Assembly (NCBI GenBank): GCA_964621645.1
Contig: CAZUMH010000001.1
Coordinates: 26,977 to 90,976 of the forward strand
DNA from: an uncultured bacterium
GTDB lineage: Bacteria > Zhuqueibacterota > QNDG01 > JAGLOF01
Length of the DNA: 64,000 bases
Direction: 5' to 3'
Translations under genes and position numbers: made by a program
The notes under the pieces: model-generated
Told to the model about the DNA's origin: nothing
Seen by the model: the letters and a program-made list of their open reading frames with translations, nothing else
Database searches by the model: none
Shown here: positions 1 to 64,000 of the stretch, piece by piece
Numbering within the stretch: position 1 is the first letter of the stretch
Layout of the letters: the number at the start of each line of letters is the position of its first letter

Positions 1-138
1 ACGCGGGGAAAGCGATCATACCGCAGTCTCCTTCGGGTGACCGACAGCGGATACAGCTCGATGATTTTATCCGTACCGTAAAAAATTACGTGAAGGACAA
101 ATAGCCGGCGAACTTTGTAAGAAAAAGCGAGGTGCATC

Positions 139-3100
139 ATGATGCTTTCCCATAGTAAATCGAAAAGGGCCCGTGCGATGTTTTTCCTGACCATCACGGG
201 CTTTATATGTATAATCCTGACGGGACAGGCTTTCGCGCAGAATCAGGCGGCCATGTTTGACGGCAATCTGACGGTGAATAATGGCAGCCGAATCCGCATA
301 ACTGACAGCCAGCCCATAGATCCGGGCTCTGCGAATCCTGCTGTATATCAGATCTCGGGGGACCATATTACGGTTGAGGCCTGGGTGTATCCTTTTTCGG
401 CAGACGGACCGTTATATAGCATCGTCCGGCGGCCCGCGGTCTATCCCGATCCGGATCCCCCTTATACTTATTCGCTTCATATGAACGCAGGCGTTCCCTA
501 TTTTGGGATTTCGGACGGGTCCGCGGGCAGTGCCATGGAGACGGATTACTCAGAGACAATTCCCGCCTTTGCATGGACCCACCTGGCCGGAACCTATGAC
601 GGCAGTTATCTCCGGCTGTACGTCAACGGCATTGAAAGAAGCAGTGTATTTATTGAGACGGATATTGGGTCCGGCAGCACAGGGCTTTATATCGGACGCC
701 TGGTCGGACGGGCCTTCGCGGGGCTCATCGATGAGGTGCGTCTCTGGAATATTACCCGGGATCAGGTTGATATTCAGAATGATATGTCTGTTGAGCTCAC
801 GGGAACTGAGACCGGTCTGGCTGGATACTGGAAATTCAATGGAATTGAAGAAATCAACGGCTTTCAGGCGGCCCGAGATTATACGTCAAACAACAATCAC
901 CTCATTGTGCAGTATAACACACCCTTCGTGACTTTCAATCCCATCGACCATCATGATGTGGATGCGGCGATCACCGCCCACACGCCCTCGATCGATTTTG
1001 GCACCATCGAACAGGCGTATGAATGGAAAACCCGAACCATTGACATCACCAATGGTAGTGAGAATCCGCTGGTTGGCATTATGTGGGGCAACATCAGCGC
1101 CAATACCGAAGGAACAGCTGTTATGTATGTACCTCCCTATGGGACCGAGAGCTTCGATATTTCCCTTCGTACAAAGGATGCGGGATCCCTAAGTGGCGAT
1201 ATCGCCATAGATTATAACGGGGGCTCGGAAACGGTATCCGCAACCATAGAGTCCGTCCCCGTCCTGCGCTTTGACGTGAATCAAATTGGATTATGGACCT
1301 CGCGTACCGGTATTGCCGGGTATGATCCTTTTACCGCATCTGCAGGTCTGGAATGGCCGATCGGCAGCGGTAAAACGGCGCTCTACTCAATGGGGATACG
1401 GATAGGGGCTCTCGTTGGAAATGAAATCCGCATCGCAGCCGTCAATTACAACGGCTCTGAGTTCAGCCCCGGTCCTATCATCAACGGAACGCCTGCGGAT
1501 CCGGAGGATCCGATATACCGCATGTACAAAACCGGCGGTCCCGGAGACGGAGACTGGGATGTCTGGCCTCTGGATCAGGGTGCTCCGGCATCTTTTTGGG
1601 GTTCGCCCAAATTGCTGGGAGACCAGACCCTCTTTTCCGTGTATAACGATATGGATCCGGGCAAGCATACGGTTTTTAACACGGCGCCACTGGGTGTCGA
1701 AGTGCAACAGACCGTATACGGCTATGGATCGGGTTCCACCGCGCTGGAAAATACCGTGTTCTTCGTCTACAAAATAATCAACAAGGGTAGCCATACCTGG
1801 GAAAACGCCTATATCTCGGTCTGGGCCGATCCGGACCTCGGTTACTACATGGACGACTTCGCGGGCGTGGATGTAAGCCGCGGCCTTGGATATCTTTATA
1901 ACGCTGACAATTTTGATGACCCCAATGACAGCAATCCTGGCTACGGCACACCCCCGCCGGCTCTGGGCATCGACATGCTGCGCGGAGCGTTTCTCTCAAC
2001 GCCTATCCAGGCATTCACCTATCATACTGGAATAGGCGGTTCAGCTCCCCTTGACGATCCTCAAAACGCCCAGGAGGCCTACAATTACATGCAGGGTCTG
2101 AAGTCGGACGGTTCACCCTTCATGGATGGTGGAACCCCAACGACATTTCCCCTGAGCGGTGATCCGGTAACCGGTACCGGCTGGGTGGATGCGGGAGAAG
2201 CGGACCGGCGCATTATGCTTTCCACCGGTCCCATTACACTGAAGCCGGGGGAATCCAGGCAGGTCATCGCCGCCCTGATAATGGCTGCAGGCAGCGATAA
2301 CATAGACAGCATCACGGAATTACGTAACGCCTCCGATGCCGTACAGCTCCTCTTTGATCCAATTGTGGTTACTTCCGCTGCTGACGCAGGTAACGGCACC
2401 TTCCGTGCGGCTCTCGAAGAGGCCAATGCCAGGCCCGGGATCGATTACATCCATTTTAATATTTCCGGTACTGGAGTGCATACCCTTCAGCCGGCCACTC
2501 CCTATCCTGTTGTCATGGATGCGGTGATTATTGATGGCAAGACTCAGGCTGGCTACAGCGGAACACCATTGATAGAGATCGATGGCTCCGGGGTGACAGG
2601 TACTGATCAGCGTGGTCTGGTCATCATTGCCGGGAATTCCACTGTCAGGGGACTTGCTATCAACCGGTTCGGACAGGCAGGCATTGTGCTTCAGGATAAC
2701 GGCGGTAATACCATTCAGGGCAACTTCATTGGGACAGATGCTGCAGGAGGAACAGCACTGGGTAATGGAGGATTCGCACTTGCAGTCGGTTGCTCCTCCA
2801 ATCTCATCGGTGGTTCCGCGCCAGGCGAGGGCAACCTTATCTCCGGGAATGGTTACGATGGTATTTTTATGAGTGATCCCGGCGGAGATGACAATCAGGT
2901 GCTGGGGAACATTATCGGCTTGGATCTTGATGGCCAGGCGGCTCTTGGAAACGGGCAGTGCGGCGTTCAAATATCAAACAACTGCGTCAATAATATTATC
3001 GGGCCCGACAACATTATTTCCGGGAATGTATCAGCAGGTGTTTGTATCGCAGGCGCCGCCGCGGCCAATAATACGGTGTTGAATAATAAAATCGGTACGG

Positions 3101-6100
3101 ACATCAGTGGTAGTCTTGCCATCGGGAACCTGCAGGGGGTTAATATACAAGCTCCTAATAACATTGTCAGTGCAAATCTAATCTCAGGGAATACAAGCGA
3201 TGGAATTACCCTGCATAATTCAGATGCTCACAACAATACCATCAAGGGCAACATAATCGGTCTGAATGCCGCAGGTGACGCAACACTCGCCAACACCTCT
3301 GTCGGGATCAATATCACAGGTCATCACAATACGGTTGGAGGGAGTACAACGGCTGATAGGAACATCATTTCAGGGAATATTCAGAATGGAATCTGTATCG
3401 AACTCGGAGCAACAGAAAACAACATACTGGGCAACTATATCGGTACAGACATCACGGGGACCAAAGCGGTTCCGAATGATCAGTCGGGCATTCAAATACG
3501 GCTCGCGGCAAACAACCATATCGGCGGCAAGAATGCGGGAGAGGGCAATCTGATCTCCGGCAATGATAAGCATGGGATCTATATTTATGGTACCGGTGTC
3601 ACTTTATCTCACAGCAATACCGTGCAGGGTAATTACATCGGAACTGACAAAACAGGATTGAAGTCACTCCCCAACACCGGCAGCGGCATCCACTACGCAA
3701 CGTACACATGGGGCAACCTGATCGGCGGCCTGGAACCCGGAAGTGGAAATCTCATTGCCTTTAACAATGGAGCTGGTGTTTCTTTTGGAGGAGGGGGTTT
3801 GGCCAGTCCACCTTACAGGAATGCCATATTCTCCAACTCAATATACGCCAATGTCGGTCTTGGGATCGACCTGAATTTCGGTTTGGATGGCACACCTTAC
3901 GGTGAAACACCCAATGATCCAGGCGATGCCGATTTCGGTACCAATGAACTCCAAAATTTCCCGGTATTATCTTCAGTGGAATTCACCACAGATGCTGCCA
4001 TTATTAACGGTTCTCTCAACAGCGCAGCCAACACCGACTATACCATTCAGTGCTTTGCCTGTAAAACGGCACACGAATCAGGCTACGGTGACGGTGAGAC
4101 TTTGCTGGGGACTGAGACGGTGACCACTGATGGATCCGGGAATGTTTCATTTACCTTCACCTTCCCGATTTCGGCTTCAGCCGGCCAGGTCATTTCCATG
4201 ACTGCCACGGATCCTTCAGGCAACACATCGGAATTCTCAGAGGTTAGCGGCGGCGCGGCTTCTCAGCTACTGGATCTGTCAGCAATGACATTTACCATTA
4301 ACAGCCAGGGTGACCCGACGATCGGGGACGGCAGTGATATCACCGCTGTTGAGGCCGCGTTTGCGACATGGAATGCTGTGTCTGAATGCACAGTGAACTT
4401 CAGTACAGTTACCTCTCCAGATTATTCAATTGCCGACGCGAATGACGGTATTAACCTTGTTACCTTCACGGATAACGAATTCCTCTTCGCGCCAGGCGTG
4501 CTGGCAGTGGCCGCCAAGACAATTCGCATGGATGCGGCCGGACTGCCCGCGGAAATCATCGATGCGGATATCGTATATAATCCTTACTGGACCACGCACT
4601 ACAAATACAACTTCAAGACGGATACCGATCCGGGCTACTTCGACATCCAGAGTGTCACCACCCATGAAATCGGCCACGTGCTGGGCCTTGTACACAGCGG
4701 CGTAGAGACCGCCACCATGTTTTTCATGATCGGCTCCGACATCAATGCCAGGACTCTGGAAACCGATGATATGGCCTGGGTACGTTCCAAATATCCGGAA
4801 ACAGGCACCTATTCAGCTACCTATGGCTCGCTTACGGGGAGAATCGAGGATGGTTACTCGTCGGGTACCGGCATAGCGGGCGCGCTGGTCTATGCCATCA
4901 GCGAGGCCACCGGTGATTCGGTACACACATACTCGGATGCCAATGGTGACTTTACCATTCCAGGCCTGCTTCCCGGCAACTATACAGTTTTTGTGGAACC
5001 ACTGGATGGTGATGTATGCGGCTTCGCACTGCGTCCGGCGCATATCAGCGCCTATATCTACGCGATCACCAAGATAACCGACTTCCCGGAGGAATACTAC
5101 AGCGGCACTTCTGAGGGCGTCTCTGAAGTGGAAGATATCGCGGCTATCGTCACGGTATCGGCCGGAGGACCCGCCGGCCCGATCACCATTCTCACGAATC
5201 GGGATGTGACGCCGCCGGTCGTGCTGTCTGTTTCACCGGGCTCCGGCAGCACCGATATAGCCGTCACATCCCAGATACTCGCCGGTTTTTCAGAACCCGT
5301 GGATGCGGCGACCATCAGTGCTTCCACCTGTTTCCTGTCCGTCGGCCCAAATCCTGTGAACTGCCAAATGGACTATACCATGATGGACAACGACAAGAAA
5401 GTGCTGCTGACACCGGGCATACTGCTTCAGCATGAGACTGATTACACCCTCCACATCACCTCCGGTGTAACGGACCTTCACGGGAACGGGCTGAGTTCTG
5501 AATATACCTCGACATTTACGACCATTCCAGCTGATATCGAAGCTCCTTCGGTGACCGGTGTGGTACCGGCTGACGGCGCGGGTTCCATTTTCCCGACAGC
5601 AAATATTACTGTTATCTTTTCCGAACCCGTTGACGCTTCCACCCTGGAAGCCGGATTCACCCTCAGCACGGCGAACATTTCCGATGTGCCGGCTTCTTTT
5701 ACTCTGAATCAGTCCGGATCGACCGTGACTTTTGATCCGGTCAACAGCCTGATGGAAGGGACGACCTATACCGTCACACTAACTGCTGACATCACGGATC
5801 TGTCTGGTAATCCACTGTCATCCGCTCCTTACTCCTCAAGTTTCACGACTGTGGCACAAGCGGCGCCCCTTCTCGAATACATCGGACCCAACCCTGGCCA
5901 GGACAATGTCAGCGTCACGACCACAGTGCTCACGGAGTTTTCCGAACCGATCAATCCTGCGACGGTAAATCCCTCCTCATTTATCCTGCGTCAAGGCAGC
6001 ACGCAGATTGCTGGCAATTTCGAATTCCTGAACAACAACGCCGGTGTGGTTTTCAGGCCGTTTGAGGATCTCGATTTTGGACTGACATATACGATCGAAC

Positions 6101-8040
6101 TCACGTCCGCGATTCAGGACGCCTCATCACCCCCGGAAGCATTCGCGGGCCATATCAGCACCTTCACCACGGCGGTTGAGGCACAGACGCCTGTAATCGC
6201 GTATGTCAATCCTTCGCAAGGTGCGGAGGGGACAGCGGTCGTTATTTCCGGTGAGGGATTCGATCCGGATCCGGCAAACAACGTCGTTTCATTCAACGGC
6301 ATAACAGCGGCGGTTACTGACGCAACCTTAACCAGTCTGGCCGCTTCCGTCCCCATTTCCGCCGTCACCGGACCGCTCGAAGTCACGGTTAACGGCAGTA
6401 CCAGCAACGCCTATTCATTTACTGTCCTTCAGCCTTCAGGATTTCCTGACGAATATGATACAATCAATGTGCCTGGTGAGCTGGACAATCAGGACGTTGA
6501 ATTTTCACCGGACGGCGCTTATGCGTATGTCACCAATACAGGGGCAAACTCTATCAGTGTTATTGATGTGGCGAATGGTGATTTTATCGGACAACCTGTA
6601 TCTGTCGGCGGAAGCCCGGTCAAAATCACGGTAAGCCCGGATGGTAAAAAAGCGTATGTCACCAACTTTGCCTCGCATACCATCTCCGTGTTGAATACGG
6701 CGGTTCCGGCTGATGTTACGGTTGAAACGACAATTCCCGTGGGGATCAATCCGGCCGGTATAGCAATTTCACCGGACGGGAAACGCGTCTATGTCGGCAA
6801 CTATACTTCCCGCAACATTTCCATCATCGATGTGGATGAGAACAGCGGCGGGTATAACCATGTCATCGCCAACGTGGACACCGATTCCGAAAACCGGGAT
6901 GTGGAGTTCGGCCCTGACGGACTTCGGGTGTTAATCACCGGTATGGGTATCATTGTACTCGATACCAATCCGTCTAGTGATACATACAATCAGGTCATTG
7001 CCAATGTGGAGCCGGACACCGAAACACGGGATGTTGATTTCAGTCCCGACGGCATGCTCGCGGTTGTCTCAACCATGGCCGGGAATATACTGCTCATCGA
7101 CATGATGGAAAATACCGCATCACCTTATCAGGTCATTGCCAATATCCATCCCGAGCAGGAGGCCCATGATGTTGAATTCGGACCCGATGGATCACACATT
7201 TATACTACAAATTATTATTATAATCAGCTATCCATCTATGAGCTGACGTATGGCGGTGATACTGGAGGTTCCGGAAGCAGCTATCCCTATATCGCTTCCA
7301 TGCAGTTACTCCAGACAATCGATGTTGGCGGCGCGCCTATGGGGCTTGCGATCGACAGCGGTGGCGAACGTATCATCGTGGCCAATTCAGGATCAGGTGG
7401 TGTTACGATAATCGATCTGTTCGGTACGCCTGAAAGCAATATCAAACATACCCTCAGCACAATTCACCAAATACAGGTGGATGGTTTCATCAACAGCGGC
7501 CAGGCCAACGCCCTCACCAACAAGCTGAACAACGCCTTGGATAAGCTCGCAAAGGGCAAAACGAAAACCGCTATCAATATTCTGGAATCCTTCTGCAATC
7601 AGGTTCAGGCTCTTATTAATGATGGGATAATTCCCGCGGGCATCGGTGAAGACCTAATGAACCGGGTCAAGGATATCATCGTCAGCCTGGTCAGCGGCAG
7701 TTCAGCCAGTCCTGAAGAAGAAAACCTCATGCTTACAGAACAGATGCCTAAGACCTTTTCGCTCGAACAGAACTATCCCAATCCGTTTAATTCGTCTACA
7801 ACTATCGCCTATACCATCCCGGCGGTGTCGGCGAAAACCGTAGATGTTCGACTGATACTCTATAATATTCTGGGGGAACCGGTGCGCACTCTGGTCAGCG
7901 AACAAAAATATCCCGGATTTTACGAAGTGGTCTGGGATGGACGGGACGATGCGAACAGAGATGTCCCCTCAGGCATCTATATTTATCGGGTCAAGGCGGG
8001 CGATTTCACGCAACTCCGGAAGATGATTTTGATTAAATGA
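139..8040 (+). CDS. Giant secreted multidomain T9SS cargo protein (LamG-like, parallel beta-helix repeats, metzincin Zn-protease, CarboxypepD_reg-like, Ig-like/Big, IPT/TIG, YVTN beta-propeller, FIMAH, T9SS C-terminal sorting domain)
   Basis: 2633-aa ORF with RBS GAGGTG 5 nt upstream and an N-terminal signal peptide (FFLTITGFICIILTGQAFAQ). LamG signature LYVNG...IDEVRLWN. About 500 aa of NxISGN/NxIGxD beta-helix repeats. HEIGHVLGLVH (nt 4663-4695), an HExxHxxGxxH metzincin motif. SbsA-Ig-like and IPT segments. Repeated YVTN / SPDGKxxYV propeller units. FIMAH-like helix (ALTNKLNNALDKLAKGKTKTAINIL). C-terminal QNYPNPFN...YNILGEPV...SGIYIYRVKAG...KMILIK is a T9SS CTD. Confidence 0.85.
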   Translation: MMLSHSKSKRARAMFFLTITGFICIILTGQAFAQNQAAMFDGNLTVNNGSRIRITDSQPIDPGSANPAVYQISGDHITVEAWVYPFSADGPLYSIVRRPAVYPDPDPPYTYSLHMNAGVPYFGISDGSAGSAMETDYSETIPAFAWTHLAGTYDGSYLRLYVNGIERSSVFIETDIGSGSTGLYIGRLVGRAFAGLIDEVRLWNITRDQVDIQNDMSVELTGTETGLAGYWKFNGIEEINGFQAARDYTSNNNHLIVQYNTPFVTFNPIDHHDVDAAITAHTPSIDFGTIEQAYEWKTRTIDITNGSENPLVGIMWGNISANTEGTAVMYVPPYGTESFDISLRTKDAGSLSGDIAIDYNGGSETVSATIESVPVLRFDVNQIGLWTSRTGIAGYDPFTASAGLEWPIGSGKTALYSMGIRIGALVGNEIRIAAVNYNGSEFSPGPIINGTPADPEDPIYRMYKTGGPGDGDWDVWPLDQGAPASFWGSPKLLGDQTLFSVYNDMDPGKHTVFNTAPLGVEVQQTVYGYGSGSTALENTVFFVYKIINKGSHTWENAYISVWADPDLGYYMDDFAGVDVSRGLGYLYNADNFDDPNDSNPGYGTPPPALGIDMLRGAFLSTPIQAFTYHTGIGGSAPLDDPQNAQEAYNYMQGLKSDGSPFMDGGTPTTFPLSGDPVTGTGWVDAGEADRRIMLSTGPITLKPGESRQVIAALIMAAGSDNIDSITELRNASDAVQLLFDPIVVTSAADAGNGTFRAALEEANARPGIDYIHFNISGTGVHTLQPATPYPVVMDAVIIDGKTQAGYSGTPLIEIDGSGVTGTDQRGLVIIAGNSTVRGLAINRFGQAGIVLQDNGGNTIQGNFIGTDAAGGTALGNGGFALAVGCSSNLIGGSAPGEGNLISGNGYDGIFMSDPGGDDNQVLGNIIGLDLDGQAALGNGQCGVQISNNCVNNIIGPDNIISGNVSAGVCIAGAAAANNTVLNNKIGTDISGSLAIGNLQGVNIQAPNNIVSANLISGNTSDGITLHNSDAHNNTIKGNIIGLNAAGDATLANTSVGINITGHHNTVGGSTTADRNIISGNIQNGICIELGATENNILGNYIGTDITGTKAVPNDQSGIQIRLAANNHIGGKNAGEGNLISGNDKHGIYIYGTGVTLSHSNTVQGNYIGTDKTGLKSLPNTGSGIHYATYTWGNLIGGLEPGSGNLIAFNNGAGVSFGGGGLASPPYRNAIFSNSIYANVGLGIDLNFGLDGTPYGETPNDPGDADFGTNELQNFPVLSSVEFTTDAAIINGSLNSAANTDYTIQCFACKTAHESGYGDGETLLGTETVTTDGSGNVSFTFTFPISASAGQVISMTATDPSGNTSEFSEVSGGAASQLLDLSAMTFTINSQGDPTIGDGSDITAVEAAFATWNAVSECTVNFSTVTSPDYSIADANDGINLVTFTDNEFLFAPGVLAVAAKTIRMDAAGLPAEIIDADIVYNPYWTTHYKYNFKTDTDPGYFDIQSVTTHEIGHVLGLVHSGVETATMFFMIGSDINARTLETDDMAWVRSKYPETGTYSATYGSLTGRIEDGYSSGTGIAGALVYAISEATGDSVHTYSDANGDFTIPGLLPGNYTVFVEPLDGDVCGFALRPAHISAYIYAITKITDFPEEYYSGTSEGVSEVEDIAAIVTVSAGGPAGPITILTNRDVTPPVVLSVSPGSGSTDIAVTSQILAGFSEPVDAATISASTCFLSVGPNPVNCQMDYTMMDNDKKVLLTPGILLQHETDYTLHITSGVTDLHGNGLSSEYTSTFTTIPADIEAPSVTGVVPADGAGSIFPTANITVIFSEPVDASTLEAGFTLSTANISDVPASFTLNQSGSTVTFDPVNSLMEGTTYTVTLTADITDLSGNPLSSAPYSSSFTTVAQAAPLLEYIGPNPGQDNVSVTTTVLTEFSEPINPATVNPSSFILRQGSTQIAGNFEFLNNNAGVVFRPFEDLDFGLTYTIELTSAIQDASSPPEAFAGHISTFTTAVEAQTPVIAYVNPSQGAEGTAVVISGEGFDPDPANNVVSFNGITAAVTDATLTSLAASVPISAVTGPLEVTVNGSTSNAYSFTVLQPSGFPDEYDTINVPGELDNQDVEFSPDGAYAYVTNTGANSISVIDVANGDFIGQPVSVGGSPVKITVSPDGKKAYVTNFASHTISVLNTAVPADVTVETTIPVGINPAGIAISPDGKRVYVGNYTSRNISIIDVDENSGGYNHVIANVDTDSENRDVEFGPDGLRVLITGMGIIVLDTNPSSDTYNQVIANVEPDTETRDVDFSPDGMLAVVSTMAGNILLIDMMENTASPYQVIANIHPEQEAHDVEFGPDGSHIYTTNYYYNQLSIYELTYGGDTGGSGSSYPYIASMQLLQTIDVGGAPMGLAIDSGGERIIVANSGSGGVTIIDLFGTPESNIKHTLSTIHQIQVDGFINSGQANALTNKLNNALDKLAKGKTKTAINILESFCNQVQALINDGIIPAGIGEDLMNRVKDIIVSLVSGSSASPEEENLMLTEQMPKTFSLEQNYPNPFNSSTTIAYTIPAVSAKTVDVRLILYNILGEPVRTLVSEQKYPGFYEVVWDGRDDANRDVPSGIYIYRVKAGDFTQLRKMILIK

Positions 8041-8098
8041 TTGAATGGGGATAACGTGGACGAGCGCGGATTATTACGGATAAGGCGTCCTTAATCGG

Positions 8099-8130
8099 GA
8101 AAGAAGGCGGGCTCACGCCCGCCTTCTTTC
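8099..8130. terminator. Bidirectional rho-independent terminator between convergent genes (14-bp perfect stem GAAAGAAGGCGGGC / GCCCGCCTTCTTTC, loop TCAC)
   Basis: Perfect inverted repeat read directly from the sequence. It lies between the stop of the giant + gene (8040) and the stop of the - strand kinase (8148). Confidence 0.6.
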
Positions 8131-8147
8131 ATCGTATTGACTTCCCA

Positions 8148-9809
8148 TTACCTGAGCCGTCGCATCTGTTGCACGGCTTCTGTTTTCCGCCCGGGATCGG
8201 TCTCAAGATCTGCCACCCGCTGCCAGCAGAAAAGAGCGGAGTCCGCAAAACCCGCTTTTTCGAACGCTTCCGCCGTCAGACGCAGGGTTTCCGTCTGGTC
8301 CGGCATTTCGGCATTGGATTTCTTCAGCCACCCAATTGCCTTTGTCGTCTCACCGTGTTTCAAATACGCTTCACCGAGATGACGCTGGATGATAGCGTTT
8401 AGCCGGGTGTCAGGGGTTCGTTCGATCGCATGTTCCAATATGGGAATAGCTTCATCAGTCCGCCCCAGCTCGATGAGAACATTCCCCAGTGCGCTGTATG
8501 CCAGGGTTAGATCCGGATCATGGGAAACGGCCTTACGATACGCTCTGACGGCTTCATCGTAGCGACGTTGATTCTCAAGCGCATATCCAAGATTGTAATA
8601 AGCCGGTGCGTAGGTGCTGTCCAACGCAATTGCCTTCTGTATACAGGTAAATGCCGAGTCCGGTTTGCCGGTGTTGATGTATACGGTGCCCAGCAGATTC
8701 CAAATCCTGACCAGGCCGGGATCGAAAGCCAGTGCCTTTCTCAGCGCTGAGACGGCTTCAACCGGTCTGTTCGCCGAGATATGGGACCGGCCCTGTTCAA
8801 CATACTGACGGGCAAGACGTTTCTTCCCGGCCTGCTGTGAAAAGGGTCCCCATAAAAACAGATATACTATCGCGGCAGCAAGGATAATGCAGCCGGGAAC
8901 AAGAAAGCGGGCCGTCTTTTTCAAATCTATCCGCTGAGGAAGTCCCGATCTGATGGTCTTTCCCTTTTCAAGGGACTTTATGGCCTGTCCGCTGGATTCT
9001 CCCTTTATTATTCGTTTGATTTCACTGACAATTTCGCCGGCATTGGCAAAACGATTTTCTTTATCCTTGGCCATGGCTTTCAGGATCAGGGCCTCGAAGG
9101 CCGGATCAATATCAGGATTGATTTCGCTGGGAGGGTCTGGCTGTTCATTGACAATGGCGTACATGACAGCCAGTTGATGGTCCGCATAGAAGGGAAGCCG
9201 GCCTGTCATCATCTGATAGCAAATGACACCGAATGAGTAGAGATCACTGCGATGATCCACCTCCCCCCCTTGCGCCTGTTCCGGAGGCATAAAAGCCGCA
9301 GTTCCAAGCGTCATACCCGAACGTGTATACTGCGAACCCATGGACAGCTTGGCAATCCCAAAATCCATAACCCGGACACGACCACGCTTATCAACCATAA
9401 TGTTAGCGGCTTTTAAATCACGATGAATGATCCCCTTTTCATGGGCGGCACTCAACGCCTCAGCGATTTGCAGGGCAATATCCAGGACCTTATCTGCGGG
9501 CATTGCCTTATCCTCGATAAGATCCTGAAGGTCACATCCTTCAATATATTCCATGACGATGCATGGGTGTCCGTCTGACTCACAGAAGTCAAAAATTGTA
9601 CAGATATTCGTATGATTCAACGTTGCGAGAATTTTTGCTTCCCGGGCCAGTCTATCCTTCAACTCATCCTGCAGTGGTGCCGCTGATGTCACAAATTTGA
9701 GGCCGACGATTCGGTCAAGCACGGTATCCTGAGCTTTGTAAACACTGCCCATTCCGCCTTCACCAAGTTTTTCAAGGATTGTATAGTGAGAAATAGTCCT
9801 GCCGATCAT
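8148..9809 (-). CDS. Hanks-type serine/threonine protein kinase with one TM segment and C-terminal TPR repeats
   Basis: Gly loop LGEGGMGSVYKA, VGLK lysine, catalytic HRDLKAANIMV, DFG...APE activation segment (DFGIAKL...AFMPPE). TM helix (FLVPGCIILAAAIVYLFLW) followed by several TPR units (AYYNLGYALENQRRYDEAVRAYRKAV...). Confidence 0.9.
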   Translation of the reverse strand: MIGRTISHYTILEKLGEGGMGSVYKAQDTVLDRIVGLKFVTSAAPLQDELKDRLAREAKILATLNHTNICTIFDFCESDGHPCIVMEYIEGCDLQDLIEDKAMPADKVLDIALQIAEALSAAHEKGIIHRDLKAANIMVDKRGRVRVMDFGIAKLSMGSQYTRSGMTLGTAAFMPPEQAQGGEVDHRSDLYSFGVICYQMMTGRLPFYADHQLAVMYAIVNEQPDPPSEINPDIDPAFEALILKAMAKDKENRFANAGEIVSEIKRIIKGESSGQAIKSLEKGKTIRSGLPQRIDLKKTARFLVPGCIILAAAIVYLFLWGPFSQQAGKKRLARQYVEQGRSHISANRPVEAVSALRKALAFDPGLVRIWNLLGTVYINTGKPDSAFTCIQKAIALDSTYAPAYYNLGYALENQRRYDEAVRAYRKAVSHDPDLTLAYSALGNVLIELGRTDEAIPILEHAIERTPDTRLNAIIQRHLGEAYLKHGETTKAIGWLKKSNAEMPDQTETLRLTAEAFEKAGFADSALFCWQRVADLETDPGRKTEAVQQMRRLR

Positions 9810-10044
9810 TGTTCATCACCTCCGGATCCCTGAAAAAGAAAAACAGAAGAAGATAAGAAGGTAAGGGAGAACTGTTATTAATAAATTATACTTGATTATA
9901 AGGAAAGAAGCAAGGGAAATCTTCTCCTTACAGCGAAGCGGAATATTGTGAGGAGCGTATCAAGAGGCAAAGTGCCGGCCCAATAAATACGTGAATGGTA
10001 TGTAACGTCAGTATTAAGGCCGCTTCGTCACCGGGCGCATCATT

Positions 10045-10878
10045 TCAATCGCGAGCCACCGGCTGATAGACAATTACCACCTGCTTTTCCCCGCAATCGG
10101 GACAGGTGCGGGCCTTGCCTGCTTCCACATTGCCCCCAATGGCTACTCCTCCCCGGAATGCATCGGCGGCGGAAAGACCGAAAATAAACGATCCCGGATA
10201 TAGCTTGCTACACCCGGCGCAGAACAGTCGGCAGGGGCCGTCCGCGGCGCTGACAAAGAAAGGATTGAATCCACCGCCTCCCGGATTCGGTACGCTGTTC
10301 AGCAGGCTCCCGTATATATCACCGAACTCATCCAGACTCAGTGACAGTCCGACCGGTATATTTCTTCCCTGAACAATTCTGGAAAACATCGCCTCATCAT
10401 CGATTATCGGCACTTTCATATCCAGAACGGCCATCATCTCAGCTGATTTCAGCAACCTGTTTTCCGTGTCGGTCAGCGACTGCCGTCTTTTCTCAGCAAC
10501 TTTGAGCACGGAAGGATCCTCTTCGTTCTCGATAATCTCCCCTAAGACGCCATCATCTGCAGTTTTTTCAATCGCGGCGATCTGGACAGTGGTATTTCCC
10601 TGGAAAGCTGTTCTGGCCAGCCTGTTTATATACCCCGGATCGGTGATATGATCGAGCGCGGCGATGCGCACATCTGTCTCCTTGTCAAATGATGCATGGC
10701 TGAAAAGAGCGCGCTGATTAGTCATTCTTGCTACCGCCGCTTTCCGCACATCCGCATTGTTATCGCTACATGCAATTTTTTCCAGAATCTCCTGATCGTC
10801 GACGCGGTCGATTTCAGCGATACGCACTGCGGGATCCGAGTGCTGCCATTTTGGTTTGAATAAGTTGGAGATTGGCAT
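10045..10878 (-). CDS. HEAT-repeat (PBS-lyase-like) protein with C-terminal Cys-rich (CxxC...CxxC) tail
   Basis: Repeated DPAVRIAEI / DVRKAAVARM / DVRIAALDHI units typical of HEAT_2/PBS-lyase repeats. C-terminal CAGCSKL...CPDCGEK resembles a zinc ribbon. Same strand as, and upstream of, the kinase. Confidence 0.55.
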   Translation of the reverse strand: MPISNLFKPKWQHSDPAVRIAEIDRVDDQEILEKIACSDNNADVRKAAVARMTNQRALFSHASFDKETDVRIAALDHITDPGYINRLARTAFQGNTTVQIAAIEKTADDGVLGEIIENEEDPSVLKVAEKRRQSLTDTENRLLKSAEMMAVLDMKVPIIDDEAMFSRIVQGRNIPVGLSLSLDEFGDIYGSLLNSVPNPGGGGFNPFFVSAADGPCRLFCAGCSKLYPGSFIFGLSAADAFRGGVAIGGNVEAGKARTCPDCGEKQVVIVYQPVARD

Positions 10879-11027
10879 AGTAATACTCCATGTTTTAGGA
10901 TTAAGCCCCTTTACCGGTTCAGTATTGTAGTAATATTATCAAGAAACCGCAAGAGAATTATAGCGGAAATTGGATAGAAGAAAGGGCATCGATTTACTGC
11001 TCGTTCAGGGAGGCGCCGCTTTAATGA

Positions 11028-11063
11028 GTGACCCTGTCAGGGTCTGGAACCCTGACAGGGTCA
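11028..11063. promoter_or_regulatory. 36-bp near-perfect palindrome (TGACCCTGTCAGGGTC-TGGAA-CCCTGACAGGGTCA) in the divergent region upstream of the PadR operon
   Basis: Read directly from the sequence. Two 15-bp inverted copies, each internally dyad-symmetric. It ends 50 bp upstream of a sigma70-like promoter. Confidence 0.4.
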
Positions 11064-11113
11064 TAAACGAAAAGTCACTATTCCATAGAACGGAGAAAAA
11101 AATAAAAAAACAC

Positions 11114-11142
11114 TTGCAATACCTAATTGAATTATGTATAAT
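11114..11142 (+). promoter_or_regulatory. Sigma70-like promoter (TTGCAA - 17 bp - TATAAT) immediately upstream of PadR
   Basis: TTGCAA at 11114-11119 and TATAAT at 11137-11142, with a 17-bp spacer and an A-rich tract upstream. The -10 element overlaps the first in-frame ATG at 11141, which suggests a short-leader or leaderless transcript using the ATG at 11153. Confidence 0.35.
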
Positions 11143-11485
11143 GCCTCTAGGTATGGGAAACAACTTTACAAGAGAACTGATCGCCGCTTCGACGATTCCG
11201 CTTATTCTGGCCGTGCTTCGGGAGGAAGAAAGCTACGGATACGCGATCATCAAGCGCGTCCGCGGGCTCTCGCAGGAGACCCTGGAATGGACCGAGGGGA
11301 TGCTCTATCCCGTCCTGCATCGGCTGGAAAAACAGGAACTGATCAAATCCTACTGGTCAAAAGAACAGGGCAGACGCAGGAGATACTATCGCCTCCTTCC
11401 GGCCGGAGTGGCGGAATTGGAGCGGCTTAAGAAGCAATGGACCTCTATCAATTCGACCCTGAACAGGTCATGGGGGCAGGTATGA
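11141..11485 (+). CDS. PadR-family transcriptional regulator
   Basis: Winged-helix PadR signature YGYAIIKRVRGLSQETLEWTEGMLYPVLHRLEKQELIKSYW...RRYYRLLPAG. The track ORF (10970-11485) has an unlikely 57-aa N-terminal extension, so an internal ATG (11141 or 11153) is preferred. The stop overlaps the next gene in ATGA fashion. Confidence 0.8.
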   Translation: MPLGMGNNFTRELIAASTIPLILAVLREEESYGYAIIKRVRGLSQETLEWTEGMLYPVLHRLEKQELIKSYWSKEQGRRRRYYRLLPAGVAELERLKKQWTSINSTLNRSWGQV

Positions 11486-12834
11486 AATTCGACATAGAGC
11501 AGAAAATTAAAAATTGGAAAGACTATCTGAATTCGCGCGGCAGTTTTTTACCTGACGATCTGGAGGAACTGGAAACACATCTTCGCGATGAAATCGACGC
11601 GCTGCAGAAAAACGGTCTGGACGCGGAGGAAGCGTATTTCATCGGCATCAAGCGGCTGGGCAAATCCGATGCCCTTTCCCGGGAGTTTTACAAAATCAAC
11701 GCCCAGTCCCTGTGGAAGCACCTGTTCACTCCTTCCGAACCCGGCGGAAGGAAAGCTGCCCGCCGCGATATCTGGATAATTATCGGTCTCGCTCTGCTTG
11801 CCGGATTTCTCGGGAAAATCCCCGATCTGTTCGGGTACCGGATCAGCAACAAATCCGACAGTCTTATCTACCTGCGGAACCTAAGTCTGTTTTTCATCCC
11901 TGTGATCGGCGGCTGGTTCCTTATTCAGAAAAAAAATTGGGGGACCGGTTTTTATCTGTTCGCGATAATCTGCCTCGGTGGCTTCCTTGCTGTCAATTTC
12001 TTTCCCTTTACAGGCGCGGGACATACTGAAATCTTGGCGGGTATCCATCTGATCATTCTGCTCTGGATGGTTCTTGAACGGCTCTACGGTCCAGGTCAGG
12101 AGATCGCCGCCGGCCGCATGAATTACATCACCTTCAGCGGTGAATTCTTCATCTACTCGGTGCTCTGCTACCTCGGTATCGGTGTGTTTACCATGTTTAC
12201 TATTGCCTTGTTCGAAACGCTGAACATCAGGCCCGATAAATTCATTCTTGAATATATCGTCGTGTTCGGCGGTCTGGGTGTGCCGGTTGTGGCGGTCTAT
12301 CTGGTGGAGAAGAAGAAAGCGCTCATCGAGAATATGGCTCCCGTGCTGGCAAACATTTTCACTCCCCTGTTTCTGCTGCTCATCAGCGGATTCGTCGCCG
12401 CGCTTTTGGGGCGACGATTGAATCTGACCGTTCAGAGGGAAACTCTGATCATTTTTGACTTCCTCCTGGTTCTGGTTTTAGGGCTTGTGCTCTATTCCCT
12501 TTCGGCGCGAAATCATTCAGAAAAGCCCCTCTTTTCCGACTATCTGGTGTTTATCCTGATTCTGGTCACACTTCTCGCGGACGTTTTCGCCATGAGTGCC
12601 ATCATTTCCCGGCTCAGTCAGTTCGGGCTGAGCCCGAATAAAGTGGCCGCATTGGGTGAAAATATCCTTCTCTTCATCAACCTGTCCGGACTGGCGGTGA
12701 CCTTCGGCGGGATCATCTTCAAAGGCAGGGATTTCCGCCGGCTGGAAGTCTGGCAGTCCTGCTGTTATGTGGGATTCATGGTCTGGATGGCCGTCGTGGT
12801 GTTCATCTTTCCCATTGCTTTTCATTTTGCCTGA
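11482..12834 (+). CDS. Polytopic membrane protein with N-terminal 'permease prefix domain' (PadR-associated sensor/permease-like protein)
   Basis: N-terminal cytoplasmic helix LEELETHLRDEIDALQKNGLDAEEAYFIGIKRLG matches the PadR-associated permease-prefix motif. At least 10 predicted TM helices follow. GGGGCAGGT RBS and ATGA overlap with the PadR stop. Confidence 0.7.
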   Translation: MKFDIEQKIKNWKDYLNSRGSFLPDDLEELETHLRDEIDALQKNGLDAEEAYFIGIKRLGKSDALSREFYKINAQSLWKHLFTPSEPGGRKAARRDIWIIIGLALLAGFLGKIPDLFGYRISNKSDSLIYLRNLSLFFIPVIGGWFLIQKKNWGTGFYLFAIICLGGFLAVNFFPFTGAGHTEILAGIHLIILLWMVLERLYGPGQEIAAGRMNYITFSGEFFIYSVLCYLGIGVFTMFTIALFETLNIRPDKFILEYIVVFGGLGVPVVAVYLVEKKKALIENMAPVLANIFTPLFLLLISGFVAALLGRRLNLTVQRETLIIFDFLLVLVLGLVLYSLSARNHSEKPLFSDYLVFILILVTLLADVFAMSAIISRLSQFGLSPNKVAALGENILLFINLSGLAVTFGGIIFKGRDFRRLEVWQSCCYVGFMVWMAVVVFIFPIAFHFA

Positions 12835-12946
12835 GAATAAGCGGATGATTTCCCGGCTTTGAACCTGCCAGAATACGGTAGACTGGTAAAGAAAGACTGA
12901 GATGAAATAACACATCATACATTCAACTTGCACAGGAGAATGGAAT

Positions 12947-14131
12947 ATGAACAGTTCAGAATCCGCATCCCGTGAACAGAGAAAAATGACGAACATTTTT
13001 GAACGCTATCTGACAATCTGGGTGGGGCTTTGCATTCTCTTCGGCATCCTGCTCGGGAAAATCGCCCCTTCCGTGGCGACAACGCTGGATAACATGTCTA
13101 TCTATGTCGGCGATGCACCTGTGGTATCGATCCCCATCGCGATCTGCCTTTTCTTTATGATGTATCCCATTATGGTGAAAATCGATTTTCAGGAAGTAAT
13201 CCGGGCAGGCAAGAACGGAAAGCCGGTGGGATTAACGCTCTTTCTAAACTGGGCGGTCAAACCGTTTACAATGTATGCAATCGCCTTCTTTTTTCTCGGT
13301 GTCCTTTTCAGGGGATTGATCGGCACTGAAGCAGTCGATTTGGTTAAACTGCCCTTTGGGCTGGATTTACCGGTTGGAGCCAGGCATGGAGCCGGAACCG
13401 TTATTTTGCATCAAGGAGTGAAAATGCTGCAGGTGCCTCTCTGGAGAAGCTATCTGGCGGGAGCGATCCTGCTCGGCATCGCGCCCTGTACGGCCATGGT
13501 TCTGGTCTGGGGATATCTGGCTCGTGGAAACGATGGACTCACTCTGGTAATGGTGGCCATCAACTCCCTCACGATGCTGGTGCTGTACGGAGTCCTCGGC
13601 GGATTTCTTCTCGGGATCGGCAGGCTGCCGGTTCCCTGGCAAGCGCTGTTTCTTTCAATTGCCGTATATGTGGCTCTTCCTCTGATTGCAGGATATTTCT
13701 CCCGAAAATGGCTCATCGCCGTTAAGGGAATTACATGGTTCAAGGAAAAATTTCTTCATATCCTGACTCCGATTACCATTATCGCACTTCTCGTCACCCT
13801 GATCCTGCTTTTTAGCTTTAAAGGAGAGATTATCCTTTCCAATCCGCTTACAATTTTATGGATTGCTATTCCGCTTTTCGTCCAGACCAATCTCATTTTC
13901 TGGCTGGGGTATGGTCTCGCCCGTTTGTTGAAATTAAAATATCAGGATGCTGCTCCCGCTGCCATGATAGGCGCTTCCAACCACTTTGAAGTCGCTATCG
14001 CGACATCCACTATGCTGTTTGGGTTGTCTTCCGGTGCGGCCCTGGCAACGGTTGTCGGAGTTCTGATCGAAGTTCCTGTCATGCTGATGCTTGTCAGAAT
14101 CTGTCGCAGGACACAAGGATGGTTTGATTAA
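12947..14131 (+). CDS. acr3: Arsenite efflux transporter, ACR3 family
   Basis: ACR3 hallmarks FERYLTIWV near the N-terminus and [26 protein letters not shown]. About 10 TM segments. There is an unusual ~35-aa insertion before the RSYLAG motif and a 13-aa N-terminal extension. Confidence 0.85.
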
Positions 14132-14688
14132 TCTGCTTTTTCTGTTCAGCAGGATTTCATGCCTCTGCGGAGATATAACAGCCATTATATATTTTTTTTA
14201 ATTAGACTCTGAAATAATTGAAAATCCGTTTATCTACGGTTTGACAAAATATGCCCGCCTATGAAAAATTCTTGCGGTTTCAGACCTTTTTTTAACTTCC
14301 CTTATCGCTTTCCCATTCTCAATATAATGCCACGAAAATTTCCACAACCGCGGCCTCTTTTCTCGAGCTGATAGTAACTGCCAATATCATTCGGTTAAAC
14401 ACATGTTCACTGTAGATCTGGAGAAACAATGACAACCTATGAAAAGAGACTTGATAATATAAATAAATTCATCTTCTACTTAATCATTGTCTTAGCATTG
14501 TATCTGATAGGAAAGATACCCGGAAAGGGAATGCCGCTGCTTGAGGTCTCAGTACAACTTCTTGTTATCCTTGCAGGCACATTATCCTATCGGTACTGGC
14601 TTAAAAAAAGTGTATTCTCAGAAAGATGAACGAGTATATCACCTCCCCTCAAGCTGTGCTTGGGACGGAAAAGTAACTCACCACTCTG

Positions 14689-16623
14689 TCAGTTGGATTT
14701 CCCGACTTTCCCCTCACCCCCCTTCATCAGTTTCGCCAATTCTTCCAGTTTTGCTGTCGCGTTTGAATTCTGGGGATTGAGCGCCAGTGATTTCCGATAA
14801 TTTTCCACCGCCGCGTCATACTGCCCGTCATTCATGTACGCTTCACCCAGGCTGTCATAGGTGTTAAACGCATCGGGATAGGCCTTCACGTTGAGCAGGA
14901 ACAATCCGATGGCTTCTTTCACCTCTCTCCTGTTGAGATAGTCATACCCCAGGGTGTTCATCTGCTGTTCCGTGAACAGGATAACGGCCGGATTTGCTTT
15001 TTGGGATCGATCGTAGTATGAAACCGCCGCCTCCACCCCCTCCCGGCGCAGCACGTTCATAAAACCGGGATCGATGCGTCTCAGCACCAGCCAGTAACGT
15101 CTCAGATCATATCTGGGATTTCTGCAGAGGCAAATTGGATCGTTGTTTTCGTAGGGCATGACATAGGGATGAGTAAAGACGGACAGCTCTGCTACTTCCT
15201 GAAATACACTGGACAGCTGTTGCGGGGACAATCCGATGGATATGTAAACATTTTTAAACCGGTGGTGTCTCAACGCTTCGAAATAGAACCAGCTGTTGAA
15301 ACAGATCGGTTCGGGTAGGTTATATTTTTTCCCGAACAAATGGACAGCCCCGGCCTCACCATAATTCTCCGTAATGATCCCGATATCTTCATCCAACTCA
15401 CGGGAGCTCTTTTTATAGGCATCCGCGATCTGATCGGCCATCTCTTCCCAGCCGAAGCGGTCGGCGACATGCTGGGGCAGCCGCTCCAGAGTCGTGTTCT
15501 CATGGCGCACCCCGGCCGTCACGCCCAGGACCGAAGCGTATTGTATGAATTGCTCGACGGGAAGCAGGGGAACGATCATGGGCAGGAGCGGCATGCTCAA
15601 GATAACATACAGGACGGGAAGAGCGATATGGGCAAGCAGTTTTTTATTTTTTTGCCAGGCGCGCTTCTGCAAATAATCTTCTATGCGGACTGAGCCCACC
15701 GCCAGCAGTATCGAGTACATGGGAATGGTAAAATAAAATTTCACTCCCAGGAAAAACGCCAGGAAGAAAACGATCACGTACATCAGCCCGAACAGACGAT
15801 ATCGTTTCCAGGAGGAGGAAAAAAGCAGCAGGATCAGTCCCGTCACCCAGATCGGCATCCCGAAAATATTATTGGGCAGTATCTGACCCCAGAGGAATTC
15901 CAGGAATGACGCCTGATAGGCCACGCCGCCGGAATACCCTGCTATGAAATTGAGATAGTACCAGTTGTGGTGAGATTGCCATATGACAAAGGGCACCAAG
16001 AAAACCAGGGCGATCAGCCCGGCCAGCCAGATCCACACGCGTTTGAAATACACCCGCTGCGGCCGGAGCAACAGGGAGAGGAACAGCGCCGCGCCGAATA
16101 TAAGGATACTCAATTTATTCAGGAGCCCTAGTCCCAGCACCAATCCGAACAGGATCCAGAGGCGCTGTTTATCCCCCTTGACTATTTTAACCAATAAATA
16201 CAGCAATAAGGTTTGCAGGAGAAAATCGAGGCAGTCATAGGTGAAGAGAGCCCCGAATATCAGGTAGCCGGAAAAAAATACTGATAATCCCGTCAGCAGG
16301 ACGGCATACCGTTTTCCGCCCAGTTCTTTGGCGATCAGGCAGGCCAGGACCAGTGAGAAAGCGCCGCAGAGGGAAGAGCCGAAATGCAGGGCCTTGATGG
16401 AATAGCCGAAAACGGCGGTGATCAGCTTGTAGTATAAGGGAGTAAGCGGCAGGATATCCAGATTGCCGAAGTCAAAATTATCGCCGATTGCCAGATAGTA
16501 CAATTCATCTCTGAAATAGCCGTATTCAGGATTAAGCAGGTGGAAAAAAATCTTGGCGATAAACAGATAGGTGATGATGGCCCTGTCGCTGGTGAAGCAT
16601 CGAGCGTCAAATTTTTCTTCCAT
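14689..16623 (-). CDS. Family GT39/GT83 (ArnT/PMT-like) membrane glycosyltransferase with C-terminal TPR repeats
   Basis: N-terminal multi-TM region with a DE-containing first loop (YFRDELYYLAIGDNFDFGNLDILPLTP), typical of ArnT/PMT-type lipid-linked sugar transferases. The C-terminus carries TPR units (YDSLGEAYMNDGQYDAAVENYRKSLALNP). Confidence 0.75.
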   Translation of the reverse strand: MEEKFDARCFTSDRAIITYLFIAKIFFHLLNPEYGYFRDELYYLAIGDNFDFGNLDILPLTPLYYKLITAVFGYSIKALHFGSSLCGAFSLVLACLIAKELGGKRYAVLLTGLSVFFSGYLIFGALFTYDCLDFLLQTLLLYLLVKIVKGDKQRLWILFGLVLGLGLLNKLSILIFGAALFLSLLLRPQRVYFKRVWIWLAGLIALVFLVPFVIWQSHHNWYYLNFIAGYSGGVAYQASFLEFLWGQILPNNIFGMPIWVTGLILLLFSSSWKRYRLFGLMYVIVFFLAFFLGVKFYFTIPMYSILLAVGSVRIEDYLQKRAWQKNKKLLAHIALPVLYVILSMPLLPMIVPLLPVEQFIQYASVLGVTAGVRHENTTLERLPQHVADRFGWEEMADQIADAYKKSSRELDEDIGIITENYGEAGAVHLFGKKYNLPEPICFNSWFYFEALRHHRFKNVYISIGLSPQQLSSVFQEVAELSVFTHPYVMPYENNDPICLCRNPRYDLRRYWLVLRRIDPGFMNVLRREGVEAAVSYYDRSQKANPAVILFTEQQMNTLGYDYLNRREVKEAIGLFLLNVKAYPDAFNTYDSLGEAYMNDGQYDAAVENYRKSLALNPQNSNATAKLEELAKLMKGGEGKVGKSN

Positions 16624-16699
16624 ATACTATCCTGTATTTGGACAGTAAACGGTTTTGCACTCCTGATATTTTTTAAAGAAAAAATTACAATGTCAATAA

Positions 16700-17371
16700 T
16701 CAATTTTCTGTTATTTCAATACCGGAGATGCTCCCTTCCCAGGAAGGGATTCTGGTCGCGAAGGAATCTTTCTTCCCAGTGGGCAGAATTATCGTGACTG
16801 TGTTTGACCGCGATGAACCATAGGAGGCTGCCATCCAACTGACATTGGATTCGAATGTGATCGTTACTTTCACCGTATACGATGTCGAATCAGCAAATGG
16901 TATATTCTTTTCCTTGGCCGTGCTGGTTCCCAGATCATCAGCATAGGTAACTTTTATGACCTCATCACCCCTGGCTCCCCTGTTGTCCAGATAAAAATAG
17001 GCGTTCAGACCGGTGATCCAGCCTCCCTTGGTGAGAAATTCGGCAAGCAATACCCCGGCTTCGGTTTTTACTTTCTCAGGGATACCGTATACATTAGCAG
17101 AAGTATGGATGACACTCTTATCTATTTGCTGCAATACGACATTGGGCAGCAGCATCGCCTTTCTGTTCCGGGCTTCCTGCAGATATTTGCTGTCAGGATA
17201 ATTAGCCATGAAAGTATCATATCCTTCAACTGTATTTTCTTTTATCGCCCTATTCCACTCCTTTTCCATGGGATTGCACGCGGCCAGTACCATTACGAAA
17301 AGCAGTATAATGACAAAGATATTCCTTGAGCATGAAGACCGGGAAAGAATTTTGGACATTTTCATGATCAC
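16700..17371 (-). CDS. Hypothetical lipoprotein
   Basis: Signal peptide plus lipobox (VMVLAAC). No recognisable catalytic motif. Confidence 0.55.
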   Translation of the reverse strand: MIMKMSKILSRSSCSRNIFVIILLFVMVLAACNPMEKEWNRAIKENTVEGYDTFMANYPDSKYLQEARNRKAMLLPNVVLQQIDKSVIHTSANVYGIPEKVKTEAGVLLAEFLTKGGWITGLNAYFYLDNRGARGDEVIKVTYADDLGTSTAKEKNIPFADSTSYTVKVTITFESNVSWMAASYGSSRSNTVTIILPTGKKDSFATRIPSWEGSISGIEITEN

Positions 17372-17551
17372 CCTCCGGATATATTATTAGTATGCAGAGC
17401 AGTTGAGTTTGAAATCGCTGATACAATCCACTGGAACATATGGATTAAGGGATAATCGAAATAAAGCAAATAATGCAGTGGATATAAAAATCTCGCCGGT
17501 AGTCGTTACTATGAGATTTCCACAGTAGAGGATTGACAGCTAATCCAGAAT

Positions 17552-17986
17552 TTAGGAGGTTTCCATATCACCATTCTGAGTAGAAAACATAGCATAAACG
17601 TCATTACCCGCTTTCACCGGATTTTTCGTCTCGGCGTCGATGGGCACCCAGTAGGTAACCGCCTTGGCCAGCAGTTTGCGATCGGATTTCCGCAGTATTT
17701 CCGTGTGCCGGGCAAACCGCCGGTGAGTGGCCTCGCCCACCCGGGTTCGAATCACCAAAGTATCGGATTTTACCGCCGGACGTTTGTATTCTATTTCGTG
17801 TTTCGCCACCACCCAGAGCAGGCTGGTCTTCTGCTCTTCGGTGGCCGCCGCGTACCAATGGGCTATGGCGATATCCTGAACCCAGCGCAGGTACACCACG
17901 TTATTGACATGACCGAGCTGATCGATATCCTCATCCTGTACGGTCAATTCCATTTCGTATGGTTCAACGGTGGACATTTCCTTCAT
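17552..17986 (-). CDS. Acyl-CoA thioesterase, hotdog fold (4HBT / YbgC-like)
   Basis: YEMELTVQDEDIDQLGHVNNVVYLRWVQDIAIAHW is the characteristic 4HBT thioesterase N-terminal motif (D...GHVNN..Y). The product is 144 aa. Confidence 0.8.
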   Translation of the reverse strand: MKEMSTVEPYEMELTVQDEDIDQLGHVNNVVYLRWVQDIAIAHWYAAATEEQKTSLLWVVAKHEIEYKRPAVKSDTLVIRTRVGEATHRRFARHTEILRKSDRKLLAKAVTYWVPIDAETKNPVKAGNDVYAMFSTQNGDMETS

Positions 17987-18142
17987 GATTCCCTTCCCGT
18001 TCCTTCCGGTTTTAGAAGTTGCCGGATTGCTTCACTTCAGTAAATCCGCTTAGGGTAAAATTACTATGAGGAGGATTTTTATCCAAGACAATTTTTCTTA
18101 ACACTTTTTCAAAACAGTGGGAGCAATCCGGATCAGCGGGGA

Positions 18143-18577
18143 TTAATTTTCCAGGGAGTCAGGCAGCGTCTGGATAAATGCCCTGATCTCATCCCTGATC
18201 TTTCTGTAGATGCCGAGAACTTCCTCTTCTGACTTTGCGTACCTGGCCAGAAAAGGTGGATCGGCGAAACTTTTATGCAGTTTTTTCACCGGTCCGGGAA
18301 AAACAGGACAGCTCTCCCGCGCCTGATCGCATACCGTGACAACCCAGTCAAAAGGGATCTGCAGCACCTCTTTCACATGAGTGGAGCGCTGCTCCGAGAT
18401 ATCAACTCCGGCTTCGGCCATGACTCTCACGGCGAGAGGATCCAGTTCCCGCGGCTCTATCCCGGCGGACCAGACGTCGATCCGGTCTTCTTTCAAATGA
18501 CGGGTCCAGCCCTCCGCCATCTGGCTGCGGCAAGAGTTACCGCTGCAGAGAAAGAGTAGTTTCAACTTCGTGCGCAT
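18143..18577 (-). CDS. arsC: Arsenate reductase ArsC, LMW-PTP / thioredoxin-coupled type
   Basis: P-loop LFLCSGNSCRSQMAEG (CX5R). Downstream Cys in VTVCDQARESCP matches the Cys82/Cys89-type relay of thioredoxin-coupled ArsC. The start is taken at MRTKLKLLFL; the track ORF begins 9 codons earlier. Confidence 0.85.
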   Translation of the reverse strand: MRTKLKLLFLCSGNSCRSQMAEGWTRHLKEDRIDVWSAGIEPRELDPLAVRVMAEAGVDISEQRSTHVKEVLQIPFDWVVTVCDQARESCPVFPGPVKKLHKSFADPPFLARYAKSEEEVLGIYRKIRDEIRAFIQTLPDSLEN

Positions 18578-18891
18578 TATCAGTCCCCAGGGCGTAAATT
18601 CCACCTGGCTACCCGTTAGATGGAATTAACATACGACTGAGATGGGTATTCCGCAAGGGAATTCTCAATTACCGCCTGGCGTCGGCCACCAGGCTTGTCT
18701 TTTTTCTTGCTTTTAAAGATCAATATTCCTAAAATAGACACGATTAGGGATTCTTTCTTATTTATTAATCCACATGCCAAATGAATGAAAAAGAAGATGT
18801 TATCCGACCGAAAGGGTACTATGTAACGGACAAAAGGACTGACCCTCGCTGAATGATTGTATTTGTCATCACCAACCCATAAGGAGTGACT

Positions 18892-19599
18892 ATGAACATC
18901 CCGACAAAACTGGTGTGCCTGACGATATTCTCTCTGCTGCTTCTCACCGCCTGCAGCACCAACCGGCTGCATGAGTACACCCTGGAAAATACCACAGCTG
19001 CTGCCGAGATGTCCCCGGCGCCGCGGGCTCAGGTGTTTTCTCACACCTTCTTCGCTCCGAGCGGAAACATCGTTTCCGCGCTGATCGAGGCCGGCACCAA
19101 CATCGCCAAGGAGGTCGAGGCCCAGAAAGCGCAGCGGAAACTGGACAGCGCCATGGTACAGGTGGATATTCCGGAGATTATACGGTACCGGACCCTGCAG
19201 AAATGCAGCCGCCATCTCGAGATGCGGCCGGTGGAAAAACGCGAGCAGGCGGATTTTGTCTACGTGATGCGCATTAAAAAATACGGCATAGAAGCGGAAT
19301 CATGGACAGCCCAGGTCCAGTTTTTAATCGATGTAAACGTGCGTATGATCGACAATGAGAAGGAACTGAAGATCTGGGAACGAAACATCCATGAACGCAT
19401 GGATATCACCGGCTCTATTTTCGGTTTCAGCGAACGGCTGGGCGACGTGATCACGGCAGCGGCATTATCGAAACTGACGGAAGAGCAAATGGTAGAAGGA
19501 TTTGCAAACCTGGCGGAATACGCCGCCGGAAGAGTCGCCGAACGGATTTACGATGATTTTCTTGAATCACGGGAGAGACTGGAGGAACAAACCCAATAG
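18892..19599 (+). CDS. Hypothetical lipoprotein
   Basis: Signal peptide with lipobox LLLLTAC. Charged C-terminal half with no identifiable domain. Confidence 0.5.
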   Translation: MNIPTKLVCLTIFSLLLLTACSTNRLHEYTLENTTAAAEMSPAPRAQVFSHTFFAPSGNIVSALIEAGTNIAKEVEAQKAQRKLDSAMVQVDIPEIIRYRTLQKCSRHLEMRPVEKREQADFVYVMRIKKYGIEAESWTAQVQFLIDVNVRMIDNEKELKIWERNIHERMDITGSIFGFSERLGDVITAAALSKLTEEQMVEGFANLAEYAAGRVAERIYDDFLESRERLEEQTQ

Positions 19600-20498
19600 C
19601 GGGATATGATACAAAATCAAACTGACACCAGCCTGAATAAATAATACTTGCGAATGAAAAAATCGGGATGCTTTGAACAAATGCCCTGAAAAGATGTCTC
19701 ATACCATGGGAAAGCTCATCTGCTGGTTGAGTGGGGACGGGTTCTCCGGCATTAGGAAAATCGCCGCCCGGACAGGGGAAACAAGGGATCGCCCGTCCCG
19801 ATTATTCAATACTATTCTTAAAAAAAATATCGGAAATGACCGAGTGACCATGTCAGGCGATTTTTCTGAAGCCGAGGGTTGTCTTTGACTGTACCATAAA
19901 GAATCATTTACAGAAACGTTGTTGCCAAAAAGAAATATACCTCATTTCGGGCCTGATTTCGGCCCGAAGGCGCGGCTGCCGCTTTATATACCGTAAAACA
20001 CCCGCATCCGAAAAGGGGCCGGCGTAAAAATGAAAACAGTTGGCGGCCCGTCTCATTTTCGGGCCGCCGTATAGAGAGAAAAGCAGCGTCCGGGGGCCGG
20101 GATGGGGCATGGAGACTCGAAGAATGGGAACGCACCTGTGAAAAGCTATTCAGCCGCGCCAGGGGTTTTTGGTCCTTTTTGCCCCGTCAAAAAAGATATC
20201 TCATCCTAAAGGGAGACTTCTGATACAGTCCGATTAACTAAATTGAAATGTAAGAATCCCTTAAATTGTTAACCATGTACTTGGACTGTCCCAATTCAAT
20301 ACAGAGTATTATTGAGAGATTCCGGATTGGTTTCACCGATAATCATAACAACGTACACTACAAAATGAAAAATTAATCGCTGTGCCCGGTATCTGAAAAT
20401 TGCCGGGCGTTTTTTCAACATTTCTTGTAAAATATGGGTATCATATAGTGAAAGCGCTGCGGGGAAAGCGGTCAGGCTGGACAAACCGGAAAGAACAG

Positions 20499-21107
20499 AT
20501 GGTGACAAAGAGTGGTGACATTGAAAAAAGTATTCTTACCTCAGCACAGAAGGGCGACGGGGCAGCCTTTGAAAAGATCGTGCTCCATTATCAGCATCGG
20601 GTGCTAGCGCTGGCCTGCAACATCGCGGGAAATCCCGTGGACGCGTGGGATATTGCCCAGGAAGTATTCATCAGACTCTACCGCTACCTGCCGGGCTTTC
20701 GCTTTCAAAACAGGTTCTATACCTGGCTCTACCGCATTGTGGTCAACACCAGCTACGACTGGCTCAAACAAAAACAGCGCTTTCGTACCGTCACACTCGA
20801 CAGCATCAAAGAAACCGGACAGCCGGAGACGGTGCACCGGACATTGGATTGTTTTGACCTGCAGGAGAAAATAATGGAAGGACTGGACCGGATGAATCAC
20901 CTCCATAAAACCGCTTTTATACTGAAAGAAGTGGAAGGTCTTTCCTGCAAAGAGATCGCCAACGTCATGGAGTGTCCGCCCGGTACGGTACGCAGTCACC
21001 TCTTTCACGCCAGAAAAGGCCTGCAGGCTCACCTGCGGATCAACTATCCTGAACTGGCCCAGATGTCTAAAAAGAAGGATAAAAACGATGCGATGCTCAT
21101 GGACTAA
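20499..21107 (+). CDS. RNA polymerase ECF-type sigma-70 factor (sigma-24 family)
   Basis: Region 2 (HYQHRVLALACNIAGNPVDAWDIAQEVFIRLYR) and region 4 HTH (LDRMNHLHKTAFILKEVEGLSCKEIANVMECPPGTVRSHLFHARKGL). The track ORF starts at an upstream TTG; the ATG at 20499 gives a ~200-aa product. Confidence 0.85.
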   Translation: MVTKSGDIEKSILTSAQKGDGAAFEKIVLHYQHRVLALACNIAGNPVDAWDIAQEVFIRLYRYLPGFRFQNRFYTWLYRIVVNTSYDWLKQKQRFRTVTLDSIKETGQPETVHRTLDCFDLQEKIMEGLDRMNHLHKTAFILKEVEGLSCKEIANVMECPPGTVRSHLFHARKGLQAHLRINYPELAQMSKKKDKNDAMLMD

Positions 21108-21585
21108 AAACAGGCTGGCCAACTATCGCGGTGGGGAACTGCACCGCTGGGAGAACCTCCTGGTCCAGCACCACCTGAAGCGTTGCGATTCCTGCCAGGC
21201 GGAACTGGAGAATCTGAACAGGATAACAGTGGCGGCAGCGGAGGCGCTGCGGCAACAGCGGGAGGAACTTCCCCGGACCGATCTCTGGCCGGTCATCCTT
21301 CCCAATCTACCAAAAGTAGCCGAACCCGTCGGAATGAATCCCACCCGGCCCCTCTGGCAGCACTGGCCCTCAGCAGCGGCGTTGGCGGCGGCCGCTGTCC
21401 TGATCATCTTATTGATCGGAAGGGACAGGCTGTCACTGACTGAGGACAGATCCCTGGCATCGCAGCAAATTGAACCGCCGGCGGTGGAAGAAGTGTTCAC
21501 ACCCAATACCACCGTCATGACGATCCAGACAGAAGATCCCAAGGTACGGATCGTCTGGCTGTTCCAGGACGACAGTAAATCGTAA
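21088..21585 (+). CDS. Anti-sigma factor, zf-HC2 type, single TM
   Basis: N-terminal HHLKRCDSCQAELENL (HxxxCxxC zinc motif of ChrR/RslA-type anti-sigmas). One TM helix (AAALAAAAVLIILLIG). Short periplasmic tail. Overlaps the sigma stop, which suggests translational coupling. Confidence 0.7.
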   Translation: MRCSWTKNRLANYRGGELHRWENLLVQHHLKRCDSCQAELENLNRITVAAAEALRQQREELPRTDLWPVILPNLPKVAEPVGMNPTRPLWQHWPSAAALAAAAVLIILLIGRDRLSLTEDRSLASQQIEPPAVEEVFTPNTTVMTIQTEDPKVRIVWLFQDDSKS

Positions 21586-21606
21586 ATTTCAGATAAGGAG
21601 AACATC

Positions 21607-22584
21607 ATGAAAAAGCACATCATTGTAATTACACTGCTGGCCCTGCTGCTGACTGCGGCGGCCGGCATGACCCAGGTCCCCAATCACGGCACGGTAAGCG
21701 GCACCGTTATCGATGAGGATTCAGGAAAGCCGATTGAGAATGTACTGGTAAAGTATCATTACACCGGCAGCGATAAAGCGGAGATGGGGACAATGACCGA
21801 CGCCAAGGGGGAATTCACTGCCAAGATGATCGAGCCAAACCAGATCGTGATCTTCCTTTTCAGTAAAAAGGAGTATCAGCAGGAGTATCGAGAACTGGTG
21901 GTGGAAAAATTCGAATCCAAGGAACTTTCCATCTCACTGAAAAAAATCACCCCTTCCTTAAATTATGCCCCTGAAGCCCGGACCTTTCAAATAAAGTACC
22001 GCGACGCTCAGGATATCCTGGAAATTATCAAGCCCTTTCTCAGTGATGCCACTGGCCATGATAAGGTCTCGATGTCTCCTTCCCTGCAGACAATAACGGT
22101 CTACGCCAATCAGGAGAAACTGGCCAAAATCGCCAAGACCATTGCCACCTACGATGTCCCCCCGAAGCAGATCTGGGTGGAAGTAATGCTGGTCAAGGCC
22201 AGCGGCAACGGCGGCGGCAAGGCGAAAATTCCGGCGGAATTGAATAATCTGGCGAAACAGCTGGAATCCGTCTTCAAATTCACCACTTTTGAAATCATCG
22301 GCAGAACGACCGCCACAGGGGTGGAGGGAGCGAACATCCAGACCTCCTCAAATATGGATAAAGTCAACCTGCTTCCCAGCTTTCAGATACGGGGCGGCCT
22401 CAATCTCAGCGGTGATGTCATCAGGCTGGATCATTTCCAGGTCCAAGTTGTCAGGCCCATCCGCAGCGAGATCGCCACTACGGTCAACATTCCCGACGGC
22501 GGCAAGATGATTCTGGGAGCCTCCAACGATAACGCTCTGGAAGGCTCGCTGATCACGGTGGTGTCCGCCAGAGTAATGAAATAA
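21607..22584 (+). CDS. Secreted CarboxypepD_reg-domain + Secretin_N-domain protein with short secretin-like C-terminal beta region (mini-secretin-like)
   Basis: AAGGAG RBS and signal peptide. GTVSGTVIDEDSGKPIENVLV...DAKGEF is a carboxypeptidase-regulatory-like beta-sandwich. ARTFQIKYRDAQDILEIIKPFL...ITVYANQEKLAKIAKTIATYDVPPKQIWVEVMLV matches the GspD/PilQ secretin N-domain pattern. C-terminal TTVNIPDGGKMILGAS...LITVVSARV resembles the end of a secretin domain. At 325 aa it is far shorter than canonical secretins. Confidence 0.6.
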   Translation: MKKHIIVITLLALLLTAAAGMTQVPNHGTVSGTVIDEDSGKPIENVLVKYHYTGSDKAEMGTMTDAKGEFTAKMIEPNQIVIFLFSKKEYQQEYRELVVEKFESKELSISLKKITPSLNYAPEARTFQIKYRDAQDILEIIKPFLSDATGHDKVSMSPSLQTITVYANQEKLAKIAKTIATYDVPPKQIWVEVMLVKASGNGGGKAKIPAELNNLAKQLESVFKFTTFEIIGRTTATGVEGANIQTSSNMDKVNLLPSFQIRGGLNLSGDVIRLDHFQVQVVRPIRSEIATTVNIPDGGKMILGASNDNALEGSLITVVSARVMK

Positions 22585-22627
22585 CGTGATGACTTGATTC
22601 TTCAATAACAAAAGCAATGTTGCAGCC

Positions 22628-22660
22628 GGCCCCCTCTGGATGAGGGGGCCTATTCTTTTT
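22628..22660 (+). terminator. Rho-independent terminator (stem GGCCCCCTC / GAGGGGGCC, loop TGGAT, followed by TATTCTTTTT)
   Basis: Read directly from the sequence, 44 bp after the stop of the 21607-22584 gene. Confidence 0.6.
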
Positions 22661-22824
22661 GGATGGAAAGATAGTTGGATTCGAAGTGAATAATGTACCC
22701 GGTTTTTCAAACGAGTATTCGGGAGGCAGGGAATTTATCCGGACATCCGTAATGTATTGCAGAAGATATCCTTTATAAAAAATATCCTGCAGCAGCCAGC
22801 TGCAGGCAGGGAAAGGATAACCAC

Positions 22825-24720
22825 TTGAAGGTTCGCTCCCTCCCTTATCGGGCTGCCCTGATCCTGATGCTCCTCTCGGCACACTTCTGCCGGGCAGGGC
22901 ATGAAGTCAGCACCCTCCTCAAACTGGATTATTCGGCAGCAGCTGATATCCGCATCCGCAGCAGCAGCGACGGCAATGCCGGTATCGTCGCGTTCAGCGT
23001 TCTGGATGAGGCCCGGGTCGCCCTGCTCTGTATTACCACCGACTGCATTACTATCCACCGCATCCCAGATGGTCTGCTGCTGCAGACAATTCCCCTACTC
23101 AGCCACCCCAGGGATTTCATCTGGAACGGCAGCCGGTTTTTTGTCCGCTTCAGCGACAGGGTTCTGACAATGGACGCTGAAGGCGGTCAGCGGACCGAGA
23201 TACCCCTCAATCCCTCAATCAGGTTCATCTCCCGGCTGAAATGGCGGAATGGAACACTTTATGCCCTCACCGTGGATGGATACTCCTATCCGCTTTCCCG
23301 GAACGGACAGCCGCTGGAGACGGGCAGTCAAATCAGAGAGCGGATACGCGGGTGGGCATTGGATAATGGAATATCGGCATTTCCGGTCATTACCGCTGAA
23401 TTCAGCGGCGAAATCAGAGTCTACACCGGCCCGGACAGCACCTTTATCCCCGTCTCCTCCAGTACACCTCTTGGCTGCATGCGGATCATCGGCACAGCCG
23501 ACAGCTCCCTCTACCTGGAAATCCAGACTATCCTGCAGCAGGTCCCCTTGCGAGTCAGCCGTACGGTTGCCCGTCTCTCGATGAGTGGTGGACGGATCAT
23601 CGACACCTTCGAACCGCCCCGCAGTACTTTTTTCCCCATGACCGCTGATCTTATCATAAGGGAAAACACGCTCTATCACGCGCTCACAACACCGGAATCG
23701 ATCATTTTTTACCGGCTTCGCCAGGACTCCCGCCTCCGGAAGACAATTTTTCCTGCACCGCCGGAGGAGTACCATTATAATGATCATCTGCCGGAATGGG
23801 ACAGGATGAGCGTACCAAGTGAAGCTGTGCCGGGGCCGGCGGTACTCGATCCCATCAGCAGAAGTGCAATCATGGAGAATGCCGACAAGTATGTCCAGGT
23901 CGAATGGATATGCGGAGAGAAGAATACGAGCAACAATGAAGTGATCTCCCTTCCGGACGGTGCCCTTATTCAAACGCCTGCCTGGGTGACGGTCGGCCCC
24001 AAGAAGCGGACTCCCTACAAATGGGGAGGATTCACCCATGTCGATATATTCAGGGAACGAATCGAAGCGGAATGCTATGCAGGAGACGTCTACGGCGACA
24101 GGAATGATCCCCAGACCGTCAGTCCCGGAGACGCCTACTGCGTCGGTGTCGACTGCAGCGGATTCGTCTCCCGCGCCTGGAACCAGCCGGTGAAACACTG
24201 GACCGGATCACTCCCGGAAATCTCGGAACCTCTGGAGAGCTGGTCCGAGGTGCGGCCCGGAGACATAGCGGATAAAGTCGCGGGACATGTGATGCTGATC
24301 GTGGACAGGAGCAATTCCGGGGTTTTCAGTGTTGTGCACTCCAACGGGACTACCGAAAATGTGTGCTATCAGATAAAGACACTGTACGATCTCAGCGGAT
24401 ATGTACCCATGAAATACGCGGCGGTCATCGAAGACGGGTGGGAGCCCGAAACGGCGGAATGGACGGCCCTGTATCAGAATTTCCCTAATCCGATTCGCTC
24501 TGCCACCCAGATGCCATTCTACCTTACCTATGAATCGGACGTGACCATCAGCGTGTATAACCTTCTCGGACAGGAAGTCGCCGTTCCCTGCAGCGGACAT
24601 TTCAGCGAAGGCGCACACAGCATCGGCTGGGATCCCGGTGAACTGCCGTCGGGGATCTATTTCTACCGTTTGAAGACCGACTGGGACGTATTCATGAAAA
24701 AATGCATCGTCGTCGAATGA
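22825..24720 (+). CDS. T9SS-sorted secreted protein with NlpC/P60 (CHAP-like) cysteine peptidase domain
   Basis: TTG start with GGAAAGGA RBS and signal peptide. Cys/His pair in YCVGVDCSGFVSRAW ... GDIADKVAGHVMLIV (nt ~24130-24310) fits NlpC/P60 cell-wall hydrolases. C-terminal YQNFPNPIRSAT...VYNLLGQEV...SGIYFYRLK is a T9SS CTD. Confidence 0.75.
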   Translation: MKVRSLPYRAALILMLLSAHFCRAGHEVSTLLKLDYSAAADIRIRSSSDGNAGIVAFSVLDEARVALLCITTDCITIHRIPDGLLLQTIPLLSHPRDFIWNGSRFFVRFSDRVLTMDAEGGQRTEIPLNPSIRFISRLKWRNGTLYALTVDGYSYPLSRNGQPLETGSQIRERIRGWALDNGISAFPVITAEFSGEIRVYTGPDSTFIPVSSSTPLGCMRIIGTADSSLYLEIQTILQQVPLRVSRTVARLSMSGGRIIDTFEPPRSTFFPMTADLIIRENTLYHALTTPESIIFYRLRQDSRLRKTIFPAPPEEYHYNDHLPEWDRMSVPSEAVPGPAVLDPISRSAIMENADKYVQVEWICGEKNTSNNEVISLPDGALIQTPAWVTVGPKKRTPYKWGGFTHVDIFRERIEAECYAGDVYGDRNDPQTVSPGDAYCVGVDCSGFVSRAWNQPVKHWTGSLPEISEPLESWSEVRPGDIADKVAGHVMLIVDRSNSGVFSVVHSNGTTENVCYQIKTLYDLSGYVPMKYAAVIEDGWEPETAEWTALYQNFPNPIRSATQMPFYLTYESDVTISVYNLLGQEVAVPCSGHFSEGAHSIGWDPGELPSGIYFYRLKTDWDVFMKKCIVVE

Positions 24721-25030
24721 TCCGGATGAAGTTCAGGGCCGCCGGATCTCCACCTGGTAATTCACGTCCAGCGGGCGGGAGCCCGTGAAGGCGATGGGGT
24801 TGCTGGAAGTATTTCGAAACATACTGCGGGAAAAACTTGAAATTCCGGATCCAGGACATCCAACGCCTCAAGCATGTCATCAACCGTATTTAAGATCTCC
24901 TTTTTGCCGCTCATGGTTCCGGGACCTTCTCCCGGCCAAAGCAAATTCTTACAATCCTGGATTTCATCTTTCTTCCATGTTCTATCAGCAGATCTCCCAA
25001 GCGAGAACGCGGATATAAATTTTTGTCATG

Positions 25031-25070
25031 GATACCTAAAAACAAAACCCGGGGCAACTCACCCCGGGTT
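25031..25070 (-). terminator. Rho-independent terminator for the minus-strand gene ending at 25099 (stem AACCCGGGG / CCCCGGGTT, then T-run on minus strand)
   Basis: 9-bp perfect stem at 25046-25070. On the minus strand it is followed by TTTTGTTTTTAGG. Confidence 0.5.
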
Positions 25071-25098
25071 GTTAGGTTACTATAATACCGTCTGATTA

Positions 25099-27258
25099 TT
25101 ATAGGCGCCAGAGATAGGAGGCCTTGAAGAAGAGGCCCCGCTGCGTTTCCAGAAAACGGTCGCTCTCGATGTACTGATCCGTGTTCCACTCGATCCGGTC
25201 ATAGCGGGAACCGTAGCCGAAATGGAGCACGGTACCGGGAATATAGGTAAATGAAACCAGGAAATCGGTGGTGAGCTCTTCGTAGAAACTGTTGTATTCC
25301 ACAATGGCCCGCAGGAAAAGATAGCGGTTAATCTGATACGTGTTTCTGCTTCTGATGATGGTGTAATCGAATACCTTGGAGCTGTCATCCTCGCGATAGA
25401 GATCACTGTACACCAGCGACAGGGTAGAATTTAGGTATTTATTAGGCTGGTAGATCAGCGAGACGGAGCCGGTATTCCCCCGGCCCTGGTAAGGATCCTC
25501 TATATAGCGGATTTTTTTTGCGCCGGCCCAGGAAAGAGAAAAAAAGAATCCTTTCATTATCTGGCTCTGGCCGATGAGGCTGTAGCCGCTTGTCTCGAAC
25601 TTCTCCTCGTTAAAGATTTCGGTGGAATAAATATATCCCACCCTGAAAATCGAGTTACGCGTCAGTATCAGGTTCGTATAGAATCCGTTCGCGTTTTCCC
25701 ACTCACCGGCATGCTTGTCCCTGATGAACTGATTGTTCAGCATCGGATCGATCCGTTTCAGGATCCCCTTTTTGAGAAAGAAGTGCTTGACTACGCCCAA
25801 ACGATAACGGGTGATGCCGGTTCGGGTCAGGTATCCGATCTCGGTATTGAAATGTTCAGACAGGTCGTGCACCCGGGCGTTTATCTGCCAGTCACGGTTG
25901 CTGTAGAGATAATTCACCCCGACCGCGTGTCCCTTCTGTCTGATGTCGGTATTCAGATTTCCATCATAGGAGAAAATTCCGTGGTATCCGATAGCACTGG
26001 AGCGGGTCAGCCGCATGTATCCGTCGATTCCAGTCACTCTGTTGAAGCCGTCTTCCCGTTCTCTTCCGGTGTAAAAACTCCCTATATAACTGTCTCGGTC
26101 CAGGGCTTTCTTGTGCCTGATAATGAGAATGTCGGCACAGGCTGGATCACCTCCCGTTTCCGAAAGTTCATCCCGGGCGTAGATGGCGGTAATGGTATTG
26201 GTGGCATCCAGCTTTCCGGATAATTTGACCCCCAGCTTGGGATCGACGATGCTGCGGGTATGAACAATCTCTCCCAGGGGATCCCCGTCACTGCTGCCGC
26301 CGAAGATGAAATGTTCCTTCCCTTCGAGGAAAAAGGGCCGCTTTTCGGGATAGTAAAGCGCGTAGCGCTGGTTGAAATCGACCTGACCCGCGTCCGATTC
26401 AACCTGACTGAAGTCGGGATTATAGGTCGCGTCCAGGATCAGCCTGGAGGTTAGACCCAGTTTGCCGGTCAGACTGAATTCTCCGTCTCCGTCCTCGGCC
26501 TTCAGTTGCCCCATTTCATCATAACTGTTCCGGGACCAGGTTACCGCGGGCAGTATTTCCAGCAGCCGGTAGTGCTTGATCCCCTCATAGACCAGCGGCC
26601 GTGTCTGGGTGTTGAAATTCGGCCCCCATTTGGGATCAAGCGCGGGATAGGTGCCGGCCTCTGTCTTGCGGCTGATGAAGCGTTCGAAAATCACCCCCAT
26701 GGTCACCGGATCGCTGTCCGAATACCGGATGGATTTGAATGGGATTCTCATCTCGGTAGCGTACCCCTCTGGTGTAATCGTCCCGTGACTGTACCAGACG
26801 AAATCAACGCTGGTATCCTCATTGTCACCGACAGCCCTGGCGTCCATCTGGATACCCTGGGGATTAACATAGAAAGTATAGAGCCCCTGTTGGTCATTGT
26901 AGGTGTCGAGATTGATGCAGATCCAGTCATCGGAACGGATTTTGTCCCGCGCCGTGATGGATGTTTTAATCTTGTCAGGTTCACTGTCATAGCACAAAAA
27001 AGCGAAATAGATGTTCTCCCGGTCATAGGCGTACCAGACCTTGGTCTGTTCACTCATGGGAACGCCGTAATCAGGCAGATAAGTCATGAATCCTGTCTCT
27101 GACGGCGCCTGCTTCCAGACGGCGTCATCGAGCACTCCGTCGATGACCGGAGGGATGTTCGTTTTGAATGGTCTCAGGATTTCCTTTTTCTGCGCGGTCA
27201 GGGCCGTTGTAACAATAAAAAGCATACAAAGGGCCGGGATCCAGGTTTTTTTCACCAT
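25099..27258 (-). CDS. DUF5916-like outer-membrane protein with N-terminal CBM9-like domain
   Basis: Signal peptide. N-terminal IPPVIDGVLDDAVWKQAP...WYAYDRENIYFAFLCYD is typical of the CBM9-like module that precedes the DUF5916 beta-barrel in Bacteroidota. The C-terminus ends in an aromatic residue (YLWRL), which fits an OM barrel. Confidence 0.55.
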   Translation of the reverse strand: MVKKTWIPALCMLFIVTTALTAQKKEILRPFKTNIPPVIDGVLDDAVWKQAPSETGFMTYLPDYGVPMSEQTKVWYAYDRENIYFAFLCYDSEPDKIKTSITARDKIRSDDWICINLDTYNDQQGLYTFYVNPQGIQMDARAVGDNEDTSVDFVWYSHGTITPEGYATEMRIPFKSIRYSDSDPVTMGVIFERFISRKTEAGTYPALDPKWGPNFNTQTRPLVYEGIKHYRLLEILPAVTWSRNSYDEMGQLKAEDGDGEFSLTGKLGLTSRLILDATYNPDFSQVESDAGQVDFNQRYALYYPEKRPFFLEGKEHFIFGGSSDGDPLGEIVHTRSIVDPKLGVKLSGKLDATNTITAIYARDELSETGGDPACADILIIRHKKALDRDSYIGSFYTGREREDGFNRVTGIDGYMRLTRSSAIGYHGIFSYDGNLNTDIRQKGHAVGVNYLYSNRDWQINARVHDLSEHFNTEIGYLTRTGITRYRLGVVKHFFLKKGILKRIDPMLNNQFIRDKHAGEWENANGFYTNLILTRNSIFRVGYIYSTEIFNEEKFETSGYSLIGQSQIMKGFFFSLSWAGAKKIRYIEDPYQGRGNTGSVSLIYQPNKYLNSTLSLVYSDLYREDDSSKVFDYTIIRSRNTYQINRYLFLRAIVEYNSFYEELTTDFLVSFTYIPGTVLHFGYGSRYDRIEWNTDQYIESDRFLETQRGLFFKASYLWRL

Positions 27259-27513
27259 ACAGTGATTCCTCATGCTTTAAATTGGCTTCTGGAAATTATT
27301 GGTGTCCGGTTACGAATAAACCGGCTGGCATATAGTCATAATACGGAAAAGTAGAGAATGAGTTTCTTGATTCCTCCTGCAAGAAATTGAGCTTTGTCTT
27401 CCGGAATCCTTAAGCTTTCAGAGCAAGAAAAATTCATCCATGACAGCATAATAAAACCCCCGACAATAAATGCCGGGGATTTTAAGTACTCTCTCACCTG
27501 CTTCAGCATGTAG

Positions 27514-28815
27514 CTATTTTTCTTTTTCCTGTTTTTCTTTTAACTGCTTCTCTTTTTCCTGACTGTCATGCTGCCATTTTTTATACTTTTCGTCAAGCAG
27601 CTGCAGTTTTTTCTTTACTGCATCCCGCTCTTCATCGGTCTCAGCATCTTTGTATTTCTGCTCCAGCGCCGCGTGATCTTTCTTGTACATCTTTTCGTAT
27701 TCGGAATCCGTAACTGTAACGGTCTTCATGTTATTTTTTTCATCCTGTTTCAGCATCTGCAGTTTCTTTTCGACCTCCGCCATCTTCTTCTTCAGCATCG
27801 CCTTCTCATCTTCGGTCTCAGCCTTTTTATATTTGGCTTTGAGTTCCTTGAGCATGGTTTCGAGCTTTTTAATCTCTTCTTTCTTCTTGGTGTCTTCATC
27901 ATAGGCGGTGCTCTGATCCGTGACGGTAAGGACCGGGCCGGTCTGTGCCATTGCCTTGGTGTCGATTAAGGCTTTGGGCCGCGCAAACGCCAGGATGAGA
28001 ATCGAGAATACAGGCAAGATCAGCAGCACTCGCAGGCGTGACCATCTGCCGGATTGTTTTTTCTGCATCATGGCTATTCTCCTTCTTATTTGAGATTGAT
28101 GAAAATTATTCGCCAGGCTGAAAATCCTGACGCCCACGAACCGCTCAAAAATCAGCGTCTGATAGCCTGCCCTGTCGCAGCCCTGCGCAATGACCGCTTC
28201 ATCGGCAAGAAATTCGTGGGTCTCCTTGATCGCCCTTTTGTATGGCCAGACAAAAGGATTGAACCACTGTACTATTGAGTACAGTTCCGTCAGCAGAATA
28301 TCTATGGTATGATACTGCCGTATATGAACAATTTCATGGGAAATGATTTGTTCCAGGTCATTTTGATCCAGCTTGGATGTATCGAGAAAAATGAGATTGA
28401 AAAAGGTAAAATCCGATATCCCGTTATCCGTAAAGACGAATTTATGTCCGTTCTTTTCCGTTATTCCATATTTTTTAACCAGCTTCGCAAGGTGCCCAAG
28501 GCGCAGCATGAAAATGACCAGCAGCAGGACTGCGCCCCCTATATAAACATACAGCAGGTAATCCGTGATATCGGTCCTGTATCCGGTGCCTTCATAGACG
28601 GTCTCGACGCTGTAGCCGGTAACATCCATGCTCCGGGAAAGAAATGGTGATTGCAGATGAATTGCGGGAATCAGCAGTGAAACAGGCATGGCGAGGAGTA
28701 AAAACAGCCTGTTTATTCTGAAGAATGTCTCTTTCCGCAGCAGAAGCCGGTATATCAGATAAAACAGAGCCATACTGATTCCGGATTTCAGCAGATAGAT
28801 TAGTGCGGGATTCAT
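27514..28815 (-). CDS. BlaR1/MecR1-like M56 family signal-transducing metalloprotease with C-terminal K/E-rich coiled coil instead of a sensor domain
   Basis: Four N-terminal TM helices. HEXXH Zn site HEIVHIRQYH and downstream FLADEAV (M56 motifs). A further TM follows, then ~180 aa of lysine/glutamate-rich heptad repeats (KYKKAETEDEKAMLKKK ... KYKDAETDEERDAVKKK). Confidence 0.8.
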   Translation of the reverse strand: MNPALIYLLKSGISMALFYLIYRLLLRKETFFRINRLFLLLAMPVSLLIPAIHLQSPFLSRSMDVTGYSVETVYEGTGYRTDITDYLLYVYIGGAVLLLVIFMLRLGHLAKLVKKYGITEKNGHKFVFTDNGISDFTFFNLIFLDTSKLDQNDLEQIISHEIVHIRQYHTIDILLTELYSIVQWFNPFVWPYKRAIKETHEFLADEAVIAQGCDRAGYQTLIFERFVGVRIFSLANNFHQSQIRRRIAMMQKKQSGRWSRLRVLLILPVFSILILAFARPKALIDTKAMAQTGPVLTVTDQSTAYDEDTKKKEEIKKLETMLKELKAKYKKAETEDEKAMLKKKMAEVEKKLQMLKQDEKNNMKTVTVTDSEYEKMYKKDHAALEQKYKDAETDEERDAVKKKLQLLDEKYKKWQHDSQEKEKQLKEKQEKEK

Positions 28816-28816
28816 C

Positions 28817-29194
28817 TCAGTCCCCCTTCTTTTTCTCAATTTCCTGCTGAATGAGCCTGGCAATCTCCTCCAGTTCATTCAGATTTACCTGTTTTTCCTT
28901 GGCAAAGAAAGAGACCAGCTCCTGGTAGGAATTCTCAAAGTAGTTTTTGACAAAATTATGCAAATATTGCTTTTTATACTCATCCTCATCAATCAGGGGA
29001 TAGTACTGGTGAGTGTTCCCGAAGGAGCGGTGGTCCACAAATCCCTTTTTCTGCAAAATCCGCACAATGGTGGAAACGGTGTTATACGCGGGTTTCGGTT
29101 CCTGGAGTTCTTCCAGGATATCCCTGACGAATCCTTTTCCAATGTTCCAGAGTACCCGCATGATCTGTTCTTCCGCTTTTGTCAGAGTTTTCAT
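28817..29194 (-). CDS. BlaI/MecI/CopY-family transcriptional repressor
   Basis: Penicillinase-repressor winged helix: LTKAEEQIMRVLWNIGKGFVRDILEEL...YNTVSTIVRILQKKGFV. It sits directly upstream of, and adjoins, the M56 gene. Confidence 0.85.
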   Translation of the reverse strand: MKTLTKAEEQIMRVLWNIGKGFVRDILEELQEPKPAYNTVSTIVRILQKKGFVDHRSFGNTHQYYPLIDEDEYKKQYLHNFVKNYFENSYQELVSFFAKEKQVNLNELEEIARLIQQEIEKKKGD

Positions 29195-29204
29195 GGCTTT
29201 TCCC

Positions 29205-29227
29205 TGTATTCTAATCAATTGTTTACA
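29205..29227. promoter_or_regulatory. Candidate BlaI operator (TGTA-N15-TACA dyad with central CAATTG) overlapping the blaI translation-initiation region
   Basis: TGTATTCTAATCAATTGTTTACA lies 11-33 bp upstream of the blaI start codon. BlaI/MecI/CopY repressors bind TACA/TGTA dyads. Confidence 0.3.
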
Positions 29228-29246
29228 TCTGAACGACTTTATATCT

Positions 29247-30152
29247 TTATTGATCAGGTCTCAATCTCCCGATAAATGCCGCAGGCATCCACCACATCCC
29301 GCCATTCACATAAAATAAATATTTACCATCAGGTGATATCCGCGGACTGAGCCCGCCTTTCTCTTTGGTTCCGCCCTCGGCCATTACCGGCGGCATCCAG
29401 TTCCCCGCTTTATCCCGGTAGCTGATGAAAATCCCCGTGATTTTCACATTTGTTTCATCAAATCGCGTAAAAACGAGGTAGGATTCATCAGGGGCGATAT
29501 CAGGGCAGGTTTCGGTTGCGGGTGTGTTTATTGCCGGGCCGATGCTGACAGGTTTTGTATAGACGCCGTTAACCAGCGTCGAATAGTAGATATCGCCAAT
29601 TCCCCCCTTGCCTTTCCCGCTCATATCCTGAAACTGGAAGTAGAGCGTGCCGCGATTGGATACCGAAATACTCCAATGCAAAGGGGTTTCGTTCAAAGCC
29701 ATGCTCACCGGTTCTGGATCGGACCATCCTGCCGCGGTTCTTTTGCAATACCAGATGGTTTCCTTCTCCGCCGAAACAGCACCCGGCCGGAACGAGGTAA
29801 AGAATAATTTCCTGCCGTCCGGGGTGATAAAGGGATTATCATACAGGAAGGAATCATCTTTGCAGAATGTGAGTGTTTCGGGTTTGGTCCATCGCCCGTT
29901 TTCCATCCTGCTGCCCCATAGTTTCCGTACATCAGTCACTATAGCCCAGTATATTTCCTTTCCATCCGGACTGATAGCGACACTGCTGTGGTTTCTGCCG
30001 GTGGACACAATGCCGGGAGCAAATAAAACCGGCCTGTTCACGGGAGGAGTTTGTCCCAGGTAGGGACCGGTGAGTTCGGGAAATGGCTTCTCCTGGGCAT
30101 TGATGTTAATTACCATCAATGCCATTAAGAAAACGAACCCATACCTTCTCAT
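29247..30152 (-). CDS. Secreted TolB-like beta-propeller protein (PD40/WD40-like repeats)
   Basis: AGAAGGAG RBS and signal peptide. Repeated ISPDGKxIYW / ITPDGRKLFFTS / ISPDGKYLFY units are characteristic of PD40 repeats. Confidence 0.7.
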   Translation of the reverse strand: MRRYGFVFLMALMVININAQEKPFPELTGPYLGQTPPVNRPVLFAPGIVSTGRNHSSVAISPDGKEIYWAIVTDVRKLWGSRMENGRWTKPETLTFCKDDSFLYDNPFITPDGRKLFFTSFRPGAVSAEKETIWYCKRTAAGWSDPEPVSMALNETPLHWSISVSNRGTLYFQFQDMSGKGKGGIGDIYYSTLVNGVYTKPVSIGPAINTPATETCPDIAPDESYLVFTRFDETNVKITGIFISYRDKAGNWMPPVMAEGGTKEKGGLSPRISPDGKYLFYVNGGMWWMPAAFIGRLRPDQ

Positions 30153-30619
30153 AGTGATTTGACTCCTTCTAGACTTGATCATGAATTATTGATTGTGTCG
30201 GTTCCATTGCGCCAATAACTACTGATTTAGTTTTCTAACTATTTGTTTAGTTATACACCAGGTATTCAGAAAAGTTTCATTTTTTTTTAAGTCCCCCGAC
30301 ATTTTATATCCACCTGCTGCAGATCAGTTATTACATCGACATCCCGTACCTCTCTCGGGAGTTCAAAACTGAACGGTTCTCCCTTTAATAACAGAAAGGG
30401 ATCGTTTATCCAGATGGTGTTGTCGTTACGATGAAAAATATCAAGGAGGAGTGAAATCGGCAGACCTAATCAGCTCCCGCTGTAGTTACTGAAACCAGAA
30501 AAAACAGCAAAATCAGAAGGAGAAATTCCGTCCAGACCGTCGTGATATAGGAAGCCCTGACTTTCACCACTTCAATTTTCCCTAAAGGACGGCCAAACCG
30601 GAAGATGTCTCCATTTACG

Positions 30620-32170
30620 TCAGGGCAAAGCGGCCTTCCACCCCGCGTGCAGCTGTACTGCCAGTTCGTCCACCAGTATTTTCATTTCAGGATGGGAGGC
30701 CAGGTTCTCATTTTCCTGGTCGTCGGACTGGTGATCGTAAAGCTCCACCCCCACCAGCTTCCGGCTATCCCGCTCCAGCCATTCCACATAGCGATAGCGG
30801 TCCGTCCTGATGGCGTAGCCGATATATTCCTTGCCGTCGGGGCCCACCCAGATCCCTTCCCGCAGGAACTCGCTGAAGGCTGCGGTCTTCCAGCTTCGGT
30901 TTGGATCTTTCAGAAGCGGCTTCATACTCAGACCCTCCAGATCTCCGGGAACAGGCAGGCGGCAGAGCTGGCAGAGGGTGGGATAGATGTCCACGAACTC
31001 CACCAGGGCATCGGAGCGCTGTCCCGGCCGGCCCACACCAGGCGCCGCTAATATCAGAGGGGCGTTGGTGTCGATCTCATAGTTGGTCATCTTGCACCAG
31101 CTGTTATGCTCGCCCAGCTTCCAGCCGTGATCGCCCCACAGCACTACGATGGTATTATCAGCCAGTCCCACTTCATCCAGCGTGTCCAGCAGCCGGCCAA
31201 CCTGGGCGTCGGTGTAGCTCACCGAGGCCAGGTAACCGTGACGCAGCAGCCGGGCCTCATCATCGTTCAGGTGATCCTCGAGCGGCGTGCCGTGCTTGGA
31301 GAAATCGGTATAACCCCGCAGTTCCCGCAGGTTGTTGATGGCCATGGTCGGTGCTTCCTTGGGCAGGAAATCGTTCTCCGCCAGCGGGATGCTGCCGCGG
31401 TCGTAGAGATCCCAATACTTCCTGGGCGCGTTGAAGGGCAGATGGGGCCGGTAGTACCCCACGGCCAGGAAAAAGGGCTGCTTCTGATTTTTGAGCTGTT
31501 TCAGCTTTTCCACGGCCCAGTCGGTTTGGGCTCCGTCATAATAGGTATTGTCCGGTACATCAGGAGCCTCGGTGGCCTGGGCCTTGAGATAGTAGTAGCC
31601 GAAGCGGTCCTTACGGCTCTCCCCCCGCCCGGCGGCGATGATCCGTTTCTTGCGCGCCTCCTGGATGGCCCGGCCCTCCGCGCCCAGATAGACGGCATCC
31701 GGGTCGAAGGGAAAACCCTTCAGATAGGCTCGCTCGTCCCAGGATGGTTCATCTGGATAGATATTGTGAAAGATCTTGCCGATGCTGGCAGTATAATACC
31801 CATGCTGCCGGAAATACTGCGGCAGGGTGATCACATCGGGCGACACCTGACGCAGGTCGGTATGCAGATCGAGGACACCGATGGTGTCGGGCCGCTTGCC
31901 CGTGAGCAGGCTGGCCCGGGAAGGATTGCACACGGCCGACTGGCAGTAGGCCCGGGTGAAAACCGCCCCCTGGCCCGCCAGACGATCGATGTTTGGACTG
32001 ATGACGTAGTCCTTACCGTAGCAGCCCAGTTCGGTGCGCAGATCATCCACGGGGATAAAGAGCACGTTGGGCCGCCGTCCCGGTTTCAGAGTGGTGCAGC
32101 CCGTCAGAGCGGCAGCGGCCAGGGCCGCGGCGCTCTTCCCTATAAATGCGCGGCGATTAATGGTATTCAC
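30620..32170 (-). CDS. Sulfatase (Cys-type, formylglycine-dependent; iduronate-2-sulfatase-like), Tat signal
   Basis: Twin-arginine signal RRAFIGKSAAALAAAAL. Sulfatase signature CNPSRASLLTG (C-x-P-x-R) with metal ligands in PNVLFIPVDDL. Size and motifs match the family S1 sulfatases. Confidence 0.9.
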   Translation of the reverse strand: MNTINRRAFIGKSAAALAAAALTGCTTLKPGRRPNVLFIPVDDLRTELGCYGKDYVISPNIDRLAGQGAVFTRAYCQSAVCNPSRASLLTGKRPDTIGVLDLHTDLRQVSPDVITLPQYFRQHGYYTASIGKIFHNIYPDEPSWDERAYLKGFPFDPDAVYLGAEGRAIQEARKKRIIAAGRGESRKDRFGYYYLKAQATEAPDVPDNTYYDGAQTDWAVEKLKQLKNQKQPFFLAVGYYRPHLPFNAPRKYWDLYDRGSIPLAENDFLPKEAPTMAINNLRELRGYTDFSKHGTPLEDHLNDDEARLLRHGYLASVSYTDAQVGRLLDTLDEVGLADNTIVVLWGDHGWKLGEHNSWCKMTNYEIDTNAPLILAAPGVGRPGQRSDALVEFVDIYPTLCQLCRLPVPGDLEGLSMKPLLKDPNRSWKTAAFSEFLREGIWVGPDGKEYIGYAIRTDRYRYVEWLERDSRKLVGVELYDHQSDDQENENLASHPEMKILVDELAVQLHAGWKAALP

Positions 32171-32249
32171 AGTTCTTCCTCGCTCTCAAGATTATATGAC
32201 ATACATTCTATCGGAAAGCCGGACTAAAAGTACAGGAACACCGTACCAT

Positions 32250-32759
32250 TCACCCCTTCTGATACGGTTTAAGCTTCCGGTACTCATTTTCCGAGAACGT
32301 CTGATAGAGATACGTTTCGCCCCATTTTACTCCGCGGTATTCGAATGCTCGTTTTTTCAGCTTTCTCCCGCGCCAGGTGAATCCAGCCCAGATGATGTAA
32401 TAGGTCACACCGAGGAACAGCAGTAGATAGATAATGCCTATCAGCAGCATCCAGATAGAAAATTTCATTTCGAACAAATGTGACGGGATTAAAAAGCGGA
32501 TATTGTTCATCGGTGCCACCGCCATGGTAAAAATCCAGAGAGCCGCCGCCGGCAGCGTCAAAGCGGCGATGATGCGCCCCTTCAGGTTACAGGTATGGCA
32601 GGTGGAAAATAAATGGGACACGAAATCTCCGTATACCGTCGTCGTTTTCTCGACAGTGCCGGTGCGGTATTTAATTTCCCGGAGTTTCTTCGCGGTGTGA
32701 AAACTATGAATCTCGCCTCCCTTGGCAATGTTCTTTTTGCATAGCGCGCATTGGGACAT
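32250..32759 (-). CDS. Hypothetical small membrane protein
   Basis: Three hydrophobic helices. N-terminal CxxC. No known domain; the start is uncertain. Confidence 0.35.
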   Translation of the reverse strand: MSQCALCKKNIAKGGEIHSFHTAKKLREIKYRTGTVEKTTTVYGDFVSHLFSTCHTCNLKGRIIAALTLPAAALWIFTMAVAPMNNIRFLIPSHLFEMKFSIWMLLIGIIYLLLFLGVTYYIIWAGFTWRGRKLKKRAFEYRGVKWGETYLYQTFSENEYRKLKPYQKG

Positions 32760-32935
32760 ATACCCCCTCCTCTCCTTCTCCCAGTTTGACTTTACGTGCA
32801 TCCCCGGACGAAAATTAATGTATGGCGTCTAAATCGGAAATAAAACTTACATTCTTGATCGACAACGCCCAAATTATTCTCTTCTCCTGTGGGGATTGCC
32901 CGGTTATGTGATGACACTTCCCGTCAGGATACAAG

Positions 32936-33577
32936 CTAATCCTTCTGCCAACAATTTATATATAATTTGAAATATATATCAATCATCTGCTCCGGATATC
33001 GAGCCGCCAGAAACTCATACTCTTTTAATACAGTAAATCCTTCTTTACCTAACCGATCCCTGATTTTCGCATCGCCGTGACGGTACATCAAGACGTCATA
33101 TTCCTGTTCTGTTCCTTCTCCAATATGAATACTGTATCGATCGTCCTGTTTTTCCTTTTTCTCTTCGATGGAAAAAGCGAATATTCCGTTTGCTTTTATT
33201 ATCCTGGCAGCTTCACGGAAAACTGCGGACAGATCGCTGAAAAAATTGAGTACCGCAAGGGATATGATGTTATCAAAGGATGTGCCGGGAAAAGGATAAG
33301 GTGCCTTCAATAGGTCATGCCGGATAAGCGTTCCCGAAAATTTCTTTTTACGGCATTCTTCAAGCATATCAGGGGAACTGTCAAACCCGGAAATTTTCAA
33401 CCCCGCCTTATGGAATAACAAGGAACTTAATCCGGTACCAATCCCGATATCCAGGAGTGATTCCCCGGATTGGATATATTCATACATCAGACCGAAGAGG
33501 ATCTCATGTCCGTGCCAGGCCATCTCTTCCGCCTGGCGCTCATAGGTTTCAGGATTATCTCCGCGATAATTGCTCAT
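32936..33577 (-). CDS. Class I SAM-dependent methyltransferase
   Basis: Motif I LLDIGIGTGLSS, followed by post-I acidic GFDSS and motif II/III DNIISLAVLNF...NGIFAF. Confidence 0.8.
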   Translation of the reverse strand: MSNYRGDNPETYERQAEEMAWHGHEILFGLMYEYIQSGESLLDIGIGTGLSSLLFHKAGLKISGFDSSPDMLEECRKKKFSGTLIRHDLLKAPYPFPGTSFDNIISLAVLNFFSDLSAVFREAARIIKANGIFAFSIEEKKEKQDDRYSIHIGEGTEQEYDVLMYRHGDAKIRDRLGKEGFTVLKEYEFLAARYPEQMIDIYFKLYINCWQKD

Positions 33578-33984
33578 GCGGCCGATCCCTCTCTGCGTCT
33601 TGGTGTATAGTGCCATGAGTCAAGGATGAACAAGGGGATGAGGATAGAGATATAGGCGGGGAAATCCCAGGGATCAAAGGTGGATTCGTAAAGATGCATA
33701 TATTGGGCTCCTTCGACGCAGAAGCAGAAAATCAGAAAAAGGACCACTGTTCTCCCCGGTGTAAAGAATCTTGTCCAGGGATTATCCTTCCAGGCCGTGA
33801 ATAGCCCCCGGAAGAGGATGTAGCTCCACGCCGGACCAACCATGTCAAGTACATATCCTTTCCAGAAAAGCCCGAAATCGAACCAGATTGTCGCCAGTCC
33901 GGTACTGCAGAGGACAAAGAGAGCGGCGGCCCAATAGGGTGCGAATCGATCGTGTCTGTTTTTATTTCCTTCTTGGTCTGCCAA
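33574..33984 (-). CDS. Hypothetical membrane protein
   Basis: Four hydrophobic segments and Trp-rich loops. No known domain. Its stop abuts the methyltransferase start. Confidence 0.35.
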   Translation of the reverse strand: MADQEGNKNRHDRFAPYWAAALFVLCSTGLATIWFDFGLFWKGYVLDMVGPAWSYILFRGLFTAWKDNPWTRFFTPGRTVVLFLIFCFCVEGAQYMHLYESTFDPWDFPAYISILIPLFILDSWHYTPRRREGSAA

Positions 33985-34049
33985 TCCAATAATCTCCTGT
34001 AATTGTGCAGAGGAAGGGCCGTACGGTAATAATCCCCTTTATTAATAAG

Positions 34050-35237
34050 TTATTCGATCCCGAGCGTCGCTCCCATAAGAACCACCGTGTAAGGATTCCA
34101 GGTTGACATGGTAAAATAGATAGTTGTTTCTACACTGTTGCCGGCGGCATGGTCCGGAAATTGATAAGGACCGTAGACTCCGCCCCATTCATTCTCCCGT
34201 CCCTGATCATGGAGACTGTCACTGACACTGTTAGTCCAGCTGATGTGGATGAATTCGCCATACCCGTCATCGGTCCAGGGATCATAGAGTACCTGGGCGG
34301 CGGTCCAGGGACCCCACGGCTCCTCGGCCGAACGAATGATCACCTGGGCGCCGGCATTATAAAGCATGAGCCAGCGGCCGATAAAGCTGTTGTAGCTCAC
34401 CGAAAGCTCACCCACCACCGGATGAGAAAAGAGCGCTACCGCGTCCGATTCACTGCTGCTCCAGAGCGGGTTGTAGGATGCGTCAAATCCTTTGAAGTAG
34501 GATATATTGGTTTTGGCGGCAATGGAAGCAGCTGGCTGGTATGCCAGATACACATCACTGGCCCGATAGGAGCCGGAACCGAAGATCACCAGGCCGTCTC
34601 CCTCGGAATCGGGAAAGCCCGGCCATAGAGAAACATCCGTCTCGACGATGGATACGTTGATGAAATGGCTGGAGGAAAAATCATAGAGCCGGGTGAAGGT
34701 GCGGCCGTCATCATCGGAGACGGCAACGACGGACCGCCCCATAGTAACGGTTTGAGTGTGGCCGGTGGTGGCATAGAGGTACATATGTCCGTCCACGCTG
34801 ACGCCCTCCATAGGGACTTCGAAATCGGCGAGACTGACACCAGGAATCTCCACCGGACGGTAGGTGGTCAGGTTCTGTTTAATAAAGGTTAAATCGAGAC
34901 CGTCGGAAAGGTCGGTGTCCAGCGTGTAGGCGATGGGATCATCCGCTTTAGGCGGAATATCACCGAAGAGCAGATACCAGCGGTCGCCGTGATGAAAACA
35001 CACGCCCAGATCGGTGAAGTAAAGCTGGTACCGCTGCCCGGTCAGATTGCGGGTCGGCGCCTGGTACTGCCGGTCGTAATCACCGATCAGCTGTTCTATT
35101 TTCTGCGGACGGCTGAGGATTGTCAGCAGATTCGGCGCGGTCGGCGCCGACGTGGGAGTGTGTGTAGGGCAGCCGGAAGTCAGAAGAATTACCGTTACCG
35201 CCGATAAGAAGAAAATTTTATGACGAAACCGCCCCAT
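34050..35237 (-). CDS. Secreted lipoprotein, DUF4185-like / BNR-sialidase-like beta-propeller (putative glycan-active)
   Basis: Lipobox LTSGCP. Repetitive W/D/S-rich blades (SVVAVSDDDGRTF, ...LWSSSESD..., SWTNSVSDS) resemble BNR/Asp-box propellers. The DUF4185 assignment is from memory only. Confidence 0.4.
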   Translation of the reverse strand: MGRFRHKIFFLSAVTVILLTSGCPTHTPTSAPTAPNLLTILSRPQKIEQLIGDYDRQYQAPTRNLTGQRYQLYFTDLGVCFHHGDRWYLLFGDIPPKADDPIAYTLDTDLSDGLDLTFIKQNLTTYRPVEIPGVSLADFEVPMEGVSVDGHMYLYATTGHTQTVTMGRSVVAVSDDDGRTFTRLYDFSSSHFINVSIVETDVSLWPGFPDSEGDGLVIFGSGSYRASDVYLAYQPAASIAAKTNISYFKGFDASYNPLWSSSESDAVALFSHPVVGELSVSYNSFIGRWLMLYNAGAQVIIRSAEEPWGPWTAAQVLYDPWTDDGYGEFIHISWTNSVSDSLHDQGRENEWGGVYGPYQFPDHAAGNSVETTIYFTMSTWNPYTVVLMGATLGIE

Positions 35238-35377
35238 AACAGTTTCCTTGTAATGATTTTCATTCCGCAGAGGATTTTATCCCAACTGGATCAACAAAAT
35301 AACCGGATTATTTCCTGCTGCTTTTATCTATTCGATGATCCGCCGGTACAATTCCTCTCGGCCTCGATTGCTCCCAT

Positions 35378-36526
35378 TTACCTAAGCAATATCAGCTTTC
35401 TTATCTTTGTATATTCTCCCGCCTTCATTTTGTAAAAATATACGCCGCTGGCCAATCCGTTGGGCTGCCAGACTGTTTCATGCAGACCTGCCGGCATGGT
35501 GCCATCAACCAGGGTTTCTATTTCCTGTCCGACAATATTATATACTTTGATCACGACGCGGCTCGCCTCGGCCAGCGTGAATTTTATGTTTGTTGACGGA
35601 TTAAAGGGATTGGGATAGTTTTGGTACAGATTAAAACCCCCGGGGATGACCTTGTCATCCTTCCCGATCAGTGTTGTACCGCTCCTTGTATGCAGGGTGA
35701 AAAAATCCCAGATGCTATCAGTTGCGGTGATTCCCCAGTTTGAAGGTCGCGGCCACTCATGCTCTCCGGTCGGATTTGTATAGAGGATGATGTCCGTCAA
35801 TCCGGTTGATGATGGCCATTGCCTTCCAATAATGCCATTTTCATTATATATAGTATCCGGATCCGAGCTGCAGTCATTGATGCGGCGCCATGCAGCCATG
35901 GTTGAATCCACCGGAGGGATGGCATTCGTGCTGTCACCCGCTCCATAATAGGGGAAGATATCATCACTCAAGCCGTGAAAATGAATGATCGGCACCGGGA
36001 ACTCGGGATTGCAGTATTCATACAGCATCTGTCCCGAACTCACTCCCATCGCCGCGATTTTATCTGATAGTTCCGCGGCAACACGGTAGGCCATGGCAGC
36101 TCCGTTGGAAAAGCCCATAACATAAATTCTGGTAGTATCGACATTATTGTTCATTATCATTGTGTCGATGAGTGCCGAGATAAATCCGATATCATCAGTT
36201 CCTTGAGTGATATCTTCATAGATGCCGCCGGCGTTCCACCAGGTCAGCAGGTTGTAACGGAGACCGTTGGGACAGGCGACGTAAAACTTTTCTTTTATGG
36301 CTTTCTGCACAATGGCCGTGGTTGCCATAAATGTCAATCCATCCGAACCTGAACCGTGCAATCCGATAATCAGGGGATACCCATCGAGATTGGGAGGCAA
36401 GGAAGATTCATACATCGCGTAAGTACGTGTAGTGTCTCCGTATACGAAATCCTGATACTGCCCGTACAGCAGTTGAGAGATAAGACAGATCCCGATGACA
36501 ATGAATAGTACCGTTCTCTTCGACAT
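35378..36526 (-). CDS. T9SS-sorted alpha/beta-hydrolase esterase (PHB-depolymerase/feruloyl-esterase-like, CE1-type)
   Basis: AAGGAGGG RBS and signal peptide. LIIGLHGSGSDG oxyanion region, nucleophile elbow GFSNGAAMA (GxSxG), His in FHGLSDD. C-terminal YQNYPNPFNPSTNIKF...VYNIVGQEI...SGVYFYKMKAG...KLILLR is a T9SS CTD. Confidence 0.8.
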   Translation of the reverse strand: MSKRTVLFIVIGICLISQLLYGQYQDFVYGDTTRTYAMYESSLPPNLDGYPLIIGLHGSGSDGLTFMATTAIVQKAIKEKFYVACPNGLRYNLLTWWNAGGIYEDITQGTDDIGFISALIDTMIMNNNVDTTRIYVMGFSNGAAMAYRVAAELSDKIAAMGVSSGQMLYEYCNPEFPVPIIHFHGLSDDIFPYYGAGDSTNAIPPVDSTMAAWRRINDCSSDPDTIYNENGIIGRQWPSSTGLTDIILYTNPTGEHEWPRPSNWGITATDSIWDFFTLHTRSGTTLIGKDDKVIPGGFNLYQNYPNPFNPSTNIKFTLAEASRVVIKVYNIVGQEIETLVDGTMPAGLHETVWQPNGLASGVYFYKMKAGEYTKIRKLILLR

Positions 36527-36941
36527 GATCCCTCCTTTTCTGGCTGGGTTACGTTTAAAGGCCCGCCGGCCCTGACATCTCCGAATCCTAATTGAAGAAA
36601 AATCTCAGCGCTCTCTAAGGATTGTTTCTAACTGGTACGCTTTGTGGACGGCGTTAATTCACAGTTACAAGAATCGTGTACTTTGTTTATTTTAAATGTG
36701 ATTGTGATACGTTAGTTTAAAGTAAACGTGTATTTTGTCAAAATACTACAATGGAAAGAATTTTACAAGATAAATTTAACAAAGGCTGCCATACCAAACA
36801 GATGGTTGAGGATATTGGTTATTATCAATCCGGAGATAAAGCCTGCTTGTGGCGATTGTAGACTTTATCTCCTTTCGGTCTCATTCACAGAGAGAAAAAT
36901 CAGATCGACGATGACTTGTCTTGATTGTATGGTAATGGTAA

Positions 36942-37892
36942 CTATTTCGAATTAAACTCCTTCTCACTGACATTGCGAACGAGAATGGTGCGCTCAACAA
37001 CACCGTTTATTTTATTCGGCGGCATAGGCAGGGTCGTCTCACTGACAACGAACTCATGGAGCGTGGCTTTCTGCACCCAGTTGGTCTTGAGGTCCTTATA
37101 AATATCTCCAAAGTAATGGGAGCTGCCCACTGTCTCGACCTTCATATTAGGCATCGGTTCCATGATCATTTTATAGGAACTTTCCCCTGAATCATATCCC
37201 AACAGAGCGCACTCTCTGTCGTTTGCCACGCCAAGCCCCTTGAATTCAAGAGTTATCTCGCCGTTCTTGAAAAAAGATCCTTTAGACACATTGCTTCCCA
37301 GATTCACGGGCGGTTCGGAAAAGGCGGCCGCATGGACGATCTTTTGACCGATCTTTGTCAAATCTTGAATTCCGTTGCCCTCATCGGTCTTCTCTGCAAA
37401 AACGTTATTAAAGGTATGAAAATCGATAAAGGCATTATAGACATGATAGGCAATTCCGGCTGGCAACATTTTTCCTTTACTGTCAACAAGATGTTCGAAT
37501 TTGCCGTGATCGATCCCTAGCACCTCTCCTTTCTCATTGTCTCTCTTGAACACATATGTCCAGTTCTCCAGTGCAGGAATAGTAACTTCTGAACCGCCTT
37601 CCTGCTTCACCGTGAATTGTATGCAGGTATATTCATCGCCTTCTGTTCCGGCGATTTTCGCGGGCACACATTTAAGATGCAGCCGGAAAATATCAGCTTT
37701 ATCACGCTTTCCATCCAGAGAATAGGTGACGAGTTTTGATTCCATGATAAAATATTGCGTTTCCGGTGAATGTTTCCCGGCAAGATTAAATTCTCTATTC
37801 ACTAATGATTTTTGCTGAGCCGCGGCGGGAATAAGTGAAATAACAATCGCAAACAAATTACATATGGCAAAAGTAAGCAATCTCTTTTTCAT
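36942..37892 (-). CDS. Hypothetical secreted protein
   Basis: GGAGAGG RBS and a signal peptide (MKKRLLTFAICNLFAIVISLIPAAAQ). No recognisable domain. Confidence 0.5.
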   Translation of the reverse strand: MKKRLLTFAICNLFAIVISLIPAAAQQKSLVNREFNLAGKHSPETQYFIMESKLVTYSLDGKRDKADIFRLHLKCVPAKIAGTEGDEYTCIQFTVKQEGGSEVTIPALENWTYVFKRDNEKGEVLGIDHGKFEHLVDSKGKMLPAGIAYHVYNAFIDFHTFNNVFAEKTDEGNGIQDLTKIGQKIVHAAAFSEPPVNLGSNVSKGSFFKNGEITLEFKGLGVANDRECALLGYDSGESSYKMIMEPMPNMKVETVGSSHYFGDIYKDLKTNWVQKATLHEFVVSETTLPMPPNKINGVVERTILVRNVSEKEFNSK

Positions 37893-38020
37893 AATTTCAG
37901 CCTCTCCATTATTGATTGGGATGTTGCCTGGTTGCATTTTTTCTTTTCAATCGCTTTACAGGAAGGTCCGCGGGCAATTGGATTTACCATATTATTTTTA
38001 ACTTCTTTGGTCAACGAAGA

Positions 38021-39043
38021 TCACTCTATTGTTTTTTTCCTGACGCCATTGATGGTCATCCGGACCGGCCTGATGGTGCCGTCTCGATTGAAATAGAGTC
38101 GATCGATACAGGTCACGCGGTGATCCCGCCCTTTATTGGGAATGGGACGTCTATGGTAGACGATGTACCATTGGTCCGTTCCCGGAATTTGGATCACCGA
38201 ATGATGCCCGGCGCCGGTCGCGATGGTGTCGTCCGACTGGAGAATGACGCCCAGGCGCCGAAAGGGCCCGGTGGCGCTTTTACTCATGGCATAAGCGACT
38301 CGATAGGAACCGTCTCCCCAGTTTCCCTCGGACCACATGAAATAGTAGGTCCCGTTCCGCAGGATCATCACCGGTCCCTCCACATACCCATCGGGAGTAA
38401 TTTCCTGGAACAGAGTGCCGTCATCCCAGGGCAGGAATCCGGTAAAATCATCCTTGAGTTTTGCCATGTTGCAGTGGCGCCAGCCGCCATAGATTATATA
38501 ATAGGTGGAATCTGTGTCCCGGAAGACAAACTGGTCGATGGGCTGGGCGTCGTTGTAAAAATCGGAAATAAGAGGGTGCCCCAGGTAATCGATATACGGA
38601 CCGGAGGGAGAGTCCGCCACGGCCACTCCAATGCCGCCATAGTGATTTCTGGTGTCGTTTTCTTCCCACATGGGTCCGCCGGGACGCTGCACGTCGTTTG
38701 CCGAGAAAAACAGATAGTATTCACTCTCTTTCTCAATAATCGCCGGTGCCCACATGGCCCGGTGGGCCCACTTTACTGCCGACGTGTCCAGTACATGGGG
38801 ATACTTTTTCCAGGTGATCAGATCTTTGGAGGAAAAAGCATCCAGAAACACCTGCTGATCATAGGGCGCCGAACAGGTCGGAAAGATCCAGCACGTTTTT
38901 CCGAATACCGTTCCTTCCGGATCCGCGTACCAGCCATCCAGGATTGGATTCCCGGACATGGTCTTGCTGATTTCCGCCGTTTTGGAACAAAAGCTGAAAA
39001 AAGAGAGAGATACCATGATAAGCAGATAACGAACGATGGTCAT
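38021..39043 (-). CDS. Glycoside hydrolase family 43 (beta-xylosidase / alpha-L-arabinofuranosidase type)
   Basis: GH43 five-bladed propeller motifs: NPILDGWYADPEG (catalytic base Asp), WAPAIIEKESEYYLFFSAND, GGIGVAVADSPSGPY (catalytic acid Glu region), GPVMILRNGTYYFMWSEG. Confidence 0.9.
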   Translation of the reverse strand: MTIVRYLLIMVSLSFFSFCSKTAEISKTMSGNPILDGWYADPEGTVFGKTCWIFPTCSAPYDQQVFLDAFSSKDLITWKKYPHVLDTSAVKWAHRAMWAPAIIEKESEYYLFFSANDVQRPGGPMWEENDTRNHYGGIGVAVADSPSGPYIDYLGHPLISDFYNDAQPIDQFVFRDTDSTYYIIYGGWRHCNMAKLKDDFTGFLPWDDGTLFQEITPDGYVEGPVMILRNGTYYFMWSEGNWGDGSYRVAYAMSKSATGPFRRLGVILQSDDTIATGAGHHSVIQIPGTDQWYIVYHRRPIPNKGRDHRVTCIDRLYFNRDGTIRPVRMTINGVRKKTIE

Positions 39044-39083
39044 GATGTAATAATGCTCCCCTTTTTATTTTCAAGGGTATTGT

Positions 39084-41750
39084 TCAATCGTTTACTGTCA
39101 ATGTTCCTCGTAATCGGATATCATTTGATGACGTTCCTATCATAATCCGGAATTCCCCCGGTTCGACGATCCGTTTTAAATTAATATCCAGCATGGACAG
39201 CAGCTCCGGTGTGATCTTAAAAAACAATTCTTTTGTTTCACCCTTCCTGAGATGGACTCTTTGGAAACCCTTTAATTCCATCACCGGACGCGCCACGGAA
39301 GCGAACAGATCCTTGATATACAGCTGCACTACTTCGTCCCCGTCGTAATCACCGCTGTTTGTAACATGAAACCTGAGGACATTGCTTTCATCTGTATCGA
39401 TATCAGGTTTTTCGATGATCAGATCGCTGTAATGAAAAACGGAATAACTCAATCCGAACCCAAAAGGAAAGAGCGGCTTCCCGGTAAGATTGAGATAATC
39501 ATCACCCCGTCCGGTGGGTTTGTGATTATAATACAGAGGAAGCTGCCCTTCATGCATCGGGAACGTAATGGGCAGGCGGCCGGCGGGATTGTATTCCCCG
39601 AACAGGACATCCGCCACCGCGTTACCCCCTTCTTCGCCCGGATACCAGACATCGAGGATTGCGGACACCTTGTCTATCCAGCTACTCATGGTAACGGCGC
39701 TTCCGCCCACTAACAGGACCACGACGGGCTTGCCGGTAGCGGCGACGGCGTTGATTAATTCCTCCTGATGCCCCGGCAGACGCAGCAGAGCCCTGTCCCG
39801 GAATTCGCCTTCCTCGAGGCCGGCCGCGATAAGGGCGACATCACTTTTTTGGGCCGCGGCGACGGCCTTTCGGATCTCATCCCGCCAGGTCGGCTTGACT
39901 CCCATGTTCCAGACCAGATTCAGCCGGACATTTCCCGCGGTTTCATAAAACTCCACCTTGATATCGTACTCTTTTCCCTTTTCAAAGGAATAGTCTCCCG
40001 TTATCCGCCGGAAAGTCTGCTTTTTCCAGTCGTCCACGATCAGCTCACCATTAATGTAAAGGCGGTAGCCGTCATCCCCCTCCAGGCCGATCTTGAACGT
40101 ACCCGTTTCAGTCGCCCGCAGCGTTCCTGTCCAGCGGACCGAAAACCAGTCATAATTGATTTTCTCCGGATCCGGTGAAAACAGGGTCCAGCGGCATTGG
40201 ATATTCCGATCTATTCTTTTTAAGGCGGGACTGCCTTCCAGCCCGGGATTGTTGAAATATGCCGCGTTCAACCCTGATCTCTTTGCACCGTTCTCAGTAT
40301 GGGAAAGGACGTGGGGGGGGACGACGGCGAAATCCGCCGCTTCTCTGCCACATCCGGGGGAATAGGTGATCTGACAGGTGCCGCCGACTCTGTTTTCAAT
40401 TCCTTTCAGGATGCTGACCGGATCGATTCCCGGTCCGGAATATCCGCCCAGTCTGGCCTCCGCGGCATCACTGCCGATAACGGCAATGGAACGAATCCGT
40501 TTGTCCAGCGGCAGAGTATTCTCGTTGTTTTTCAGCAGCACTATCGATTCCCGGGCCGCTTTCCGTGCCAGTTTCCGGTGTTCCGGACTGCCGTTCCATT
40601 TACCGGCTTCAGCGGGATCGACATAAGGGTTCTCGAATAATCCCAGTCTGAATTTGGCCCGCAGCACCCGCCGTACGGCCTCATCGATGGCGGCCTCAGC
40701 GATCATGCCCTTTTCAAATGCTTCCCAGAAAAGCGGATAATGGTCATAGGATGTCTGGAAGATAACATCCAGGCCGTTCTCGAGCGCCTGCTGCGTGGAC
40801 TCGGCGTAATTCCTGGCCGTGAAATGCAACACATTGGCCCCGCCGGTCGCCCCGGCATCGGAGATGACAAATCCGGTGAAGCCCCATTCTTTTTTTAATT
40901 TCTGATGCAGCAGCCAGTCATTCGCCGTGCAGGGACGGCCGTCCAGGGAATTATACGCCGTCATGATGGATGTCGCCCCTGCTTTCTGGATACACGCCTT
41001 GAAGGCGGGAAAATATATCTCATCCAGCAGTCTCTCATTGAAATGGATGGGATAGCTGTCCCGACCGCCGTCTCCGACATTGGCCACAAAGTGCTTGGGC
41101 GTGGCAATCACGCCGTTCCTTTCAAAGGAGAAAACAAAGGCGACTCCCATCCGGGTCGTCAGGAAAGGATCCTCTCCATAGGTCTCTTCCGTTCTGCCCC
41201 ATCGGGGATCCCGGGCGATATTGATTACCGGGGAGAGAACCTGGCGGATGCCGCGGAATTTCACCTCCATGGCGACGGCTTCGGCGACGTCTCCCATCAG
41301 CGCGGTATCCCATGTCGCCGCCAGTCCGATCGCCTGGGGAAAGGCCGTTGCCCCTTTCCTGATGAGGCCATGCAGCGCCTCGTCGAAGGGAATGATCGGG
41401 ATTCCCAATCTCGTTTCTTCAACAAAATACTTCTGGATACCGTTGATCAGCTCGGCAGTTTTCCCGGCGACCTCACCTTCATAACTGTCCAATATCTGTC
41501 CGGCCGCGTTTTGGGATGATCCGCTTGAGGCGTTAAAACCGAAGATACCGTACCGGTATCGTTCTTTTCCATCCGACAGGTCACCGGGAATCATGAATAA
41601 CTGCCAGAATTTTTCCTCTATGGTCATTCTTTTCAGCAAGTCATCCACTCTTCTTTCAACGGGCAGATTGGGATTTTTGTAGTCAGGGTGCTGTCCGTAT
41701 AAGGGAGCGAAGAAACACAAGAGGAGACCGAGATTAATAAACGTCTTCAT
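39084..41750 (-). CDS. Glycoside hydrolase family 3 (beta-glucosidase/beta-xylosidase, BglX-like) with PA14 insertion and Fn3-like C-terminal domain
   Basis: GH3 N-domain (LGIPIIPFDEALHGL, RDPRWGRTEETYGEDPFL, nucleophile region GFVISDAGA). PA14 insert (YFNNPGLEGSPALKRI...FSVRWTGTL...GDDGYRLYINGELIVDDW). GH3 C-domain and Fn3-like tail. Confidence 0.9.
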   Translation of the reverse strand: MKTFINLGLLLCFFAPLYGQHPDYKNPNLPVERRVDDLLKRMTIEEKFWQLFMIPGDLSDGKERYRYGIFGFNASSGSSQNAAGQILDSYEGEVAGKTAELINGIQKYFVEETRLGIPIIPFDEALHGLIRKGATAFPQAIGLAATWDTALMGDVAEAVAMEVKFRGIRQVLSPVINIARDPRWGRTEETYGEDPFLTTRMGVAFVFSFERNGVIATPKHFVANVGDGGRDSYPIHFNERLLDEIYFPAFKACIQKAGATSIMTAYNSLDGRPCTANDWLLHQKLKKEWGFTGFVISDAGATGGANVLHFTARNYAESTQQALENGLDVIFQTSYDHYPLFWEAFEKGMIAEAAIDEAVRRVLRAKFRLGLFENPYVDPAEAGKWNGSPEHRKLARKAARESIVLLKNNENTLPLDKRIRSIAVIGSDAAEARLGGYSGPGIDPVSILKGIENRVGGTCQITYSPGCGREAADFAVVPPHVLSHTENGAKRSGLNAAYFNNPGLEGSPALKRIDRNIQCRWTLFSPDPEKINYDWFSVRWTGTLRATETGTFKIGLEGDDGYRLYINGELIVDDWKKQTFRRITGDYSFEKGKEYDIKVEFYETAGNVRLNLVWNMGVKPTWRDEIRKAVAAAQKSDVALIAAGLEEGEFRDRALLRLPGHQEELINAVAATGKPVVVLLVGGSAVTMSSWIDKVSAILDVWYPGEEGGNAVADVLFGEYNPAGRLPITFPMHEGQLPLYYNHKPTGRGDDYLNLTGKPLFPFGFGLSYSVFHYSDLIIEKPDIDTDESNVLRFHVTNSGDYDGDEVVQLYIKDLFASVARPVMELKGFQRVHLRKGETKELFFKITPELLSMLDINLKRIVEPGEFRIMIGTSSNDIRLRGTLTVND

Positions 41751-41882
41751 ATTCTCTTCTTTTTTTTTGGAGAATAATCCGGAGAGGATAGTATGATGTT
41801 TATGCCTTCCGGGATACCTGTCCGGAACATTCGGAGATATCAGAGCCTACCCGTTCCGCGTTTCGGAACTGCTTCTATTCAC

Positions 41883-42218
41883 TTATTGGTGCTTACGAAG
41901 CTTTTCCAAGACGGCGCCGGCTTCGGGGGCGATTTTAATAAAATTCATTATTGTCTCACATCCGTAATCGTCACAGGCGGCACAATGTTCAACATTCCTG
42001 GAAATACAGCATTTCCGGATTTCGCAAATATTCTCACAATAAAAGAATTTTTTCCCCGTTGCAGTGCAGCCGTCACAGTTAATGCTTTCCGGCGTGATAT
42101 CGGACTTGTACATCTGGGTCCATTTCTCCGCTACTTCGGATCTGGCACGATCATCATCCGCTTGAGTAGCAAGATAGGCTTCACACTGTGAACAATCCAA
42201 CCCGCAATAAGCGATCAT
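41883..42218 (-). CDS. Cysteine-rich DUF3795-family protein
   Basis: [15 protein letters not shown]...CDGCTATG...[11 protein letters not shown]...CAACDDYGC. Multiple CxxC clusters typical of DUF3795. Confidence 0.55.
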
Positions 42219-42326
42219 TTTTCTCTCCCGTTAGCTTAAATGGTAAAATGGACTTCTCCCCGATCTTACTGCGCTCCTGCGTTCCATTGGAGAGCGAATC
42301 GGATTCCACACGCTTCCGCTCCAGTT

Positions 42327-43286
42327 CTAGTAGCGGACGTTTATTTTTTTTTCTGCAGCGTTTTTACTGATTTTCTTCTCAAGCAATTGATAGATCGAAT
42401 CCGCGAACCTGACACCCAAATCCAGATACCCATTGCTGTCGTAATGCCAGGGATCGGAATAGTAATAATACCTGGTGGTCCTGACGATCATGGCATTTGT
42501 ATCCGTCCTGGCATACTTCTCTTCGGCGTACTGCACCAATTCACCGTAGTTCCAGACTTTCCCGTCACTGTCATTCCAGGAATCAGATATTTTGCCTATG
42601 ACAACAGGGAGATCATCGGTATGCAGGCTGGCCCGGATCAAATCCATCAGTCTCTTTAAATTTTGATAGTAACGATTTGCTATTTTTTCATTAAAGGATG
42701 CATCCGCTTCTCCCTGCATCCAGACGATCCCTGAAGGGATGAGGATATCTTCCCTTCCGTCTTTATCGATATCCTTGACCGACAGGGCCTGATGTACTGT
42801 TCTAAGGAAATGATCGTATTGATTGATTCCGTTTTCCCCTTCAAAGTCCGGTTCCCAGCAGCCGAAATACCCCGCTGCCATGGAATCGATGGAGGTTCCT
42901 CCCCGGGAGTATTTGATCAGGGCGATCTTTTCACCAGGATATAACTTCTGCAACCGTTTGGCAAATGCCAGCTCGACTCCAAACCGGTCGGAATAATGAT
43001 TCTTCTTGCCGTCGGAGGTAAAACCAACCCCGTGTCCAGGTTTCAATTTCTCCCAGAAGCCCAATCCCCCCGAACTGTCCCCGTCCGCGGCGGAATTGCC
43101 CTGGAATATCCAGACATTTGACCGGGTTTTAAAAGAATCCGGTAGATCTTTTACATAACCGTATCCATCCATATTCGACTGGCCGCCCAGGAAAAACACC
43201 CGGATTTCATTCCTGTTTTTCCCTTGGCCGAAGGCGAAGAATGGGAGTAACGCCACGCACAGGATGATCATTACTATTCTTTTCAT
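42327..43286 (-). CDS. SGNH-hydrolase carbohydrate esterase, sialate-O-acetylesterase (SASA/DUF303) type, putative acetylxylan esterase
   Basis: Signal peptide, then the hallmark GQSNMDG motif of SASA-domain esterases. C-terminal DPWHYD catalytic His region. Confidence 0.8.
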   Translation of the reverse strand: MKRIVMIILCVALLPFFAFGQGKNRNEIRVFFLGGQSNMDGYGYVKDLPDSFKTRSNVWIFQGNSAADGDSSGGLGFWEKLKPGHGVGFTSDGKKNHYSDRFGVELAFAKRLQKLYPGEKIALIKYSRGGTSIDSMAAGYFGCWEPDFEGENGINQYDHFLRTVHQALSVKDIDKDGREDILIPSGIVWMQGEADASFNEKIANRYYQNLKRLMDLIRASLHTDDLPVVIGKISDSWNDSDGKVWNYGELVQYAEEKYARTDTNAMIVRTTRYYYYSDPWHYDSNGYLDLGVRFADSIYQLLEKKISKNAAEKKINVRY

Positions 43287-43419
43287 GATCGCTCCTCTGA
43301 ATTAAATAATCTCAAGTCGATTTTGAATGAAAGATCAGTGTATGAAATATAATCAAATCAAACAGGTTTTGCAATGAAGGGATAGCGCCATTCACTGATC
43401 ACCTGATTCGAGGCGGCCC
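43287..43419. repeat. Promoter/5'-leader segment of the SGNH esterase gene, duplicated at 47889-48012
   Basis: About 75-80% identity over ~130 bp with 47889-48012. This includes the block AACAGGTTTTGCAATGAAGGGATAGCGCCATTCACTGATCACCTGATTCGAGGCGGCCC (43361-43419), which matches 47954-48012. Confidence 0.6.
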
Positions 43420-43576
43420 TACAATCTTTATCAACTTCGGTAGAATCACTTCCGGATGTACACCGCTCAACAATCTTCATCTTTTTAATTAAATGAATCG
43501 TAATGGTGGGAGTTTTAATTGCCACTGCTACTATTTTCCCGGGATCTAAAAGCGGTTAAAGAAATTTCGTTATTTA

Positions 43577-44269
43577 TCAAATTCTTATCAAAAATTGATA
43601 TAATGGCCCCAGGGTAAAGAAAGCCTCGATCAATTCATCGACCAATTTCGCCGAAAACAATATTTCATCTATAGATTTATTTCGACAGAAATAGAAGGAC
43701 TTTAGCTGGAACCATTCCTGTAGATCTTCCGGGCAATCATTTTTAATCGGTTTTTTATATTGTTCCCCTTCCAGACTGAATGGACTATCACTTTCTCTGT
43801 AAAAAGCAATTGCCCTTTTAAAGGATTTACTATTCTGACTTATCGCCTCTCTAAAATTATCCATGACTTTTCTGGAAGCACTGTAAAAACCCATGCCGTA
43901 TCTGTAGGAATCTACGGATATCTCAAAAAAATATCCAATTGACTCTTCCTGCCAGTTTTTCGATGGCCGTTTAAACACGATCCACATCTTATCCTTGAAA
44001 AGTGATTTATCTCTGGAGAATCGGGTGTCACGATAGATTCGTGATATTGTCCTGTTAATCGATGGCCTCGTTTCGAAATAGGGATCGATTGTCAGCATCG
44101 CTTCTTCCAGATCACCAACTAATTGCCGAAGTGGATCTAACAACATTCTTTGATACTCCGAATTAGGCTGTTGGAACCATGGTTTACTGTTGTTCTCTCT
44201 TACATTCCTGAGGAACTCCAGAGTGGCAGGGGAAAAACCGGAAAATGATTTGATATCTTGTTCATTCAT
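43577..44269 (-). CDS. DUF2461 (TIGR02453) family protein
   Basis: FLRNVRENNSKPWFQQP...YQ...DPYF...SRIYRDTRFSRDKSLFKD is the conserved DUF2461 signature. Confidence 0.75.
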   Translation of the reverse strand: MNEQDIKSFSGFSPATLEFLRNVRENNSKPWFQQPNSEYQRMLLDPLRQLVGDLEEAMLTIDPYFETRPSINRTISRIYRDTRFSRDKSLFKDKMWIVFKRPSKNWQEESIGYFFEISVDSYRYGMGFYSASRKVMDNFREAISQNSKSFKRAIAFYRESDSPFSLEGEQYKKPIKNDCPEDLQEWFQLKSFYFCRNKSIDEILFSAKLVDELIEAFFTLGPLYQFLIRI

Positions 44270-44513
44270 ATGAGTACTCTTATGGGAATAATGGTGTTAG
44301 GCACACAATCCTCCTAGTCCGGAAGGAGCTATTAGAACTGTTCTTTTCATTGCTATGTATCTTTTAAATGCCCGCCTTAATTTCACCCTGTGAATGAAAT
44401 CCTTTACGGACCTGCCGAAAGACGGAAATTGATCCGACTTGCTTAAATCGATTCGTCCGAAGAAGGCACATTCCTGATGAATATCCAAGATGAGCGGAGT
44501 TTCCTGTCACACC

Positions 44514-45512
44514 TCAGTGCCGCTGGGCCACATAAATATCCGACTCTATCTTATGTCCTTCATCATCATAGAATACATGGGTGAAATAGAGATTGCCCGC
44601 GGCGTCCAGACCCGGATCGCCGACATAGTTGGACACGATCTCTTCCGGAGTGCTCCAGGTATCACCGGATTTTCTTGATCTGAAAACTGCCGGCCCGCCA
44701 TAGCCCAGACCGCTTACTCTCGCGAACCAAAGATCAGCGCCATCCGCTGAAACAAAGGGTTGCCCTTCATTTCCGGACGTGTTAACCAGAGCGCCGAGAT
44801 TAACCGGTACGGACCAGCTCTCGCCCTGCCGGACTGTATGCCAGATATCGAGGTCGTTGCCCGAATTCGATTGTGCGCCAAAAAAAAGAGTCTTACCGCC
44901 CGCGGTCGGGTATAATTCACCAGCATCGAAATCCTGATTTAACTGTTCGCCGGCGTTCTGCCAGTTGGTCCAGGTCCCTTTGGAAAGTACCGCGGTCCAG
45001 ATATCCAGATCGCCGTAATTCCCCGCTCTGGCCGAACCGAACCAAAGTGTGTCTCCCTGGACGGCAAAAGGACCGTCCAGGTGCAGTTCACCCGGATCAG
45101 CCAGCCGGGCCCGTACCGGTTCCGTCCAGGAGGAGCCGTCCCAGGTGCACCACCACACACCGCTGACACCGTCGAAGAGCTGATCCTCAGCCGGAATGTT
45201 CCCGTCGGGCGTGAAGAAGAAGATGAATGTACTGCCGTCAGGAGTGATCACGGGGGCATCCTCAATACCGGCGGTGTTGATTGGACCGGCCATAGGGACT
45301 GTATCATAAAAGTCTGCGGAATGGAGCACGGGCGGAAAGTAATCAGTGGCGGGAGTCATTTTGACAGCATCCGCGGCAAGAGATTCCTCACGGGTCATTT
45401 CTTCCGAATCATCAGGATTTTGCTTGAGAGAACATCCGTAAAAAATAAAAATGACAGCTATCAAATGAATCTCAGGCGATAATGTCAACCACGAGAGCTT
45501 TTTTGTAATCAT
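44514..45512 (-). CDS. Lipoprotein with TolB-like PD40 beta-propeller repeats
   Basis: Lipobox FYGCS. ITPDGSTFIFFFT, LWFGSARAGNYGDLDIW and LFFGAQSNSGNDLDIW repeats. This is a paralog of 29247-30152. Confidence 0.65.
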   Translation of the reverse strand: MITKKLSWLTLSPEIHLIAVIFIFYGCSLKQNPDDSEEMTREESLAADAVKMTPATDYFPPVLHSADFYDTVPMAGPINTAGIEDAPVITPDGSTFIFFFTPDGNIPAEDQLFDGVSGVWWCTWDGSSWTEPVRARLADPGELHLDGPFAVQGDTLWFGSARAGNYGDLDIWTAVLSKGTWTNWQNAGEQLNQDFDAGELYPTAGGKTLFFGAQSNSGNDLDIWHTVRQGESWSVPVNLGALVNTSGNEGQPFVSADGADLWFARVSGLGYGGPAVFRSRKSGDTWSTPEEIVSNYVGDPGLDAAGNLYFTHVFYDDEGHKIESDIYVAQRH

Positions 45513-45597
45513 ATCAATGATTGGACTGATAATAATGATTATTCATAGGACAAACGAGTACGACCGAGCCAGGATCGATGGCAACAAACAAGAATTA

Positions 45598-46473
45598 CTA
45601 AATAAACTCACCCTGGGCCACGATGATACTTTTCCCACCGATAGAAATAGTAATGTTTTCACCGCTCTTTTCAGCTTTTAAAAGCAAAAGAGACGGCCTG
45701 CCGATTTCATACCCTTGTTCACTGCGGATATCGATGCTGTTTTTTCCAAAATAGCGATATTTCACCAGGTACCCCGCCAGGCAGCCGTTACCGCTGCCCG
45801 TTGCCGGATCTTCGGGAATTCCGTAATAATCAACAAATACCCGCACACTGATATCATTCTCAGGTTTGTGTGTTTCGGGGCAAAAAATCAGAACCCCCTT
45901 TGCCTCTGTATCCTTTATCAATGTAAAATACTTATCCTTTTCGAGTTTCGTCTTTTTCAGCGCTGCAATATTCTTCAACGGCACGATGAAAAAAGGCAAT
46001 CCGGTGGATACTTCCTGAATCGGAAAACGATTGTCAATATCAGTGAGATCTATACCAAGAATACGCGCAAGTTTTTCAGGTTCGTGTTGTTTACCGAAAT
46101 CCGGCTGAATTTGTTTCATCCAGCAACCGCCGTCTTTTAAAAAAGTAACTGGTATCCGGCCCACCTTCAAATTGAGCACAACATCACCGGATTGATCCGG
46201 AATAATGACGCTGTGAATGACATGGGCCGTTCCTAGGGTTGGATGACCAGCAAAAGGGACTTCTTCATTCGGCGTAAATATGCGAACATCAAAGCCGCCG
46301 TTGTTTTTTTCATCTGAAAGGATGAATGTGGTCTCAGAGAAATTTATCTCTCTGGCGATGCCTTGCATTTCTTCGCCACTGATTTTACCGGCGTAGCGAA
46401 ACACTGCCAGTTGGTTACCCGCATATTTTTTCTCGGCAAAGACATCAACGATGTAGAAAGTAAGTCCTTTCAT
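45598..46473 (-). CDS. PhzF-family isomerase (phenazine biosynthesis-like protein, DapF-like fold)
   Basis: FYIVDVFAEKKYAGNQLAVF...INFSETTFIL...RIFTPNEEVPFAGHPTLGTA shows the canonical PhzF motifs, including the catalytic Glu in SETTF. Confidence 0.85.
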   Translation of the reverse strand: MKGLTFYIVDVFAEKKYAGNQLAVFRYAGKISGEEMQGIAREINFSETTFILSDEKNNGGFDVRIFTPNEEVPFAGHPTLGTAHVIHSVIIPDQSGDVVLNLKVGRIPVTFLKDGGCWMKQIQPDFGKQHEPEKLARILGIDLTDIDNRFPIQEVSTGLPFFIVPLKNIAALKKTKLEKDKYFTLIKDTEAKGVLIFCPETHKPENDISVRVFVDYYGIPEDPATGSGNGCLAGYLVKYRYFGKNSIDIRSEQGYEIGRPSLLLLKAEKSGENITISIGGKSIIVAQGEFI

Positions 46474-46543
46474 GGTATTTACTCCGGAATGTGATGAAAT
46501 GTTTACTTTTATTCCGCTGTAGACCTGTGTATCATGTCGCTGT

Positions 46544-47374
46544 TTATCGCCGACGGGTCTCTACTAAAATCGTGAGTGCCATTTGGGACACAATCGTCGG
46601 AAGGTTTTGAGAGTCACCTTCATAATTATTACTCCATAAATGCGTATCCGTAGCTACTTCGATCAGGGTTACATTGATTCGTATTCTATCTCCTCTTGCC
46701 ATTACCGTTCCTTCTATAATTGCATCGGCGGACAGTTCACGCCCTATCTCGGTCACCTGTCGATACGGATCATAGTGTTGCATTACTGCCTCCCGCGATA
46801 TGACCTTTTTTACAGGCATTTGAGACAGGTTTTTAATAAGACTACCAGTTATCTCGTCAGCTAAGTTCTCGTGCCCAGGCTCATTTGATATGTTTGTGAA
46901 CGGTAACACTGCGATCGATTCGATCTTAGGAGCCGCTAAAGGAGCTGAAGGAAAATTGTACAAATAAATCATAGGCCAGACGAGGGCAATAAGGCCAATC
47001 ACGGCAAGAATAGCAACCGTGAAGCCTGTTGATTGTGAACCTGACGACAATTCTCCAAATCGATTGTCCCCTTGAGTGCCTGCGGAAAGGCCAGCCTCAA
47101 TAAAAGCCCAGAATGGACCAACAAGGGGAATAAGGGAAACGAAAATATACCACCCTGACTTATTCCGATCATGCCAGCGTTTAATCATGACCGCAATGGC
47201 TGGCCACGCTGACAAGAATATTACCGCACATGCGACTATTCCTCCGGCCCGTGTCATGAAATCAATGAGACAGGCAATATTCCAGAGTGCATAGATGGGA
47301 ATGAGCCCCCTAAGCCAAAACGTCCGACGATCGATGCGTCCCTTGGGCGATAAATATAGTTGTATGAATGGCAT
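46544..47374 (-). CDS. DUF805-domain inner-membrane protein with additional C-terminal extracytoplasmic domain
   Basis: GRIDRRTFWLRGLIPIYALW...MIKRWHDRNKSGWYIFVSLIPLVGPFWAFIE is the DUF805 (YhaH-like) core. A TM follows, then a ~130-aa C-terminal domain of unknown type. Confidence 0.7.
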   Translation of the reverse strand: MPFIQLYLSPKGRIDRRTFWLRGLIPIYALWNIACLIDFMTRAGGIVACAVIFLSAWPAIAVMIKRWHDRNKSGWYIFVSLIPLVGPFWAFIEAGLSAGTQGDNRFGELSSGSQSTGFTVAILAVIGLIALVWPMIYLYNFPSAPLAAPKIESIAVLPFTNISNEPGHENLADEITGSLIKNLSQMPVKKVISREAVMQHYDPYRQVTEIGRELSADAIIEGTVMARGDRIRINVTLIEVATDTHLWSNNYEGDSQNLPTIVSQMALTILVETRRR

Positions 47375-47520
47375 ATTTCACTCCTCCCAAATTGGTTTAC
47401 ATGTACCCAAACGTATATCCTAAATCATGTAAAAGAACTTGACTCAGCAGTAACAATATCCCCGGGTGAATGTATATATGAGAAACCTGATTATTCGCAA
47501 AACTAATAATCTTGTTCAGC

Positions 47521-47793
47521 AGGGGCTCATGCCCCTACGGAGTAAAATCAATACAAATTAAATTACTTTAATTCTTGTCCCGCTAGGGACAAAATGTTTA
47601 TATGACACCCTCCCCTATTGATCAAGTCCCGTTAGGGACGAAATAATATCTCTCCCCATGAAGGCTCATGACCTTGCAGATAAAAATATTATTGCACAAC
47701 ACTAAAAACCTGTCCCGGTATTCTTTAGGTCGGGAGGCATGACGAAGGACAATTTCCCCTCTCCGCGGGGGCTCATGCCCCTGCGGAGTAAGA
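47521..47793. repeat. Cluster of short hairpin-forming repeats (MITE/REP-like). Two copies of GGGGCTCATGCCCCT(A/G)CGGAGTAA flank two copies of (C)TTGTCCCG(C/T)TAGGGAC(A/G)AAAT plus degenerate relatives.
   Basis: Read directly: 47521-47547 and 47767-47793 are a direct repeat, each with a 5-bp stem GGGGC/GCCCC. 47575-47596 and 47624-47645 are each GTCCC-GNTA-GGGAC palindromes. Degenerate copies lie at 47661-47677 and 47709-47744. The right-hand copy sits exactly where homology of the truncated esterase fragment ends. Confidence 0.5.
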
Positions 47794-47888
47794 AAAAACA
47801 CCCGGATAAGATTCTGATTATTTGCTTGGCCGAAGACAAATAACGGCATAAGGATCAAGCAAAGGATAAGCATCCGTTTTATTTTCAT
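47622..47888 (-). pseudogene. Truncated duplicate of the 5' end (signal peptide + first ~33 codons) of the SGNH/SASA esterase gene 42327-43286
   Basis: MKIKRMLILCLILMPLFVFGQANNQNLIRVFFL aligns with MKRIVMIILCVALLPFFAFGQGKNRNEIRVFFL of the intact gene. Homology stops at the GGGGCTCATGCCCC repeat. The GQSNMDG catalytic motif is absent, and the upstream region is also duplicated. Confidence 0.55.
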
Positions 47889-48012
47889 GGCTGCTCCGCT
47901 GAATTAAATAGTATTACTGGTTATTACGATCGAAGGTTCCGTGTATAAAATATAAGCAAATCTAACAGGTTTTGCAATCAAGGGATAGTGCCATCCTCTG
48001 ATCATCTGATCC
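47889..48012. repeat. Second copy of the esterase promoter/leader segment (see 43287-43419)
   Basis: 47954-48012 (AACAGGTTTTGCAATCAAGGGATAGTGCCATCCTCTGATCATCTGATCCGAGGTCGCCC) matches 43361-43419 at ~85% identity. Confidence 0.6.
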
Positions 48013-48422
48013 GAGGTCGCCCAATGACCGGCATTATCATCATTGCAATCACCGCTGCGGGTTACCAAGTCAGGTATCTGCATAAACTGATTGAATAATA
48101 CTTCGATGGCGGATATGTGGCTTTTTCATGCAGATGTTCCTCAAGAGAGCCCAAACATACTGTCTTATCTAGCAGAAGATGCTCCGGCTTTCTACCGGGT
48201 TTGCTGATTCCTGTTAGCCTATATAGGCGGTTCGGGTATCCCACCTCAGATACTATGGGAGTTCTGGAAAATCCTTTTCGATTTAAAAAACTATTTGATA
48301 TATAATTTGAAAAAACTACATTTCAATAATATCGGTGGAGATATAAATATCGATTATAACCTCTCAAATAATAACTCAAAACATAAAGGAATTAACAAAT
48401 TAGTATCTGGAAAGGGCTTAAA

Positions 48423-49094
48423 ATGCGAAGATGTATTTTATATGCCGCAACCATTATCGTTCTCCTTATAATATGTGCTTGTAATAATAAAGAGTTCGCC
48501 AAAGTTTATTGGCAGGGAGATTTGATTCAGAATAAGACGGATGTAAAGTATTTATACTGGCAGGATGGAAACCAGTATTTTCGACAACAGGAAGACAGTG
48601 TGATCGTAGAGTTGACAGGGTTTTCAGTAAATAGAATGGTTTTACTGCTCATTTCCTTAAGAAATAACAAAAACCAAATATTTACTTTCCTTCCTAATGA
48701 ATGTACATTATCGTACGACTTTGACGACAATCCTATCGATTTAAAACCGAGCAGACCGAAAAATCTGGATAAAAAGCAGCTTTCTCTATTCAATTCCATC
48801 ATCAGCAGCGCGGGTACTATCACCAAGCTGATTATTAATATACCGGCAGACAAGCTTATCTCACAAAAAAGACAAAGCCCATTGTCGACCATCGATTCAG
48901 AGTATAGAGAGAATGAGATTAAAATCACCAAAAAGATATTCGTTGGAAATCATACGTTGATGCCGCAGTCAAGCTATGCGGGATTTCTGGTATTTGAATA
49001 CGAAAAAGAGTATCCATTAATAGACCGTTTATTCACTATTCAAATAGTAACCGCTCACCATCAGTTTACGGCATCGGGGACACTCCGTTTATAA
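48423..49094 (+). CDS. Hypothetical lipoprotein in AT-rich islet
   Basis: Lipobox LLIICAC. The surrounding ~1.3 kb (48050-49400) is markedly AT-rich relative to the contig. No known domain. Confidence 0.5.
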   Translation: MRRCILYAATIIVLLIICACNNKEFAKVYWQGDLIQNKTDVKYLYWQDGNQYFRQQEDSVIVELTGFSVNRMVLLLISLRNNKNQIFTFLPNECTLSYDFDDNPIDLKPSRPKNLDKKQLSLFNSIISSAGTITKLIINIPADKLISQKRQSPLSTIDSEYRENEIKITKKIFVGNHTLMPQSSYAGFLVFEYEKEYPLIDRLFTIQIVTAHHQFTASGTLRL

Positions 49095-49462
49095 TTATAA
49101 AATGTAATCGCCAAAAATTTTTGAGGTTAACCGGCCCTTCTTTATTGATATTTTCTTATTTTAACCGGAGACTAATGAATAAAAATATTACATATTCCCC
49201 TTCAAATCAACAATAATATAACTCTCGGAGGGAAGATCTGAATTGGTAAATTTCTTACCTTAATGAATATTGTCCATTATTCTCAGAAACTGTAGGATAT
49301 TCTCCAGAATTCTCACCATAGCAACGCACCCGATCTACTGACTCCATCCTCCTAACTGCCTTATATTTAATCTACTATGGCAATCTCATTCATTGGAGAA
49401 ATTATTTGGCACCGCATTTGTATGTTACGCCCGGAAACAAAGATCAAAGAAGGAGTAAAGAA

Positions 49463-49849
49463 ATGTCCTATTATTATGCTAAAACAACCGGCCTGTCCCA
49501 GGATGAAGCCCTGGAGAGGGTTGGGGAAGAACTGAAGAAGGAAGGATTCGGAGTACTTACGGAGATCGACGTCAAGGCAACACTGAAGAAGAAGATGAAT
49601 GTGGACTTTCCTCCCTACGCCATCCTGGGTGCCTGCAATCCAGCCTTCGCCTACGAAGCTCTGAAAAATGAAGCGATGATAGGTGTGATGCTGCCCTGCA
49701 ACGTCATCGTGCGTGAGAATGAAGACGGGATGACTGTAGTCGCGGCTGTGGATCCGGCGGCTTCCATGCAGGCCGTGAATAATCCCGCCCTGGCCGGGAT
49801 CGCGGGGCAAGTCCGGGAAAAACTGCAGCGAGTAATCGATGCCGTCTGA
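49463..49849 (+). CDS. DUF302-domain protein
   Basis: AGGAG RBS 8 nt upstream. GFGVLTEIDVKATLKKKMNVDFPPYAILGACNP...MLPCNVIV is the DUF302 signature. The track ORF begins 19 codons upstream at a poorer start. Confidence 0.75.
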   Translation: MSYYYAKTTGLSQDEALERVGEELKKEGFGVLTEIDVKATLKKKMNVDFPPYAILGACNPAFAYEALKNEAMIGVMLPCNVIVRENEDGMTVVAAVDPAASMQAVNNPALAGIAGQVREKLQRVIDAV

Positions 49850-49870
49850 TCGGGACATTTCGGGAAAATC

Positions 49871-51232
49871 ATGAGGATTGTCATGAGTACTAAAAGAATT
49901 GTATGGCCCGGGATCATCCTGCTGATCTATTCTTGTGGGATGGGATTGGAAGGGATGCTGGCGGCCCAGGAGATCCTGCCGCCAAAGGCGGTGGAATTCC
50001 CGGCCGATTACACGACCGCGGACTGGAATCTGCCCGCGTCTCCCGCCCTGGCGGACTATGAGGAAGCCCTCCTGTATCATAATCCTGAGGTCAGGAGCGC
50101 CTATGAAACTTGGCGTGCCCAGGTGCGACAGATCGCCGTCAGCCGATCCCTGCCGGATCCGAAAATCAGTCTGGGGTATTTCATCCGGAATGTTGAGACC
50201 GCGGTGGGACCTCAGCAATACAAGATCGGTCTCTCCCAAATGATCCCCTGGTTCGGCAAACTGAGCCTGCAAGGTGATATTCAGGCCGGCCGGGCCCAGG
50301 CCTCCTATGAGCAGCTGCAGACCATGCTGAACAGCCGCATCCTAGAGCTGCGCCGGGTCTACTACGACGCCTACTATCTGGAACGCGCCGTCGCCATCAC
50401 TCGCCAGAACTTGGATCTGTTGCAGAACTGGGGAAAAGTCATACTGGCCAAATACAGCACCGGCACGGCCCGACACGCCAATCTGGTCAAAACCCAGATC
50501 GAGGTCATCAAATTGGAGGATGACCTGGAAACCCTCAAAGAGACACGCCGGCCCCTGCTGGCCTCCCTCCGGGCTCTCCTGAACCGGAATGATCTGGAAA
50601 AAATCAATCTGCCCGACAGCCTGGATTTCCGGCCCTTAGCCGTCACCAAGGATGAAGTTTTCCGGCTGGTTCTGGATGCTAATCCCGGGTTGGCCGGCCT
50701 GCGCTCCCTCAACCGGGTCGCCGAACAGTCAGTCACCCGGGCCAAACTGAACTATCTGCCGGATTTCTCCCTGGGACTGGAGCGGGTCTTCACCGGCGAC
50801 AAACTCAACGTCGCGGGAGTACCGGTACCCGGCAGCGGCAAGGATCCGCTGGTTGTGAGCGGCTCCCTCACCATCCCTCTCTGGTTCGGCAGGCAGTCTG
50901 CGGAGGTGAACCGGGCCCGCCATCTGGAGCAAAAATCCCAGGCCGACCTGGAAAGCGGCAAGAACGGACTGCGGCGGGAACTGGAGAGTCTCTGGTTCGA
51001 GCTGGAAAAATCCCGACGCCGGGTTAGCCTCTACCAGGATCAATTGATCCCCCGCAGCCTGGAATCGCTCCGGGCGGTGGAGAAATCCTATATTGGTGGA
51101 GAAATGGACTTTTTGAATTTAATAGACGCCCAGAGACGCCATCTGGAATTCACCCTGTCTCTGGAGAAATCCCTGGTGGAATACCACAAAGCCAAGGCCC
51201 GGCTCGAGGCTCTGGCGGGGAGGAACCTATGA
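49871..51232 (+). CDS. czcC: Outer-membrane efflux protein (TolC family; CzcC/CusC-type outer membrane factor)
   Basis: Signal peptide. Two tandem OEP repeats rich in L/Q/E coiled-coil (ALLYHNPEVRSAYETWRAQ..., ...LESLWFELEKSRRRVSLYQDQLIPRS...). The stop overlaps the next start (ATGA). Confidence 0.85.
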   Translation: MRIVMSTKRIVWPGIILLIYSCGMGLEGMLAAQEILPPKAVEFPADYTTADWNLPASPALADYEEALLYHNPEVRSAYETWRAQVRQIAVSRSLPDPKISLGYFIRNVETAVGPQQYKIGLSQMIPWFGKLSLQGDIQAGRAQASYEQLQTMLNSRILELRRVYYDAYYLERAVAITRQNLDLLQNWGKVILAKYSTGTARHANLVKTQIEVIKLEDDLETLKETRRPLLASLRALLNRNDLEKINLPDSLDFRPLAVTKDEVFRLVLDANPGLAGLRSLNRVAEQSVTRAKLNYLPDFSLGLERVFTGDKLNVAGVPVPGSGKDPLVVSGSLTIPLWFGRQSAEVNRARHLEQKSQADLESGKNGLRRELESLWFELEKSRRRVSLYQDQLIPRSLESLRAVEKSYIGGEMDFLNLIDAQRRHLEFTLSLEKSLVEYHKAKARLEALAGRNL

Positions 51233-53133
51233 ATCCAATTAAAAATATTCCGGCCTGGATAAGCTCGTCCCGAAAGGCTCTTGGGAAGCTGCCCCGCTTT
51301 GTCTGGCTGCTGCTGGCTCTGGCCTTTATCGCGGGGATGTTCGTACGGGGTTCCGCACCTGCCTCCCCCTCTTCTTCTGAAATACAGACAGAGGCGGATA
51401 CCACGACAGTGCGGTGGTGGACCTGCTCCATGCACCCCCAGATAAAACTTCCAAAACCCGGTCAGTGTCCCATCTGCTTCATGGATCTTATCCCCTTGGA
51501 GCAGGATGATTCCAGGGAAGCGCCCGGAGAACTGGCCATGTCCGAGGCGGCCGTGAAACTGGCGGAAATCAGCACCGTACCGGTGGTACGGGGAAAGGGG
51601 CATAAGAACCTGCGGCTCTCGGGAAAAGTCATGGTGGATGAAACCCGCCTGGGCCGCATCACTGCTTGGGCCGCGGGTCGGCTGGAAAAACTCTACGTCA
51701 ACTATACCGGAAGCTCCGTGAAAAAAGGCGATCCGCTGGTGCGGCTTTACAGCCCGGAACTCTACGTAGCTCAAGAGGAACTGCTTCAGGCCGGTCTGCT
51801 TCTGCGAGGAGCCACCACAGAGTCGCTGCGAGAATCGGCTCTGCTTAACAGGAAAGCGGCCCGGGGAAAACTGCGGGAACTGGGACTCACTCCGGCCCAG
51901 ATCGACGCCGTTGAAAAAAGCGGCAAAGCTTCCGACCGGATTACCATCACCAGCCCCCTGAGCGGGGTGATCACTCGCCTGGAAGCCCGGGAGGGCCTCT
52001 ATCTGAAACAAGGTTCACCCATCTGCTCCATCGCGGATCTGTCGGTCGTCTGGGTCGAGCTCGATGTCTATGAATCGGAACTGGCCTGGATCAAGAAAGG
52101 CCAATCCGTTACCTTTTCGGTTGAGGCACTCCCTGGCGTTCTCTTTAAGGGAAGGATTTTCTTTATCGATCCGCTGCTCCACTCCGAAACCAGAACGGTG
52201 CGGGCCCTGGTGGAGGCCGGGAACCGGGAAGGCCATCTGAAACCGGGAATGTTCGTGCGGGCCCGGGTCGAAGCGGTCATCAATGCGGATACGGAGGGCC
52301 GTCCACCCCTGCTGGTTCCCACCGCCGCGGTGCTGCAGACAGGCAAACGGGCCCTTGTCTATGTGCGGAAAGAAGGCACGGATAAGCCCGTTTTCCAGTC
52401 CCGGGAGATCGTCCTCGGACCCCGGGCGGATGACTACTATATCGTCGAGTCCGGATTGCAGCAAGGCGAAGAGGTGGTAGTGAAGGGGAATTTCAAGATA
52501 GACAGCGCCTTCCAGATAGCGGCCAAACCCAGCATGATGAGTCCCCAGGGCGGCCCCGCAGGCGGCGGCCACCATCACGAAGGGACGTTTCCAACGGGCA
52601 CGATGGATACAATCCCTCAGGAAGCGGAATCACAGGATCTGATGAGAGAGGATGGCTTTGTCGCTGAGCTCTCGGGAGTTTACCAGAGCTATTTCCAAGC
52701 CCAGCGGGCCCTGGCTGATGATGATTTCCCCGCGGCCCGTACGGCCCTGCGGGAGTTGGACGGAATCGTCACTTCCCTGGGCGATGATGGACTGCAAGGG
52801 AAACCGCTCGAACAGTGGCAGGTCCTGCGGGATTCCCTGCATCAAAGCCTTCAGCATGCTCCCCACTGGTCCGATATAGCGGACGCCAGGCTGGCCTTCG
52901 CTGCCATCAGCCGCGCCGTTCTCAGGATGGAAAGAGTCTACGGCCATCCGGGCGGAAAAACCCATTATGAAATCTTCTGCCCCATGGCCTTCAACAACAA
53001 AGGAGCCTTCTGGCTGCAGGATCAGGATACGGTGAAAAACTCCTTTTTCGGGGCCGCCATGCTCAGCTGCGGAGAGATAAAAAATACCTATACGCCGGTG
53101 GAAGGGGACCGGTCATCGGAAAAAGATAAATAG
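51229..53133 (+). CDS. czcB: Efflux RND periplasmic adaptor (CusB/CzcB family) with N-terminal heavy-metal-binding domain and C-terminal DUF3347-like domain
   Basis: WWTCSMHPQIKLPKPGQCPICFMDL is the HMBD found at the CusB N-terminus. Membrane-fusion-protein barrel-sandwich/hairpin regions (LSGKVMVDETRLGRITAWAAGRLEKLYV..., SPLSGVITRLEAREG). The C-terminus has a His run and YEIFCPMAFNNKGAFWLQ...CGE, matching DUF3347. Confidence 0.85.
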   Translation: MNPIKNIPAWISSSRKALGKLPRFVWLLLALAFIAGMFVRGSAPASPSSSEIQTEADTTTVRWWTCSMHPQIKLPKPGQCPICFMDLIPLEQDDSREAPGELAMSEAAVKLAEISTVPVVRGKGHKNLRLSGKVMVDETRLGRITAWAAGRLEKLYVNYTGSSVKKGDPLVRLYSPELYVAQEELLQAGLLLRGATTESLRESALLNRKAARGKLRELGLTPAQIDAVEKSGKASDRITITSPLSGVITRLEAREGLYLKQGSPICSIADLSVVWVELDVYESELAWIKKGQSVTFSVEALPGVLFKGRIFFIDPLLHSETRTVRALVEAGNREGHLKPGMFVRARVEAVINADTEGRPPLLVPTAAVLQTGKRALVYVRKEGTDKPVFQSREIVLGPRADDYYIVESGLQQGEEVVVKGNFKIDSAFQIAAKPSMMSPQGGPAGGGHHHEGTFPTGTMDTIPQEAESQDLMREDGFVAELSGVYQSYFQAQRALADDDFPAARTALRELDGIVTSLGDDGLQGKPLEQWQVLRDSLHQSLQHAPHWSDIADARLAFAAISRAVLRMERVYGHPGGKTHYEIFCPMAFNNKGAFWLQDQDTVKNSFFGAAMLSCGEIKNTYTPVEGDRSSEKDK

Positions 53134-53141
53134 GATTAGAA

Positions 53142-56100
53142 ATGGAAAAGGGAAATAAATCCTCCATTGTGAATACATTGATCAGGTTCTCACTGGAAAA
53201 CAAACTGATCGTCTTTCTCTTCTTTATCTCACTCATGGTCTGGGGTCTGCTGGTGGCACCTTTCGACTGGCATATCCCCGGCCTGGCCCGGGATCCGGTG
53301 CCGGTGGATGCCATTCCCGATATCGGTGAAAATCAGCAGATCGTCTTCACCAGCTGGAAGGGGCGCTCTCCCCAGGATGTCGAGGACCAGGTCACCTACC
53401 CCCTCACCGTCGCTCTGCTGGGGATTCCCGAGGTAAAGACGATCCGCTCCTACTCCATGTTCGGCTTTTCCACCATCTATGTCATCTTCAAGGAAAAGGC
53501 GGATTTTTACTGGTCCAGGAGCCGCATTCTGGAGAAACTGAACGCTCTGCCACCCGGCACCCTGCCCCCTGACACCAAACCCTCCCTGGGGCCGGATGCC
53601 ACCGCACTGGGGCAGGTCTTCTGGTATACGCTGGAGGGAAGGGATCACCAGGGGAATCCCGCCGGTGGCTGGGATCCAGAGGAGCTGCGTTCGGTACAGG
53701 ACTGGTATGTGCGTTACGCCCTTCAGTCAGCCGCGGGAGTTGCCGAAGTCGCCTCCGTGGGAGGGTACGTCAAGGAGTATCAGATCGATGTGGACCCGGC
53801 CGCCTTGCGGGAGCAAGGAATCACCCTTTCCGATGTGTTCACTGCCGTCCGCGGCTCCAATCTTGACGTGGGAGCGCGCACTGTGGAAATAAACCGGGTC
53901 GAATATGTCATCCGAGGACTGGGCTTCATCAGAAAGATGGAGGACCTGGAATACACCGCCGTGAAAACCCGGGATAACGTGCCGATTTACCTGAAAGATG
54001 TGGCCCATATTTCCCTGGGACCGGCCCCCCGGCGCGGTGCCCTGGACAAGGCTGGAGCCGAGGCCGTGGGCGGTGTGGTAGTGGTCCGCTATGGCGAAAA
54101 TCCCCTGGCCGCTATCAATAACGTCAAAAAGAAAATCCGGGAAATCAGCCCCGGATTGCCCAAAAAAACGCTGAAGGACGGTACCGTCTCCCAGGTGACC
54201 ATAGTGCCATTCTATGACAGATCCGGACTTATTTACGAGACCCTGGGGACCCTAAACCACGCCCTGCGGGACGAGATTCTCATCACCGTCATCGTCATTC
54301 TGGTGATGGTAATGCATTTGACCGCTTCGGCGCTGATTGCCGGCTTGCTGCCCATGTCGGTCCTGCTGGTCTTCATCGGCATGAAGATCTTTGGAGTGGA
54401 CGCCAATATCGTGGCCCTCTCCGGCATCGCCATCGCCATCGGAACCATCGTAGACATGGGCATTGTCGTTTCCGAAAATATCCTGAAACACCTGGAGAAA
54501 GCCCCCCCCGAAGAAAACAAGCTGGAAGTGATTTATCGCGCCGCAACAGAAGTGGGCGGCGCCGTGCTCACCGCGGTTTCCACCACGATTGTCAGCTTCC
54601 TGCCCGTCTTCGCCATGCAGGCGGCCGAAGGTAAATTGTTCAAACCGCTGGCCTACACCAAAACGCTGGCGCTCATCGCCTCTGTGATTCTGGCGTTGAC
54701 CCTGCTGCCGCCGCTGGCTCATATTCTAATGACCAGAAAGATTAAAAGCGAACGGGTCAAGACCGGATTCTATCTGGCCATTGGCATTCTGGGAGTCGTC
54801 TGTCTCATCACCGTCTCCTTCTGGCCCGGCCTGGCCGCCCTCCTCTTTTCTCTTTTCGGACTGGTTCGTTTCAGGCTTAAAAAGAACATTACCCGAAGGA
54901 TCCCCGCGGCCGCCAACTGGCTTATTATCTTTACCGTGGCCCTGATCCTCTCCACTACCTGGGCCCCTCTGGGATTCGGCCGTTCGGGATTTACAAATTT
55001 TATCTTTGTGGCCATTGTCCTGGCTGCCGTCCTGGGAGCATTGATGGGATTTATACGGATCTACCCCCGTCTGCTGGCCTGGGCCCTGGATCATAAGGTC
55101 AAAGCCCTGGCGGTTCCCCTGCTGGTGGTGCTCATTGGATATACCGTCTGGCTCGGCTTCGGCAATCTCACCGGCTTCCTGCCCGGATTTATGAAAAGGA
55201 CTCGGCCCTACCAGTATCTGGTGCATACCTTCCCCGGCCTGGGCAGCGAATTCATGCCGCCTCTTGACGAGGGCTCCTTCCTTTACATGCCCACCACCAT
55301 GCCCCACGCCGGCATGGAGGAGGCCTCCGATGTCCTGCGGAAACTGGATATGGCCATCTATGCCGTACCCGAAGTCGATATGGTTGTAGGCAAACTGGGC
55401 CGGGCCGAATCCCCCCTGGATCCGGCGCCGATCTCGATGATCGAAACCATCGTCAGTTACAAACCGGAGTATGTGGTGGATAAGAGCGGCAGGAGGATGA
55501 AATTTAACGTTGACAGAGAGGGCCGCTTTGTAAAGGACAAAAATGGCGAGCTCATCCCCGACTCCAGGGGCCGGCCTTACCGCAACTGGAGGGATCATAT
55601 CCACACCGCGGACGATATCTGGGATGAATTGGTACGGGCGGCCCGGCTGCCCGGAACCACTTCGGCGCCGCGACTCCAGCCCATATCGGCTCGGCTGGTG
55701 ATGCTGCAGAGCGGCATGCGTGCCCCCATGGGCGTCAAAATAAAGGGCCCTGATCTGGAGACCATTGAGAAGGTCGGAATGCGGCTGGAAAAACTCCTGA
55801 AACAGGTTCCGGATGTAGAATCATCCGCGGTTATTGCTGACAGGATTATAGGCAAACCCTATCTGGAAATCGCCATCGACCGCCGGGCCATCGCCCGTTA
55901 CGGCATCCCCCTCAGCCGGGTGCAGGAGATCATCGAAGTCGCCCTGGGCGGCAAGCAGCTCACCACCGCTGTCGAAGGACGGGAACGATATCCCATCCGT
56001 GTGCGCTATCTGCGGGAGCTGCGAGGCGACCCGGAATCACTGCAATCGGTTCTGGTTCCCGGTCAAAACAAGGTGCAGATTCCGCTGGGACAGCTGGCGG

Positions 56101-56912
56101 ATATCAACTACGTCCGCGGCCCCCAGATGATCAAGAGCGAGGACACCTTCCTGGTCGGGTACGTGCTCTTTGACAAGAAGGAAGGCCGGGCGGAAACGGA
56201 TGTTGTTCGGGAAGCGCAGCGCTTTCTGCAGCAGAAAATCGACACCGGCGAGCTGGTTATACCGGCCGGGGTCAGTTACACATTTGCCGGCAGTTACGAG
56301 AATCAGCAGCGGGCCGCCCAAAGGCTGCGCCTCATCCTGCCCCTGGCCCTTCTCGTCATTTTTCTGATTCTCTACCTCCAGTTCCGGCGTACCTCCACCA
56401 CCCTCATTGTTTTTTCCGGAATCTTCATGGCCTGGGCCGGAGGCTTTCTCATGCTCTGGCTCTACGGCCAGGAATGGTTCCTGCGCTTTTCCTTCGCCGG
56501 GGTTGACATGAGGGCTCTTTTTCAGATGCATCCGGTGAATCTTTCCGTGGCCGTCTGGGTCGGATTCCTCGCCCTCTTCGGCATCGCCAGCGACAATGGT
56601 GTCATCATCAGCACCTATCTGGATCAGAATTTCGCTCGTTTGCGGCCCGGGACCATTCAGGATATCCGCGAAGCCGCCGTGGAAGCCGGCAAACGCAGGA
56701 TCAGGCCGGCTATGATGACCACCGCCACCACCATTCTGGCCCTGATCCCGATTCTCACCTCCGTGGGCCGGGGAGCCGATGTCATGGTGCCCATGGCCAT
56801 TCCTTCTTTCGGCGGCATGTGCCTGGCGGTACTCACCACCTTCATCGTGCCTGTTCTCTACGCTGCTGTGGCGGAAAAACGTCTGGAGAAAGGACAGAAA
56901 AAATTGCGCTGA
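53142..56912 (+). CDS. czcA: Heavy-metal efflux RND transporter, CusA/CzcA (HME) family
   Basis: 1256 aa with 12 TM helices. RND motifs (GLLPMSVLLVFIGMKIFGVDANIVALSGIAIAIGTIVD). The large periplasmic loops carry insertions typical of FCB-group HME-RND pumps. Confidence 0.9.
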   Translation: MEKGNKSSIVNTLIRFSLENKLIVFLFFISLMVWGLLVAPFDWHIPGLARDPVPVDAIPDIGENQQIVFTSWKGRSPQDVEDQVTYPLTVALLGIPEVKTIRSYSMFGFSTIYVIFKEKADFYWSRSRILEKLNALPPGTLPPDTKPSLGPDATALGQVFWYTLEGRDHQGNPAGGWDPEELRSVQDWYVRYALQSAAGVAEVASVGGYVKEYQIDVDPAALREQGITLSDVFTAVRGSNLDVGARTVEINRVEYVIRGLGFIRKMEDLEYTAVKTRDNVPIYLKDVAHISLGPAPRRGALDKAGAEAVGGVVVVRYGENPLAAINNVKKKIREISPGLPKKTLKDGTVSQVTIVPFYDRSGLIYETLGTLNHALRDEILITVIVILVMVMHLTASALIAGLLPMSVLLVFIGMKIFGVDANIVALSGIAIAIGTIVDMGIVVSENILKHLEKAPPEENKLEVIYRAATEVGGAVLTAVSTTIVSFLPVFAMQAAEGKLFKPLAYTKTLALIASVILALTLLPPLAHILMTRKIKSERVKTGFYLAIGILGVVCLITVSFWPGLAALLFSLFGLVRFRLKKNITRRIPAAANWLIIFTVALILSTTWAPLGFGRSGFTNFIFVAIVLAAVLGALMGFIRIYPRLLAWALDHKVKALAVPLLVVLIGYTVWLGFGNLTGFLPGFMKRTRPYQYLVHTFPGLGSEFMPPLDEGSFLYMPTTMPHAGMEEASDVLRKLDMAIYAVPEVDMVVGKLGRAESPLDPAPISMIETIVSYKPEYVVDKSGRRMKFNVDREGRFVKDKNGELIPDSRGRPYRNWRDHIHTADDIWDELVRAARLPGTTSAPRLQPISARLVMLQSGMRAPMGVKIKGPDLETIEKVGMRLEKLLKQVPDVESSAVIADRIIGKPYLEIAIDRRAIARYGIPLSRVQEIIEVALGGKQLTTAVEGRERYPIRVRYLRELRGDPESLQSVLVPGQNKVQIPLGQLADINYVRGPQMIKSEDTFLVGYVLFDKKEGRAETDVVREAQRFLQQKIDTGELVIPAGVSYTFAGSYENQQRAAQRLRLILPLALLVIFLILYLQFRRTSTTLIVFSGIFMAWAGGFLMLWLYGQEWFLRFSFAGVDMRALFQMHPVNLSVAVWVGFLALFGIASDNGVIISTYLDQNFARLRPGTIQDIREAAVEAGKRRIRPAMMTTATTILALIPILTSVGRGADVMVPMAIPSFGGMCLAVLTTFIVPVLYAAVAEKRLEKGQKKLR

Positions 56913-57013
56913 TATGTGAGAAGAAAGAGGGAATGCGGGCAGACATTCAAGTCCAGATAAAATCTTACACACATGGCCCTCGACATATATCGGGGCCATT
57001 GCAGGTATATCAA

Positions 57014-57056
57014 CGAATAAAAATGGGCAGAAAGCGCTCATGGACGCCTTCTGCCC
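57014..57056 (-). terminator. Rho-independent terminator for the GEVED-repeat gene (12-bp stem with one mismatch GGGCAGAAAGCG/CGCCTTCTGCCC; T-run on minus strand)
   Basis: Hairpin 57025-57056, 20 bp downstream (minus orientation) of the stop at 57076. It is followed on the minus strand by ATTTTTATTCGTTG. Confidence 0.5.
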
Positions 57057-57075
57057 GGTGGAGTGGAATAAAAAA

Positions 57076-60000
57076 TTACTTGAGGAAGATCATTTTCCTG
57101 ACCGCCTTGTACCCTCCCATCTCGATCCGATAGAAATAGATACCTGATGAAAGGCCTTTCGCGTTAAACACAACGATATGGCTTCCCGCTTCATACCGCT
57201 TATTGGTCAACACTGCCATTTCTTCTCCCAGGATGCTGTAGACTTTCAGCGTGACGTTACAGGCCTTCTTCACGGTAAATCGAACGGTCGTCTCCGGATT
57301 GAATGGATTGGGATAATTCTGCAGCAGCTCGAATTCGCCCGGGATGCCAATGTATTGATCCTTTTCGCTGACATCGGTGACATTGACATTGATCAGATAG
57401 TCCTCAACCTCACCATCCGCGGCTGGCCCGTTGAAAGTCAGACCTCCGGCGGCGTTGAATCGGAATCTGGCAAAGAGAACCGAATCAGTGAACGCCGAAT
57501 CAGGTATGGAATAATTGAGGAAATTATTACCGGCATGCAGAGGCTGATTGATAAATATCTGTTCACCGCCGTCAAGCCAGTCACCATCGCTGTTGAAGTC
57601 GATCCAGGCGTTGATGAATCCGGAATCAGAAGCTGAGGCTGTCAATGTAGCGCCGGTTCCCGGAGAAAGCGGCGACGTAAAGAATATCCCGTCATCATCA
57701 TTATCTCCCGCTATATCATCCCCGTCAGCCACATTGTTCGGCTGGCCGTCATTTTCGCTGTCAATCTTGTTGCCTAACATATACCCTGACACCCATTTAT
57801 GCATGGCACCACCGCCAGCCCAGAGGGTTGGATAGGGTGGGTCAGGAGCGTCACCGAAGTCAAATTTTGTATCCGCCGTGCTGATCAGGACTGCGTAATC
57901 CTCCACTTCACCGATGGGAGGCAGATCGAGCTGATCGGGATAATCAGAGAAATGGGCCGGACCATCATACGACAATCCGCCGGTATCGCTAAAACGGAAC
58001 CGGGCGTAGGTTATCCCGGGTGCCGCTGAAGCGGGCACGGCAATGGAGATCAGGTTCGTTCCCGAAGACAACTGACCGTCCTGCACGATCTGCTCCCCCG
58101 CGTCGTCCCAGCTGGAATCGGCGTTGAAATCAATCCAGGCATTCAAGATACCGGAACCGGAAGCGGTCACCTGAAGCTGCATGGTTTGTCCTGGAATCAA
58201 GGCTTTGGGGAAACTGACTCCATCATCATCATCCATACCATCATTATCATCCCCGGAACCGCCGGGACCCGGCTGACCGTCAGGATCAGGATCCACATAG
58301 TTCCCGAGATGAAATCCCGACTGAATCGTGTGAATCGCCCCGCCGTCAACATGCAACACGCCGTAGGCTCGCGAGGGAACATCTCCGAAATCGAAGACAT
58401 CGCTGTAGTCATCGATTTTAATCAGATAGTCCTCGGTCTCACCGTCCACGAAATCACCTGAGCCGTCCCAGCCCCAATGTTCCACCATGGTTTTCGTGAT
58501 TGTACATCTCATCCAGGCATACCCGGCATTGGGACCGATTCTGAAGGTCGGCGGGGATTTTGTAGAGAGCAAGCCGCCGTCAGAAATGTAGAAATTACGC
58601 AGTACCCGTTCGGGAATCGTCGGGCTGCCGTCACCCGGGTCGATGATATCCTTCCAGTCACCATCCTGATTCCAATCGATGGCAACATTGATGTAGGCGC
58701 CGGTCTCATGCATATTTATCACGGTCATAAGATCGAGGTTGACACCCCAGGCGGCAATCTGCCCGATACTCCCGATGGTCTCGGGCAGTCCGGTGCCGTC
58801 ATCATAAGCGACCACGGTTTCAGAGCCGGCTGAACCGGTGATGTGATGAGGGAATACTCCCCGTAATCCGGCATCCCATTTATAGGACATGAGGAGCGTA
58901 TTGTGGAAATCCTCATCCGCATCATAGAAACCGGTAAACAGAGGACTGAAGCCGGCGTTTCCCTCATATTCATAATCCACTGAGTAACCAAAGTACCGGT
59001 CGCCGCCGTGAGCGTGCCTGATATACCCTTCACCGGTAACGTTGACACCGGTGGGGAACTGTCCTGTGACTCCGGTCGAGGGATAGGCCAGCGCGCCTTC
59101 AGGCGCGTCACCGTAATCATACATCCCGTCGTAGGAGACGCAGATGAGATAATCCTCCGTCTCACCATCACTAAACGTACCGGAGCCGTCCCAGTCGGAC
59201 GCTACCGGGGTATCGGAAAGAGTAACCCGCATCCAGGCGAATCCTTCCGTATTGCCGATGGTAAATTGAGGCGGACTCAGATCGCTCACTTTCCCCGTAC
59301 CCGCGGGAATGGGGAAATTTTGCAGCACATGCTCATCGGTATCACCCCAAGTACCGTTCTGGTTCCAGTCGATGAGAATATTCAGATAAGCTCCATCAGG
59401 ATCGGTCACACTGTAATGAATATCGAGGTAATTGTTATAAGCGAGATATCCCCAATGCACCAGCTCACCGGTTTCACCCAGCACTCCTTTATCCTGATGA
59501 TAGGCACTGTAGGCCCAGTAATGCAGATACCCGCCGGTTTCACGGATCGTGTAGGCATGCGGCGAGATGAGACCGATATCGCCGGTTGCCAGGGAACTGG
59601 TTCTTACATCGTTCATTCCTTCATCCTGGTCGTAATCGCCGCCAAAGGGCGGCAGGACTCCGGCATTCCCGTCCGTCTCATAATCGACGGACCACCCCAG
59701 CTGCCTGGTACCGGCTGTACCGTGTCTGACAAATCCGGCCGTGGTAATATCCTCGAAGGTGGGGAATTGACCGGTGACACCCAGATGAGGATAGGCCTCG
59801 GCATTTTCCGGGGCATCACCGTATTCGTAGAGAATCTCCAGCCGGTCGAATATATTGATGCGGTAGTCTTCCACCTCTCCGTTGATCGCGTCTCCGCCCA
59901 CGGAATCGATCGGCAGCGTGGAGTATCGGAACCGGATATAGGCTGTTCCAGCATGGAAAAGGGAATCCTCCACGCTGATGTCGATTTCATTGACACCAGC

Positions 60001-62472
60001 CTGTACCTGAATCTTTGTCGCTTCATAGACAAAATTACCAGCTGCCAATGGCTTGCTGTTCTGCCCGTTCCCTGTGGATGGGTACCCGCACCAAATACCG
60101 AGGAATCCATTCTGGGAGGCGCTTACCACCGCGGTCACCGTATCTCCCAGTACCCAAGCGCCCTTAAAGGAGACACCATCATCGTCATCGTTCTGGTCGC
60201 TGCTGAAATCACCCATAGCCGTCGAATCAGGTGTGCCGTCCTCATCGGCATCCACGCCGGAACCGAGATAGATTTCTGGGTCAATCATATGGCGGGCGCC
60301 CCCCTGCTGTCGGAGCGTGGGGAACGGCCAAGGCGCATCTCCGTAATCGAACATCATCTTTCCGATGCGAACCCGGTAATCCTCAACCTCCCCGGCGTGT
60401 GAACTCGGTCCGTCGGAGCCTGGCAGCGCATCATCATCAGAGTAGCGGAAGCGGGCGTAAGTGTAGCCGATATGAACATCCGCCGGAATGAGACGACGGT
60501 AGGTGTTGGTTCCGTCAGAGGTAGTGATACCGTCAAAAATTTTCTCGCCTGCATCATTAAAATCGCCATCATGATTGAAGTCGATCCAGCCGTGCAGCAA
60601 GGGATAGAAAGGTGATGTATAGTTTCCCCAGGTGGTAATCTCGAAACTGCTCTCCTCTCCAGGAATCAGTTCGGAGAACACAACGCCGTCTTCATCATCA
60701 TGGCCGTCGGTATCATCCCCCAAGGCATCAGGATCGGGACTTCCATCAAGTTCATTGTCAGTATAAGTGGTACCCAGAAAAATGAGGATATTCCCCCGAT
60801 GACAGGCACCATCGGGCTCGAGTGTGCCGTATGAATCGGGAGCGTCACCGTAATCGAGATATGCTTCGGTTACGGTGCACAAGTAGTCCTCAACCTCCCC
60901 GTTGCCGCCACGGCCATAGGGGGTCAGGAGCGGATCGACGCTGTAACGGAAGCGGGCGTAGGTGTTGCCAAGTTCAGCGGTTTCCGGCACATTAAAATTC
61001 ACCGGGTATATCCCGGTGCCGTGGGTGTTATTATAATTAATTACATACTCCCCGGCATCGGCCCAGTCGCCATCCCGGTTCCAGTCGAACCAGCCGTGCA
61101 GGGTGCCGGTGCCTTTGCATGAAACAATCACCATTGACGCCTCTCCCGGAGTAAGCGCCATCCAAAAGAGAATGCCCTTTTCATCGTCTAGGTCGGTATC
61201 ATTGTCACCTCTGGCGTTAAGTGTAGGCTGGCCGTTGCCTTCCAAATCGGGAGGTGTGCCGGGCATGTAGGAGTAGAGATCAGACCCCCTGTCTACCAGA
61301 TAGATCGTATCGGAAACAGTGTGTCTGGCACCGTTATGGGACCGGAGGGTGGGGTAATGATATATGTCGTCATCAGGAGCGTCCCCATAGTCAAAGAAGT
61401 GGAAATTCTCGATGTAAAACTGCATATCCTCTACTTCACCTTTTGTCACCAGCCCGGTGGCGCCGGGAATGGTGTTCTCGGAATAACGGAAGCGGGCAAA
61501 GGTATTGCCTTCCTTGGCGTCAGCCGGAACGACGATACCGATATCATTGGCGCCCGCTCCAACCTGAGTATCTGCCGCCTCTTCACCGGCGTCATCCCAA
61601 TCACCGTCCTGGTTCCAGTCGAACCAGGCCTTGAGATATCCGCCTGATGATGCGGTAATCCTGACAAGGGCAGTGTCACCCGGGACAAGTTCCTGCAGCA
61701 ATTCGATGCCGTCCTCATCATCGTTCCCGTCATTGTCGTCTCCGGTGGCAGTGGAATCAGGCTGTCCGTCAGTGTCGGCGTCCACACCCTGTCCAAGATA
61801 GATACCTTCGGCGATGGTGTGTCTGGCTCCGCCTTCGTTCAACAGGGTCGGATAGGGTGCGGGAGCGTCACCGAAATCATAGGAATCAGGCGGTGATGAA
61901 TCGGTAATGGTCACCAGATAATCTTCCACTTCACCCTCATATCCATATCCGGTATAGGAAATACCGCCGTTGCTGTTGAAACGGAAACGGGCAAAAGTGT
62001 ATCCTGCGGCAGCACCCGAGGGGACAGAGATGTTGAGAGTATTATTACCGGCTGAAAGGGCTTGATTTGAAAAAATATGTTCACCCGCATCGGCCCAGTC
62101 GCCGTCATCGTTAAAGTCGAGCCAGGCGTTCAGGGTGCCGCTCGCAGAAGCAGTGACAACAATTGTGGCCGTACTGCCTTTAATCAGTGTGGAGAAACTG
62201 ACGCCGTCTTCATCATCGGTGTTATTATTGTCGTCTCCTTTTCCATCAGAAGAAGGTATTCCGTCATTTTCATCATCAACCTTGTTCCCCAAATAGAATC
62301 CAGCGACAATTTTATGGTAGGCGCCGTTGGAATTCAATATTGTCGGATAGGGATTGGGGGCATCTCCAAAGTCATAGAGAGTCTTCTGGGCAAACACGGC
62401 ATTCCCTGCCGCCAGCAAGAGAACAGCCAGCAGTATCCCTGTTTTTCGAACAACAGTACTAAACCTCATCAT
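57076..62472 (-). CDS. Giant T9SS cargo protein composed of nine tandem ~190-aa Asp-rich repeats, each ending in a GEVED motif (GEVEDY / GETEDY)
   Basis: Signal peptide. Nine units of the form Y-DFGDAP-x-PYPT...GARH...LG..VD.D.DG.P...GDD.DG.DDEDGV.F...L.PG...AW.DFN.DGDW.D.GE...ARFR(F/Y)S...GEVEDY. The C-terminus LLQNYPNPFNPETTVRF...VYSILGEEM...SGIYFYRIEMGGY..KMIFLK is a T9SS CTD. Confidence 0.85.
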   Translation of the reverse strand: MMRFSTVVRKTGILLAVLLLAAGNAVFAQKTLYDFGDAPNPYPTILNSNGAYHKIVAGFYLGNKVDDENDGIPSSDGKGDDNNNTDDEDGVSFSTLIKGSTATIVVTASASGTLNAWLDFNDDGDWADAGEHIFSNQALSAGNNTLNISVPSGAAAGYTFARFRFNSNGGISYTGYGYEGEVEDYLVTITDSSPPDSYDFGDAPAPYPTLLNEGGARHTIAEGIYLGQGVDADTDGQPDSTATGDDNDGNDDEDGIELLQELVPGDTALVRITASSGGYLKAWFDWNQDGDWDDAGEEAADTQVGAGANDIGIVVPADAKEGNTFARFRYSENTIPGATGLVTKGEVEDMQFYIENFHFFDYGDAPDDDIYHYPTLRSHNGARHTVSDTIYLVDRGSDLYSYMPGTPPDLEGNGQPTLNARGDNDTDLDDEKGILFWMALTPGEASMVIVSCKGTGTLHGWFDWNRDGDWADAGEYVINYNNTHGTGIYPVNFNVPETAELGNTYARFRYSVDPLLTPYGRGGNGEVEDYLCTVTEAYLDYGDAPDSYGTLEPDGACHRGNILIFLGTTYTDNELDGSPDPDALGDDTDGHDDEDGVVFSELIPGEESSFEITTWGNYTSPFYPLLHGWIDFNHDGDFNDAGEKIFDGITTSDGTNTYRRLIPADVHIGYTYARFRYSDDDALPGSDGPSSHAGEVEDYRVRIGKMMFDYGDAPWPFPTLRQQGGARHMIDPEIYLGSGVDADEDGTPDSTAMGDFSSDQNDDDDGVSFKGAWVLGDTVTAVVSASQNGFLGIWCGYPSTGNGQNSKPLAAGNFVYEATKIQVQAGVNEIDISVEDSLFHAGTAYIRFRYSTLPIDSVGGDAINGEVEDYRINIFDRLEILYEYGDAPENAEAYPHLGVTGQFPTFEDITTAGFVRHGTAGTRQLGWSVDYETDGNAGVLPPFGGDYDQDEGMNDVRTSSLATGDIGLISPHAYTIRETGGYLHYWAYSAYHQDKGVLGETGELVHWGYLAYNNYLDIHYSVTDPDGAYLNILIDWNQNGTWGDTDEHVLQNFPIPAGTGKVSDLSPPQFTIGNTEGFAWMRVTLSDTPVASDWDGSGTFSDGETEDYLICVSYDGMYDYGDAPEGALAYPSTGVTGQFPTGVNVTGEGYIRHAHGGDRYFGYSVDYEYEGNAGFSPLFTGFYDADEDFHNTLLMSYKWDAGLRGVFPHHITGSAGSETVVAYDDGTGLPETIGSIGQIAAWGVNLDLMTVINMHETGAYINVAIDWNQDGDWKDIIDPGDGSPTIPERVLRNFYISDGGLLSTKSPPTFRIGPNAGYAWMRCTITKTMVEHWGWDGSGDFVDGETEDYLIKIDDYSDVFDFGDVPSRAYGVLHVDGGAIHTIQSGFHLGNYVDPDPDGQPGPGGSGDDNDGMDDDDGVSFPKALIPGQTMQLQVTASGSGILNAWIDFNADSSWDDAGEQIVQDGQLSSGTNLISIAVPASAAPGITYARFRFSDTGGLSYDGPAHFSDYPDQLDLPPIGEVEDYAVLISTADTKFDFGDAPDPPYPTLWAGGGAMHKWVSGYMLGNKIDSENDGQPNNVADGDDIAGDNDDDGIFFTSPLSPGTGATLTASASDSGFINAWIDFNSDGDWLDGGEQIFINQPLHAGNNFLNYSIPDSAFTDSVLFARFRFNAAGGLTFNGPAADGEVEDYLINVNVTDVSEKDQYIGIPGEFELLQNYPNPFNPETTVRFTVKKACNVTLKVYSILGEEMAVLTNKRYEAGSHIVVFNAKGLSSGIYFYRIEMGGYKAVRKMIFLK
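57372..62390 (-). repeat. Nine tandem coding repeats (~570 bp period, diverged) of the GEVED-domain unit
   Basis: Periodicity of the DFGDAP and GEVEDY motifs seen in the translation. Copies are divergent at the DNA level. Confidence 0.6.
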
Positions 62473-62979
62473 GTCCTCCTGTCTTGATGTCTACAGAGAA
62501 AATATATATGTAAAAAACAGTATTCATCCAGAAGGCTGTCAATACATGAAAATGATTTCAGCTGTTCATCAGGGGTGAAACAGGGACAACATTTCACAGT
62601 TACGCTGTCACCGCAAGGACGGTGTATCGACATATTCATACGTAAAAATACGCATCGAATAAGGGCGTAATAAGGATGTGTTCCGGTTACGACGACGTGT
62701 GGTGTATGCCAAGGTATGGATATTTTTGCTTGATGTCAATTTATTTTCAGATCTAACATTTCTGAATGTGAGTGACCGCCCCGGGCAATATTGCCTGGGA
62801 TACAGTCTTGGGGGGCCTCTGCTCCGGATGAACGTTCAGGGGCATAGGAATTTTTGCTTAAAAGTTGCAGGCCTTAGACCCAGGAGGTTACGCATTAATG
62901 CGAGTCGGAATATACAGGTCTCACTTCAAATGTTTGTGAGAATGTAATTGGCAAAGTGAATTGCCGTCAAGACTAAAGT

Positions 62980-63936
62980 TCACCGGGATATTCCCGCCGG
63001 TTTCTGCCAGAATATCGTCTCGTCATTTATAGAATAGATCTTTTCACCACGGCCGGTGAGCCGGTATTTCCGCAGCTGTTCGGATTTGTATCCGTCGGGG
63101 ATCAGCTCGAAAAACTCCCTGACCCGAACAGTGTCCTGAGCGAATCTGCTGTATTCCGGGCAGCGCATCTTGAAGACAAATTCGGAGAGAAACCAGAGGT
63201 AATTGGCACCTTCGATGAAATTACCGAGATTGAACCAGGCCATTTCGAGACCGCTTCTGCCCACATGGTGCACCTTCATCGGCGCGCCTGAGATCAATCC
63301 TCTCCTGATCTCTGCCACACCCAGGATGTTCCCCTTCTTATCGGTCACATAGGCACCAAAATCCGGATCCATGAGAATCCATTTGTCCAGGGTTTGGGAG
63401 AACACCGACGTGACAAAGTGACTCTCCTCTTCCTCATGGGAATATGGCAGGAGATGGGTGTGACGGGAATAGAATCCCATAGACAGATAGACTTCATTGA
63501 GAATGACTGTCTTCATATAGCAGTTGATATTCATATGTTGATCTTTCGCCAAATGAATAAATGAAAAGGCATTGCGTTCGGCGGGAACAGCCGGCTCATT
63601 GGCATGCGCGGCCAGGCCGTATACCCAGGTCATCAGGTTGATGATTCGCTCGGTTTCCGATCCCTGCCCGGCAATGCTGTCCAGATCATATTGCTTCCGC
63701 AGTCTTCTAAGATTTTCATCCGTGGAATCGGAATATAGGAAGGTAACGTCGATGGGATAGCCCGTCCCCTGAGCGGAAAAGCCCGGATGCTGCTTCAAAT
63801 GGGACATCCATTCTTTGCCCATCGATACATATTTATGCCGTTCCTGTAGTTCCGGGATTACTGCCTCGAAAATAATGAACAACAGGAACAAGACAGCCAG
63901 AACACCAATAGAAATTTTAATGATTAATTTTTTCAT
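62980..63936 (-). CDS. Hypothetical N-terminally membrane-anchored protein
   Basis: GGGAAG RBS and a single N-terminal TM (LIIKISIGVLAVLFLLFIIF). No recognisable domain. The gene runs to the window edge and is intact. Confidence 0.5.
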   Translation of the reverse strand: MKKLIIKISIGVLAVLFLLFIIFEAVIPELQERHKYVSMGKEWMSHLKQHPGFSAQGTGYPIDVTFLYSDSTDENLRRLRKQYDLDSIAGQGSETERIINLMTWVYGLAAHANEPAVPAERNAFSFIHLAKDQHMNINCYMKTVILNEVYLSMGFYSRHTHLLPYSHEEEESHFVTSVFSQTLDKWILMDPDFGAYVTDKKGNILGVAEIRRGLISGAPMKVHHVGRSGLEMAWFNLGNFIEGANYLWFLSEFVFKMRCPEYSRFAQDTVRVREFFELIPDGYKSEQLRKYRLTGRGEKIYSINDETIFWQKPAGISR

Positions 63937-64000
63937 ATAAGCTTCCCTGTGGCTCATGCAGTGACCCATCCATCGGGTTATACGGGCTGGATGAATATCC

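Follow-up and report, generated by a model that had tools for sequence, protein, structure and literature searches.

Pairs of a BlaI-like repressor and an M56 membrane protease that carries no transpeptidase domain, the non-canonical BlaIR systems, are exemplified by CenIR of C. difficile (PMC13492132), PvmSR of P. aeruginosa (bioRxiv 10.64898/2026.08.03.742534) and BlaIR of M. tuberculosis and M. abscessus. Where targets of such systems are known, they are genes for the envelope, for exported proteins or for metabolism and not for beta-lactam resistance. Most BlaR-like sensor proteases are devoid of a beta-lactam-binding domain; about 6% of M56 proteins carry a transpeptidase domain and the commonest architecture has no identifiable C-terminal domain (PMC13492132), and thus a sensor-less M56 protein is not in itself unusual. 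In Bacteroidota M56 proteins are also found fused to TonB_C, examples being TonB1 and TonB10 of B. thetaiotaomicron (PMC10350073).

The window (the whole stretch of DNA analysed here, 64,000 nucleotides) encodes a PD40 (TolB-like) beta-propeller protein, a BlaI-like repressor and an M56 metalloprotease in adjacent genes (Table 1). The last two had been predicted to be a BlaI/BlaR-family pair, an assignment confirmed by Pfam and NCBIfam matches to both proteins. All of the features that mark a non-canonical BlaIR system are present at the locus: the protease has an M56 domain but lacks a transpeptidase domain, and directly 5' of its gene lies one for a BlaI-like protein. This arrangement is general, as blaI lies directly 5' of the M56 gene in essentially all of 80 related loci, while no conserved neighbour other than the blaI-M56 pair, which might have hinted at a regulon, was found among the 22 loci compared. 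The spacer between PD40 and blaI is 52 bp, and that between blaI and the M56 gene a single nucleotide; the M56 ATG, 1 nt past the blaI stop, is translationally coupled to blaI. On balance, we favour the view that the locus is a non-canonical BlaIR-family switch based on regulated proteolysis, which is run as a PD40-blaI-M56 operon and in which the C-terminal tail of the protease is the input element. With respect to the wider window, T9SS sorting domains hint at an FCB-type diderm, rRNA and tRNA families had no match, and housekeeping markers were absent from the window ORFs scanned. The best match among the GTDB representatives stood at 41%, which places the source genome outside that set.

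Table 1. Positions of the features of the PD40-blaI-M56 locus, numbered along the window.
Feature	Position	Strand	Basis or remarks
Three-gene set PD40-blaI-M56	27514-30152	minus	followed by the terminator-like hairpin at 27448..27484
Promoter-block sequence ATGAAACTTTT...GGTGTAT	30253..30280	minus	5' of the operators; conserved with L084, L085
Operator 1, perfect 16-bp palindrome AACTAAACAAATAGTT	30237..30252	minus	zero-mismatch match; block shared with L084, L085
Operator 2, perfect palindrome AACTAAATCAGTAGTT	30217..30232	minus	starts 20 bp from the start of operator 1
PD40 (TolB-like) beta-propeller gene, 301 aa	29247..30152	minus	Pfam PD40 3.4e-20; first gene of operon
TGTA-N15-TACA dyad	29205..29227		in the 52-bp PD40-blaI spacer
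blaI-like winged-helix repressor gene, 125 aa	28817..29194	minus	Pfam Penicillinase_R, MecI alignment, helix-operator covariation
M56 metalloprotease ORF, 433 aa	27514-28815	minus	Peptidase_M56 profile, zinc motifs, fold match
M56 membrane protease core, aa 1-280	27976..28815	minus	four TM segments; HEIVH, EFLAD, NNF...RRR before TM4
Extracytoplasmic tail, aa 281-433	27517..27975	minus	disordered linker (about aa 293-306), then four helices forming two hairpins
Repeat copy 1, aa 317-354, KLETMLKELKAKYKKAETEDEKAMLKKKMAEVEKKLQM	27754..27867	minus	repeat HMM 35.2 bits; helix break A332-E333-T334
Repeat copy 2, aa 376-413, MYKKDHAALEQKYKDAETDEERDAVKKKLQLLDEKYKK	27577..27690	minus	repeat HMM 36.4 bits
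Intrinsic-terminator-like hairpin (AAAAUCCCCGGCA-UUUAU-UGUCGGGGGUUUU) and U-tract	27448..27484	minus	~30 nt past the M56 stop

The M56 gene starts at the ATG at 28815, not at 28878. Peptidase_M56 (PF05569) matches residues 147-250 of the product at 48.3 bits (Pfam cut-off 31), a region that includes the zinc motifs H160EIVH164 (28324-28338) and E201FLAD205 (28201-28215); in S. aureus BlaR1 these motifs are H201EXXH and E242XXXD (PMC9834060). HEXXH and EXXXD are invariant in 120 homologs, and the NNF...RRR stretch ahead of TM4 is conserved in the homolog alignment. Hydropathy analysis revealed four hydrophobic segments, at about residues 3-22, 36-54, 85-108 and 258-280. The AlphaFold2 model of the protein (mean pLDDT 83.8) displays a BlaR1-like fold in which the protease domain lies between TM3 and TM4 of a four-TM scaffold, and its top PDB matches in Foldseek are S. 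aureus BlaR1 (8exq/8exp/8ext, E=7e-6, probability 1.00). These data agree with the original prediction that the HEIVH motif and the TM core are canonical. The orientation of the protein in the membrane is predicted from homology and the positive-inside rule, and the tail is likely periplasmic because the host is a diderm. That the extracytoplasmic region would be neither a penicillin-binding nor a TonB_C domain also proved correct. Neither a transpeptidase nor a TonB_C domain (PF03544) was detected in the M56 protein with Pfam or NCBIfam, even at E<=10, and no SXXK transpeptidase sensor was found in it. The NCBIfam models blaR1_generic (43.8 bits against a cut-off of 400) and sensor_BlaR1 (23.3 against 1200) match over the protease region only.

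The repressor, which begins at the ATG at 29194 (MK.LTKAEEQ opens all homologs), is matched by Penicillinase_R (PF03965) at 111.9 bits and 2.8e-32 (Pfam cut-off 22.6 bits) and aligns over residues 4-116 with MecI (1sd6) at 1.4e-14; 1okr was also compared. Its recognition helix is PAYNTVSTIVRIL. In the alignment its segment LVSF-FAKEK falls opposite the cleavage region of MecI, LVLN|FVEKE, where MecI is cut at N101|F102, and has F-F at the position of the canonical N|F scissile pair of BlaI and MecI. It is extremely improbable that the locus is instead a CopY-like metal-responsive system, or a true beta-lactam sensor that acts through an unrecognised binding site. The CopY/TcrY model TIGR02698 does score the repressor at 51.6 bits, and the acidic T/D/E-rich turns of the tail could in principle bind cations. 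This score, however, is far under the cut-off of 121.95, and the repressor lacks the C-terminal Cys motif of CopY because its 125 residues include no cysteine. The absence of an SXXK/transpeptidase domain and the low blaR1_generic score argue against a beta-lactam sensor, as does an operon without a beta-lactamase or PBP gene.

Perfect AACTA-N6-TAGTT sites occur twice in the window, against 0.02 expected, and both are 5' of the PD40 gene. Operator 1 overlaps a TATAAC -10-like hexamer (30250-30255), with a putative -35-like TGAAAC at 30274-30279; the promoter assignment is provisional, the hexamers being weak and the -35/-10 placement uncertain. The whole promoter/operator block is homologous to the block located directly 5' of blaI in the closest relatives, L084 and L085. 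The same 20-bp tandem is present in 21/21 tail-type loci, 2-90 bp upstream of blaI, and when metagenomes were scanned for the tandem pattern blind to gene content, blaI lay within 150 bp in about 57 of the 80 loci retrieved. Furthermore, half-site and recognition helix vary together: AACTA occurs with AYNTVSTIVRIL (52 loci), TACTA with AYTTVATVLKVL (9 loci) and ATCTA with AY(S/T)TIATFLKIL (6 loci). The BlaI of the window carries the AACTA-type helix. The predicted operator of this BlaI clade is the AACTA-N6-TAGTT tandem, here ~1 kb upstream of blaI. Because in this genome the PD40 gene is lodged between the operators and blaI, the operon is likely to comprise PD40, blaI and the M56 gene behind the tandem operators, a reading in which we have moderate confidence. 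An extra gene between operator and blaI is also found in three other loci (L127, L135 and L169). A second operator-bearing gene was not found in the window, where the single 1-mismatch site (47501) is in an ORF-free region and sites with <=2 mismatches are at chance frequency (15 versus 13.3 expected). Elsewhere in metagenomes, identical operator pairs stand in front of genes for outer-membrane beta-barrels, ExbD, TonB_C proteins and thioredoxin-like lipoproteins.

Firmicute bla/mec operators and the cop box are of the TACA/TGTA type. The original prediction proposed that BlaI binds a TGTA-N15-TACA dyad over its own start and controls the downstream DUF5916 gene, with the K/E-rich tail acting as a coiled-coil sensor of mechanical or protein-interaction signals. 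We consider this model, taken as a whole, very improbable; its idea of a mechanical or protein-interaction input drew neither support nor contradiction from the analysis. The dyad does exist, as a 4+4 match that recalls the Firmicute BlaI/MecI/CopY boxes, and the string occurs three times in the window against 0.22 expected. In addition, a weak sigma-70-like match (29264-29236) puts the dyad just past a start site and could give blaI-M56 a promoter of its own, such matches being at chance frequency here. The dyad does not overlap the blaI start, however, but lies 11-33 nt upstream, since blaI begins at the ATG at 29194. It is absent upstream of blaI in 80+ other loci, save three same-species contigs, and the string was rejected as a regulon motif, the other copies in the window (19890 and 21741) being unrelated in context, one of them inside an ORF. 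Within the dyad is a degenerate AAACA-ATTGAT-TAGAA, which retains 6/10 consensus positions of AACTA-N6-TAGTT. Weighed against the clade operator and its covariation with the recognition helix, the dyad is probably not the operator.

As to the target, DUF5916 also adjoins a homologous pair at L015, and a 2-mismatch operator-like site (27349-27364) is found upstream of it. That single site, the sole operator candidate at DUF5916, is at chance level, however, and L015, where DUF5916 is convergent, is the only other case among the 22 loci, showing that the gene is not a conserved neighbour. A strong predicted terminator, moreover, separates the M56 gene from DUF5916; the hairpin folds with -31.3 kcal/mol (z=-4.8), a stability reached by 0/200 shuffles. 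While these observations leave DUF5916 unsupported as the regulated gene, the other target that had been suggested, the blaI-M56 pair itself, is supported by the predicted layout.

The PD40 gene, which has an AGGAG Shine-Dalgarno, encodes a protein with the signal peptide MRRYGFVFLMALMVININA/QE, and by its position it clearly shares the predicted operator. Two further contigs of the species, L086 and L087, show the same PD40-blaI layout with operators, which is seen in this species only. A recurring partnership of PD40 with BlaI was rejected, since neither blaI nor operators accompany the homologs encoded on four other contigs. The protein may be a passenger rather than a designed effector, because the insertion is confined to this species and homologs elsewhere are unlinked to blaI.

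The tail of the M56 protein had been described as ~180 aa of K/E-rich, low-complexity heptad coiled coil. Its charge (49% of residues: 38 K, 23 E, 13 D) and its K/E richness are evident, but the region past TM4 is 153 aa long, of which 128 aa are K/E-rich, and it is not generic low complexity. A conserved helix-turn-helix repeat of ~38 aa, with the consensus LKxxYxxTDDPEKKxxIKxKLxxL, occurs in it twice, consistent with the internal repeat KYK(K/D)AET(E/D)(D/E)E... noticed originally, which is real. Each copy comprises two amphipathic helices joined by a T/D-rich N-capping turn, and the family consensus keeps LKxxxxxTxDPxxKxxxKxxL twice. The repeat occurs in 2-5 copies across a distinct M56 clade, mostly Aminicenantes MAGs, and searches with a repeat HMM found 2-4 copies in the homologs that lack TonB_C and none in the 49 TonB_C homologs; tail-type and TonB_C-type proteins separate cleanly in the M56-core tree. 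Among 1.84 billion representatives the repeat profile matches only 42 proteins, almost all at M56 C-termini. There is no Pfam model for the repeat, the family profile had no match among PDB sequences, fold searches with the tail returned generic helical hairpins only, and a literature search for a described repeat of this kind or an AACTA-N6-TAGTT operator found nothing. Matches of the tail at permissive E-values in Pfam and NCBIfam (PAS_GdpP, 0.0061; DUF6381) were dismissed as noise, and a faint precomputed match of PF26044 Antitox_halo to proteins P0002 and P0003 was not reproduced.

The extreme composition of the tail, and the presence of TonB_C in the nearest well-annotated Bacteroidota relatives, might suggest an artefact, through a frameshift, a misassembly or decay of a TonB-type protein with loss of the C-terminal domain. 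This is scarcely conceivable. A 433-aa product of identical sequence has been recorded for an NCBI contig of 101,586 bp; the independent assemblies L084 and L085 have collinear tails (66-69% identity) that contain the same two repeats and end alike; and about 60 further homologs stop after the repeats. A clean terminator follows the stop codon, neither a TonB_C remnant nor TonB_C-like coding potential was found downstream in any frame or elsewhere in the window, and the TonB_C proteins constitute a separate clade. By these comparisons the artefact reading appears essentially refuted.

In the AlphaFold2 model the tail forms four helices (pLDDT 80-93) that fold into two helical hairpins, each broken at the AET turn, and not into a single extended helix; how the hairpins pack against each other is predicted with low confidence (tail-only pTM 0.37). 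Of the four helices, H1 (p=0.004) and H4 (p=0.02) have a significant hydrophobic periodicity of 3.5 residues and H2 and H3 do not; the heptad coiled-coil proposal is only partly right. It is possible, though we think it unlikely, that the tail is structural, serving as a dimerisation bundle or periplasmic spacer, and that the signal is perceived elsewhere, for instance through the TM helices, through the extracytoplasmic loop between TM2 and TM3, or as a cue from the cytoplasm or the membrane. BlaR1 dimerises by domain swapping (PMC9834060), and the amphipathic hairpins have heptad-like seams. The copies vary from 2 to 5, and in homologs P0042 and P0074 they alternate with poly-proline linkers, as would a spacer. 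In addition, no sensor domain at all is present in the BlaR homologs of M. tuberculosis, M. abscessus and P. aeruginosa, and these must perceive their signal elsewhere. Conversely, the turn T-D-D-P-E-K-K and the helix register are conserved even though the M56 cores are only 35-40% identical, which exceeds the needs of a mere spacer, and the sister clade has TonB_C, a protein-interaction domain, at the same position. We lean towards the tail repeat being the element through which the switch makes contact or receives its input. A more specific proposal, which we regard as speculative and decidedly unlikely, is that the 38-aa YxxTDDPEKK repeat forms a periplasmic input module not recognised before, a modular array of variable length (2-5 copies, sometimes on poly-proline stalks) that reports envelope state to the cytoplasmic protease, and that the switch directly controls PD40 in this genome. 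The signal might then be the width of the periplasm, or contact with a partner that is associated with peptidoglycan or belongs to the outer membrane, and PD40 would provide the first effector handle for this class.

In the regulated-proteolysis switch that we favour, BlaI would bind the two 16-bp palindromes, set 20 bp (two helical turns) apart at 30217-30252, and would repress the whole operon, its own gene included, because the operators overlap or directly follow the putative promoter. The M56 protein would act as a four-TM gluzincin of the BlaR1 type whose active site faces the cytoplasm. Once activated, it may cleave the conserved C-terminal helix of BlaI (LVSF-FAKEK), and this cut would relieve repression and raise the output of exported PD40. 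For the tail repeats, as the input or contact element, a small molecule is a less probable stimulus than a protein or surface derived from the envelope, or the geometry of the periplasm. We infer BlaI cleavage and the direction of regulation from sequence.

The repeat family described here is a definable, hitherto unannotated marker of one sensor clade, and AACTA-N6-TAGTT, together with the covariation of the recognition helix, allows regulon prediction for many such systems. The exported PD40 propeller encoded by the operon is a candidate output in this genome.

When compared with BlaR1-BlaI and MecR1-MecI (S. aureus, Bacillus licheniformis; MEROPS M56), the locus displays the same adjacent repressor-then-protease genes, a Penicillinase_R repressor and a four-TM gluzincin with HEXXH, EXXXD and an Arg cluster before TM4. 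The predicted fold of the protease matches BlaR1, and the two dyad operators and autoregulation predicted here are likewise shared. In contrast to the canonical systems, the pair has no transpeptidase-like sensor, its predicted operator is AACTA-N6-TAGTT rather than TACA/TGTA, F-F replaces the scissile N|F, there is no beta-lactamase or PBP2a target, and the host is a diderm. With CenIR, PvmSR and mycobacterial BlaIR it shares an M56 protein without a transpeptidase domain and a BlaI-like repressor. The C-terminus here, however, is not short or unstructured but carries a definable, conserved 38-aa helical-hairpin repeat that is confined to one clade and occurs there in 2-5 copies, and neither this repeat nor the AACTA-N6-TAGTT operator is described in the studies of those systems. 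The Bacteroidota M56-TonB_C fusions form the sister clade of the same M56 core (30-37% identity), with blaI upstream and, in many cases, AACTA-type tandem operators, and some tail-type homologs have TonB-like poly-Pro linkers. The two groups differ in that helical repeats take the place of TonB_C and in that their M56 cores fall into separate clades. These findings refine a known but poorly understood class of regulators rather than overturn the current understanding of it.

The window encodes a BlaI-like repressor and an M56 metalloprotease, with a gap of 1 nt between the blaI stop codon and the M56 gene (see table). The Penicillinase_R and Peptidase_M56 matches, together with the HEIVH motif, bear out the original prediction of this pairing. 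MecI structures align along the entire length of the repressor, while the protease contains H160EIVH164 and E201FLAD205, the counterparts of the gluzincin motifs H201EXXH and E242XXXD in Staphylococcus aureus BlaR1 (PMC9834060), and four hydrophobic segments (about aa 3-22, 36-54, 85-108 and 258-280). The only significant PDB fold matches to the AlphaFold2 model of the M56 protein (58 homologs, mean pLDDT 83.8) are three S. aureus BlaR1 cryo-EM entries (E=7e-6 to 1e-4). NNF237 and R245-R247, conserved ahead of the fourth transmembrane segment (TM4), are proposed as counterparts of the BlaR1 autocleavage-loop Phe and Arg294. The mechanical ORF starts, TTG 29218 and ATG 28878, were rejected as over-extensions, because all homologs begin MK.LTKAEEQ (BlaI) and MN..L.YLL (M56); the database record of the 433-aa product agrees with the M56 start used here.

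Coordinates of features in the window
Feature	Position	Strand	Remarks
BlaI-like repressor, 125 aa	28817-29194	-	Pfam Penicillinase_R 2.8e-32, 111.9 bits
M56 protein, 433 aa	27514-28815	-	Peptidase_M56 above threshold, aa 147-250 only
PD40 (TolB-like beta-propeller) gene	29247-30152	-	signal peptide, AGGAG SD
Perfect AACTA-N6-TAGTT sites	30237-30252, 30217-30232		upstream of PD40 gene; exactly two in window
DUF5916/CBM9 gene	25099-27273		beyond the ~27448-27484 terminator
Further TGTA-N15-TACA copies	19890-19912, 21741-21763		one intergenic, one inside ORF 21607-22584
Very large ORF, 2,633 aa	139-8040	+	
Very large ORF, 1,798 aa	57076-62472	-	
TolC / RND-adaptor (CusB/CzcB-like) / 1,256-aa transporter cluster	49871-56912	+	
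ACR3 arsenite efflux gene	12947-14131	+	

No transpeptidase or TonB_C domain was detected in the M56 protein even at E<=10, as the original prediction had held. The tail that follows TM4 had been described as ~180 aa of low-complexity, K/E-rich sequence with an internal repeat. The composition and the repeat stand (49% of residues are charged: 38 K, 23 E and 13 D), but the tail comprises 153 residues and contains two conserved units of ~38 residues (aa 317-354 and 376-413) rather than generic low-complexity sequence. The unit has the consensus xxxxKxKxLKxxYxxTDDPExKxxIKxKLxxLxKK, to which the window sequence aligns without gaps (...KYKKAETEDEK... to ...KYEKTDDPEKK...), and when the full-length alignment is reduced to a family-wide consensus, LKxxxxxTxDPxxKxxxKxxL is retained twice. 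There is no Pfam model for the repeat. With a purpose-built HMM, most of the top ~60 homologs showed 2-4 copies, and the 49 TonB_C-bearing homologs showed none. TonB_C-like coding potential is absent downstream of M56 and elsewhere in the window. In two independent SRA assemblies (L084, 69% identity; L085, 66%) the tail is collinear, contains both repeats and ends at a similar point, and in the window a hairpin and U-tract follow the stop codon, ruling out a frameshift or misassembly artefact.

Among 1.84 billion representative proteins, a profile search picked out only 42 with the repeat at E<=1e-3, nearly all of them M56 C-termini or fragments beginning just before TM4. The only clear non-M56 carrier in the representative library, P0253 (358 aa), begins with a signal-peptide-like segment, carries five LxxLHAALKxTDDxxKRAAIxAEIEKI repeats and ends in a helical region of a different kind. 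When one genome per GTDB species was scanned, relatives matching through the tail were almost all Aminicenantes MAGs (several carry the unreliable label 'Eubacteriales'), and Bacteroidota relatives were TonB_C proteins. The best match was only 41% identical, so these representatives do not include the genome of the window. A neighbour-joining tree of the M56 core groups the TonB_C proteins in one clade (49 plus 3), the K/E-repeat proteins constituting the remainder. The host is an FCB-type diderm, as the window encodes T9SS-sorted proteins (including 22825-24720 and 35378-36526). The topology of BlaR1 and a strongly basic segment before TM4 suggest that the tail is probably periplasmic. Our preferred reading is a module for contact with a protein or the envelope, since the tail is conserved, its copy number is modular, some members contain poly-Pro stalks and the sister clade has TonB_C at this position; a competing reading to be taken seriously is that the tail serves only structurally, as a dimerisation bundle or spacer.

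Every locus with such repeats has two perfect copies of AACTA-N6-TAGTT upstream of blaI with a phasing of exactly 20 bp, and in Aminicenantes the tandem overlaps a TTGACA/TATATT promoter. We predict that this motif is the BlaI operator, a view based on three independent lines of sequence evidence. Firstly, when metagenome contigs were scanned for the tandem pattern without regard to genes, 80 loci were retrieved, about 57 of them with blaI <=150 bp downstream. Secondly, half-site and recognition helix vary together: AACTA occurs with AYNTVSTIVRIL (52 loci), TACTA with AYTTVATVLKVL (9 loci) and ATCTA with AY(S/T)TIATFLKIL (6 loci, Prevotella-type); the window BlaI helix is of the AACTA type. 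Thirdly, the position of the motif relative to the promoter is conserved. The pairing of half-site and helix seems to offer a specificity code from which regulons could be predicted. A repeat tail is encoded in only 1 of the 80 loci and TonB_C in 23, showing that the operator extends through a BlaI clade far broader than the one with the tail. Across FCB and Acidobacteriota lineages (L004-L083), xCTA-N6-TAGx palindromes, usually in 20-bp tandem, precede blaI.

In the window the two perfect sites (0.02 expected; 0/100 shuffles had two) lie upstream of the PD40 gene, and the 52-bp PD40-blaI spacer contains only a degenerate AAACA-ATTGAT-TAGAA (6/10 consensus positions). The block GAAACTTTT...GGTGTATAACTAAAnnnATAGTTnnnnAACTAAnnnnnTAGTTA is homologous to that directly 5' of blaI in L084 and L085, indicating that the PD40 gene intervenes between operator block and blaI in this species; two same-species contigs share the layout. 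The operator originally proposed, a TGTA-N15-TACA dyad at 29205-29227, does not recur upstream of blaI in any other locus compared, same-species contigs aside, and is in our view either a chance dyad or an operator relic. The window contains three such dyads (0.22 expected); the two further copies have TGTAC...TAAAG.ATCATT.ACA in common. A single operator-like site with 1 mismatch (47501-47516) occurs in a ~1-kb stretch lacking ORFs >=100 aa (47375-48422), which has no Rfam match and in which a 30-nt element that includes a GC-rich hairpin (GGGGCTCATGCCCC) occurs twice (47516-47545 and 47762-47791, 90% identical, 246 bp apart).

The operon is therefore PD40-blaI-M56, ended by a terminator at ~27448-27484 (hairpin and U-tract 3' of the M56 stop codon, -31.3 kcal/mol, z=-4.8). 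Of the targets first suggested, the blaI-M56 pair itself is retained, as the operators head its operon, but DUF5916 is not. The latter lies behind the terminator; its sole operator-like sequence (AACTCATTCTCTACTT, 27349-27364, 2 mismatches, ~80 bp upstream) is at most a weak lead because such matches arise at chance frequency (15 vs 13.3 expected), and it adjoins the pair only in the window and, convergently, in L015. No conserved neighbours of the pair were found in the loci compared.

By homology with BlaR1-BlaI (PMC9834060; review PMC7593790), BlaI dimers would keep the operon repressed by occupying the two same-face operators. Activated M56 protease would cut BlaI in the helix aligned to the MecI/BlaI N101|F102 site, where the P1' Phe is kept (LVSF-FAKEK in the window vs LVLN-FVEKE), and derepression would increase PD40, BlaI and M56 levels.

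The family of this ~300-aa PD40 protein is unusually conserved and very widespread (6,276 matches, many 60-87% identical across unrelated metagenomes) and is not linked to blaI or the operator elsewhere, so its recruitment is lineage-specific. Neighbours of its homologs P0123-P0241 include cupins, a beta-lactamase-fold/TPR protein, alpha/beta hydrolases and a Lactamase_B-PD40 fusion. Other genes inserted between operator and blaI encode thioredoxin-like lipoproteins (L127, L135) and a TPR-like protein (L169). Operator pairs without adjoining blaI (L095, L101, L103, L107, L109, L122, L130, L136, L137 and L150) precede OMP_b-brl_3/CarboxypepD_reg barrels, ExbD, a ChaN-like protein, DUF1214/1254, a small TonB_C protein, small lipoproteins and a PAF-AH-like hydrolase. 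The regulons of these predicted operators appear envelope-centred, and non-canonical BlaIR systems may count such genes among the distal members of their regulons.

Overall, the original observation largely holds and its interpretation holds in part. Absence of a known sensor is ordinary in the M56 family. Some 15,000 M56 proteins surveyed in 2026 fell into 254 architectures, the commonest having a C-terminal region without identifiable domain and the second TonB_C; only ~6% contained a transpeptidase domain, and a BlaI-like gene was near about 96% (PMC13492132). Sensor-less BlaR homologs have been studied in Mycobacterium tuberculosis, M. abscessus and Pseudomonas aeruginosa, and Bacteroides thetaiotaomicron M56-TonB fusions were noted as uncharacterised (PMC10350073). 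Neither the 38-aa repeat nor the AACTA-N6-TAGTT operator was described within the literature searched. The modest novelty lies in a definable helical-hairpin repeat marking one clade, a predicted true operator covarying with the repressor recognition helix, and a PD40 gene incorporated into the operon in a lineage-specific manner. The pair has the defining features of M56/BlaR-like proteases and BlaI-family repressors, but lacks the transpeptidase-like sensor of canonical BlaR1 and the TonB_C domain of M56-TonB_C fusions, and its repressor scores below the cut-off for CopY and contains no Cys. Its place is among the non-canonical BlaIR systems.

Follow-up and report, generated by a model that had tools for sequence, protein, structure and literature searches.

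A diverged and truncated duplicate of the 5' region of a SASA-type esterase gene beside a hairpin-rich spacer in an uncultured bacterium

The window, that is, the whole stretch of 64,000 nucleotides analysed here, carries a gene for a SASA-type esterase that matches the profile PF03629 over residues 29-299, covering the catalytic domain (E = 5e-31). The esterase has 2553 homologues at E <= 1e-20, many of them labelled sialate O-acetylesterase by their source annotations; the closest homologue elsewhere is 71% identical and resides in a different gene context. Four co-oriented genes, with GC from 0.39 to 0.54, separate the 5' end of this gene from a second copy of the same 5' region (Table 1). 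Among their products, the DUF805 protein has a single homologue (48%), on a 1.9-kb contig. These genes belong to a low-GC mosaic islet of 7-8 kb in which the per-gene GC is 0.37-0.47, with one gene at 0.54, compared to 0.53-0.58 in the flanks, and the locus is a compositionally mosaic zone of gene turnover. No integrase, transposase, tRNA or other mobile-element gene was found near the locus. A GH3/GH43/esterase carbohydrate-degradation cluster adjoins the islet. Because two T9SS sorting domains are present in the window, the organism is placed in the Bacteroidota/FCB group.

Table 1. Features of the esterase locus and of the truncated duplicate (positions in the window)
Feature	Position	Strand	Description	Source
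Esterase, SASA type (SGNH clan)	42327-43286	-	319 aa, signal peptide, GGQSNM at codons 34-39	Pfam PF03629 SASA
Repeat copy 1	43189-43449	-	163 nt of upstream DNA and first 98 nt of esterase CDS	blastn, families D3/D5
Best-conserved 50 nt, copy 1	43342-43391	-	TTGCAA-N17-TATATT at 43374-43346; also reads TTG-N20-TATATTTC	
Four co-oriented genes between the repeat copies	43577-47374	-		Pfam and NCBIfam scans
DUF2461/TIGR02453	43577-44269	-		Pfam/NCBIfam
PD40 beta-propeller protein	44514-45512	-		Pfam/NCBIfam
PhzF-family isomerase	45598-46473	-		Pfam/NCBIfam
DUF805 fused to TolB-N/FlgO-like domain	46544-47374	-		Pfam/NCBIfam
TACGTTTG, -7-like, matches TAnnTTTG	47408-47415	-	33 nt upstream of DUF805 ATG; candidate promoter of downstream genes	
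Non-coding hairpin-rich spacer, relic to DUF805 gene	47375-47790	.	416 nt	repeat search D1-D3, I13
Type-A hairpins	47761-47788, 47516-47545; degenerate copy 47652-47680			repeat search
Type-B hairpins (GTCCCGYTAGGGAC)	47577-47590, 47626-47639			repeat search
88-aa ORF	47622-47888	-	codons 1-33 esterase-like signal peptide; 34-88 unrelated, read through hairpins	
Repeat copy 2 (relic)	47791-48052	-	same upstream DNA and 33 codons of lost paralogue	blastn, repeat search, tblastn
Best-conserved 50 nt, copy 2	47945-47994	-	TTGCAA-N17-TATATT at 47977-47949; exact TAGATTTG (TAnnTTTG) at 47964-47957	

The two repeat copies align by blastn over 263 bp, with 191 identities (73%), 3 gaps and E = 3e-44, and the pair was recovered independently by a repeat search, as families D3 and D5 with spacings of 4603 and 4602. 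The similarity is colinear and runs from non-coding DNA through the ribosome-binding region and the ATG into 33 codons. A preliminary description of this DNA had recognised that the 5' end of the esterase gene and its upstream DNA recur in diverged form and had proposed a blastn comparison of the two loci; both searches bear this out. Its figure of about 80% DNA identity is too high for the repeat as a whole; identity climbs to 84% across a block of 63 nt, and 45/50 positions agree in the most conserved stretch of 50 nt. The partner that it assigned to the block 43361-43419, namely 47954-48012, has to be corrected to 47964-48022 (offset 4603).

That the copies are alike by chance, or through an error of assembly, has a negligible probability. 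Chance similarity is refuted by the E value and by the 21-nt core of the block, which occurred in 0 of 100 shuffles. Contigs of another assembly do end near both copies, and nothing else speaks for an artefact. However, the longest exact run common to both copies is 15 nt, too short for a collapse or a mis-join, and because no longer run is shared, assembly collapse of the two copies is excluded. Furthermore, a single read set probably underlies both the JGI and the Logan contigs, since their ends nearly coincide, and the contigs are separated by a gap of 8 nt instead of a k-1 overlap, which points to low coverage and not to a graph branch.

Only the beginning of the gene is present in the second copy. 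A tblastn search of the esterase against the 64-kb window placed residues 6-36 at 47781-47873 (61% identity over 31 aa, E = 3e-8) and found no further esterase fragments. At 47791, the base with which the hairpin repeat unit TTACTCCGYAGGGGCATGAGCCCC begins (family D1, 47762-47791; stem 47761-47772/47777-47788), the homology ends; it thus stops at L33, two codons short of GQSN, whereas in the esterase GGQSNM begins at codon 34. What the relic shares with the esterase is the signal peptide and the IRVFFL strand preceding the catalytic GQSN motif; the GQSN block itself is absent from 47622-47888, and the 88-aa ORF has no Pfam match. The homology, its exact limits and the lack of the catalytic part are firmly established. 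The relic is without esterase function because the catalytic domain is wholly missing. The description of the copy as a gene relic that lacks the catalytic motif and is truncated at a hairpin repeat thus stands, and the two peptides read the same as given there.

Among the 120 listed homologues, the relic peptide is matched best by the esterase of the window itself (62.5% identity, E = 3e-13), and the runner-up reaches 52%; the relic is closer to the esterase of its own genome than to the listed homologues from elsewhere. Over the 33 shared codons, the differences by codon position number 8/8/15, with 7 synonymous and 13 non-synonymous codons. The lean towards the third position, although resting on 31 differences and not significant alone, agrees with the copy having diverged for a time while still functional.

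The spacer that abuts the relic is rich in hairpins. The cores of the type-A and type-B hairpins are present in two exact copies each in the 64-kb window, all within 47516-47791, and a scan of the viral collection yielded none. The predicted RNA fold of the spacer (47375-47800, 426 nt) has an energy of -143 kcal/mol (z = -4.47), and the hairpin spacer has no Rfam match.

Upstream of the coding part, conservation peaks in a stretch of 50 nt that shows a modest excess over column shuffles (p = 0.025). TTGCAA-N17-TATATT is identical in both copies of this stretch, has the correct spacing and, in a consensus scan, matches the sigma-70 consensus in 9/12 positions; a motif scan also reads TTG-N20-TATATTTY in both copies, at 43345-43374 and 47948-47977. 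At the position of TAGATTTG in copy 2, copy 1 has TTGATTTG. The site is a consensus match that admits three overlapping readings (sigma-70-like, TTG-N20-TATATTTY and TAGATTTG). Because the best-conserved 50 nt hold this promoter-like site in both copies, it is plausible that a promoter has been retained in the conserved block. The preliminary description had suggested that the block may be the promoter or leader element of the esterase family. Its promoter part draws weak support from the identity of the site in both copies and the shuffle test; its family or leader part does not hold. Indeed, blastn and nhmmer found the block to be absent upstream of four esterase homologues at 67-71% protein identity (L007, L015, L016 and L017), which occupy four unrelated gene contexts. 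The search of other genomes that had been proposed likewise yielded nothing related: in genome, metagenome and viral scans, the 21-nt block core CCCTTNATTGCAAAACCTGTT matched only the source contig, apart from four chance matches of ~21-24 nt.

Other functions for the block are largely refuted by the data. A structured RNA leader or riboswitch was considered and rejected: Rfam gave nothing at the gathering score and only chance-level snoRNA/miRNA matches at E <= 5, and there is no common fold beyond chance, the folds being different between the copies and not better than those of shuffles (z = -0.02, +0.67, -1.41 and -1.09). A small upstream coding frame would have in its favour an ATG at the same aligned position followed by 40 in-frame codons in both copies, an indel-free alignment and a well-conserved C-terminal half ending in ...WxYP(F/L)IAKPV. 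However, the differences are spread evenly over the codon positions (14/12/12), with 3 synonymous versus 24 non-synonymous codon changes, and the stop is lost in copy 2 (TGA to AGA). We therefore regard a functional RNA or a small coding frame in the block as extremely improbable.

Taken together, these observations make it probable that copy 2 is what remains of the 5' end of a second SASA esterase gene, a paralogue that shared its upstream regulatory DNA with the intact one. Under this scenario, a segment containing the esterase gene and at least ~165 bp of upstream DNA would have been duplicated, or a closely related copy would have been acquired; the two copies would then have drifted apart to ~73% identity; and everything past codon 33 of one copy would finally have been deleted or replaced, with the junction at the hairpin-rich repeated spacer. 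We infer this order of events from one genome, because the searches brought up no relative in which a second, intact esterase occupies this position, the lineage being very poorly sampled. If the relic promoter fires, its product would most likely be a short transcript with an orphan 88-aa signal-peptide ORF.

A different history, which we consider quite unlikely, is a Campbell-type insertion by a single crossover, in which a circular DNA bearing the four genes and a piece with homology to the 5' region of the esterase gene would have recombined into the esterase locus; direct repeats would then flank the insert, the upstream one being cut at the limit of the incoming homology. The topology agrees with this, as direct repeats spaced by 4.6 kb enclose foreign-looking, low-GC genes, and the truncation affects the upstream copy only. 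However, no mobile-element gene lies nearby, the repeats are now 73% identical with exact runs of at most 15 nt, and the varying composition of the enclosed genes argues against a single incoming piece. Somewhat less improbable, although still an outside chance, is the duplication of a regulatory module, in which only the promoter, leader and signal-peptide start would have been copied and would now act as an extra promoter that couples DUF805-PhzF-PD40-DUF2461 to the esterase in expression. The five genes and both repeat copies all lie on the minus strand, with the relic heading the four-gene block; moreover, conservation within the repeat is highest in the promoter-like core, and the ribosome-binding region and the ATG are retained as well. 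Against this stands the distance of 416 nt between the relic and the DUF805 gene, occupied by five hairpins, one of them with a 12-bp GC-rich stem. The position of TACGTTTG just before the DUF805 ATG suggests that the downstream operon has a promoter of its own, so that transcription from the relic into DUF805/PhzF/PD40, as envisaged in the preliminary description, appears doubtful. In addition, the widely differing GC of the four genes makes them unlike one co-evolved unit, and the retention of 33 signal-peptide codons would be purposeless.

Compared to the loss of a paralogous esterase gene, continued function of what remains is a weaker proposition. Because only 1-3 indels and no stop codons have accumulated over 263 bp at 27% divergence, the promoter and start region of the relic could still be under some constraint rather than simply decaying. 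It is nevertheless unlikely that the relic is alive as a selected promoter/start/signal-peptide module, either co-regulating DUF805-PhzF-PD40-DUF2461 with the esterase/glycoside-hydrolase cluster or expressing a new secreted peptide of 88 aa. Such a module is hinted at by the scarcity of indels, by an ATG and a ribosome-binding region that are both intact, and by conservation that is higher in the promoter core than in the coding part. The specific proposal of a new small gene is very unlikely; such a gene would borrow the promoter, start site and signal peptide of the esterase to make a peptide that is secreted or sits in the membrane. The frame is open, with a GGAG motif, the original ATG and a signal peptide with an FGQ cleavage-like site, the indels between the copies are few, and a protein is predicted here in the source record. 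However, the 55 residues past the signal peptide are a mere read-through of the hairpin repeats, with no Pfam match and no homologue among 5.8 billion proteins, where the whole ORF retrieved only the identical source-record protein (P0138).

The relic is ordinary genomic debris rather than a new system; it should not surprise a specialist and opens no long-standing question. Its practical bearing is on annotation, in that the 88-aa 'protein' P0138 of the public record is best labelled a fragment of an esterase gene. For this uncultured lineage, which bears T9SS, the conserved 50 nt supply a concrete promoter candidate, and beside the carbohydrate-degradation cluster the locus flags a small area of gene turnover.

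The hairpins resemble REP/BIME- or MITE-like repeats in being short, GC-rich palindromes that occur several times in one intergenic region, at a rearrangement junction, but differ in that their cores are confined to one spacer within 64 kb; moreover, in contrast to MITE-like repeats, neither terminal inverted repeats nor a target-site duplication could be recognised. The promoter-like core is similar, as a consensus match, to sigma-70 -35/-10 promoters in both copies. It is also similar to the sigma-A promoters of Bacteroidota, for which the consensus is -33 TTTG / -7 TAnnTTTG (PMC9723704), a consensus that may not be that of the host's phylum: the core reads TTG-N20-TATATTT(C/T) in both copies, and copy 2 conforms through its exact TAGATTTG, whereas copy 1 differs in having TTGATTTG. 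Among SASA/SGNH-hydrolase carbohydrate esterases (PF03629), the full-length gene is a clear member, whereas the relic has no catalytic domain at all. From bacterial pseudogene fragments, such as the 5' remnants that a deletion leaves once a gene has been duplicated or acquired, the relic differs in that the upstream region, the ribosome-binding region, the ATG and an open frame are all still there, and its promoter-like core is better conserved than its coding part. In the traits by which a gene remnant is recognised, it is like them: its DNA is colinear with, and similar to, a portion of a gene that still works in this genome, the remainder of that gene, including the catalytic part, is absent, and the homology gives way, within a compositionally mosaic region of gene gain and loss, to unrelated sequence in which the frame continues into residues unrelated to known proteins.

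The upstream region and first codons of the SASA-type esterase gene occur twice in the window. Pairwise blastn aligns 43189-43449 with 47791-48052 over 263 bp (191 identities, or 73%, 3 gaps, E = 3e-44), bearing out the duplication of the esterase 5' region proposed in the preliminary description. A repeat search independently recovers both copies (families D3 and D5, spacing 4603/4602), and the window contains the 21-nt core CCCTTNATTGCAAAACCTGTT twice, against no copy in 100 shuffles. Taking these lines of evidence together, the similarity is real and not below chance. The identity of about 80% that had been claimed is too high: it is 73% for the alignment overall, 84% in the 63-nt block and 45/50 in the best 50 nt. 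The partner of 43361-43419 is 47964-48022 rather than 47954-48012.

In the 5' to 3' direction of the minus strand, it comprises a weakly similar stretch, a well-conserved block, 74/75 nt leading to the start codon, in which a fully conserved TATTTAATTCAG is followed by GGAGC, and 33 codons, MKRIVMIILCVALLPFFAFGQGKNRNEIRVFFL in the esterase versus MKIKRMLILCLILMPLFVFGQANNQNLIRVFFL in the second copy. An ATG is shared at 43480/48083, and the next 60 nt are 52% identical. The homology ends at 43189/47791, where the esterase continues with codons for GGQSNM, the family's catalytic block, and the second copy with TTACTCCGCAGGGGCATGAGCCCCCGCGGAG, a hairpin whose stem is 12 bp long, so that "truncated at a hairpin repeat" was an accurate description. 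With the whole esterase as the query, tblastn detects the rest of the gene nowhere else in the window; thus, the second copy is a 5' fragment only, a relic without the catalytic motif, as had been proposed.

Initiation regions of two unrelated esterase homologues carry TAGCTAATTTAAA about 10-15 nt before the start codons (locus L007 near 7440 and locus L017 near 5975), a distance from the start similar to that of TATTTAATTCAG in the window copies. The two motifs may represent an AT-rich feature that these lineages have in common, of the translation-initiation or -7-like kind.

The minus strand carries every gene of the region (see the table). The 416-nt hairpin spacer that precedes the DUF805 gene begins inside the 88-aa ORF headed by the relic.

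Features of the repeat region in order of transcription, with window positions
Feature	Position	Strand	Remark
88-aa ORF	47888-47622	-	first in transcription order
Gap 3' of the 88-aa ORF stop codon	47375-47621		247 nt; 3' portion of the 416-nt hairpin spacer
DUF805 protein	47374-46544	-	family scan
PhzF-family isomerase	46473-45598	-	family scan
PD40 propeller protein	45512-44514	-	family scan
DUF2461/TIGR02453 protein	44269-43577	-	family scan
Gap between DUF2461/TIGR02453 gene and esterase			290 nt
SASA-type esterase	43286-42327	-	family scan
DUF3795, GH3, GH43	downstream of esterase	-	GH43 from gene table, others from family scan

The genes from about 41.8 to 49.1 kb form an islet with per-gene GC of 0.37-0.47, the PD40 gene (0.54) being the exception. 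The flanking genes, GH3/GH43 at one end and DUF302 with a TolC/HlyD/AcrB efflux operon at the other, have GC of 0.53-0.58. Between the two repeat copies, the four genes are also unlike each other in GC (0.39, 0.54, 0.44 and 0.46). The islet is therefore low in GC and compositionally mosaic, which supports a history of gene turnover. A mobile-element origin was rejected, given that no tRNA, integrase or transposase is found among the islet neighbours.

The DUF805 membrane domain is fused to a C-terminal TolB-N/FlgO-like domain, and among 5.8 billion proteins the full combination has a single homologue (48% identity), the remaining matches reaching the DUF805 part only; this sole homologue sits on a 1.9-kb contig, and synteny through this neighbour was accordingly not found. 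Exact-sequence look-ups for the DUF805, PhzF and relic proteins gave no matches. The internal repeats of a 1798-aa protein (57076-62472, minus strand), which carries a T9SS C-terminal sorting domain besides seven GEVED domains, account for most direct-repeat families found in the window (D1, D2, D6, D7, D12, D13 and D17). A 2633-aa multidomain protein (139-8040, plus strand) combines Laminin_G_3, a beta-helix, an M10 matrixin peptidase, Big_5 in three stretches, a lactonase-type propeller and a FlgD_ig-like C-terminus.

That the repeat is an artefact of assembly collapse is excluded: the longest exact run common to both copies is 15 nt, and no assembler would collapse or mis-join copies that share so little. 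Contigs of another sample, from JGI metagenome 3300031277 (Ga0307425) and Logan SRR8556602, match the window at 99.9-100% identity and confirm the upstream half of copy 1 (the esterase copy) at 100% identity; copy 2 itself, the relic, is covered only by the contig of the window. These contigs end near copy 1 at 43340 and 43348/9 and near copy 2 at 48108 and 48308, and, because the ends of the two sets nearly coincide, both probably derive from one read set. A structural variant was considered as the source of the breaks and rejected given the near-identical ends, the shortness of the contigs (1-5 kb) and the 8-nt gap, without overlap, between neighbours. Low coverage of AT-rich intergenic sequence is the simplest explanation for the breaks, as opposed to a branch in the assembly graph.

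Among the best 120 esterase homologues, the 33 residues of the relic match the esterase of the window best (62.5%, E = 3e-13), the next-best match is at 52%, and no intact paralogue is closer to the relic than the local esterase. The similarity of the copies also runs into non-coding DNA that is unconserved at the other esterase loci examined. Together, the local best match and the shared non-coding DNA indicate that the copies descend from one segment that included the upstream region; judging from these comparisons, the ancestral segment would have belonged to this lineage or to one very close to it. Both copies would then have been working genes for a long time, with the truncation of one coming later. 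The differences in the 33 codons are distributed 8/8/15 by position (7 synonymous and 13 non-synonymous codons), and the 263 bp, which are 27% diverged, contain only 1-3 indels. The third-position lean and the scarcity of indels fit a long working period, with numbers too small for a formal test.

An alternative to simple decay is that the module has been kept by selection, serving either as a duplicated regulatory unit or as the beginning of a newborn secreted peptide. We consider this unlikely. Among 5.8 billion proteins, the 88-aa frame, which now runs on through the hairpins, has no homologue besides its own source-record entry. Under the preferred reading of the relic as the 5' remnant of a lost paralogue, the called 88-aa protein should be annotated as a fragment.

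In the best-conserved 50 columns of the repeat (43342-43391 and 47945-47994), 45/50 positions are identical, a value that 2.5% of column-shuffling trials reach, so conservation is in modest excess there. Within these 50 nt, both copies contain TTGCAA, 17 nt and TATATT, and the same bases can alternatively be read as TTG-N20-TATATTT(C/T). This second reading resembles the Bacteroidota sigma-A arrangement, in which a TTG at -33 is paired with a TAnnTTTG box at -7, a consensus described for flavobacteria (PMC9723704). Copy 2 has an exact TAGATTTG at 47964-47957, the counterpart in copy 1 being TTGATTTG. T9SS C-terminal sorting domains are encoded in the window, placing the organism in the Bacteroidota/FCB group, for which the GC of the flanking genes (0.53-0.58) is high. 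These consensus matches make it probable that the core promoter of the esterase and its lost sister lies within the block, which offers a candidate promoter for an unstudied lineage.

Of the earlier suggestion of a functional promoter or 5' leader element of the esterase family, the promoter-like site in both copies stands, and family-wide occurrence does not. At four homologue loci (P0002, P0013, P0018 and P0008; 67-71% protein identity), which represent four unrelated gene contexts without synteny to the window, blastn and a two-sequence nhmmer profile gave no match to the block. Exact-pattern scans of genome, metagenome and viral contig collections yielded only non-extending chance matches of about 21-24 nt, apart from one 1.6-kb contig identical to the window, so a widespread element was rejected as well. 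A structured RNA leader or riboswitch fares no better: Rfam gives nothing at the gathering score for the block and leader, and only chance-level snoRNA and miRNA matches at E <= 5, and the predicted folds, which vary from one copy to the other, are no stabler than shuffles (z = -0.02, +0.67, -1.41 and -1.09). By eye, the aligned 40-codon frames at 43361-43480 and 47964-48083 (minus strand), which end in ...W(R/H)YP(F/L)IAKPV, resemble a small conserved peptide. An upstream ORF was nevertheless rejected: the 38 nucleotide differences are spread 14/12/12 by codon position, 24 of the 27 changed codons alter the amino acid, and the stop codon is absent in copy 2.

The relic promoter could also read through into the downstream genes, from DUF805 onward. 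The relic and these genes share one orientation, and the minus-strand hairpins are not followed by a T-run, hence none is a canonical terminator. However, a 12-bp GC-rich stem lies directly 3' of the relic, the 426 nt from the homology end to the DUF805 start are folded far more stably than shuffles (-143 kcal/mol, z = -4.47), and a TACGTTTG box is located 33 nt before the DUF805 ATG, so that, on these sequence features, read-through appears unlikely.

The stem after the relic (47761-47772/47777-47788) is 92% complementary. Its unit TTACTCCGYAGGGGCATGAGCCCC is repeated 246 nt further on, at 47516-47545, with a degenerate copy at 47652-47680. GTCCCGYTAGGGAC forms hairpins of a second type at 47577-47590 and 47626-47639, so that 47375-47800 holds two sequence types and at least five hairpins in all. 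TRF finds no array, and the description as a tandem-repeat array was dropped; Rfam has no match for 47375-47800. This spacer could be a decayed REP/MITE-like cluster or an uncharacterised structured RNA.

Compared with known systems, the hairpins are similar to REP- or MITE-like repeats but are confined to one spacer, no hairpin cores being found outside it within the 64 kb. The TTG-N20-TATATTT(C/T) of the block is similar to a Bacteroidota sigma-A promoter, the consensus for which is flavobacterial. The full esterase gene belongs to the SASA/SGNH family and is unremarkable within it, whereas the relic differs from these esterases in lacking the catalytic block that defines them. All the features described here fall within known kinds, and the relic is an ordinary feature, one that matches the familiar category of gene remnants in bacteria.

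What the first reader, a model, noticed from the sequence alone, without database searches (positions are those of the whole stretch)
47521..47793. 270-bp cluster of two families of short palindromic repeats, possibly a miniature mobile element
Two families of repeats occur here:
- GGGGCTCATGCCCCT(A/G)CGGAGTAA at 47521-47547 and 47767-47793, each with a 5-bp stem GGGGC/GCCCC.
- (C)TTGTCCCG(C/T)TAGGGAC(A/G)AAAT at 47575-47596 and 47624-47645, each a GTCCC-GNTA-GGGAC palindrome.

Degenerate copies of both families lie in between. The outer direct repeats bracket ~245 bp, and the right-hand copy coincides with the breakpoint of the truncated esterase duplicate. This is the hallmark of a non-autonomous insertion (MITE/REP/BIME-like) that inactivated the gene copy. 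These repeat families may be dispersed genome-wide and would be useful for strain typing or contig linking.
Basis: seen in the sequence. Interest (0 to 1): 0.5.

Follow-up and report, generated by a model that had tools for sequence, protein, structure and literature searches.

The report
Local cluster of short hairpin repeats
A 276-bp non-coding stretch holds real copies of two short hairpin-forming repeats next to a leftover fragment of an esterase gene, but it does not look like a miniature transposon and is best read as an ordinary patch of extragenic hairpin repeats at an old rearrangement junction.

Summary
The repeats are real. Family A is a 30-nt direct repeat at 47516-47545 and 47762-47791 (90% identical), with a decayed copy at 47652-47683. 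Family B (GTCCCGYTAGGGACRAAAT) is at 47577-47595 and 47626-47644. A proposed third B copy is not significant. The right-hand A copy ends exactly where homology to the esterase promoter and first ~32 codons begins (47791-48052 matches 43189-43449, 73-75%).

The mobile-element reading fails most of its tests:
- There is no target-site duplication.
- No esterase sequence continues on the other side of the cluster.
- The 246-bp unit has no second copy in the window.
- Strict family A and B patterns found nothing more in the collections scanned, and no transposase lies in the window.
- Only the hairpins are repeated; the linkers between them are unrelated.

Family A has one further diverged solo copy at 14143-14172, 12 nt after a transporter gene's stop codon. 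Two isolated look-alike hairpins in unrelated MAGs are near chance expectation.

Best reading (confidence about 0.45): low-copy, REP-like or terminator-type extragenic hairpins that multiplied locally. The strongest one, a 12-bp stem, marks the end-point of an illegitimate recombination that left the esterase fragment. The rest of this genome could not be searched, so a true REP family is not excluded. Interest is low.

The parts
47516..47545 (+). Family A, left copy (c1): TCAGCAGGGGCTCATGCCCCTACGGAGTAA. Imperfect hairpin around GGGGC-TCAT-GCCCC.
   Evidence: -14.3 kcal/mol on +, -17.2 on -. Shares its left flank TGTTCAGCAGG with the solo copy at 14143.
47762..47791 (+). Family A, right copy (c2): TCCGCGGGGGCTCATGCCCCTGCGGAGTAA. 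The 12-bp stem spans 47761-47788. Its last base is the esterase homology breakpoint.
   Evidence: (-27.6 kcal/mol, z -5.6).
47652..47683 (+). Decayed family A copy (CTCCCCATGAAGGCTCATGACCTTGCAGATAA). It no longer forms a significant hairpin.
   Evidence: 72% over 29 nt; 1 of 2000 shuffles; z about 0.
47575..47596 (+). Family B copy 1: TTGTCCC-GCTA-GGGACAA, 7-bp perfect stem, followed by AAAT.
   Evidence: (-11.4 kcal/mol, z -4.8).
47624..47645 (+). Family B copy 2: GTCCC-GTTA-GGGAC, followed by GAAAT.
   Evidence: -9.3 kcal/mol; 0 of 2000 shuffles for B1 versus B2.
47709..47740 (+). Doubtful third B-like element (TGTCCCGGTA...TCGGGAGG). Not significant.
   Evidence: D12, 9/10; 150 of 2000 shuffles; z +0.75.
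14143..14172 (+). Solo, diverged family A copy (c3), 12 nt downstream of the stop codon of the SBF/ACR3-type transporter gene 12947-14131. Weak hairpin.
   Evidence: (83% over 30 nt, E 0.015); 43.7 bits, but this copy was in the model's training set.
47791..48052 (-). Truncated duplicate of the SASA esterase locus: upstream region, sigma-70-like promoter (TTGCAA-17-TATATT, 47977-47949), start codon at 47888 and the first ~32 codons.
   Evidence: The promoter block 47940-47989 is 88% identical; the coding part is 63-75%.
43189..43449 (-). Counterpart of the duplicated segment at the intact SASA esterase gene (42327-43286).
46544..47374 (-). DUF805 membrane-protein gene. It is the first gene downstream (minus strand) of the esterase fragment and the hairpin cluster.

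Best explanation
The stretch 47516-47791 is a local cluster of short stem-loop repeats of two kinds. It lies in a ~1-kb non-coding gap between the divergent genes DUF805 (minus strand) and a 223-aa ORF (plus strand).

Shown: the repeated units are the hairpins themselves (A about 30 nt, B about 19-22 nt), not the sequence between them. Family A has one more diverged solo copy directly behind the stop codon of a transporter gene 33 kb away. The right-hand A hairpin (12-bp stem) sits exactly at the point where a 262-nt partial duplicate of the SASA-esterase promoter plus first ~32 codons ends.

Inferred: A, and perhaps B, are low-copy extragenic palindromes of REP-like or terminator type. They multiplied over a short range by small duplications or gene conversion, and copies then decayed to different degrees. 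The strong hairpin was the end-point of an illegitimate recombination event, either a deletion of most of a paralogous esterase or a patch duplication. T-run microhomology exists at the junction (TTTTTTCTTAC versus GATTTTAC). Stable hairpins are established hot spots for replication slippage and deletion end-points.

Likely consequence, not tested: the hairpins lie between the retained esterase-type promoter and the DUF805 gene. They could act as a transcription or RNA-stability barrier there.
For: - Repeats are real and far beyond chance.
- Only the hairpins are similar. Linkers and flanks do not exceed shuffles and TRF finds no tandem array.
- A third, diverged A copy lies 12 nt after a stop codon and shares the left flank with c1.
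- Other gene-end hairpins in the window have the same style, for example GGCGGGC-TCAC-GCCCGCC at 8099-8130 between convergent genes.
- The homology breakpoint is sharp at 47791, the last base of the A repeat.
- No esterase remainder lies beyond the cluster.
- No TSD. No mobile-element genes in the window.
- Rfam finds nothing.
- The left A copy folds better on the - strand and the right A copy slightly better on the +, so there is no consistent transcript-strand signal.
Against: - The hairpins are not canonical intrinsic terminators. No U-tract follows c1 or c2 on either strand.
- With only 64 kb of this genome available, copy number cannot be measured, so 'low-copy' is an assumption.
- High identity of the outer A pair (90%) and of B1/B2 (89%) beside unrelated linkers could equally mean selection on the hairpins (function) or independent insertion of small mobile units.
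- The recombination end-point role rests on one junction.
Confidence: 0.45

Rival explanations
1. A non-autonomous transposable element bounded by the two A copies. It could be a MITE, or a hairpin-ended IS200/IS605-type derivative (PATE-like), which carries similar subterminal hairpins in direct orientation and makes no target-site duplication. It would have landed in, or next to, an esterase copy.
For: - Two 90%-identical hairpins in direct orientation bracket 246 bp, and the right end coincides with a gene breakpoint.
- Absence of a TSD is compatible with IS200/IS605-type elements (established knowledge of that family).
- TTAC precedes both hairpins on the minus strand.
- A solo A copy exists elsewhere in the window.
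Against: - No esterase sequence continues past the left end.
- There is no second copy of the composite unit in the window.
- The strict A pattern found one hit in JGI metagenome contigs and none in IMG/VR. The looser A pattern found 20 single hits in 185,579 GTDB species genomes, about the number I calculated for chance. The same strain is present in JGI sample 3300031277.
- No Y1 transposase, TnpB or other transposase among the 38 ORFs scanned.
- For a MITE, the TIRs are only a by-product of palindromy (73% inverted versus 90% direct) and no TSD is present.
Confidence: 0.15
2. A decayed tandem array of a composite A+B unit of about 110-140 nt, made by local tandem duplication and since eroded except at the hairpins.
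For: - A and B alternate along the stretch (A, B, B, A, B?, A).
- A-to-B spacing is similar in two units, about 55 nt and about 51-57 nt.
- Copies show different degrees of decay.
Against: - TRF finds no array even at minimum score 30.
- Linkers after and before the hairpins are no more similar than shuffles.
- The third B, which the alternation argument needs, is not significant.
- The solo copy at 14143 shows that A can exist without B.
Confidence: 0.15
3. A cis-regulatory region. The palindromes would be operator sites for dimeric DNA-binding proteins, or hairpins of a long 5' leader or attenuator for the DUF805-PhzF gene string, transcribed from the retained esterase-type promoter.
For: - The promoter block of the duplicate is its best-conserved part: 88% versus 63-75% for the coding part. 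It matches TTGCAA-17-TATATT and points through the cluster toward DUF805.
- B1 is an 18-bp perfect palindrome with a 4-nt centre.
- The region folds far better than shuffles on both strands.
Against: - Good folding follows trivially from the palindromes and shows no strand preference.
- No Rfam family matches.
- The only available relative with a DUF805-PhzF pair (48% aa identity) has an unrelated upstream region without these motifs.
- No regulator gene is adjacent.
- A separate promoter-like site lies between the cluster and DUF805 (47518-47490).
Confidence: 0.12
4. Site-specific recombination sites. The two A copies would flank an excisable or invertible 246-bp segment, as a phase-variation switch or a cassette.
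For: - Two near-identical sites lie between divergent genes.
- Metagenome contigs of the same strain end near the locus, at 48108, 43340 and 43348.
Against: - No recombinase in the window.
- The asymmetric centre (TCAT) is in direct orientation, so inversion is not expected.
- The sites lack the integron attC R''/R' motifs RYYYAAC and GTTRRRY (read directly).
- The contig ends lie in the duplicated promoter segment, not at the A copies.
Confidence: 0.03

Closest known systems
REP (repetitive extragenic palindromic) sequences and BIME mosaics of enterobacteria and pseudomonads
   Same: - Imperfect palindromes of 20-40 nt in non-coding DNA.
- Two different palindromic unit types clustered with short linkers.
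- One solo copy directly after a stop codon.
- One copy (c1, minus strand) has GTAG at the foot of the inner stem.
   Different: - Only 2 loci in 64 kb for A and 1 for B. Genome-wide copy number is unknown.
- The units are all in direct orientation, whereas BIME units alternate in orientation.
- GTAG is not conserved (GCAG in c2 and c3).
- No RAYT gene is seen.
MITEs (miniature inverted-repeat transposable elements)
   Same: Size (about 276 bp), no coding capacity, terminal sequences that can be read as inverted repeats, and position next to a disrupted gene.
   Different: - No target-site duplication.
- The ends are primarily direct repeats.
- The gene does not resume on the far side.
- There is no second copy of the unit anywhere searched.
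IS200/IS605-derived palindrome-associated elements (PATE-like)
   Same: Similar subterminal hairpins at both ends in direct orientation, and no TSD.
   Different: - Single copy.
- No TnpA or TnpB in the window.
- The hairpin abuts the junction within 3 nt, rather than about 10-20 nt as recalled for IS608 (from memory, not tested here).
- The internal part carries further copies of the same hairpin.
Intrinsic (Rho-independent) terminator hairpins
   Same: GC-rich stem with a tetraloop, similar in style to other gene-end hairpins in this window (8099-8130). The solo copy lies 12 nt after a stop codon.
   Different: No U-tract follows c1, c2 or c3. The cluster lies between divergent genes, where no terminator is needed.

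Membership tests
REP / BIME | Imperfect palindrome of about 20-40 nt, extragenic | tested here: met
   A is 30 nt and B 19-22 nt. All copies lie outside the long ORFs. c3 lies 12 nt after a stop codon.
REP / BIME | High copy number dispersed around the genome (tens to hundreds) | tested here: inconclusive
   Within 64 kb, A is at 2 loci and B at 1. The rest of this genome is not in the searchable collections. The strict A pattern gave 1 hit in JGI metagenome contigs.
REP / BIME | Conserved GTAG-type tetranucleotide at the 5' foot of the hairpin | tested here: inconclusive
   On the minus strand c1 has GTAG, while c2 and c3 have GCAG.
REP / BIME | Cognate RAYT (Y1 transposase-like) gene in the genome | tested here: inconclusive
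   No match among the 38 window ORFs scanned against Pfam. The rest of the genome is unavailable.
REP / BIME | BIME: successive palindromic units in alternating orientation | tested here: not met
   All three A copies and both B copies are in the same orientation.
MITE | Terminal inverted repeats | tested here: inconclusive
   The 33-nt arms are 73% complementary only because each end is itself a palindrome. The direct identity is higher, 90%.
MITE | Target-site duplication flanking the element | tested here: not met
   The flanks ...AATCTTGT and GAAAAAAC... share nothing.
MITE | Multiple copies of the whole element | tested here: not met
   There is no second copy of the unit in the window. 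No B copy was found in the window, the fetched loci or IMG/VR. The whole genome is untested.
MITE | Interrupted target resumes on the other side (for an insertion into a gene) | tested here: not met
   tblastn of the esterase finds residues 6-36 only.
IS200/IS605-type PATE | Similar subterminal hairpins at both ends in direct orientation, no TIR and no TSD | tested here: met
IS200/IS605-type PATE | Multiple copies, plus a cognate Y1 transposase with matching end hairpins | tested here: inconclusive
   None in the window. The genome is not available.
Intrinsic terminator | GC-rich hairpin followed directly by a U-tract, downstream of a gene | tested here: not met
   The consensus scan flags only B1, weakly (AATGTTTATA tail). 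None of the A copies is flagged.
Integron attC / CALIN | R'' RYYYAAC ... GTTRRRY R' boundaries on an imperfect palindrome | tested here: not met
   Read directly from the sequence: neither A nor B carries these motifs.
Rfam RNA families | Match at gathering score | tested here: not met
   No match in the window. The best local E-values are 0.28 or worse, to unrelated families.

The most novel reading that the evidence does not exclude
A and B could be the palindromic units of an undescribed REP/BIME-like or hairpin-ended (IS200/IS605-type) repeat family in an uncultured bacterium whose T9SS-sorted proteins suggest the FCB group. In that case they would be mobilised in trans by a Y1 transposase encoded elsewhere in the genome, and the esterase fragment would mark a rearrangement promoted by the element's end.
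Probability: 0.15. Interest if true: 0.35.

Novelty: new member of a known kind. Interest (0 to 1): 0.15.

Why it matters
It matters little by itself. If the hairpins prove to be dispersed in the full genome, they would be a handy strain marker and a new example of REP-type repeats outside the proteobacteria. As things stand, the locus mainly documents how a stable hairpin coincides with the end of a partial gene duplication. It also warns annotators that the 88-aa ORF at 47622-47888 is a fusion artefact: an esterase signal peptide fused to repeat sequence.

Tried and rejected
- Rfam, whole window at gathering score and the locus at E up to 10: nothing relevant. Also nothing on the two look-alike loci.
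- tRNA/tmRNA scan: none.
- TRF at minimum score 30: no tandem array in the cluster.
- GTDB genome scan with GCNGGNNNTCATGCCNCTNCGGAG: 20 single hits. My calculated chance expectation is about 17. Nineteen lie in loci of 42-72% GC with no hairpin. One (L014, a 33% GC MAG) is the perfect-hairpin solution of the pattern, in an intergenic region. Any perfect hairpin that satisfies the pattern must have this sequence, so I do not take it as homology.
- JGI metagenome scan with GGGGCTCATGCCCCTNCGGAG: 1 hit (L023, a GC-rich contig, first of three hairpins after a stop codon), near chance expectation.
- IMG/VR scans for A and for B: 0 hits each.
- Covariance model of A against the window (filters off) and against all relevant loci: no new copies.
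- Synteny in relatives: the nearest DUF805 homologue is only 48% identical and has a different upstream gene (EamA) without the repeats. The nearest homologues of the 223-aa ORF (42-49%) sit on 1.3-2 kb contigs in other contexts.
- Exact-protein look-ups to recover alternative assemblies across the locus: the contigs of the same strain stop at 48108, 43340 and 43348 and never cross the cluster.
- Homology of the flanks of c1 and c3, and of the linkers between hairpins: not above shuffles.
- Similarity of the small + strand ORF ending just before c1 to the C-terminus of the transporter preceding c3: none.
- Full-text search for the core strings: 0 papers.
- Cluster look-up for an accession or organism name: none given.

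Full report
**Observation**

- The family A string GGGGCTCATGCCCCTRCGGAGTAA occurs at 47522-47545 and 47768-47791 and nowhere else in the window, even with 3 mismatches. No shuffle gave any match.
- The full A repeat is 30 nt (47516-47545 and 47762-47791), 90% identical, 246 nt start to start.
- The family B core GTCCCGYTAGGGAC is at 47577 and 47626. Extended, it is 19 nt at 89% identity, with 0 of 2000 shuffles scoring as well.
- The generic hairpin cores GGGGC-N4-GCCCC and GTCCC-N4-GGGAC are each found only here in 64 kb.
- A decayed A copy lies at 47652-47683 (72% over 29 nt; 1 of 2000 shuffles).
- The supposed decayed B at 47711 is only a 9/10 match and is not significant (150 of 2000).

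The right A copy forms a 12-bp stem (-27.6 kcal/mol, z -5.6). The left A copy, B1 and B2 also fold significantly. The decayed A copy and the doubtful B do not.

**Surroundings**

The cluster lies in a ~1050-nt gap. On one side is a DUF805 membrane-protein gene (46544-47374, minus strand). On the other is a 223-aa ORF with no Pfam match (48423-49094, plus strand).

Immediately right of the cluster, 47791-48052 is 73-75% identical to 43189-43449. That segment is the upstream region, start codon and first ~32 codons of an intact SASA-type carbohydrate esterase gene (42327-43286, minus strand). Identity along the duplicate is as follows:

| Part of the duplicate | Identity |
|---|---|
| Block with a sigma-70-like promoter (TTGCAA-17-TATATT, 47977-47949) | 88% |
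| Coding part | 63-75% |
| Cluster side of 47791 | 28% |

The 88-aa ORF at 47622-47888 is the esterase signal peptide fused to translated repeat sequence.

**Is it an insertion?**

If a ~276-bp element had inserted into an esterase copy, the rest of the esterase should resume beyond the left A copy. It does not.

- tblastn with the intact esterase finds only residues 6-36 at 47873-47781. It finds nothing else near the locus, and the DUF805 start lies 140 nt beyond the left repeat.
- The sequences flanking the outer repeats share no duplication.
- The two ends are 90% identical as direct repeats and only 73% complementary as inverted repeats. The complementarity follows from each copy being a palindrome.

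**Is it dispersed?**

- blastn of 47301-48300 against the window found one extra A-like copy at 14143-14172 (83% over 30 nt, E 0.015). It lies 12 nt after the stop codon of an SBF/ACR3-type transporter gene. It shares the left flank TGTTCAGCAGG with the left copy but folds weakly.
- A covariance model built from the four A copies and run with filters off found no further copy in 64 kb.
- B has no further copy.
- A scan of 185,579 GTDB species genomes with an 18-specified-base A pattern gave 20 single hits, against my calculated chance expectation of about 17. Nineteen lie in loci of 42-72% GC with no hairpin. One (L014, a 33% GC MAG) is the perfect-hairpin solution of the pattern in an intergenic region.
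- A scan of JGI metagenome contigs with a 20-base pattern gave a single hit: L023, a GC-rich contig, first of three hairpins after a stop codon.
- IMG/VR gave none for A or B.
- Neither look-alike locus has further copies or an Rfam match.
- The window's own locus was not recovered in these scans, so its genome is not in the genome collection. The same strain is present in JGI sample 3300031277 and in SRR8556602 (99.97-100% identity), but only as short contigs that stop at 48108, 43340 and 43348.

Genome-wide copy number therefore remains untested. What can be said is that no public sequence searched here carries a family of conserved A copies.

**Internal structure**

A and B roughly alternate, which suggests a decayed tandem array of an A+B unit. 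However, TRF finds nothing. The linkers before and after the hairpins are no more alike than shuffled sequence. The alternation argument also needs the non-significant third B. What is repeated is the hairpins.

Folding the whole stretch gives z about -5 to -6 on both strands. This follows from the palindromes. The left A copy folds better on the minus strand and the right A copy slightly better on the plus strand, so there is no consistent transcript-strand signal. Rfam has no match and there are no tRNAs.

**Genomic context**

Pfam scans of 38 ORFs found no transposase, integrase, RAYT or recombinase. Several proteins carry the T9SS sorting domain, which suggests an FCB-group bacterium (my inference from what is known of that domain's distribution). 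Other gene-end hairpins in the window have the same GC-stem and TCAN-loop style, for example 8099-8130.

The nearest available relative with a DUF805-PhzF pair (48% aa identity) has an EamA gene and an unrelated 460-nt spacer upstream, without these motifs. Homologues of the 223-aa ORF are equally distant and sit in other contexts.

**Interpretation**

The best-supported reading is a local cluster of short extragenic stem-loop repeats, REP-like or terminator-type, at an old rearrangement junction. The strongest hairpin marks the end-point of the event that left the esterase fragment. That hairpins promote slippage and deletion end-points is established knowledge; its application here is inference from a single junction with T-run microhomology.

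Three rivals remain open: a hairpin-ended non-autonomous element, a decayed A+B tandem array, and a regulatory leader or operator region. A recombination switch is unlikely.

In form the cluster resembles REP/BIME. It fails the BIME orientation rule and the MITE criteria (TSD, multi-copy, resumed target). REP membership cannot be decided without the rest of the genome.

**Verdict**

The mobile-element interpretation is only partly supported: the repeats are REP-like in form, but an insertion is not supported. The feature is ordinary and interest is low (0.15).

Noticed in passing
window 43189-43449 and 47791-48052: The two copies of the esterase promoter/5' segment are direct repeats that flank a ~4.3-kb block. 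On the minus strand the block runs: hairpin cluster, DUF805, PhzF-like, PD40 repeat protein, DUF2461. A single-crossover (Campbell-type) integration, or a patch duplication followed by deletion, would leave this layout. At 73-75% identity the event is old, or the copies are paralogous.
   Followed up: partly
window 47940-47989 versus 43340-43390: The promoter-like block (TTGCAA-17-TATATT) is the best-conserved part of the duplicate: 88% versus 63-75% for the coding part. This suggests the orphan promoter is still under selection and may drive transcription toward DUF805.
   Followed up: partly
window 43340-43348 and 48108: Independent metagenome contigs of the same strain (Logan SRR8556602: L024, L029; JGI 3300031277: L001) all end inside or just beside the two copies of the duplicated segment. 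None spans the hairpin cluster. This hints at assembly ambiguity or population variation there.
   Followed up: no
window 45350-49400: GC content drops to 32-46% across PhzF, DUF805, the intergenic gap and the 223-aa ORF. The flanking genes are at 55-60% (44.6-45.3 kb and beyond 49.5 kb). The composition is heterogeneous and could reflect acquired DNA.
   Followed up: no
window 11029-11063: A perfect 15-bp-arm palindrome, TGACCCTGTCAGGGT-CTGGA-ACCCTGACAGGGTCA, lies at the 5' end of the PadR-family ORF (10970-11485). The PadR domain begins only at residue 79, so the palindrome probably sits upstream of the true start. It is a candidate operator.
   Followed up: no
window 8099-8130: A perfect 14-bp stem, GAAAGAAGGCGGGC-TCAC-GCCCGCCTTCTTTC, lies between the convergent 2633-aa protein gene and a Ser/Thr kinase gene. 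It looks like a bidirectional terminator. Its GGGC-TCAN-GCCC core is in the same style as family A.
   Followed up: no
L014 1006-1042 (MAG binchicken_co89_50, 33% GC) and L023 813-839 (Ga0315298_1038740): Isolated intergenic hairpins with the identical core CAGGGGCTCATGCCCCT-CGGAGT occur in two unrelated organisms, each downstream of a gene. In L023 it is the first of three tandem hairpins with TCAT, TTCA and TCAA loops. This is probably convergence or chance given the search space, but it is unexplained.
   Followed up: partly
window 139-8040, 22825-24720, 35378-36526, 57076-62472: These proteins, some very large, either carry T9SS C-terminal sorting domains (the 1798-aa GEVED-repeat protein, the 631-aa and the 382-aa esterase-like proteins) or are multi-domain surface proteins (the 2633-aa Big_5/matrixin/beta-propeller protein). 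They suggest an FCB-group organism rich in secreted glycan-degrading functions (GH3, GH43, sulfatase, SASA nearby).
   Followed up: no

Follow-up and report, generated by a model that had tools for sequence, protein, structure and literature searches.

The ORF at 57076..62472 on the minus strand of the window (the whole 64-kb stretch of DNA analysed here) is a real ORF with an ATG start, and it encodes a 1798-aa type IX secretion system (T9SS)-type cargo protein built almost wholly of nine GEVED-containing units, as judged by Pfam, NCBIfam and a unit-by-unit scan. We consider it somewhat likely that the product is a stand-alone secreted surface protein forming a calcium-stiffened fibril or stalk. 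An earlier sequence-only reading of the window had described a cargo protein of this composition, encoded by a nine-unit ORF for which it gave no strand, and our analysis agrees with it on both the ORF and the make-up of the protein. The features of the gene, from its ribosome-binding site to its terminator, are as follows:

62475..62480, minus strand: Shine-Dalgarno sequence AGGAGG, lying 2 nt ahead of the start codon (ATG at 62472) (sequence inspection)
62389..62472, minus strand: Sec signal peptide, aa 1-28 (MMRFSTVVRKTGILLAVLLLAAGNAVFA, then QK) (read by eye from the translation)
61912..62379, minus strand: unit 1, aa 32-187, canonical 156-aa DFGDAP...GEVEDY unit (motifs, alignment, Pfam GEVED on unit residues 83-156, AlphaFold)
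61417..61884, minus strand: unit 2, aa 197-352, canonical, ending in GEVEDM (motifs, alignment, AlphaFold, Pfam)
60877..61398, minus strand: unit 3, aa 359-532, canonical apart from 12 aa inserted in a loop (motifs, alignment, Pfam)
60370..60861, minus strand: unit 4, aa 538-701, canonical (motifs, alignment, Pfam, relatives)
59857..60354, minus strand: unit 5, aa 707-872, canonical, W.DFN.DGDW loop degenerate (GIWCGYPSTGNGQN) (motifs, alignment, Pfam)
59143..59832, minus strand: unit 6, aa 881-1110, long subtype of 230 aa, GETEDY (motifs, alignment, Pfam)
58420..59124, minus strand: unit 7, aa 1117-1351, long subtype of 235 aa, GETEDY
57889..58398, minus strand: unit 8, aa 1359-1528, canonical, FSDYPDQLDLPPI inserted ahead of GEVEDY (motifs, alignment, Pfam)
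57391..57867, minus strand: unit 9, aa 1536-1694, canonical (motifs, alignment, Pfam, relatives)
57088..57315, minus strand: type A T9SS C-terminal sorting domain, aa 1720-1795 (PF18962 and TIGR04183)
57015..57056, minus strand: intrinsic terminator with a 13-bp stem and a 6-nt loop, then AUUUUUAUU (MFE and z-score)

By eye, the signal peptide has a basic n-region, a hydrophobic core and a VFA cleavage motif, while the other end of the protein carries the Por sorting domain proposed earlier, which scores above the cut-off with both Por_Secre_tail (PF18962; 35.9 bits, cut-off 27) and TIGR04183 (38.5 bits, cut-off 23). A dedicated terminator about 20 bp past the stop had also been proposed and was recovered: the stem-loop at 57056..57025 (minus strand; 8 G-C pairs in the stem) begins 19 nt past the stop and has an MFE of -24.8 kcal/mol (z = -5.5). 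A search of the whole window against Rfam returned no match. The terminator sits between convergent genes, the neighbouring RND pump gene ending at 56912. Possession of its own strong ribosome-binding site and terminator is consistent with the gene being a single-gene transcription unit.

Each unit is marked by a [DE][FY]GD[AV]P motif (n=9; aa 34, 199, 361, 540, 709, 883, 1119, 1361 and 1538) and a GE[VT]ED[YM] motif (n=9; aa 180, 345, 525, 694, 865, 1103, 1344, 1521 and 1687), the latter as GEVED in seven of the nine units and as GETED in two. Pfam GEVED (PF20009) scores 348 bits on the whole protein (cut-off 24.4), in eight stretches, and this model matches all nine units when they are scanned singly (E <= 0.01; unit 1 alone 60.8 bits). 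Successive units are spaced 165, 162, 179, 169, 174, 236, 242 and 177 aa apart and joined by linkers of ~5-9 residues; the mean of 188 aa (564 bp) fits the ~190-aa period first described, but the range of 162-242 aa shows that the period is not uniform. Similarly, the first repeat consensus was right about the nine units but does not extend to units 6 and 7, which form a separate long subtype with a ~70-aa insertion, GETEDY in place of GEVEDY and no DDEDG cluster. The second acidic loop is degenerate in units 5 and 8.

AlphaFold modelling of units 1-2 (pLDDT 93) returned two beta-sandwiches whose relative orientation is uncertain because of a pTM of 0.64, and the model of unit 7 reached pLDDT 88.7 and pTM 0.89. 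Each unit is predicted to fold as a single Ig-like beta-sandwich whose N-terminal half is very acidic and rich in loops, with conserved D/E/G positions, Dx[DN]xDG-type loops among them. Foldseek matched tandem beta-sandwich proteins, such as the MG domains of complement C3 and the biofilm scaffold RbmA, with no specific structural match for the long units 6-7. The models agree with the suggestion of a Ca-binding beta-sandwich as regards the sandwich, while the calcium part stays a prediction, as AlphaFold places no ions. The Pfam GEVED core corresponds to the C-terminal half (~75 residues) of each module, with the GE[VT]ED motif at its end. The conserved unit is therefore ~2x the length of the Pfam model, and its N-terminal half is unannotated: when the N-terminal halves (~80 aa) were searched alone, they matched no Pfam family, even at E <= 10.

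The acidic residues bear on the putative role of calcium. The protein holds 288 acidic residues (net charge -202, calculated pI 4.05) and 16 D-x-[DNE]-x-[DN]-G motifs, where 2000 composition-preserving shuffles gave 0.87 +/- 0.94; by our own count from the motif list, 10 of the 16 have the strict form Dx[DN]xDG, an established Ca2+-binding linear motif that occurs in many folds (PMC3123361). The loop W.D.N.DG.W lies directly after a beta-strand in the AlphaFold model, and an invariant His is present in every unit. In a set of 982 homologous units, 26 positions show at least 90 % conservation, among them D3, D6, D36, D50, D57, D90, E152, E154 and D155, with G151, E152, E154 and D155 conserved in all 982 (rounded to 100 %). 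The proposal that the acidic clusters are calcium loops is supported as far as the pattern goes, which is far above chance, and from these motifs we infer that the acidic loops bind Ca2+.

In the extenders of large adhesins, Ca2+ sites lie mainly at domain junctions, whereas the DxDxDG-like motifs found here fall in loops within each module. Large Ca2+-rigidified adhesins also differ in that they carry RTX repeats and leave the cell by type I secretion; Pfam and NCBIfam revealed none of these families here. The Lap adhesin extender (PDB 6xi3), a Ca2+-rigidified tandem Ig-like array, has no sequence homology to our protein.

The sequence-only reading had implied that nine GEVED domains capped by a Por domain were a rare architecture, which proved incorrect. 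A whole-unit profile matched 21,870 protein clusters (50 % identity) at E <= 0.001, one protein (P0121) reaching the maximum of 34 stretches, and the 120 best matches all have at least five units, 40 of the 120 having at least nine (maximum 16). Relatives occur in many bacterial phyla and on some contigs assigned to archaea, and given thousands of similar proteins in environmental bacteria, the protein is best seen as an unremarkable member of a large family. Among the close relatives several carry the annotation KSB1, and the NCBI labels for some relatives read 'GEVED domain-containing protein' or 'T9SS type A sorting domain-containing protein'. Several relatives consist of GEVED arrays and a T9SS tail and nothing else, for example P0002 (11 units) and P0024, P0026 and P0032 (six units each). 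The best match in the genome scan is 51 % identical, and P0002 shows 51 % identity over 87 % of the query. P0002, P0024 (MBN2410997.1, KSB1) and P0006 (Lentimicrobium) share the unit, the tandem arrangement and the short linkers of our protein (median linker in relatives 6 aa), and P0002 and P0024 share its T9SS tail as well; they differ in unit number, with six in P0024 and 11 in P0002 compared with nine here. In many relatives the arrays are fused to enzymes or other domains (including S8 peptidase, PKD, DUF7901, DUF11 and sialidase-like domains), whereas the protein here carries no S8 peptidase, PKD, DUF7901 or DUF11 domain. A related Photobacterium locus (L025) lists no complete ORF, the giant gene presumably extending beyond the locus. 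Our literature search found no experimental work on tandem GEVED arrays.

The order of the units is also conserved with the closest relatives. For every unit the positional counterpart in P0002, P0007 or P0024 (56-69 % identity) is closer than any sister unit within the protein (41-54 %). Unit 3 is a positional orthologue of P0002 unit 3 (62 % identity), unit 8 is orthologous to P0007 unit 8 (69 %) and P0024 unit 5 (60 %), and unit 6 has two long orthologues, P0002 unit 9 (56 %) and P0007 unit 6 (55 %). A long-long pair recurs, as 54 of the 82 long units in the top matches stand in adjacent pairs. The conserved internal order and the recurring long pair argue against a purely generic spacer.

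Barringer et al. (2023, PMC10952558) defined GEVED (PF20009) as a domain associated with the stalks of fibrillar adhesins. In the CshA-type fibrillar adhesins of Gram-positive bacteria, a single GEVED comes after the ligand-binding NR2 domain, close to the tip of a stalk with an LPxTG anchor (PMC10952558), whereas here nine GEVED stand in tandem, without NR2 and with a T9SS tail, although each unit matches that GEVED HMM over its C-terminal ~75 residues. Two hallmarks of fibrillar adhesins, a stalk and an anchor, have counterparts in the nine tandem beta-sandwich units and the T9SS C-terminal domain. As regards the third, an adhesive or ligand-binding domain, Pfam and NCBIfam returned only GEVED and the sorting domain, and the lack of a recognisable adhesive or enzymatic head domain counts against an adhesin role.

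We propose that the Sec signal peptide would carry the protein into the periplasm and that the type A C-terminal domain would pass it to the T9SS, which cleaves type A domains and then either anchors the cargo on the outer-membrane surface or releases it. The mature protein is predicted to consist of nine Ig-like beta-sandwich modules of ~155-235 aa in a row. By binding Ca2+, Dx[DN]xDG-type loops of the acidic N-terminal halves may lock the individual modules, so that the array becomes a stiff, polyanionic rod or fibril. Such a rod could serve on the cell surface as a stalk, spacer, adhesin or coat, and the long modules 6 and 7, at their conserved position, would be the best candidates for a ligand-binding element. 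Points against this reading include the degenerate second acidic loops of units 5 and 8 and the silence on calcium of the paper describing the closest solved fold (Endo HS-alpha domain IV, below).

A different role, which we regard as unlikely, is that of a multivalent glycan-binding (lectin-like) protein, in which polysaccharide would bind to the modules (at a minimum to the long pair 6-7) and the protein would tether the cell to a polymeric substrate or capture glycans for the degradative enzymes of the organism. The closest solved fold is domain IV of Endo HS-alpha (PDB 9x1i). This domain likewise stands just before a T9SS sorting domain, but as a single copy within a GH85 enzyme rather than as nine in tandem. 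Profiles of the unit and of unit pairs matched no PDB sequence even at E <= 10, so that the identity of domain IV as a GEVED unit is unconfirmed by sequence. Its authors called it novel, did not link it to GEVED, left calcium unmentioned while listing 12 unspecified ion atoms, and proposed that it recognises N-glycan antennae (PDB 9x1i). That proposal favours glycan binding, as do the nearest structural neighbour of domain IV itself, an O-antigen-binding domain, the conserved position of the long-long pair, and the GH3+PA14, GH43, sulfatase, SASA esterase and T9SS esterase encoded in the window. However, the role of domain IV was proposed from docking rather than measurement, Pfam detected no carbohydrate-binding family in our protein, and no glycoside hydrolase gene is conserved next to it in the loci compared.

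We think it quite improbable that the protein forms a surface coat or S-layer-like structure, that is, a bulk-secreted polyanionic layer held by divalent cations in place of discrete fibrils or adhesins. The mature protein, made of repeats only and without a head domain, would suit such a layer, as would its extreme charge and its own strong ribosome-binding site and terminator; yet the S-layer matches obtained are ordinary Ig-like matches, and the fusion of arrays to enzymes in many relatives fits a spacer better than a lattice.

The neighbourhood of the gene did not point to a function. The window encodes three other T9SS-tailed proteins (139..8040, 22825..24720 and 35378..36526), which lend indirect support to a T9SS in this genome, and no T9SS core gene was recognisable among its scanned ORFs. 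All window ORFs with a length of 100 aa or more were compared by BLASTP with the ORFs of 83 loci (80 from the genome scan plus L001-L003), which revealed no conserved neighbours and returned only the query gene and tail-to-tail similarities among T9SS cargo proteins; with no neighbour conserved in the relatives, context gives no functional clue. Convergent to our gene, at 49871..56912, lies an operon encoding an outer-membrane factor, an HlyD-type adaptor with a heavy-metal-binding domain and an RND pump. That arrangement, together with the 288 acidic residues and the invariant His, might suggest an extracellular sink for Ca2+ or toxic metals tied to this CusCBA/CzcCBA-like efflux operon, but we consider this very unlikely, as the operon adjoins none of the 82 related loci examined, the gene context of the closest relative is unrelated, and the two, being convergent, are not co-transcribed. 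A functional link to the operon was rejected, as it is not conserved across the loci compared.

Comparison of the nine units with one another revealed protein identities of 25-55 % (pairwise alignment) and DNA identities of 40-56 %, falling to 26-44 % at third codon positions (codon-level comparison). The repeats are old and constrained, and the view that their divergence reflects functional constraint rather than recent amplification is supported by these DNA identities and by the positional counterparts in relatives. Tandem repeats are a known source of error in metagenome assemblies, but the chance that the count of nine is an artefact of a collapsed or expanded array is negligible, since copies only 40-56 % identical in DNA make assembly collapse implausible, each unit has its own positional orthologue in independent assemblies, and Tandem Repeats Finder reports no long-period array in the region (longest period 500 bp, against unit periods of 486-726 bp). 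An identical 1798-aa protein exists as an NCBI record, but this is not independent support, as it probably comes from the same assembly as the window.

Our preferred reading of a calcium-stiffened fibril or stalk can be extended to the family, although we offer the extension tentatively and think it rather less likely than not to hold in full. In it, a ~155-aa metal-loaded module would be the true evolutionary and structural unit, stalk-only arrays would represent a very large, unstudied class of cation-crosslinked or stiffened polyanionic surface fibrils across many bacterial and archaeal phyla, and the long-long cassette would be the ligand-binding element. The module concerned reads DFGDAP...ARH...DxExDG...DDEDG...WxDxNxDGxW...ARFR...GEVED, half of it modelled in Pfam. 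If this extension is true, the class would have gained its first solved member in 2026 with the structure of Endo HS-alpha domain IV, unrecognised as such. The single gene described here changes little, being one more member among tens of thousands of sequence clusters. The GEVED-array family is the more useful target, as it is widespread in environmental bacteria and often makes up the bulk of very large secreted proteins, and work on it could be guided by a unit ~2x the Pfam model, by the Endo HS-alpha domain as closest structural relative and by the conserved order of the arrays.

The sequence-only reading had described a T9SS cargo built from nine tandem GEVED repeats, and this observation held with corrections to strand, period and number of subtypes; its interpretation was supported only in part. 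The ORF at 57076..62472 is real and lies on the minus strand, encoding 1798 aa from an ATG start, with a 507-nt intergenic region upstream. Its expression and export signals are as follows.

2 nt upstream of the ATG, minus strand: Shine–Dalgarno sequence AGGAGG
Residues 1–28, minus strand: putative Sec signal peptide, read by eye (MMRFSTVVRKTGILLAVLLLAAGNAVFA then QK)

A T9SS type A sorting domain (aa 1720–1795) is called by Pfam as well as by NCBIfam, each time above the cut-off. The terminator expected past the stop is present: the hairpin begins 19 nt downstream (13-bp stem with 8 G-C pairs, 6-nt loop, then AUUUUUAUU; MFE −24.8 kcal/mol, z = −5.5 versus shuffles) and separates the GEVED gene from a convergent RND pump gene ending at 56912. 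The GEVED gene looks monocistronic. A 334-aa ORF (56037..57041, minus strand), which starts inside the hairpin and overlaps the pump gene's 3′ end in antisense, is most likely spurious.

A motif search returned exactly nine occurrences of [DE][FY]GD[AV]P, in register with nine C-terminal GE[VT]ED[YM] motifs. Pfam GEVED matches the whole protein with 348 bits and each of the nine units when scanned singly, and together the units span aa 32–1694, nearly the whole mature protein. The uniform period of ~190 aa originally proposed did not stand, as spacing is uneven and two subtypes exist: seven units measure 156–174 aa, while units 6 (230 aa) and 7 (235 aa) carry an insertion of ~70 aa, end in GETEDY and lack the DDEDG cluster. 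Units share 25–55 % protein identity. At the DNA level they are only 40–56 % identical, with third codon positions near random (26–44 %), indicating that the duplications are old, in line with the initial view that the repeats were not recently amplified. Such copies are too divergent for an assembler to collapse or expand, so the count of nine is reliable and an assembly artefact was rejected.

The conserved unit is roughly double the Pfam model in length. GEVED reaches only unit residues 83–156, and N-terminal halves scanned alone against Pfam matched no family even at E ≤ 10; however, D3, G5, D6, A7, P8, T14, G20, H23, G32, D36, G41, D50, D57 and G60 are each at least 90 % conserved across 982 homologous units. 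An AlphaFold model of units 1–2, from an alignment of 34 unit pairs, gave a mean pLDDT of 93 and a pTM of 0.64; the fold of each unit is therefore confident and the inter-unit angle is not. Each unit forms one beta-sandwich with most strands from the GEVED region, while the N-terminal ~60 residues are mainly loops with a few short strands, yet are confidently placed. For unit 7, a model built from 27 long-type units shows one compact domain (pLDDT 88.7, pTM 0.89).

The protein is very acidic (Asp 11.3 %, Gly 12.5 %, net charge −202, calculated pI 4.05). D-x-[DNE]-x-[DN]-G motifs number 16, against 0.87 ± 0.94 in composition-preserving shuffles, and sit at two fixed places per unit, VD.E.DG.P and W.D.N.DG.W, the latter loop (model residues 90–102) coming directly after strand 83–89. 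Dx[DN]xDG is well established as a linear motif for Ca2+ binding and is found in many folds (PMC3123361). Of the Ca-binding beta-sandwich that the note had proposed to check by AlphaFold, the models give the sandwich. The evidence best supports the reading that T9SS exports a very acidic rod made of nine beta-sandwich modules, in which the conserved acidic loops would bind Ca2+ and stiffen the array; on the cell surface it would act as a stalk, a fibril or an adhesin. In this reading the composition, the signals and the fold are shown, and we infer the Ca2+ binding, the shape, the location and the role.

The closest solved fold is domain IV of Endo HS-alpha (PDB 9x1i), a single copy within a GH85 enzyme, termed ‘novel’ in its own paper and sited just before the T9SS sorting domain. 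Its authors propose glycan recognition from docking, and mention neither GEVED nor calcium. By analogy with this domain, and given the enzyme repertoire of the organism, a multivalent glycan binder is suggested as an alternative; a coat or S-layer-like protein also remains. The surrounding genes are listed below.

139..8040 (+): 2633-aa multi-domain secreted protein (Pfam)
10045..10878 (−), 11437..12834 (+), 36942..37937 (−) and 48423..49094 (+): further ORFs of 223–465 aa without a Pfam match at the thresholds used
22825..24720 (+): 631-aa protein with Por_Secre_tail and no other recognised domain (Pfam)
30620..45512: glycan-degrading cluster (sulfatase, DUF4185, GH43, GH3 with PA14 insert, SASA-type acetylesterase)
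35378..36526 (−): esterase/PHB-depolymerase-like hydrolase with Por_Secre_tail (Pfam)
49871..56912 (+): three-gene heavy-metal-type RND efflux operon, CusCBA/CzcCBA-like, convergent with the GEVED gene
62980..63969 (−): 329-aa ORF directly upstream of the GEVED gene, no Pfam match at the same thresholds

The cluster at 30620..45512 suggests a polysaccharide-degrading lifestyle. The 2633-aa protein (Laminin_G_3, right-handed beta-helix, matrixin (M10) peptidase, CarboxypepD_reg, three Big_5, TIG, beta-propeller/lactonase and FIMAH domains) is probably another T9SS cargo; with it, the 64 kb holds four T9SS-type cargo genes including the GEVED gene, although its C-terminal domain is FlgD_ig-type, not Por_Secre_tail. 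No T9SS machinery genes were found among the scanned window ORFs. The efflux operon encodes an outer-membrane factor (OEP), an HlyD adaptor that also carries DUF3347 and a heavy-metal-binding domain, and an AcrB-family pump whose 1256 aa exceed the usual length of RND pumps. A role as a cation sink tied to this operon is disfavoured, as none of the window genes, the operon included, is conserved beside relatives in the related loci compared; the 329-aa ORF likewise has no counterpart there.

The stalk, fibril or adhesin candidate belongs to a known, large, functionally uncharacterised family. A whole-protein search returned at least 4188 proteins at E ≤ 1e-10; the best 120 matches all have at least five full units, 40 of them at least nine, and the maximum is 16. 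An exhaustive search of cluster representatives with a 158-position unit profile yielded 21,870 at E ≤ 0.001, 13,489 at ≤ 1e-10 and 5,185 at ≤ 1e-30; the largest array seen in this representative library is P0121 (7658 aa, 34 stretches matching the profile). Bacterial genome matches span KSB1-like bacteria, Acidobacteriota, Planctomycetota, Cytophagia, Marinimicrobia, Lentimicrobiaceae, Cloacimonadota, Eisenbacteria, cyanobacteria, Chloroflexota and Thiotrichales, with archaeal matches in several lineages. The architecture, unrecognised at first reading, is in fact common, since some of the closest relatives, for example P0002, P0024, P0026 and P0032, also consist of a GEVED array and T9SS tail without other domains.

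Each unit of the protein resembles a positional counterpart in P0002, P0007 or P0024 (56–69 % identity) more than any sister unit (41–54 %). Unit lengths in relatives are bimodal (150–180 and 220–260 aa), 54 of 82 long units (L) stand in adjacent pairs, and the unit after a long–long pair is typically a canonical one (c), as in ccLLcc, ccLLcLLcc and cccccLLcLLc. Because counterparts outscore sister units and long pairs recur in order, these sequence comparisons point away from a uniform spacer and towards positional specialisation and duplication of blocks.

Cultured bacteria with matches include Photobacterium species, a genus that is not known to use T9SS. Four Photobacterium loci (L018, L021, L025 and L033) encode very large relatives, 26–29 % identical over nearly the whole query; the gene in L025 presumably extends past the end of the locus. 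The value of these results lies in the family-level points (structure, unannotated N-terminal half and internal order) and not in any uniqueness of the GEVED gene, and cultured Photobacterium could give a genetically tractable entry to the GEVED-array family.
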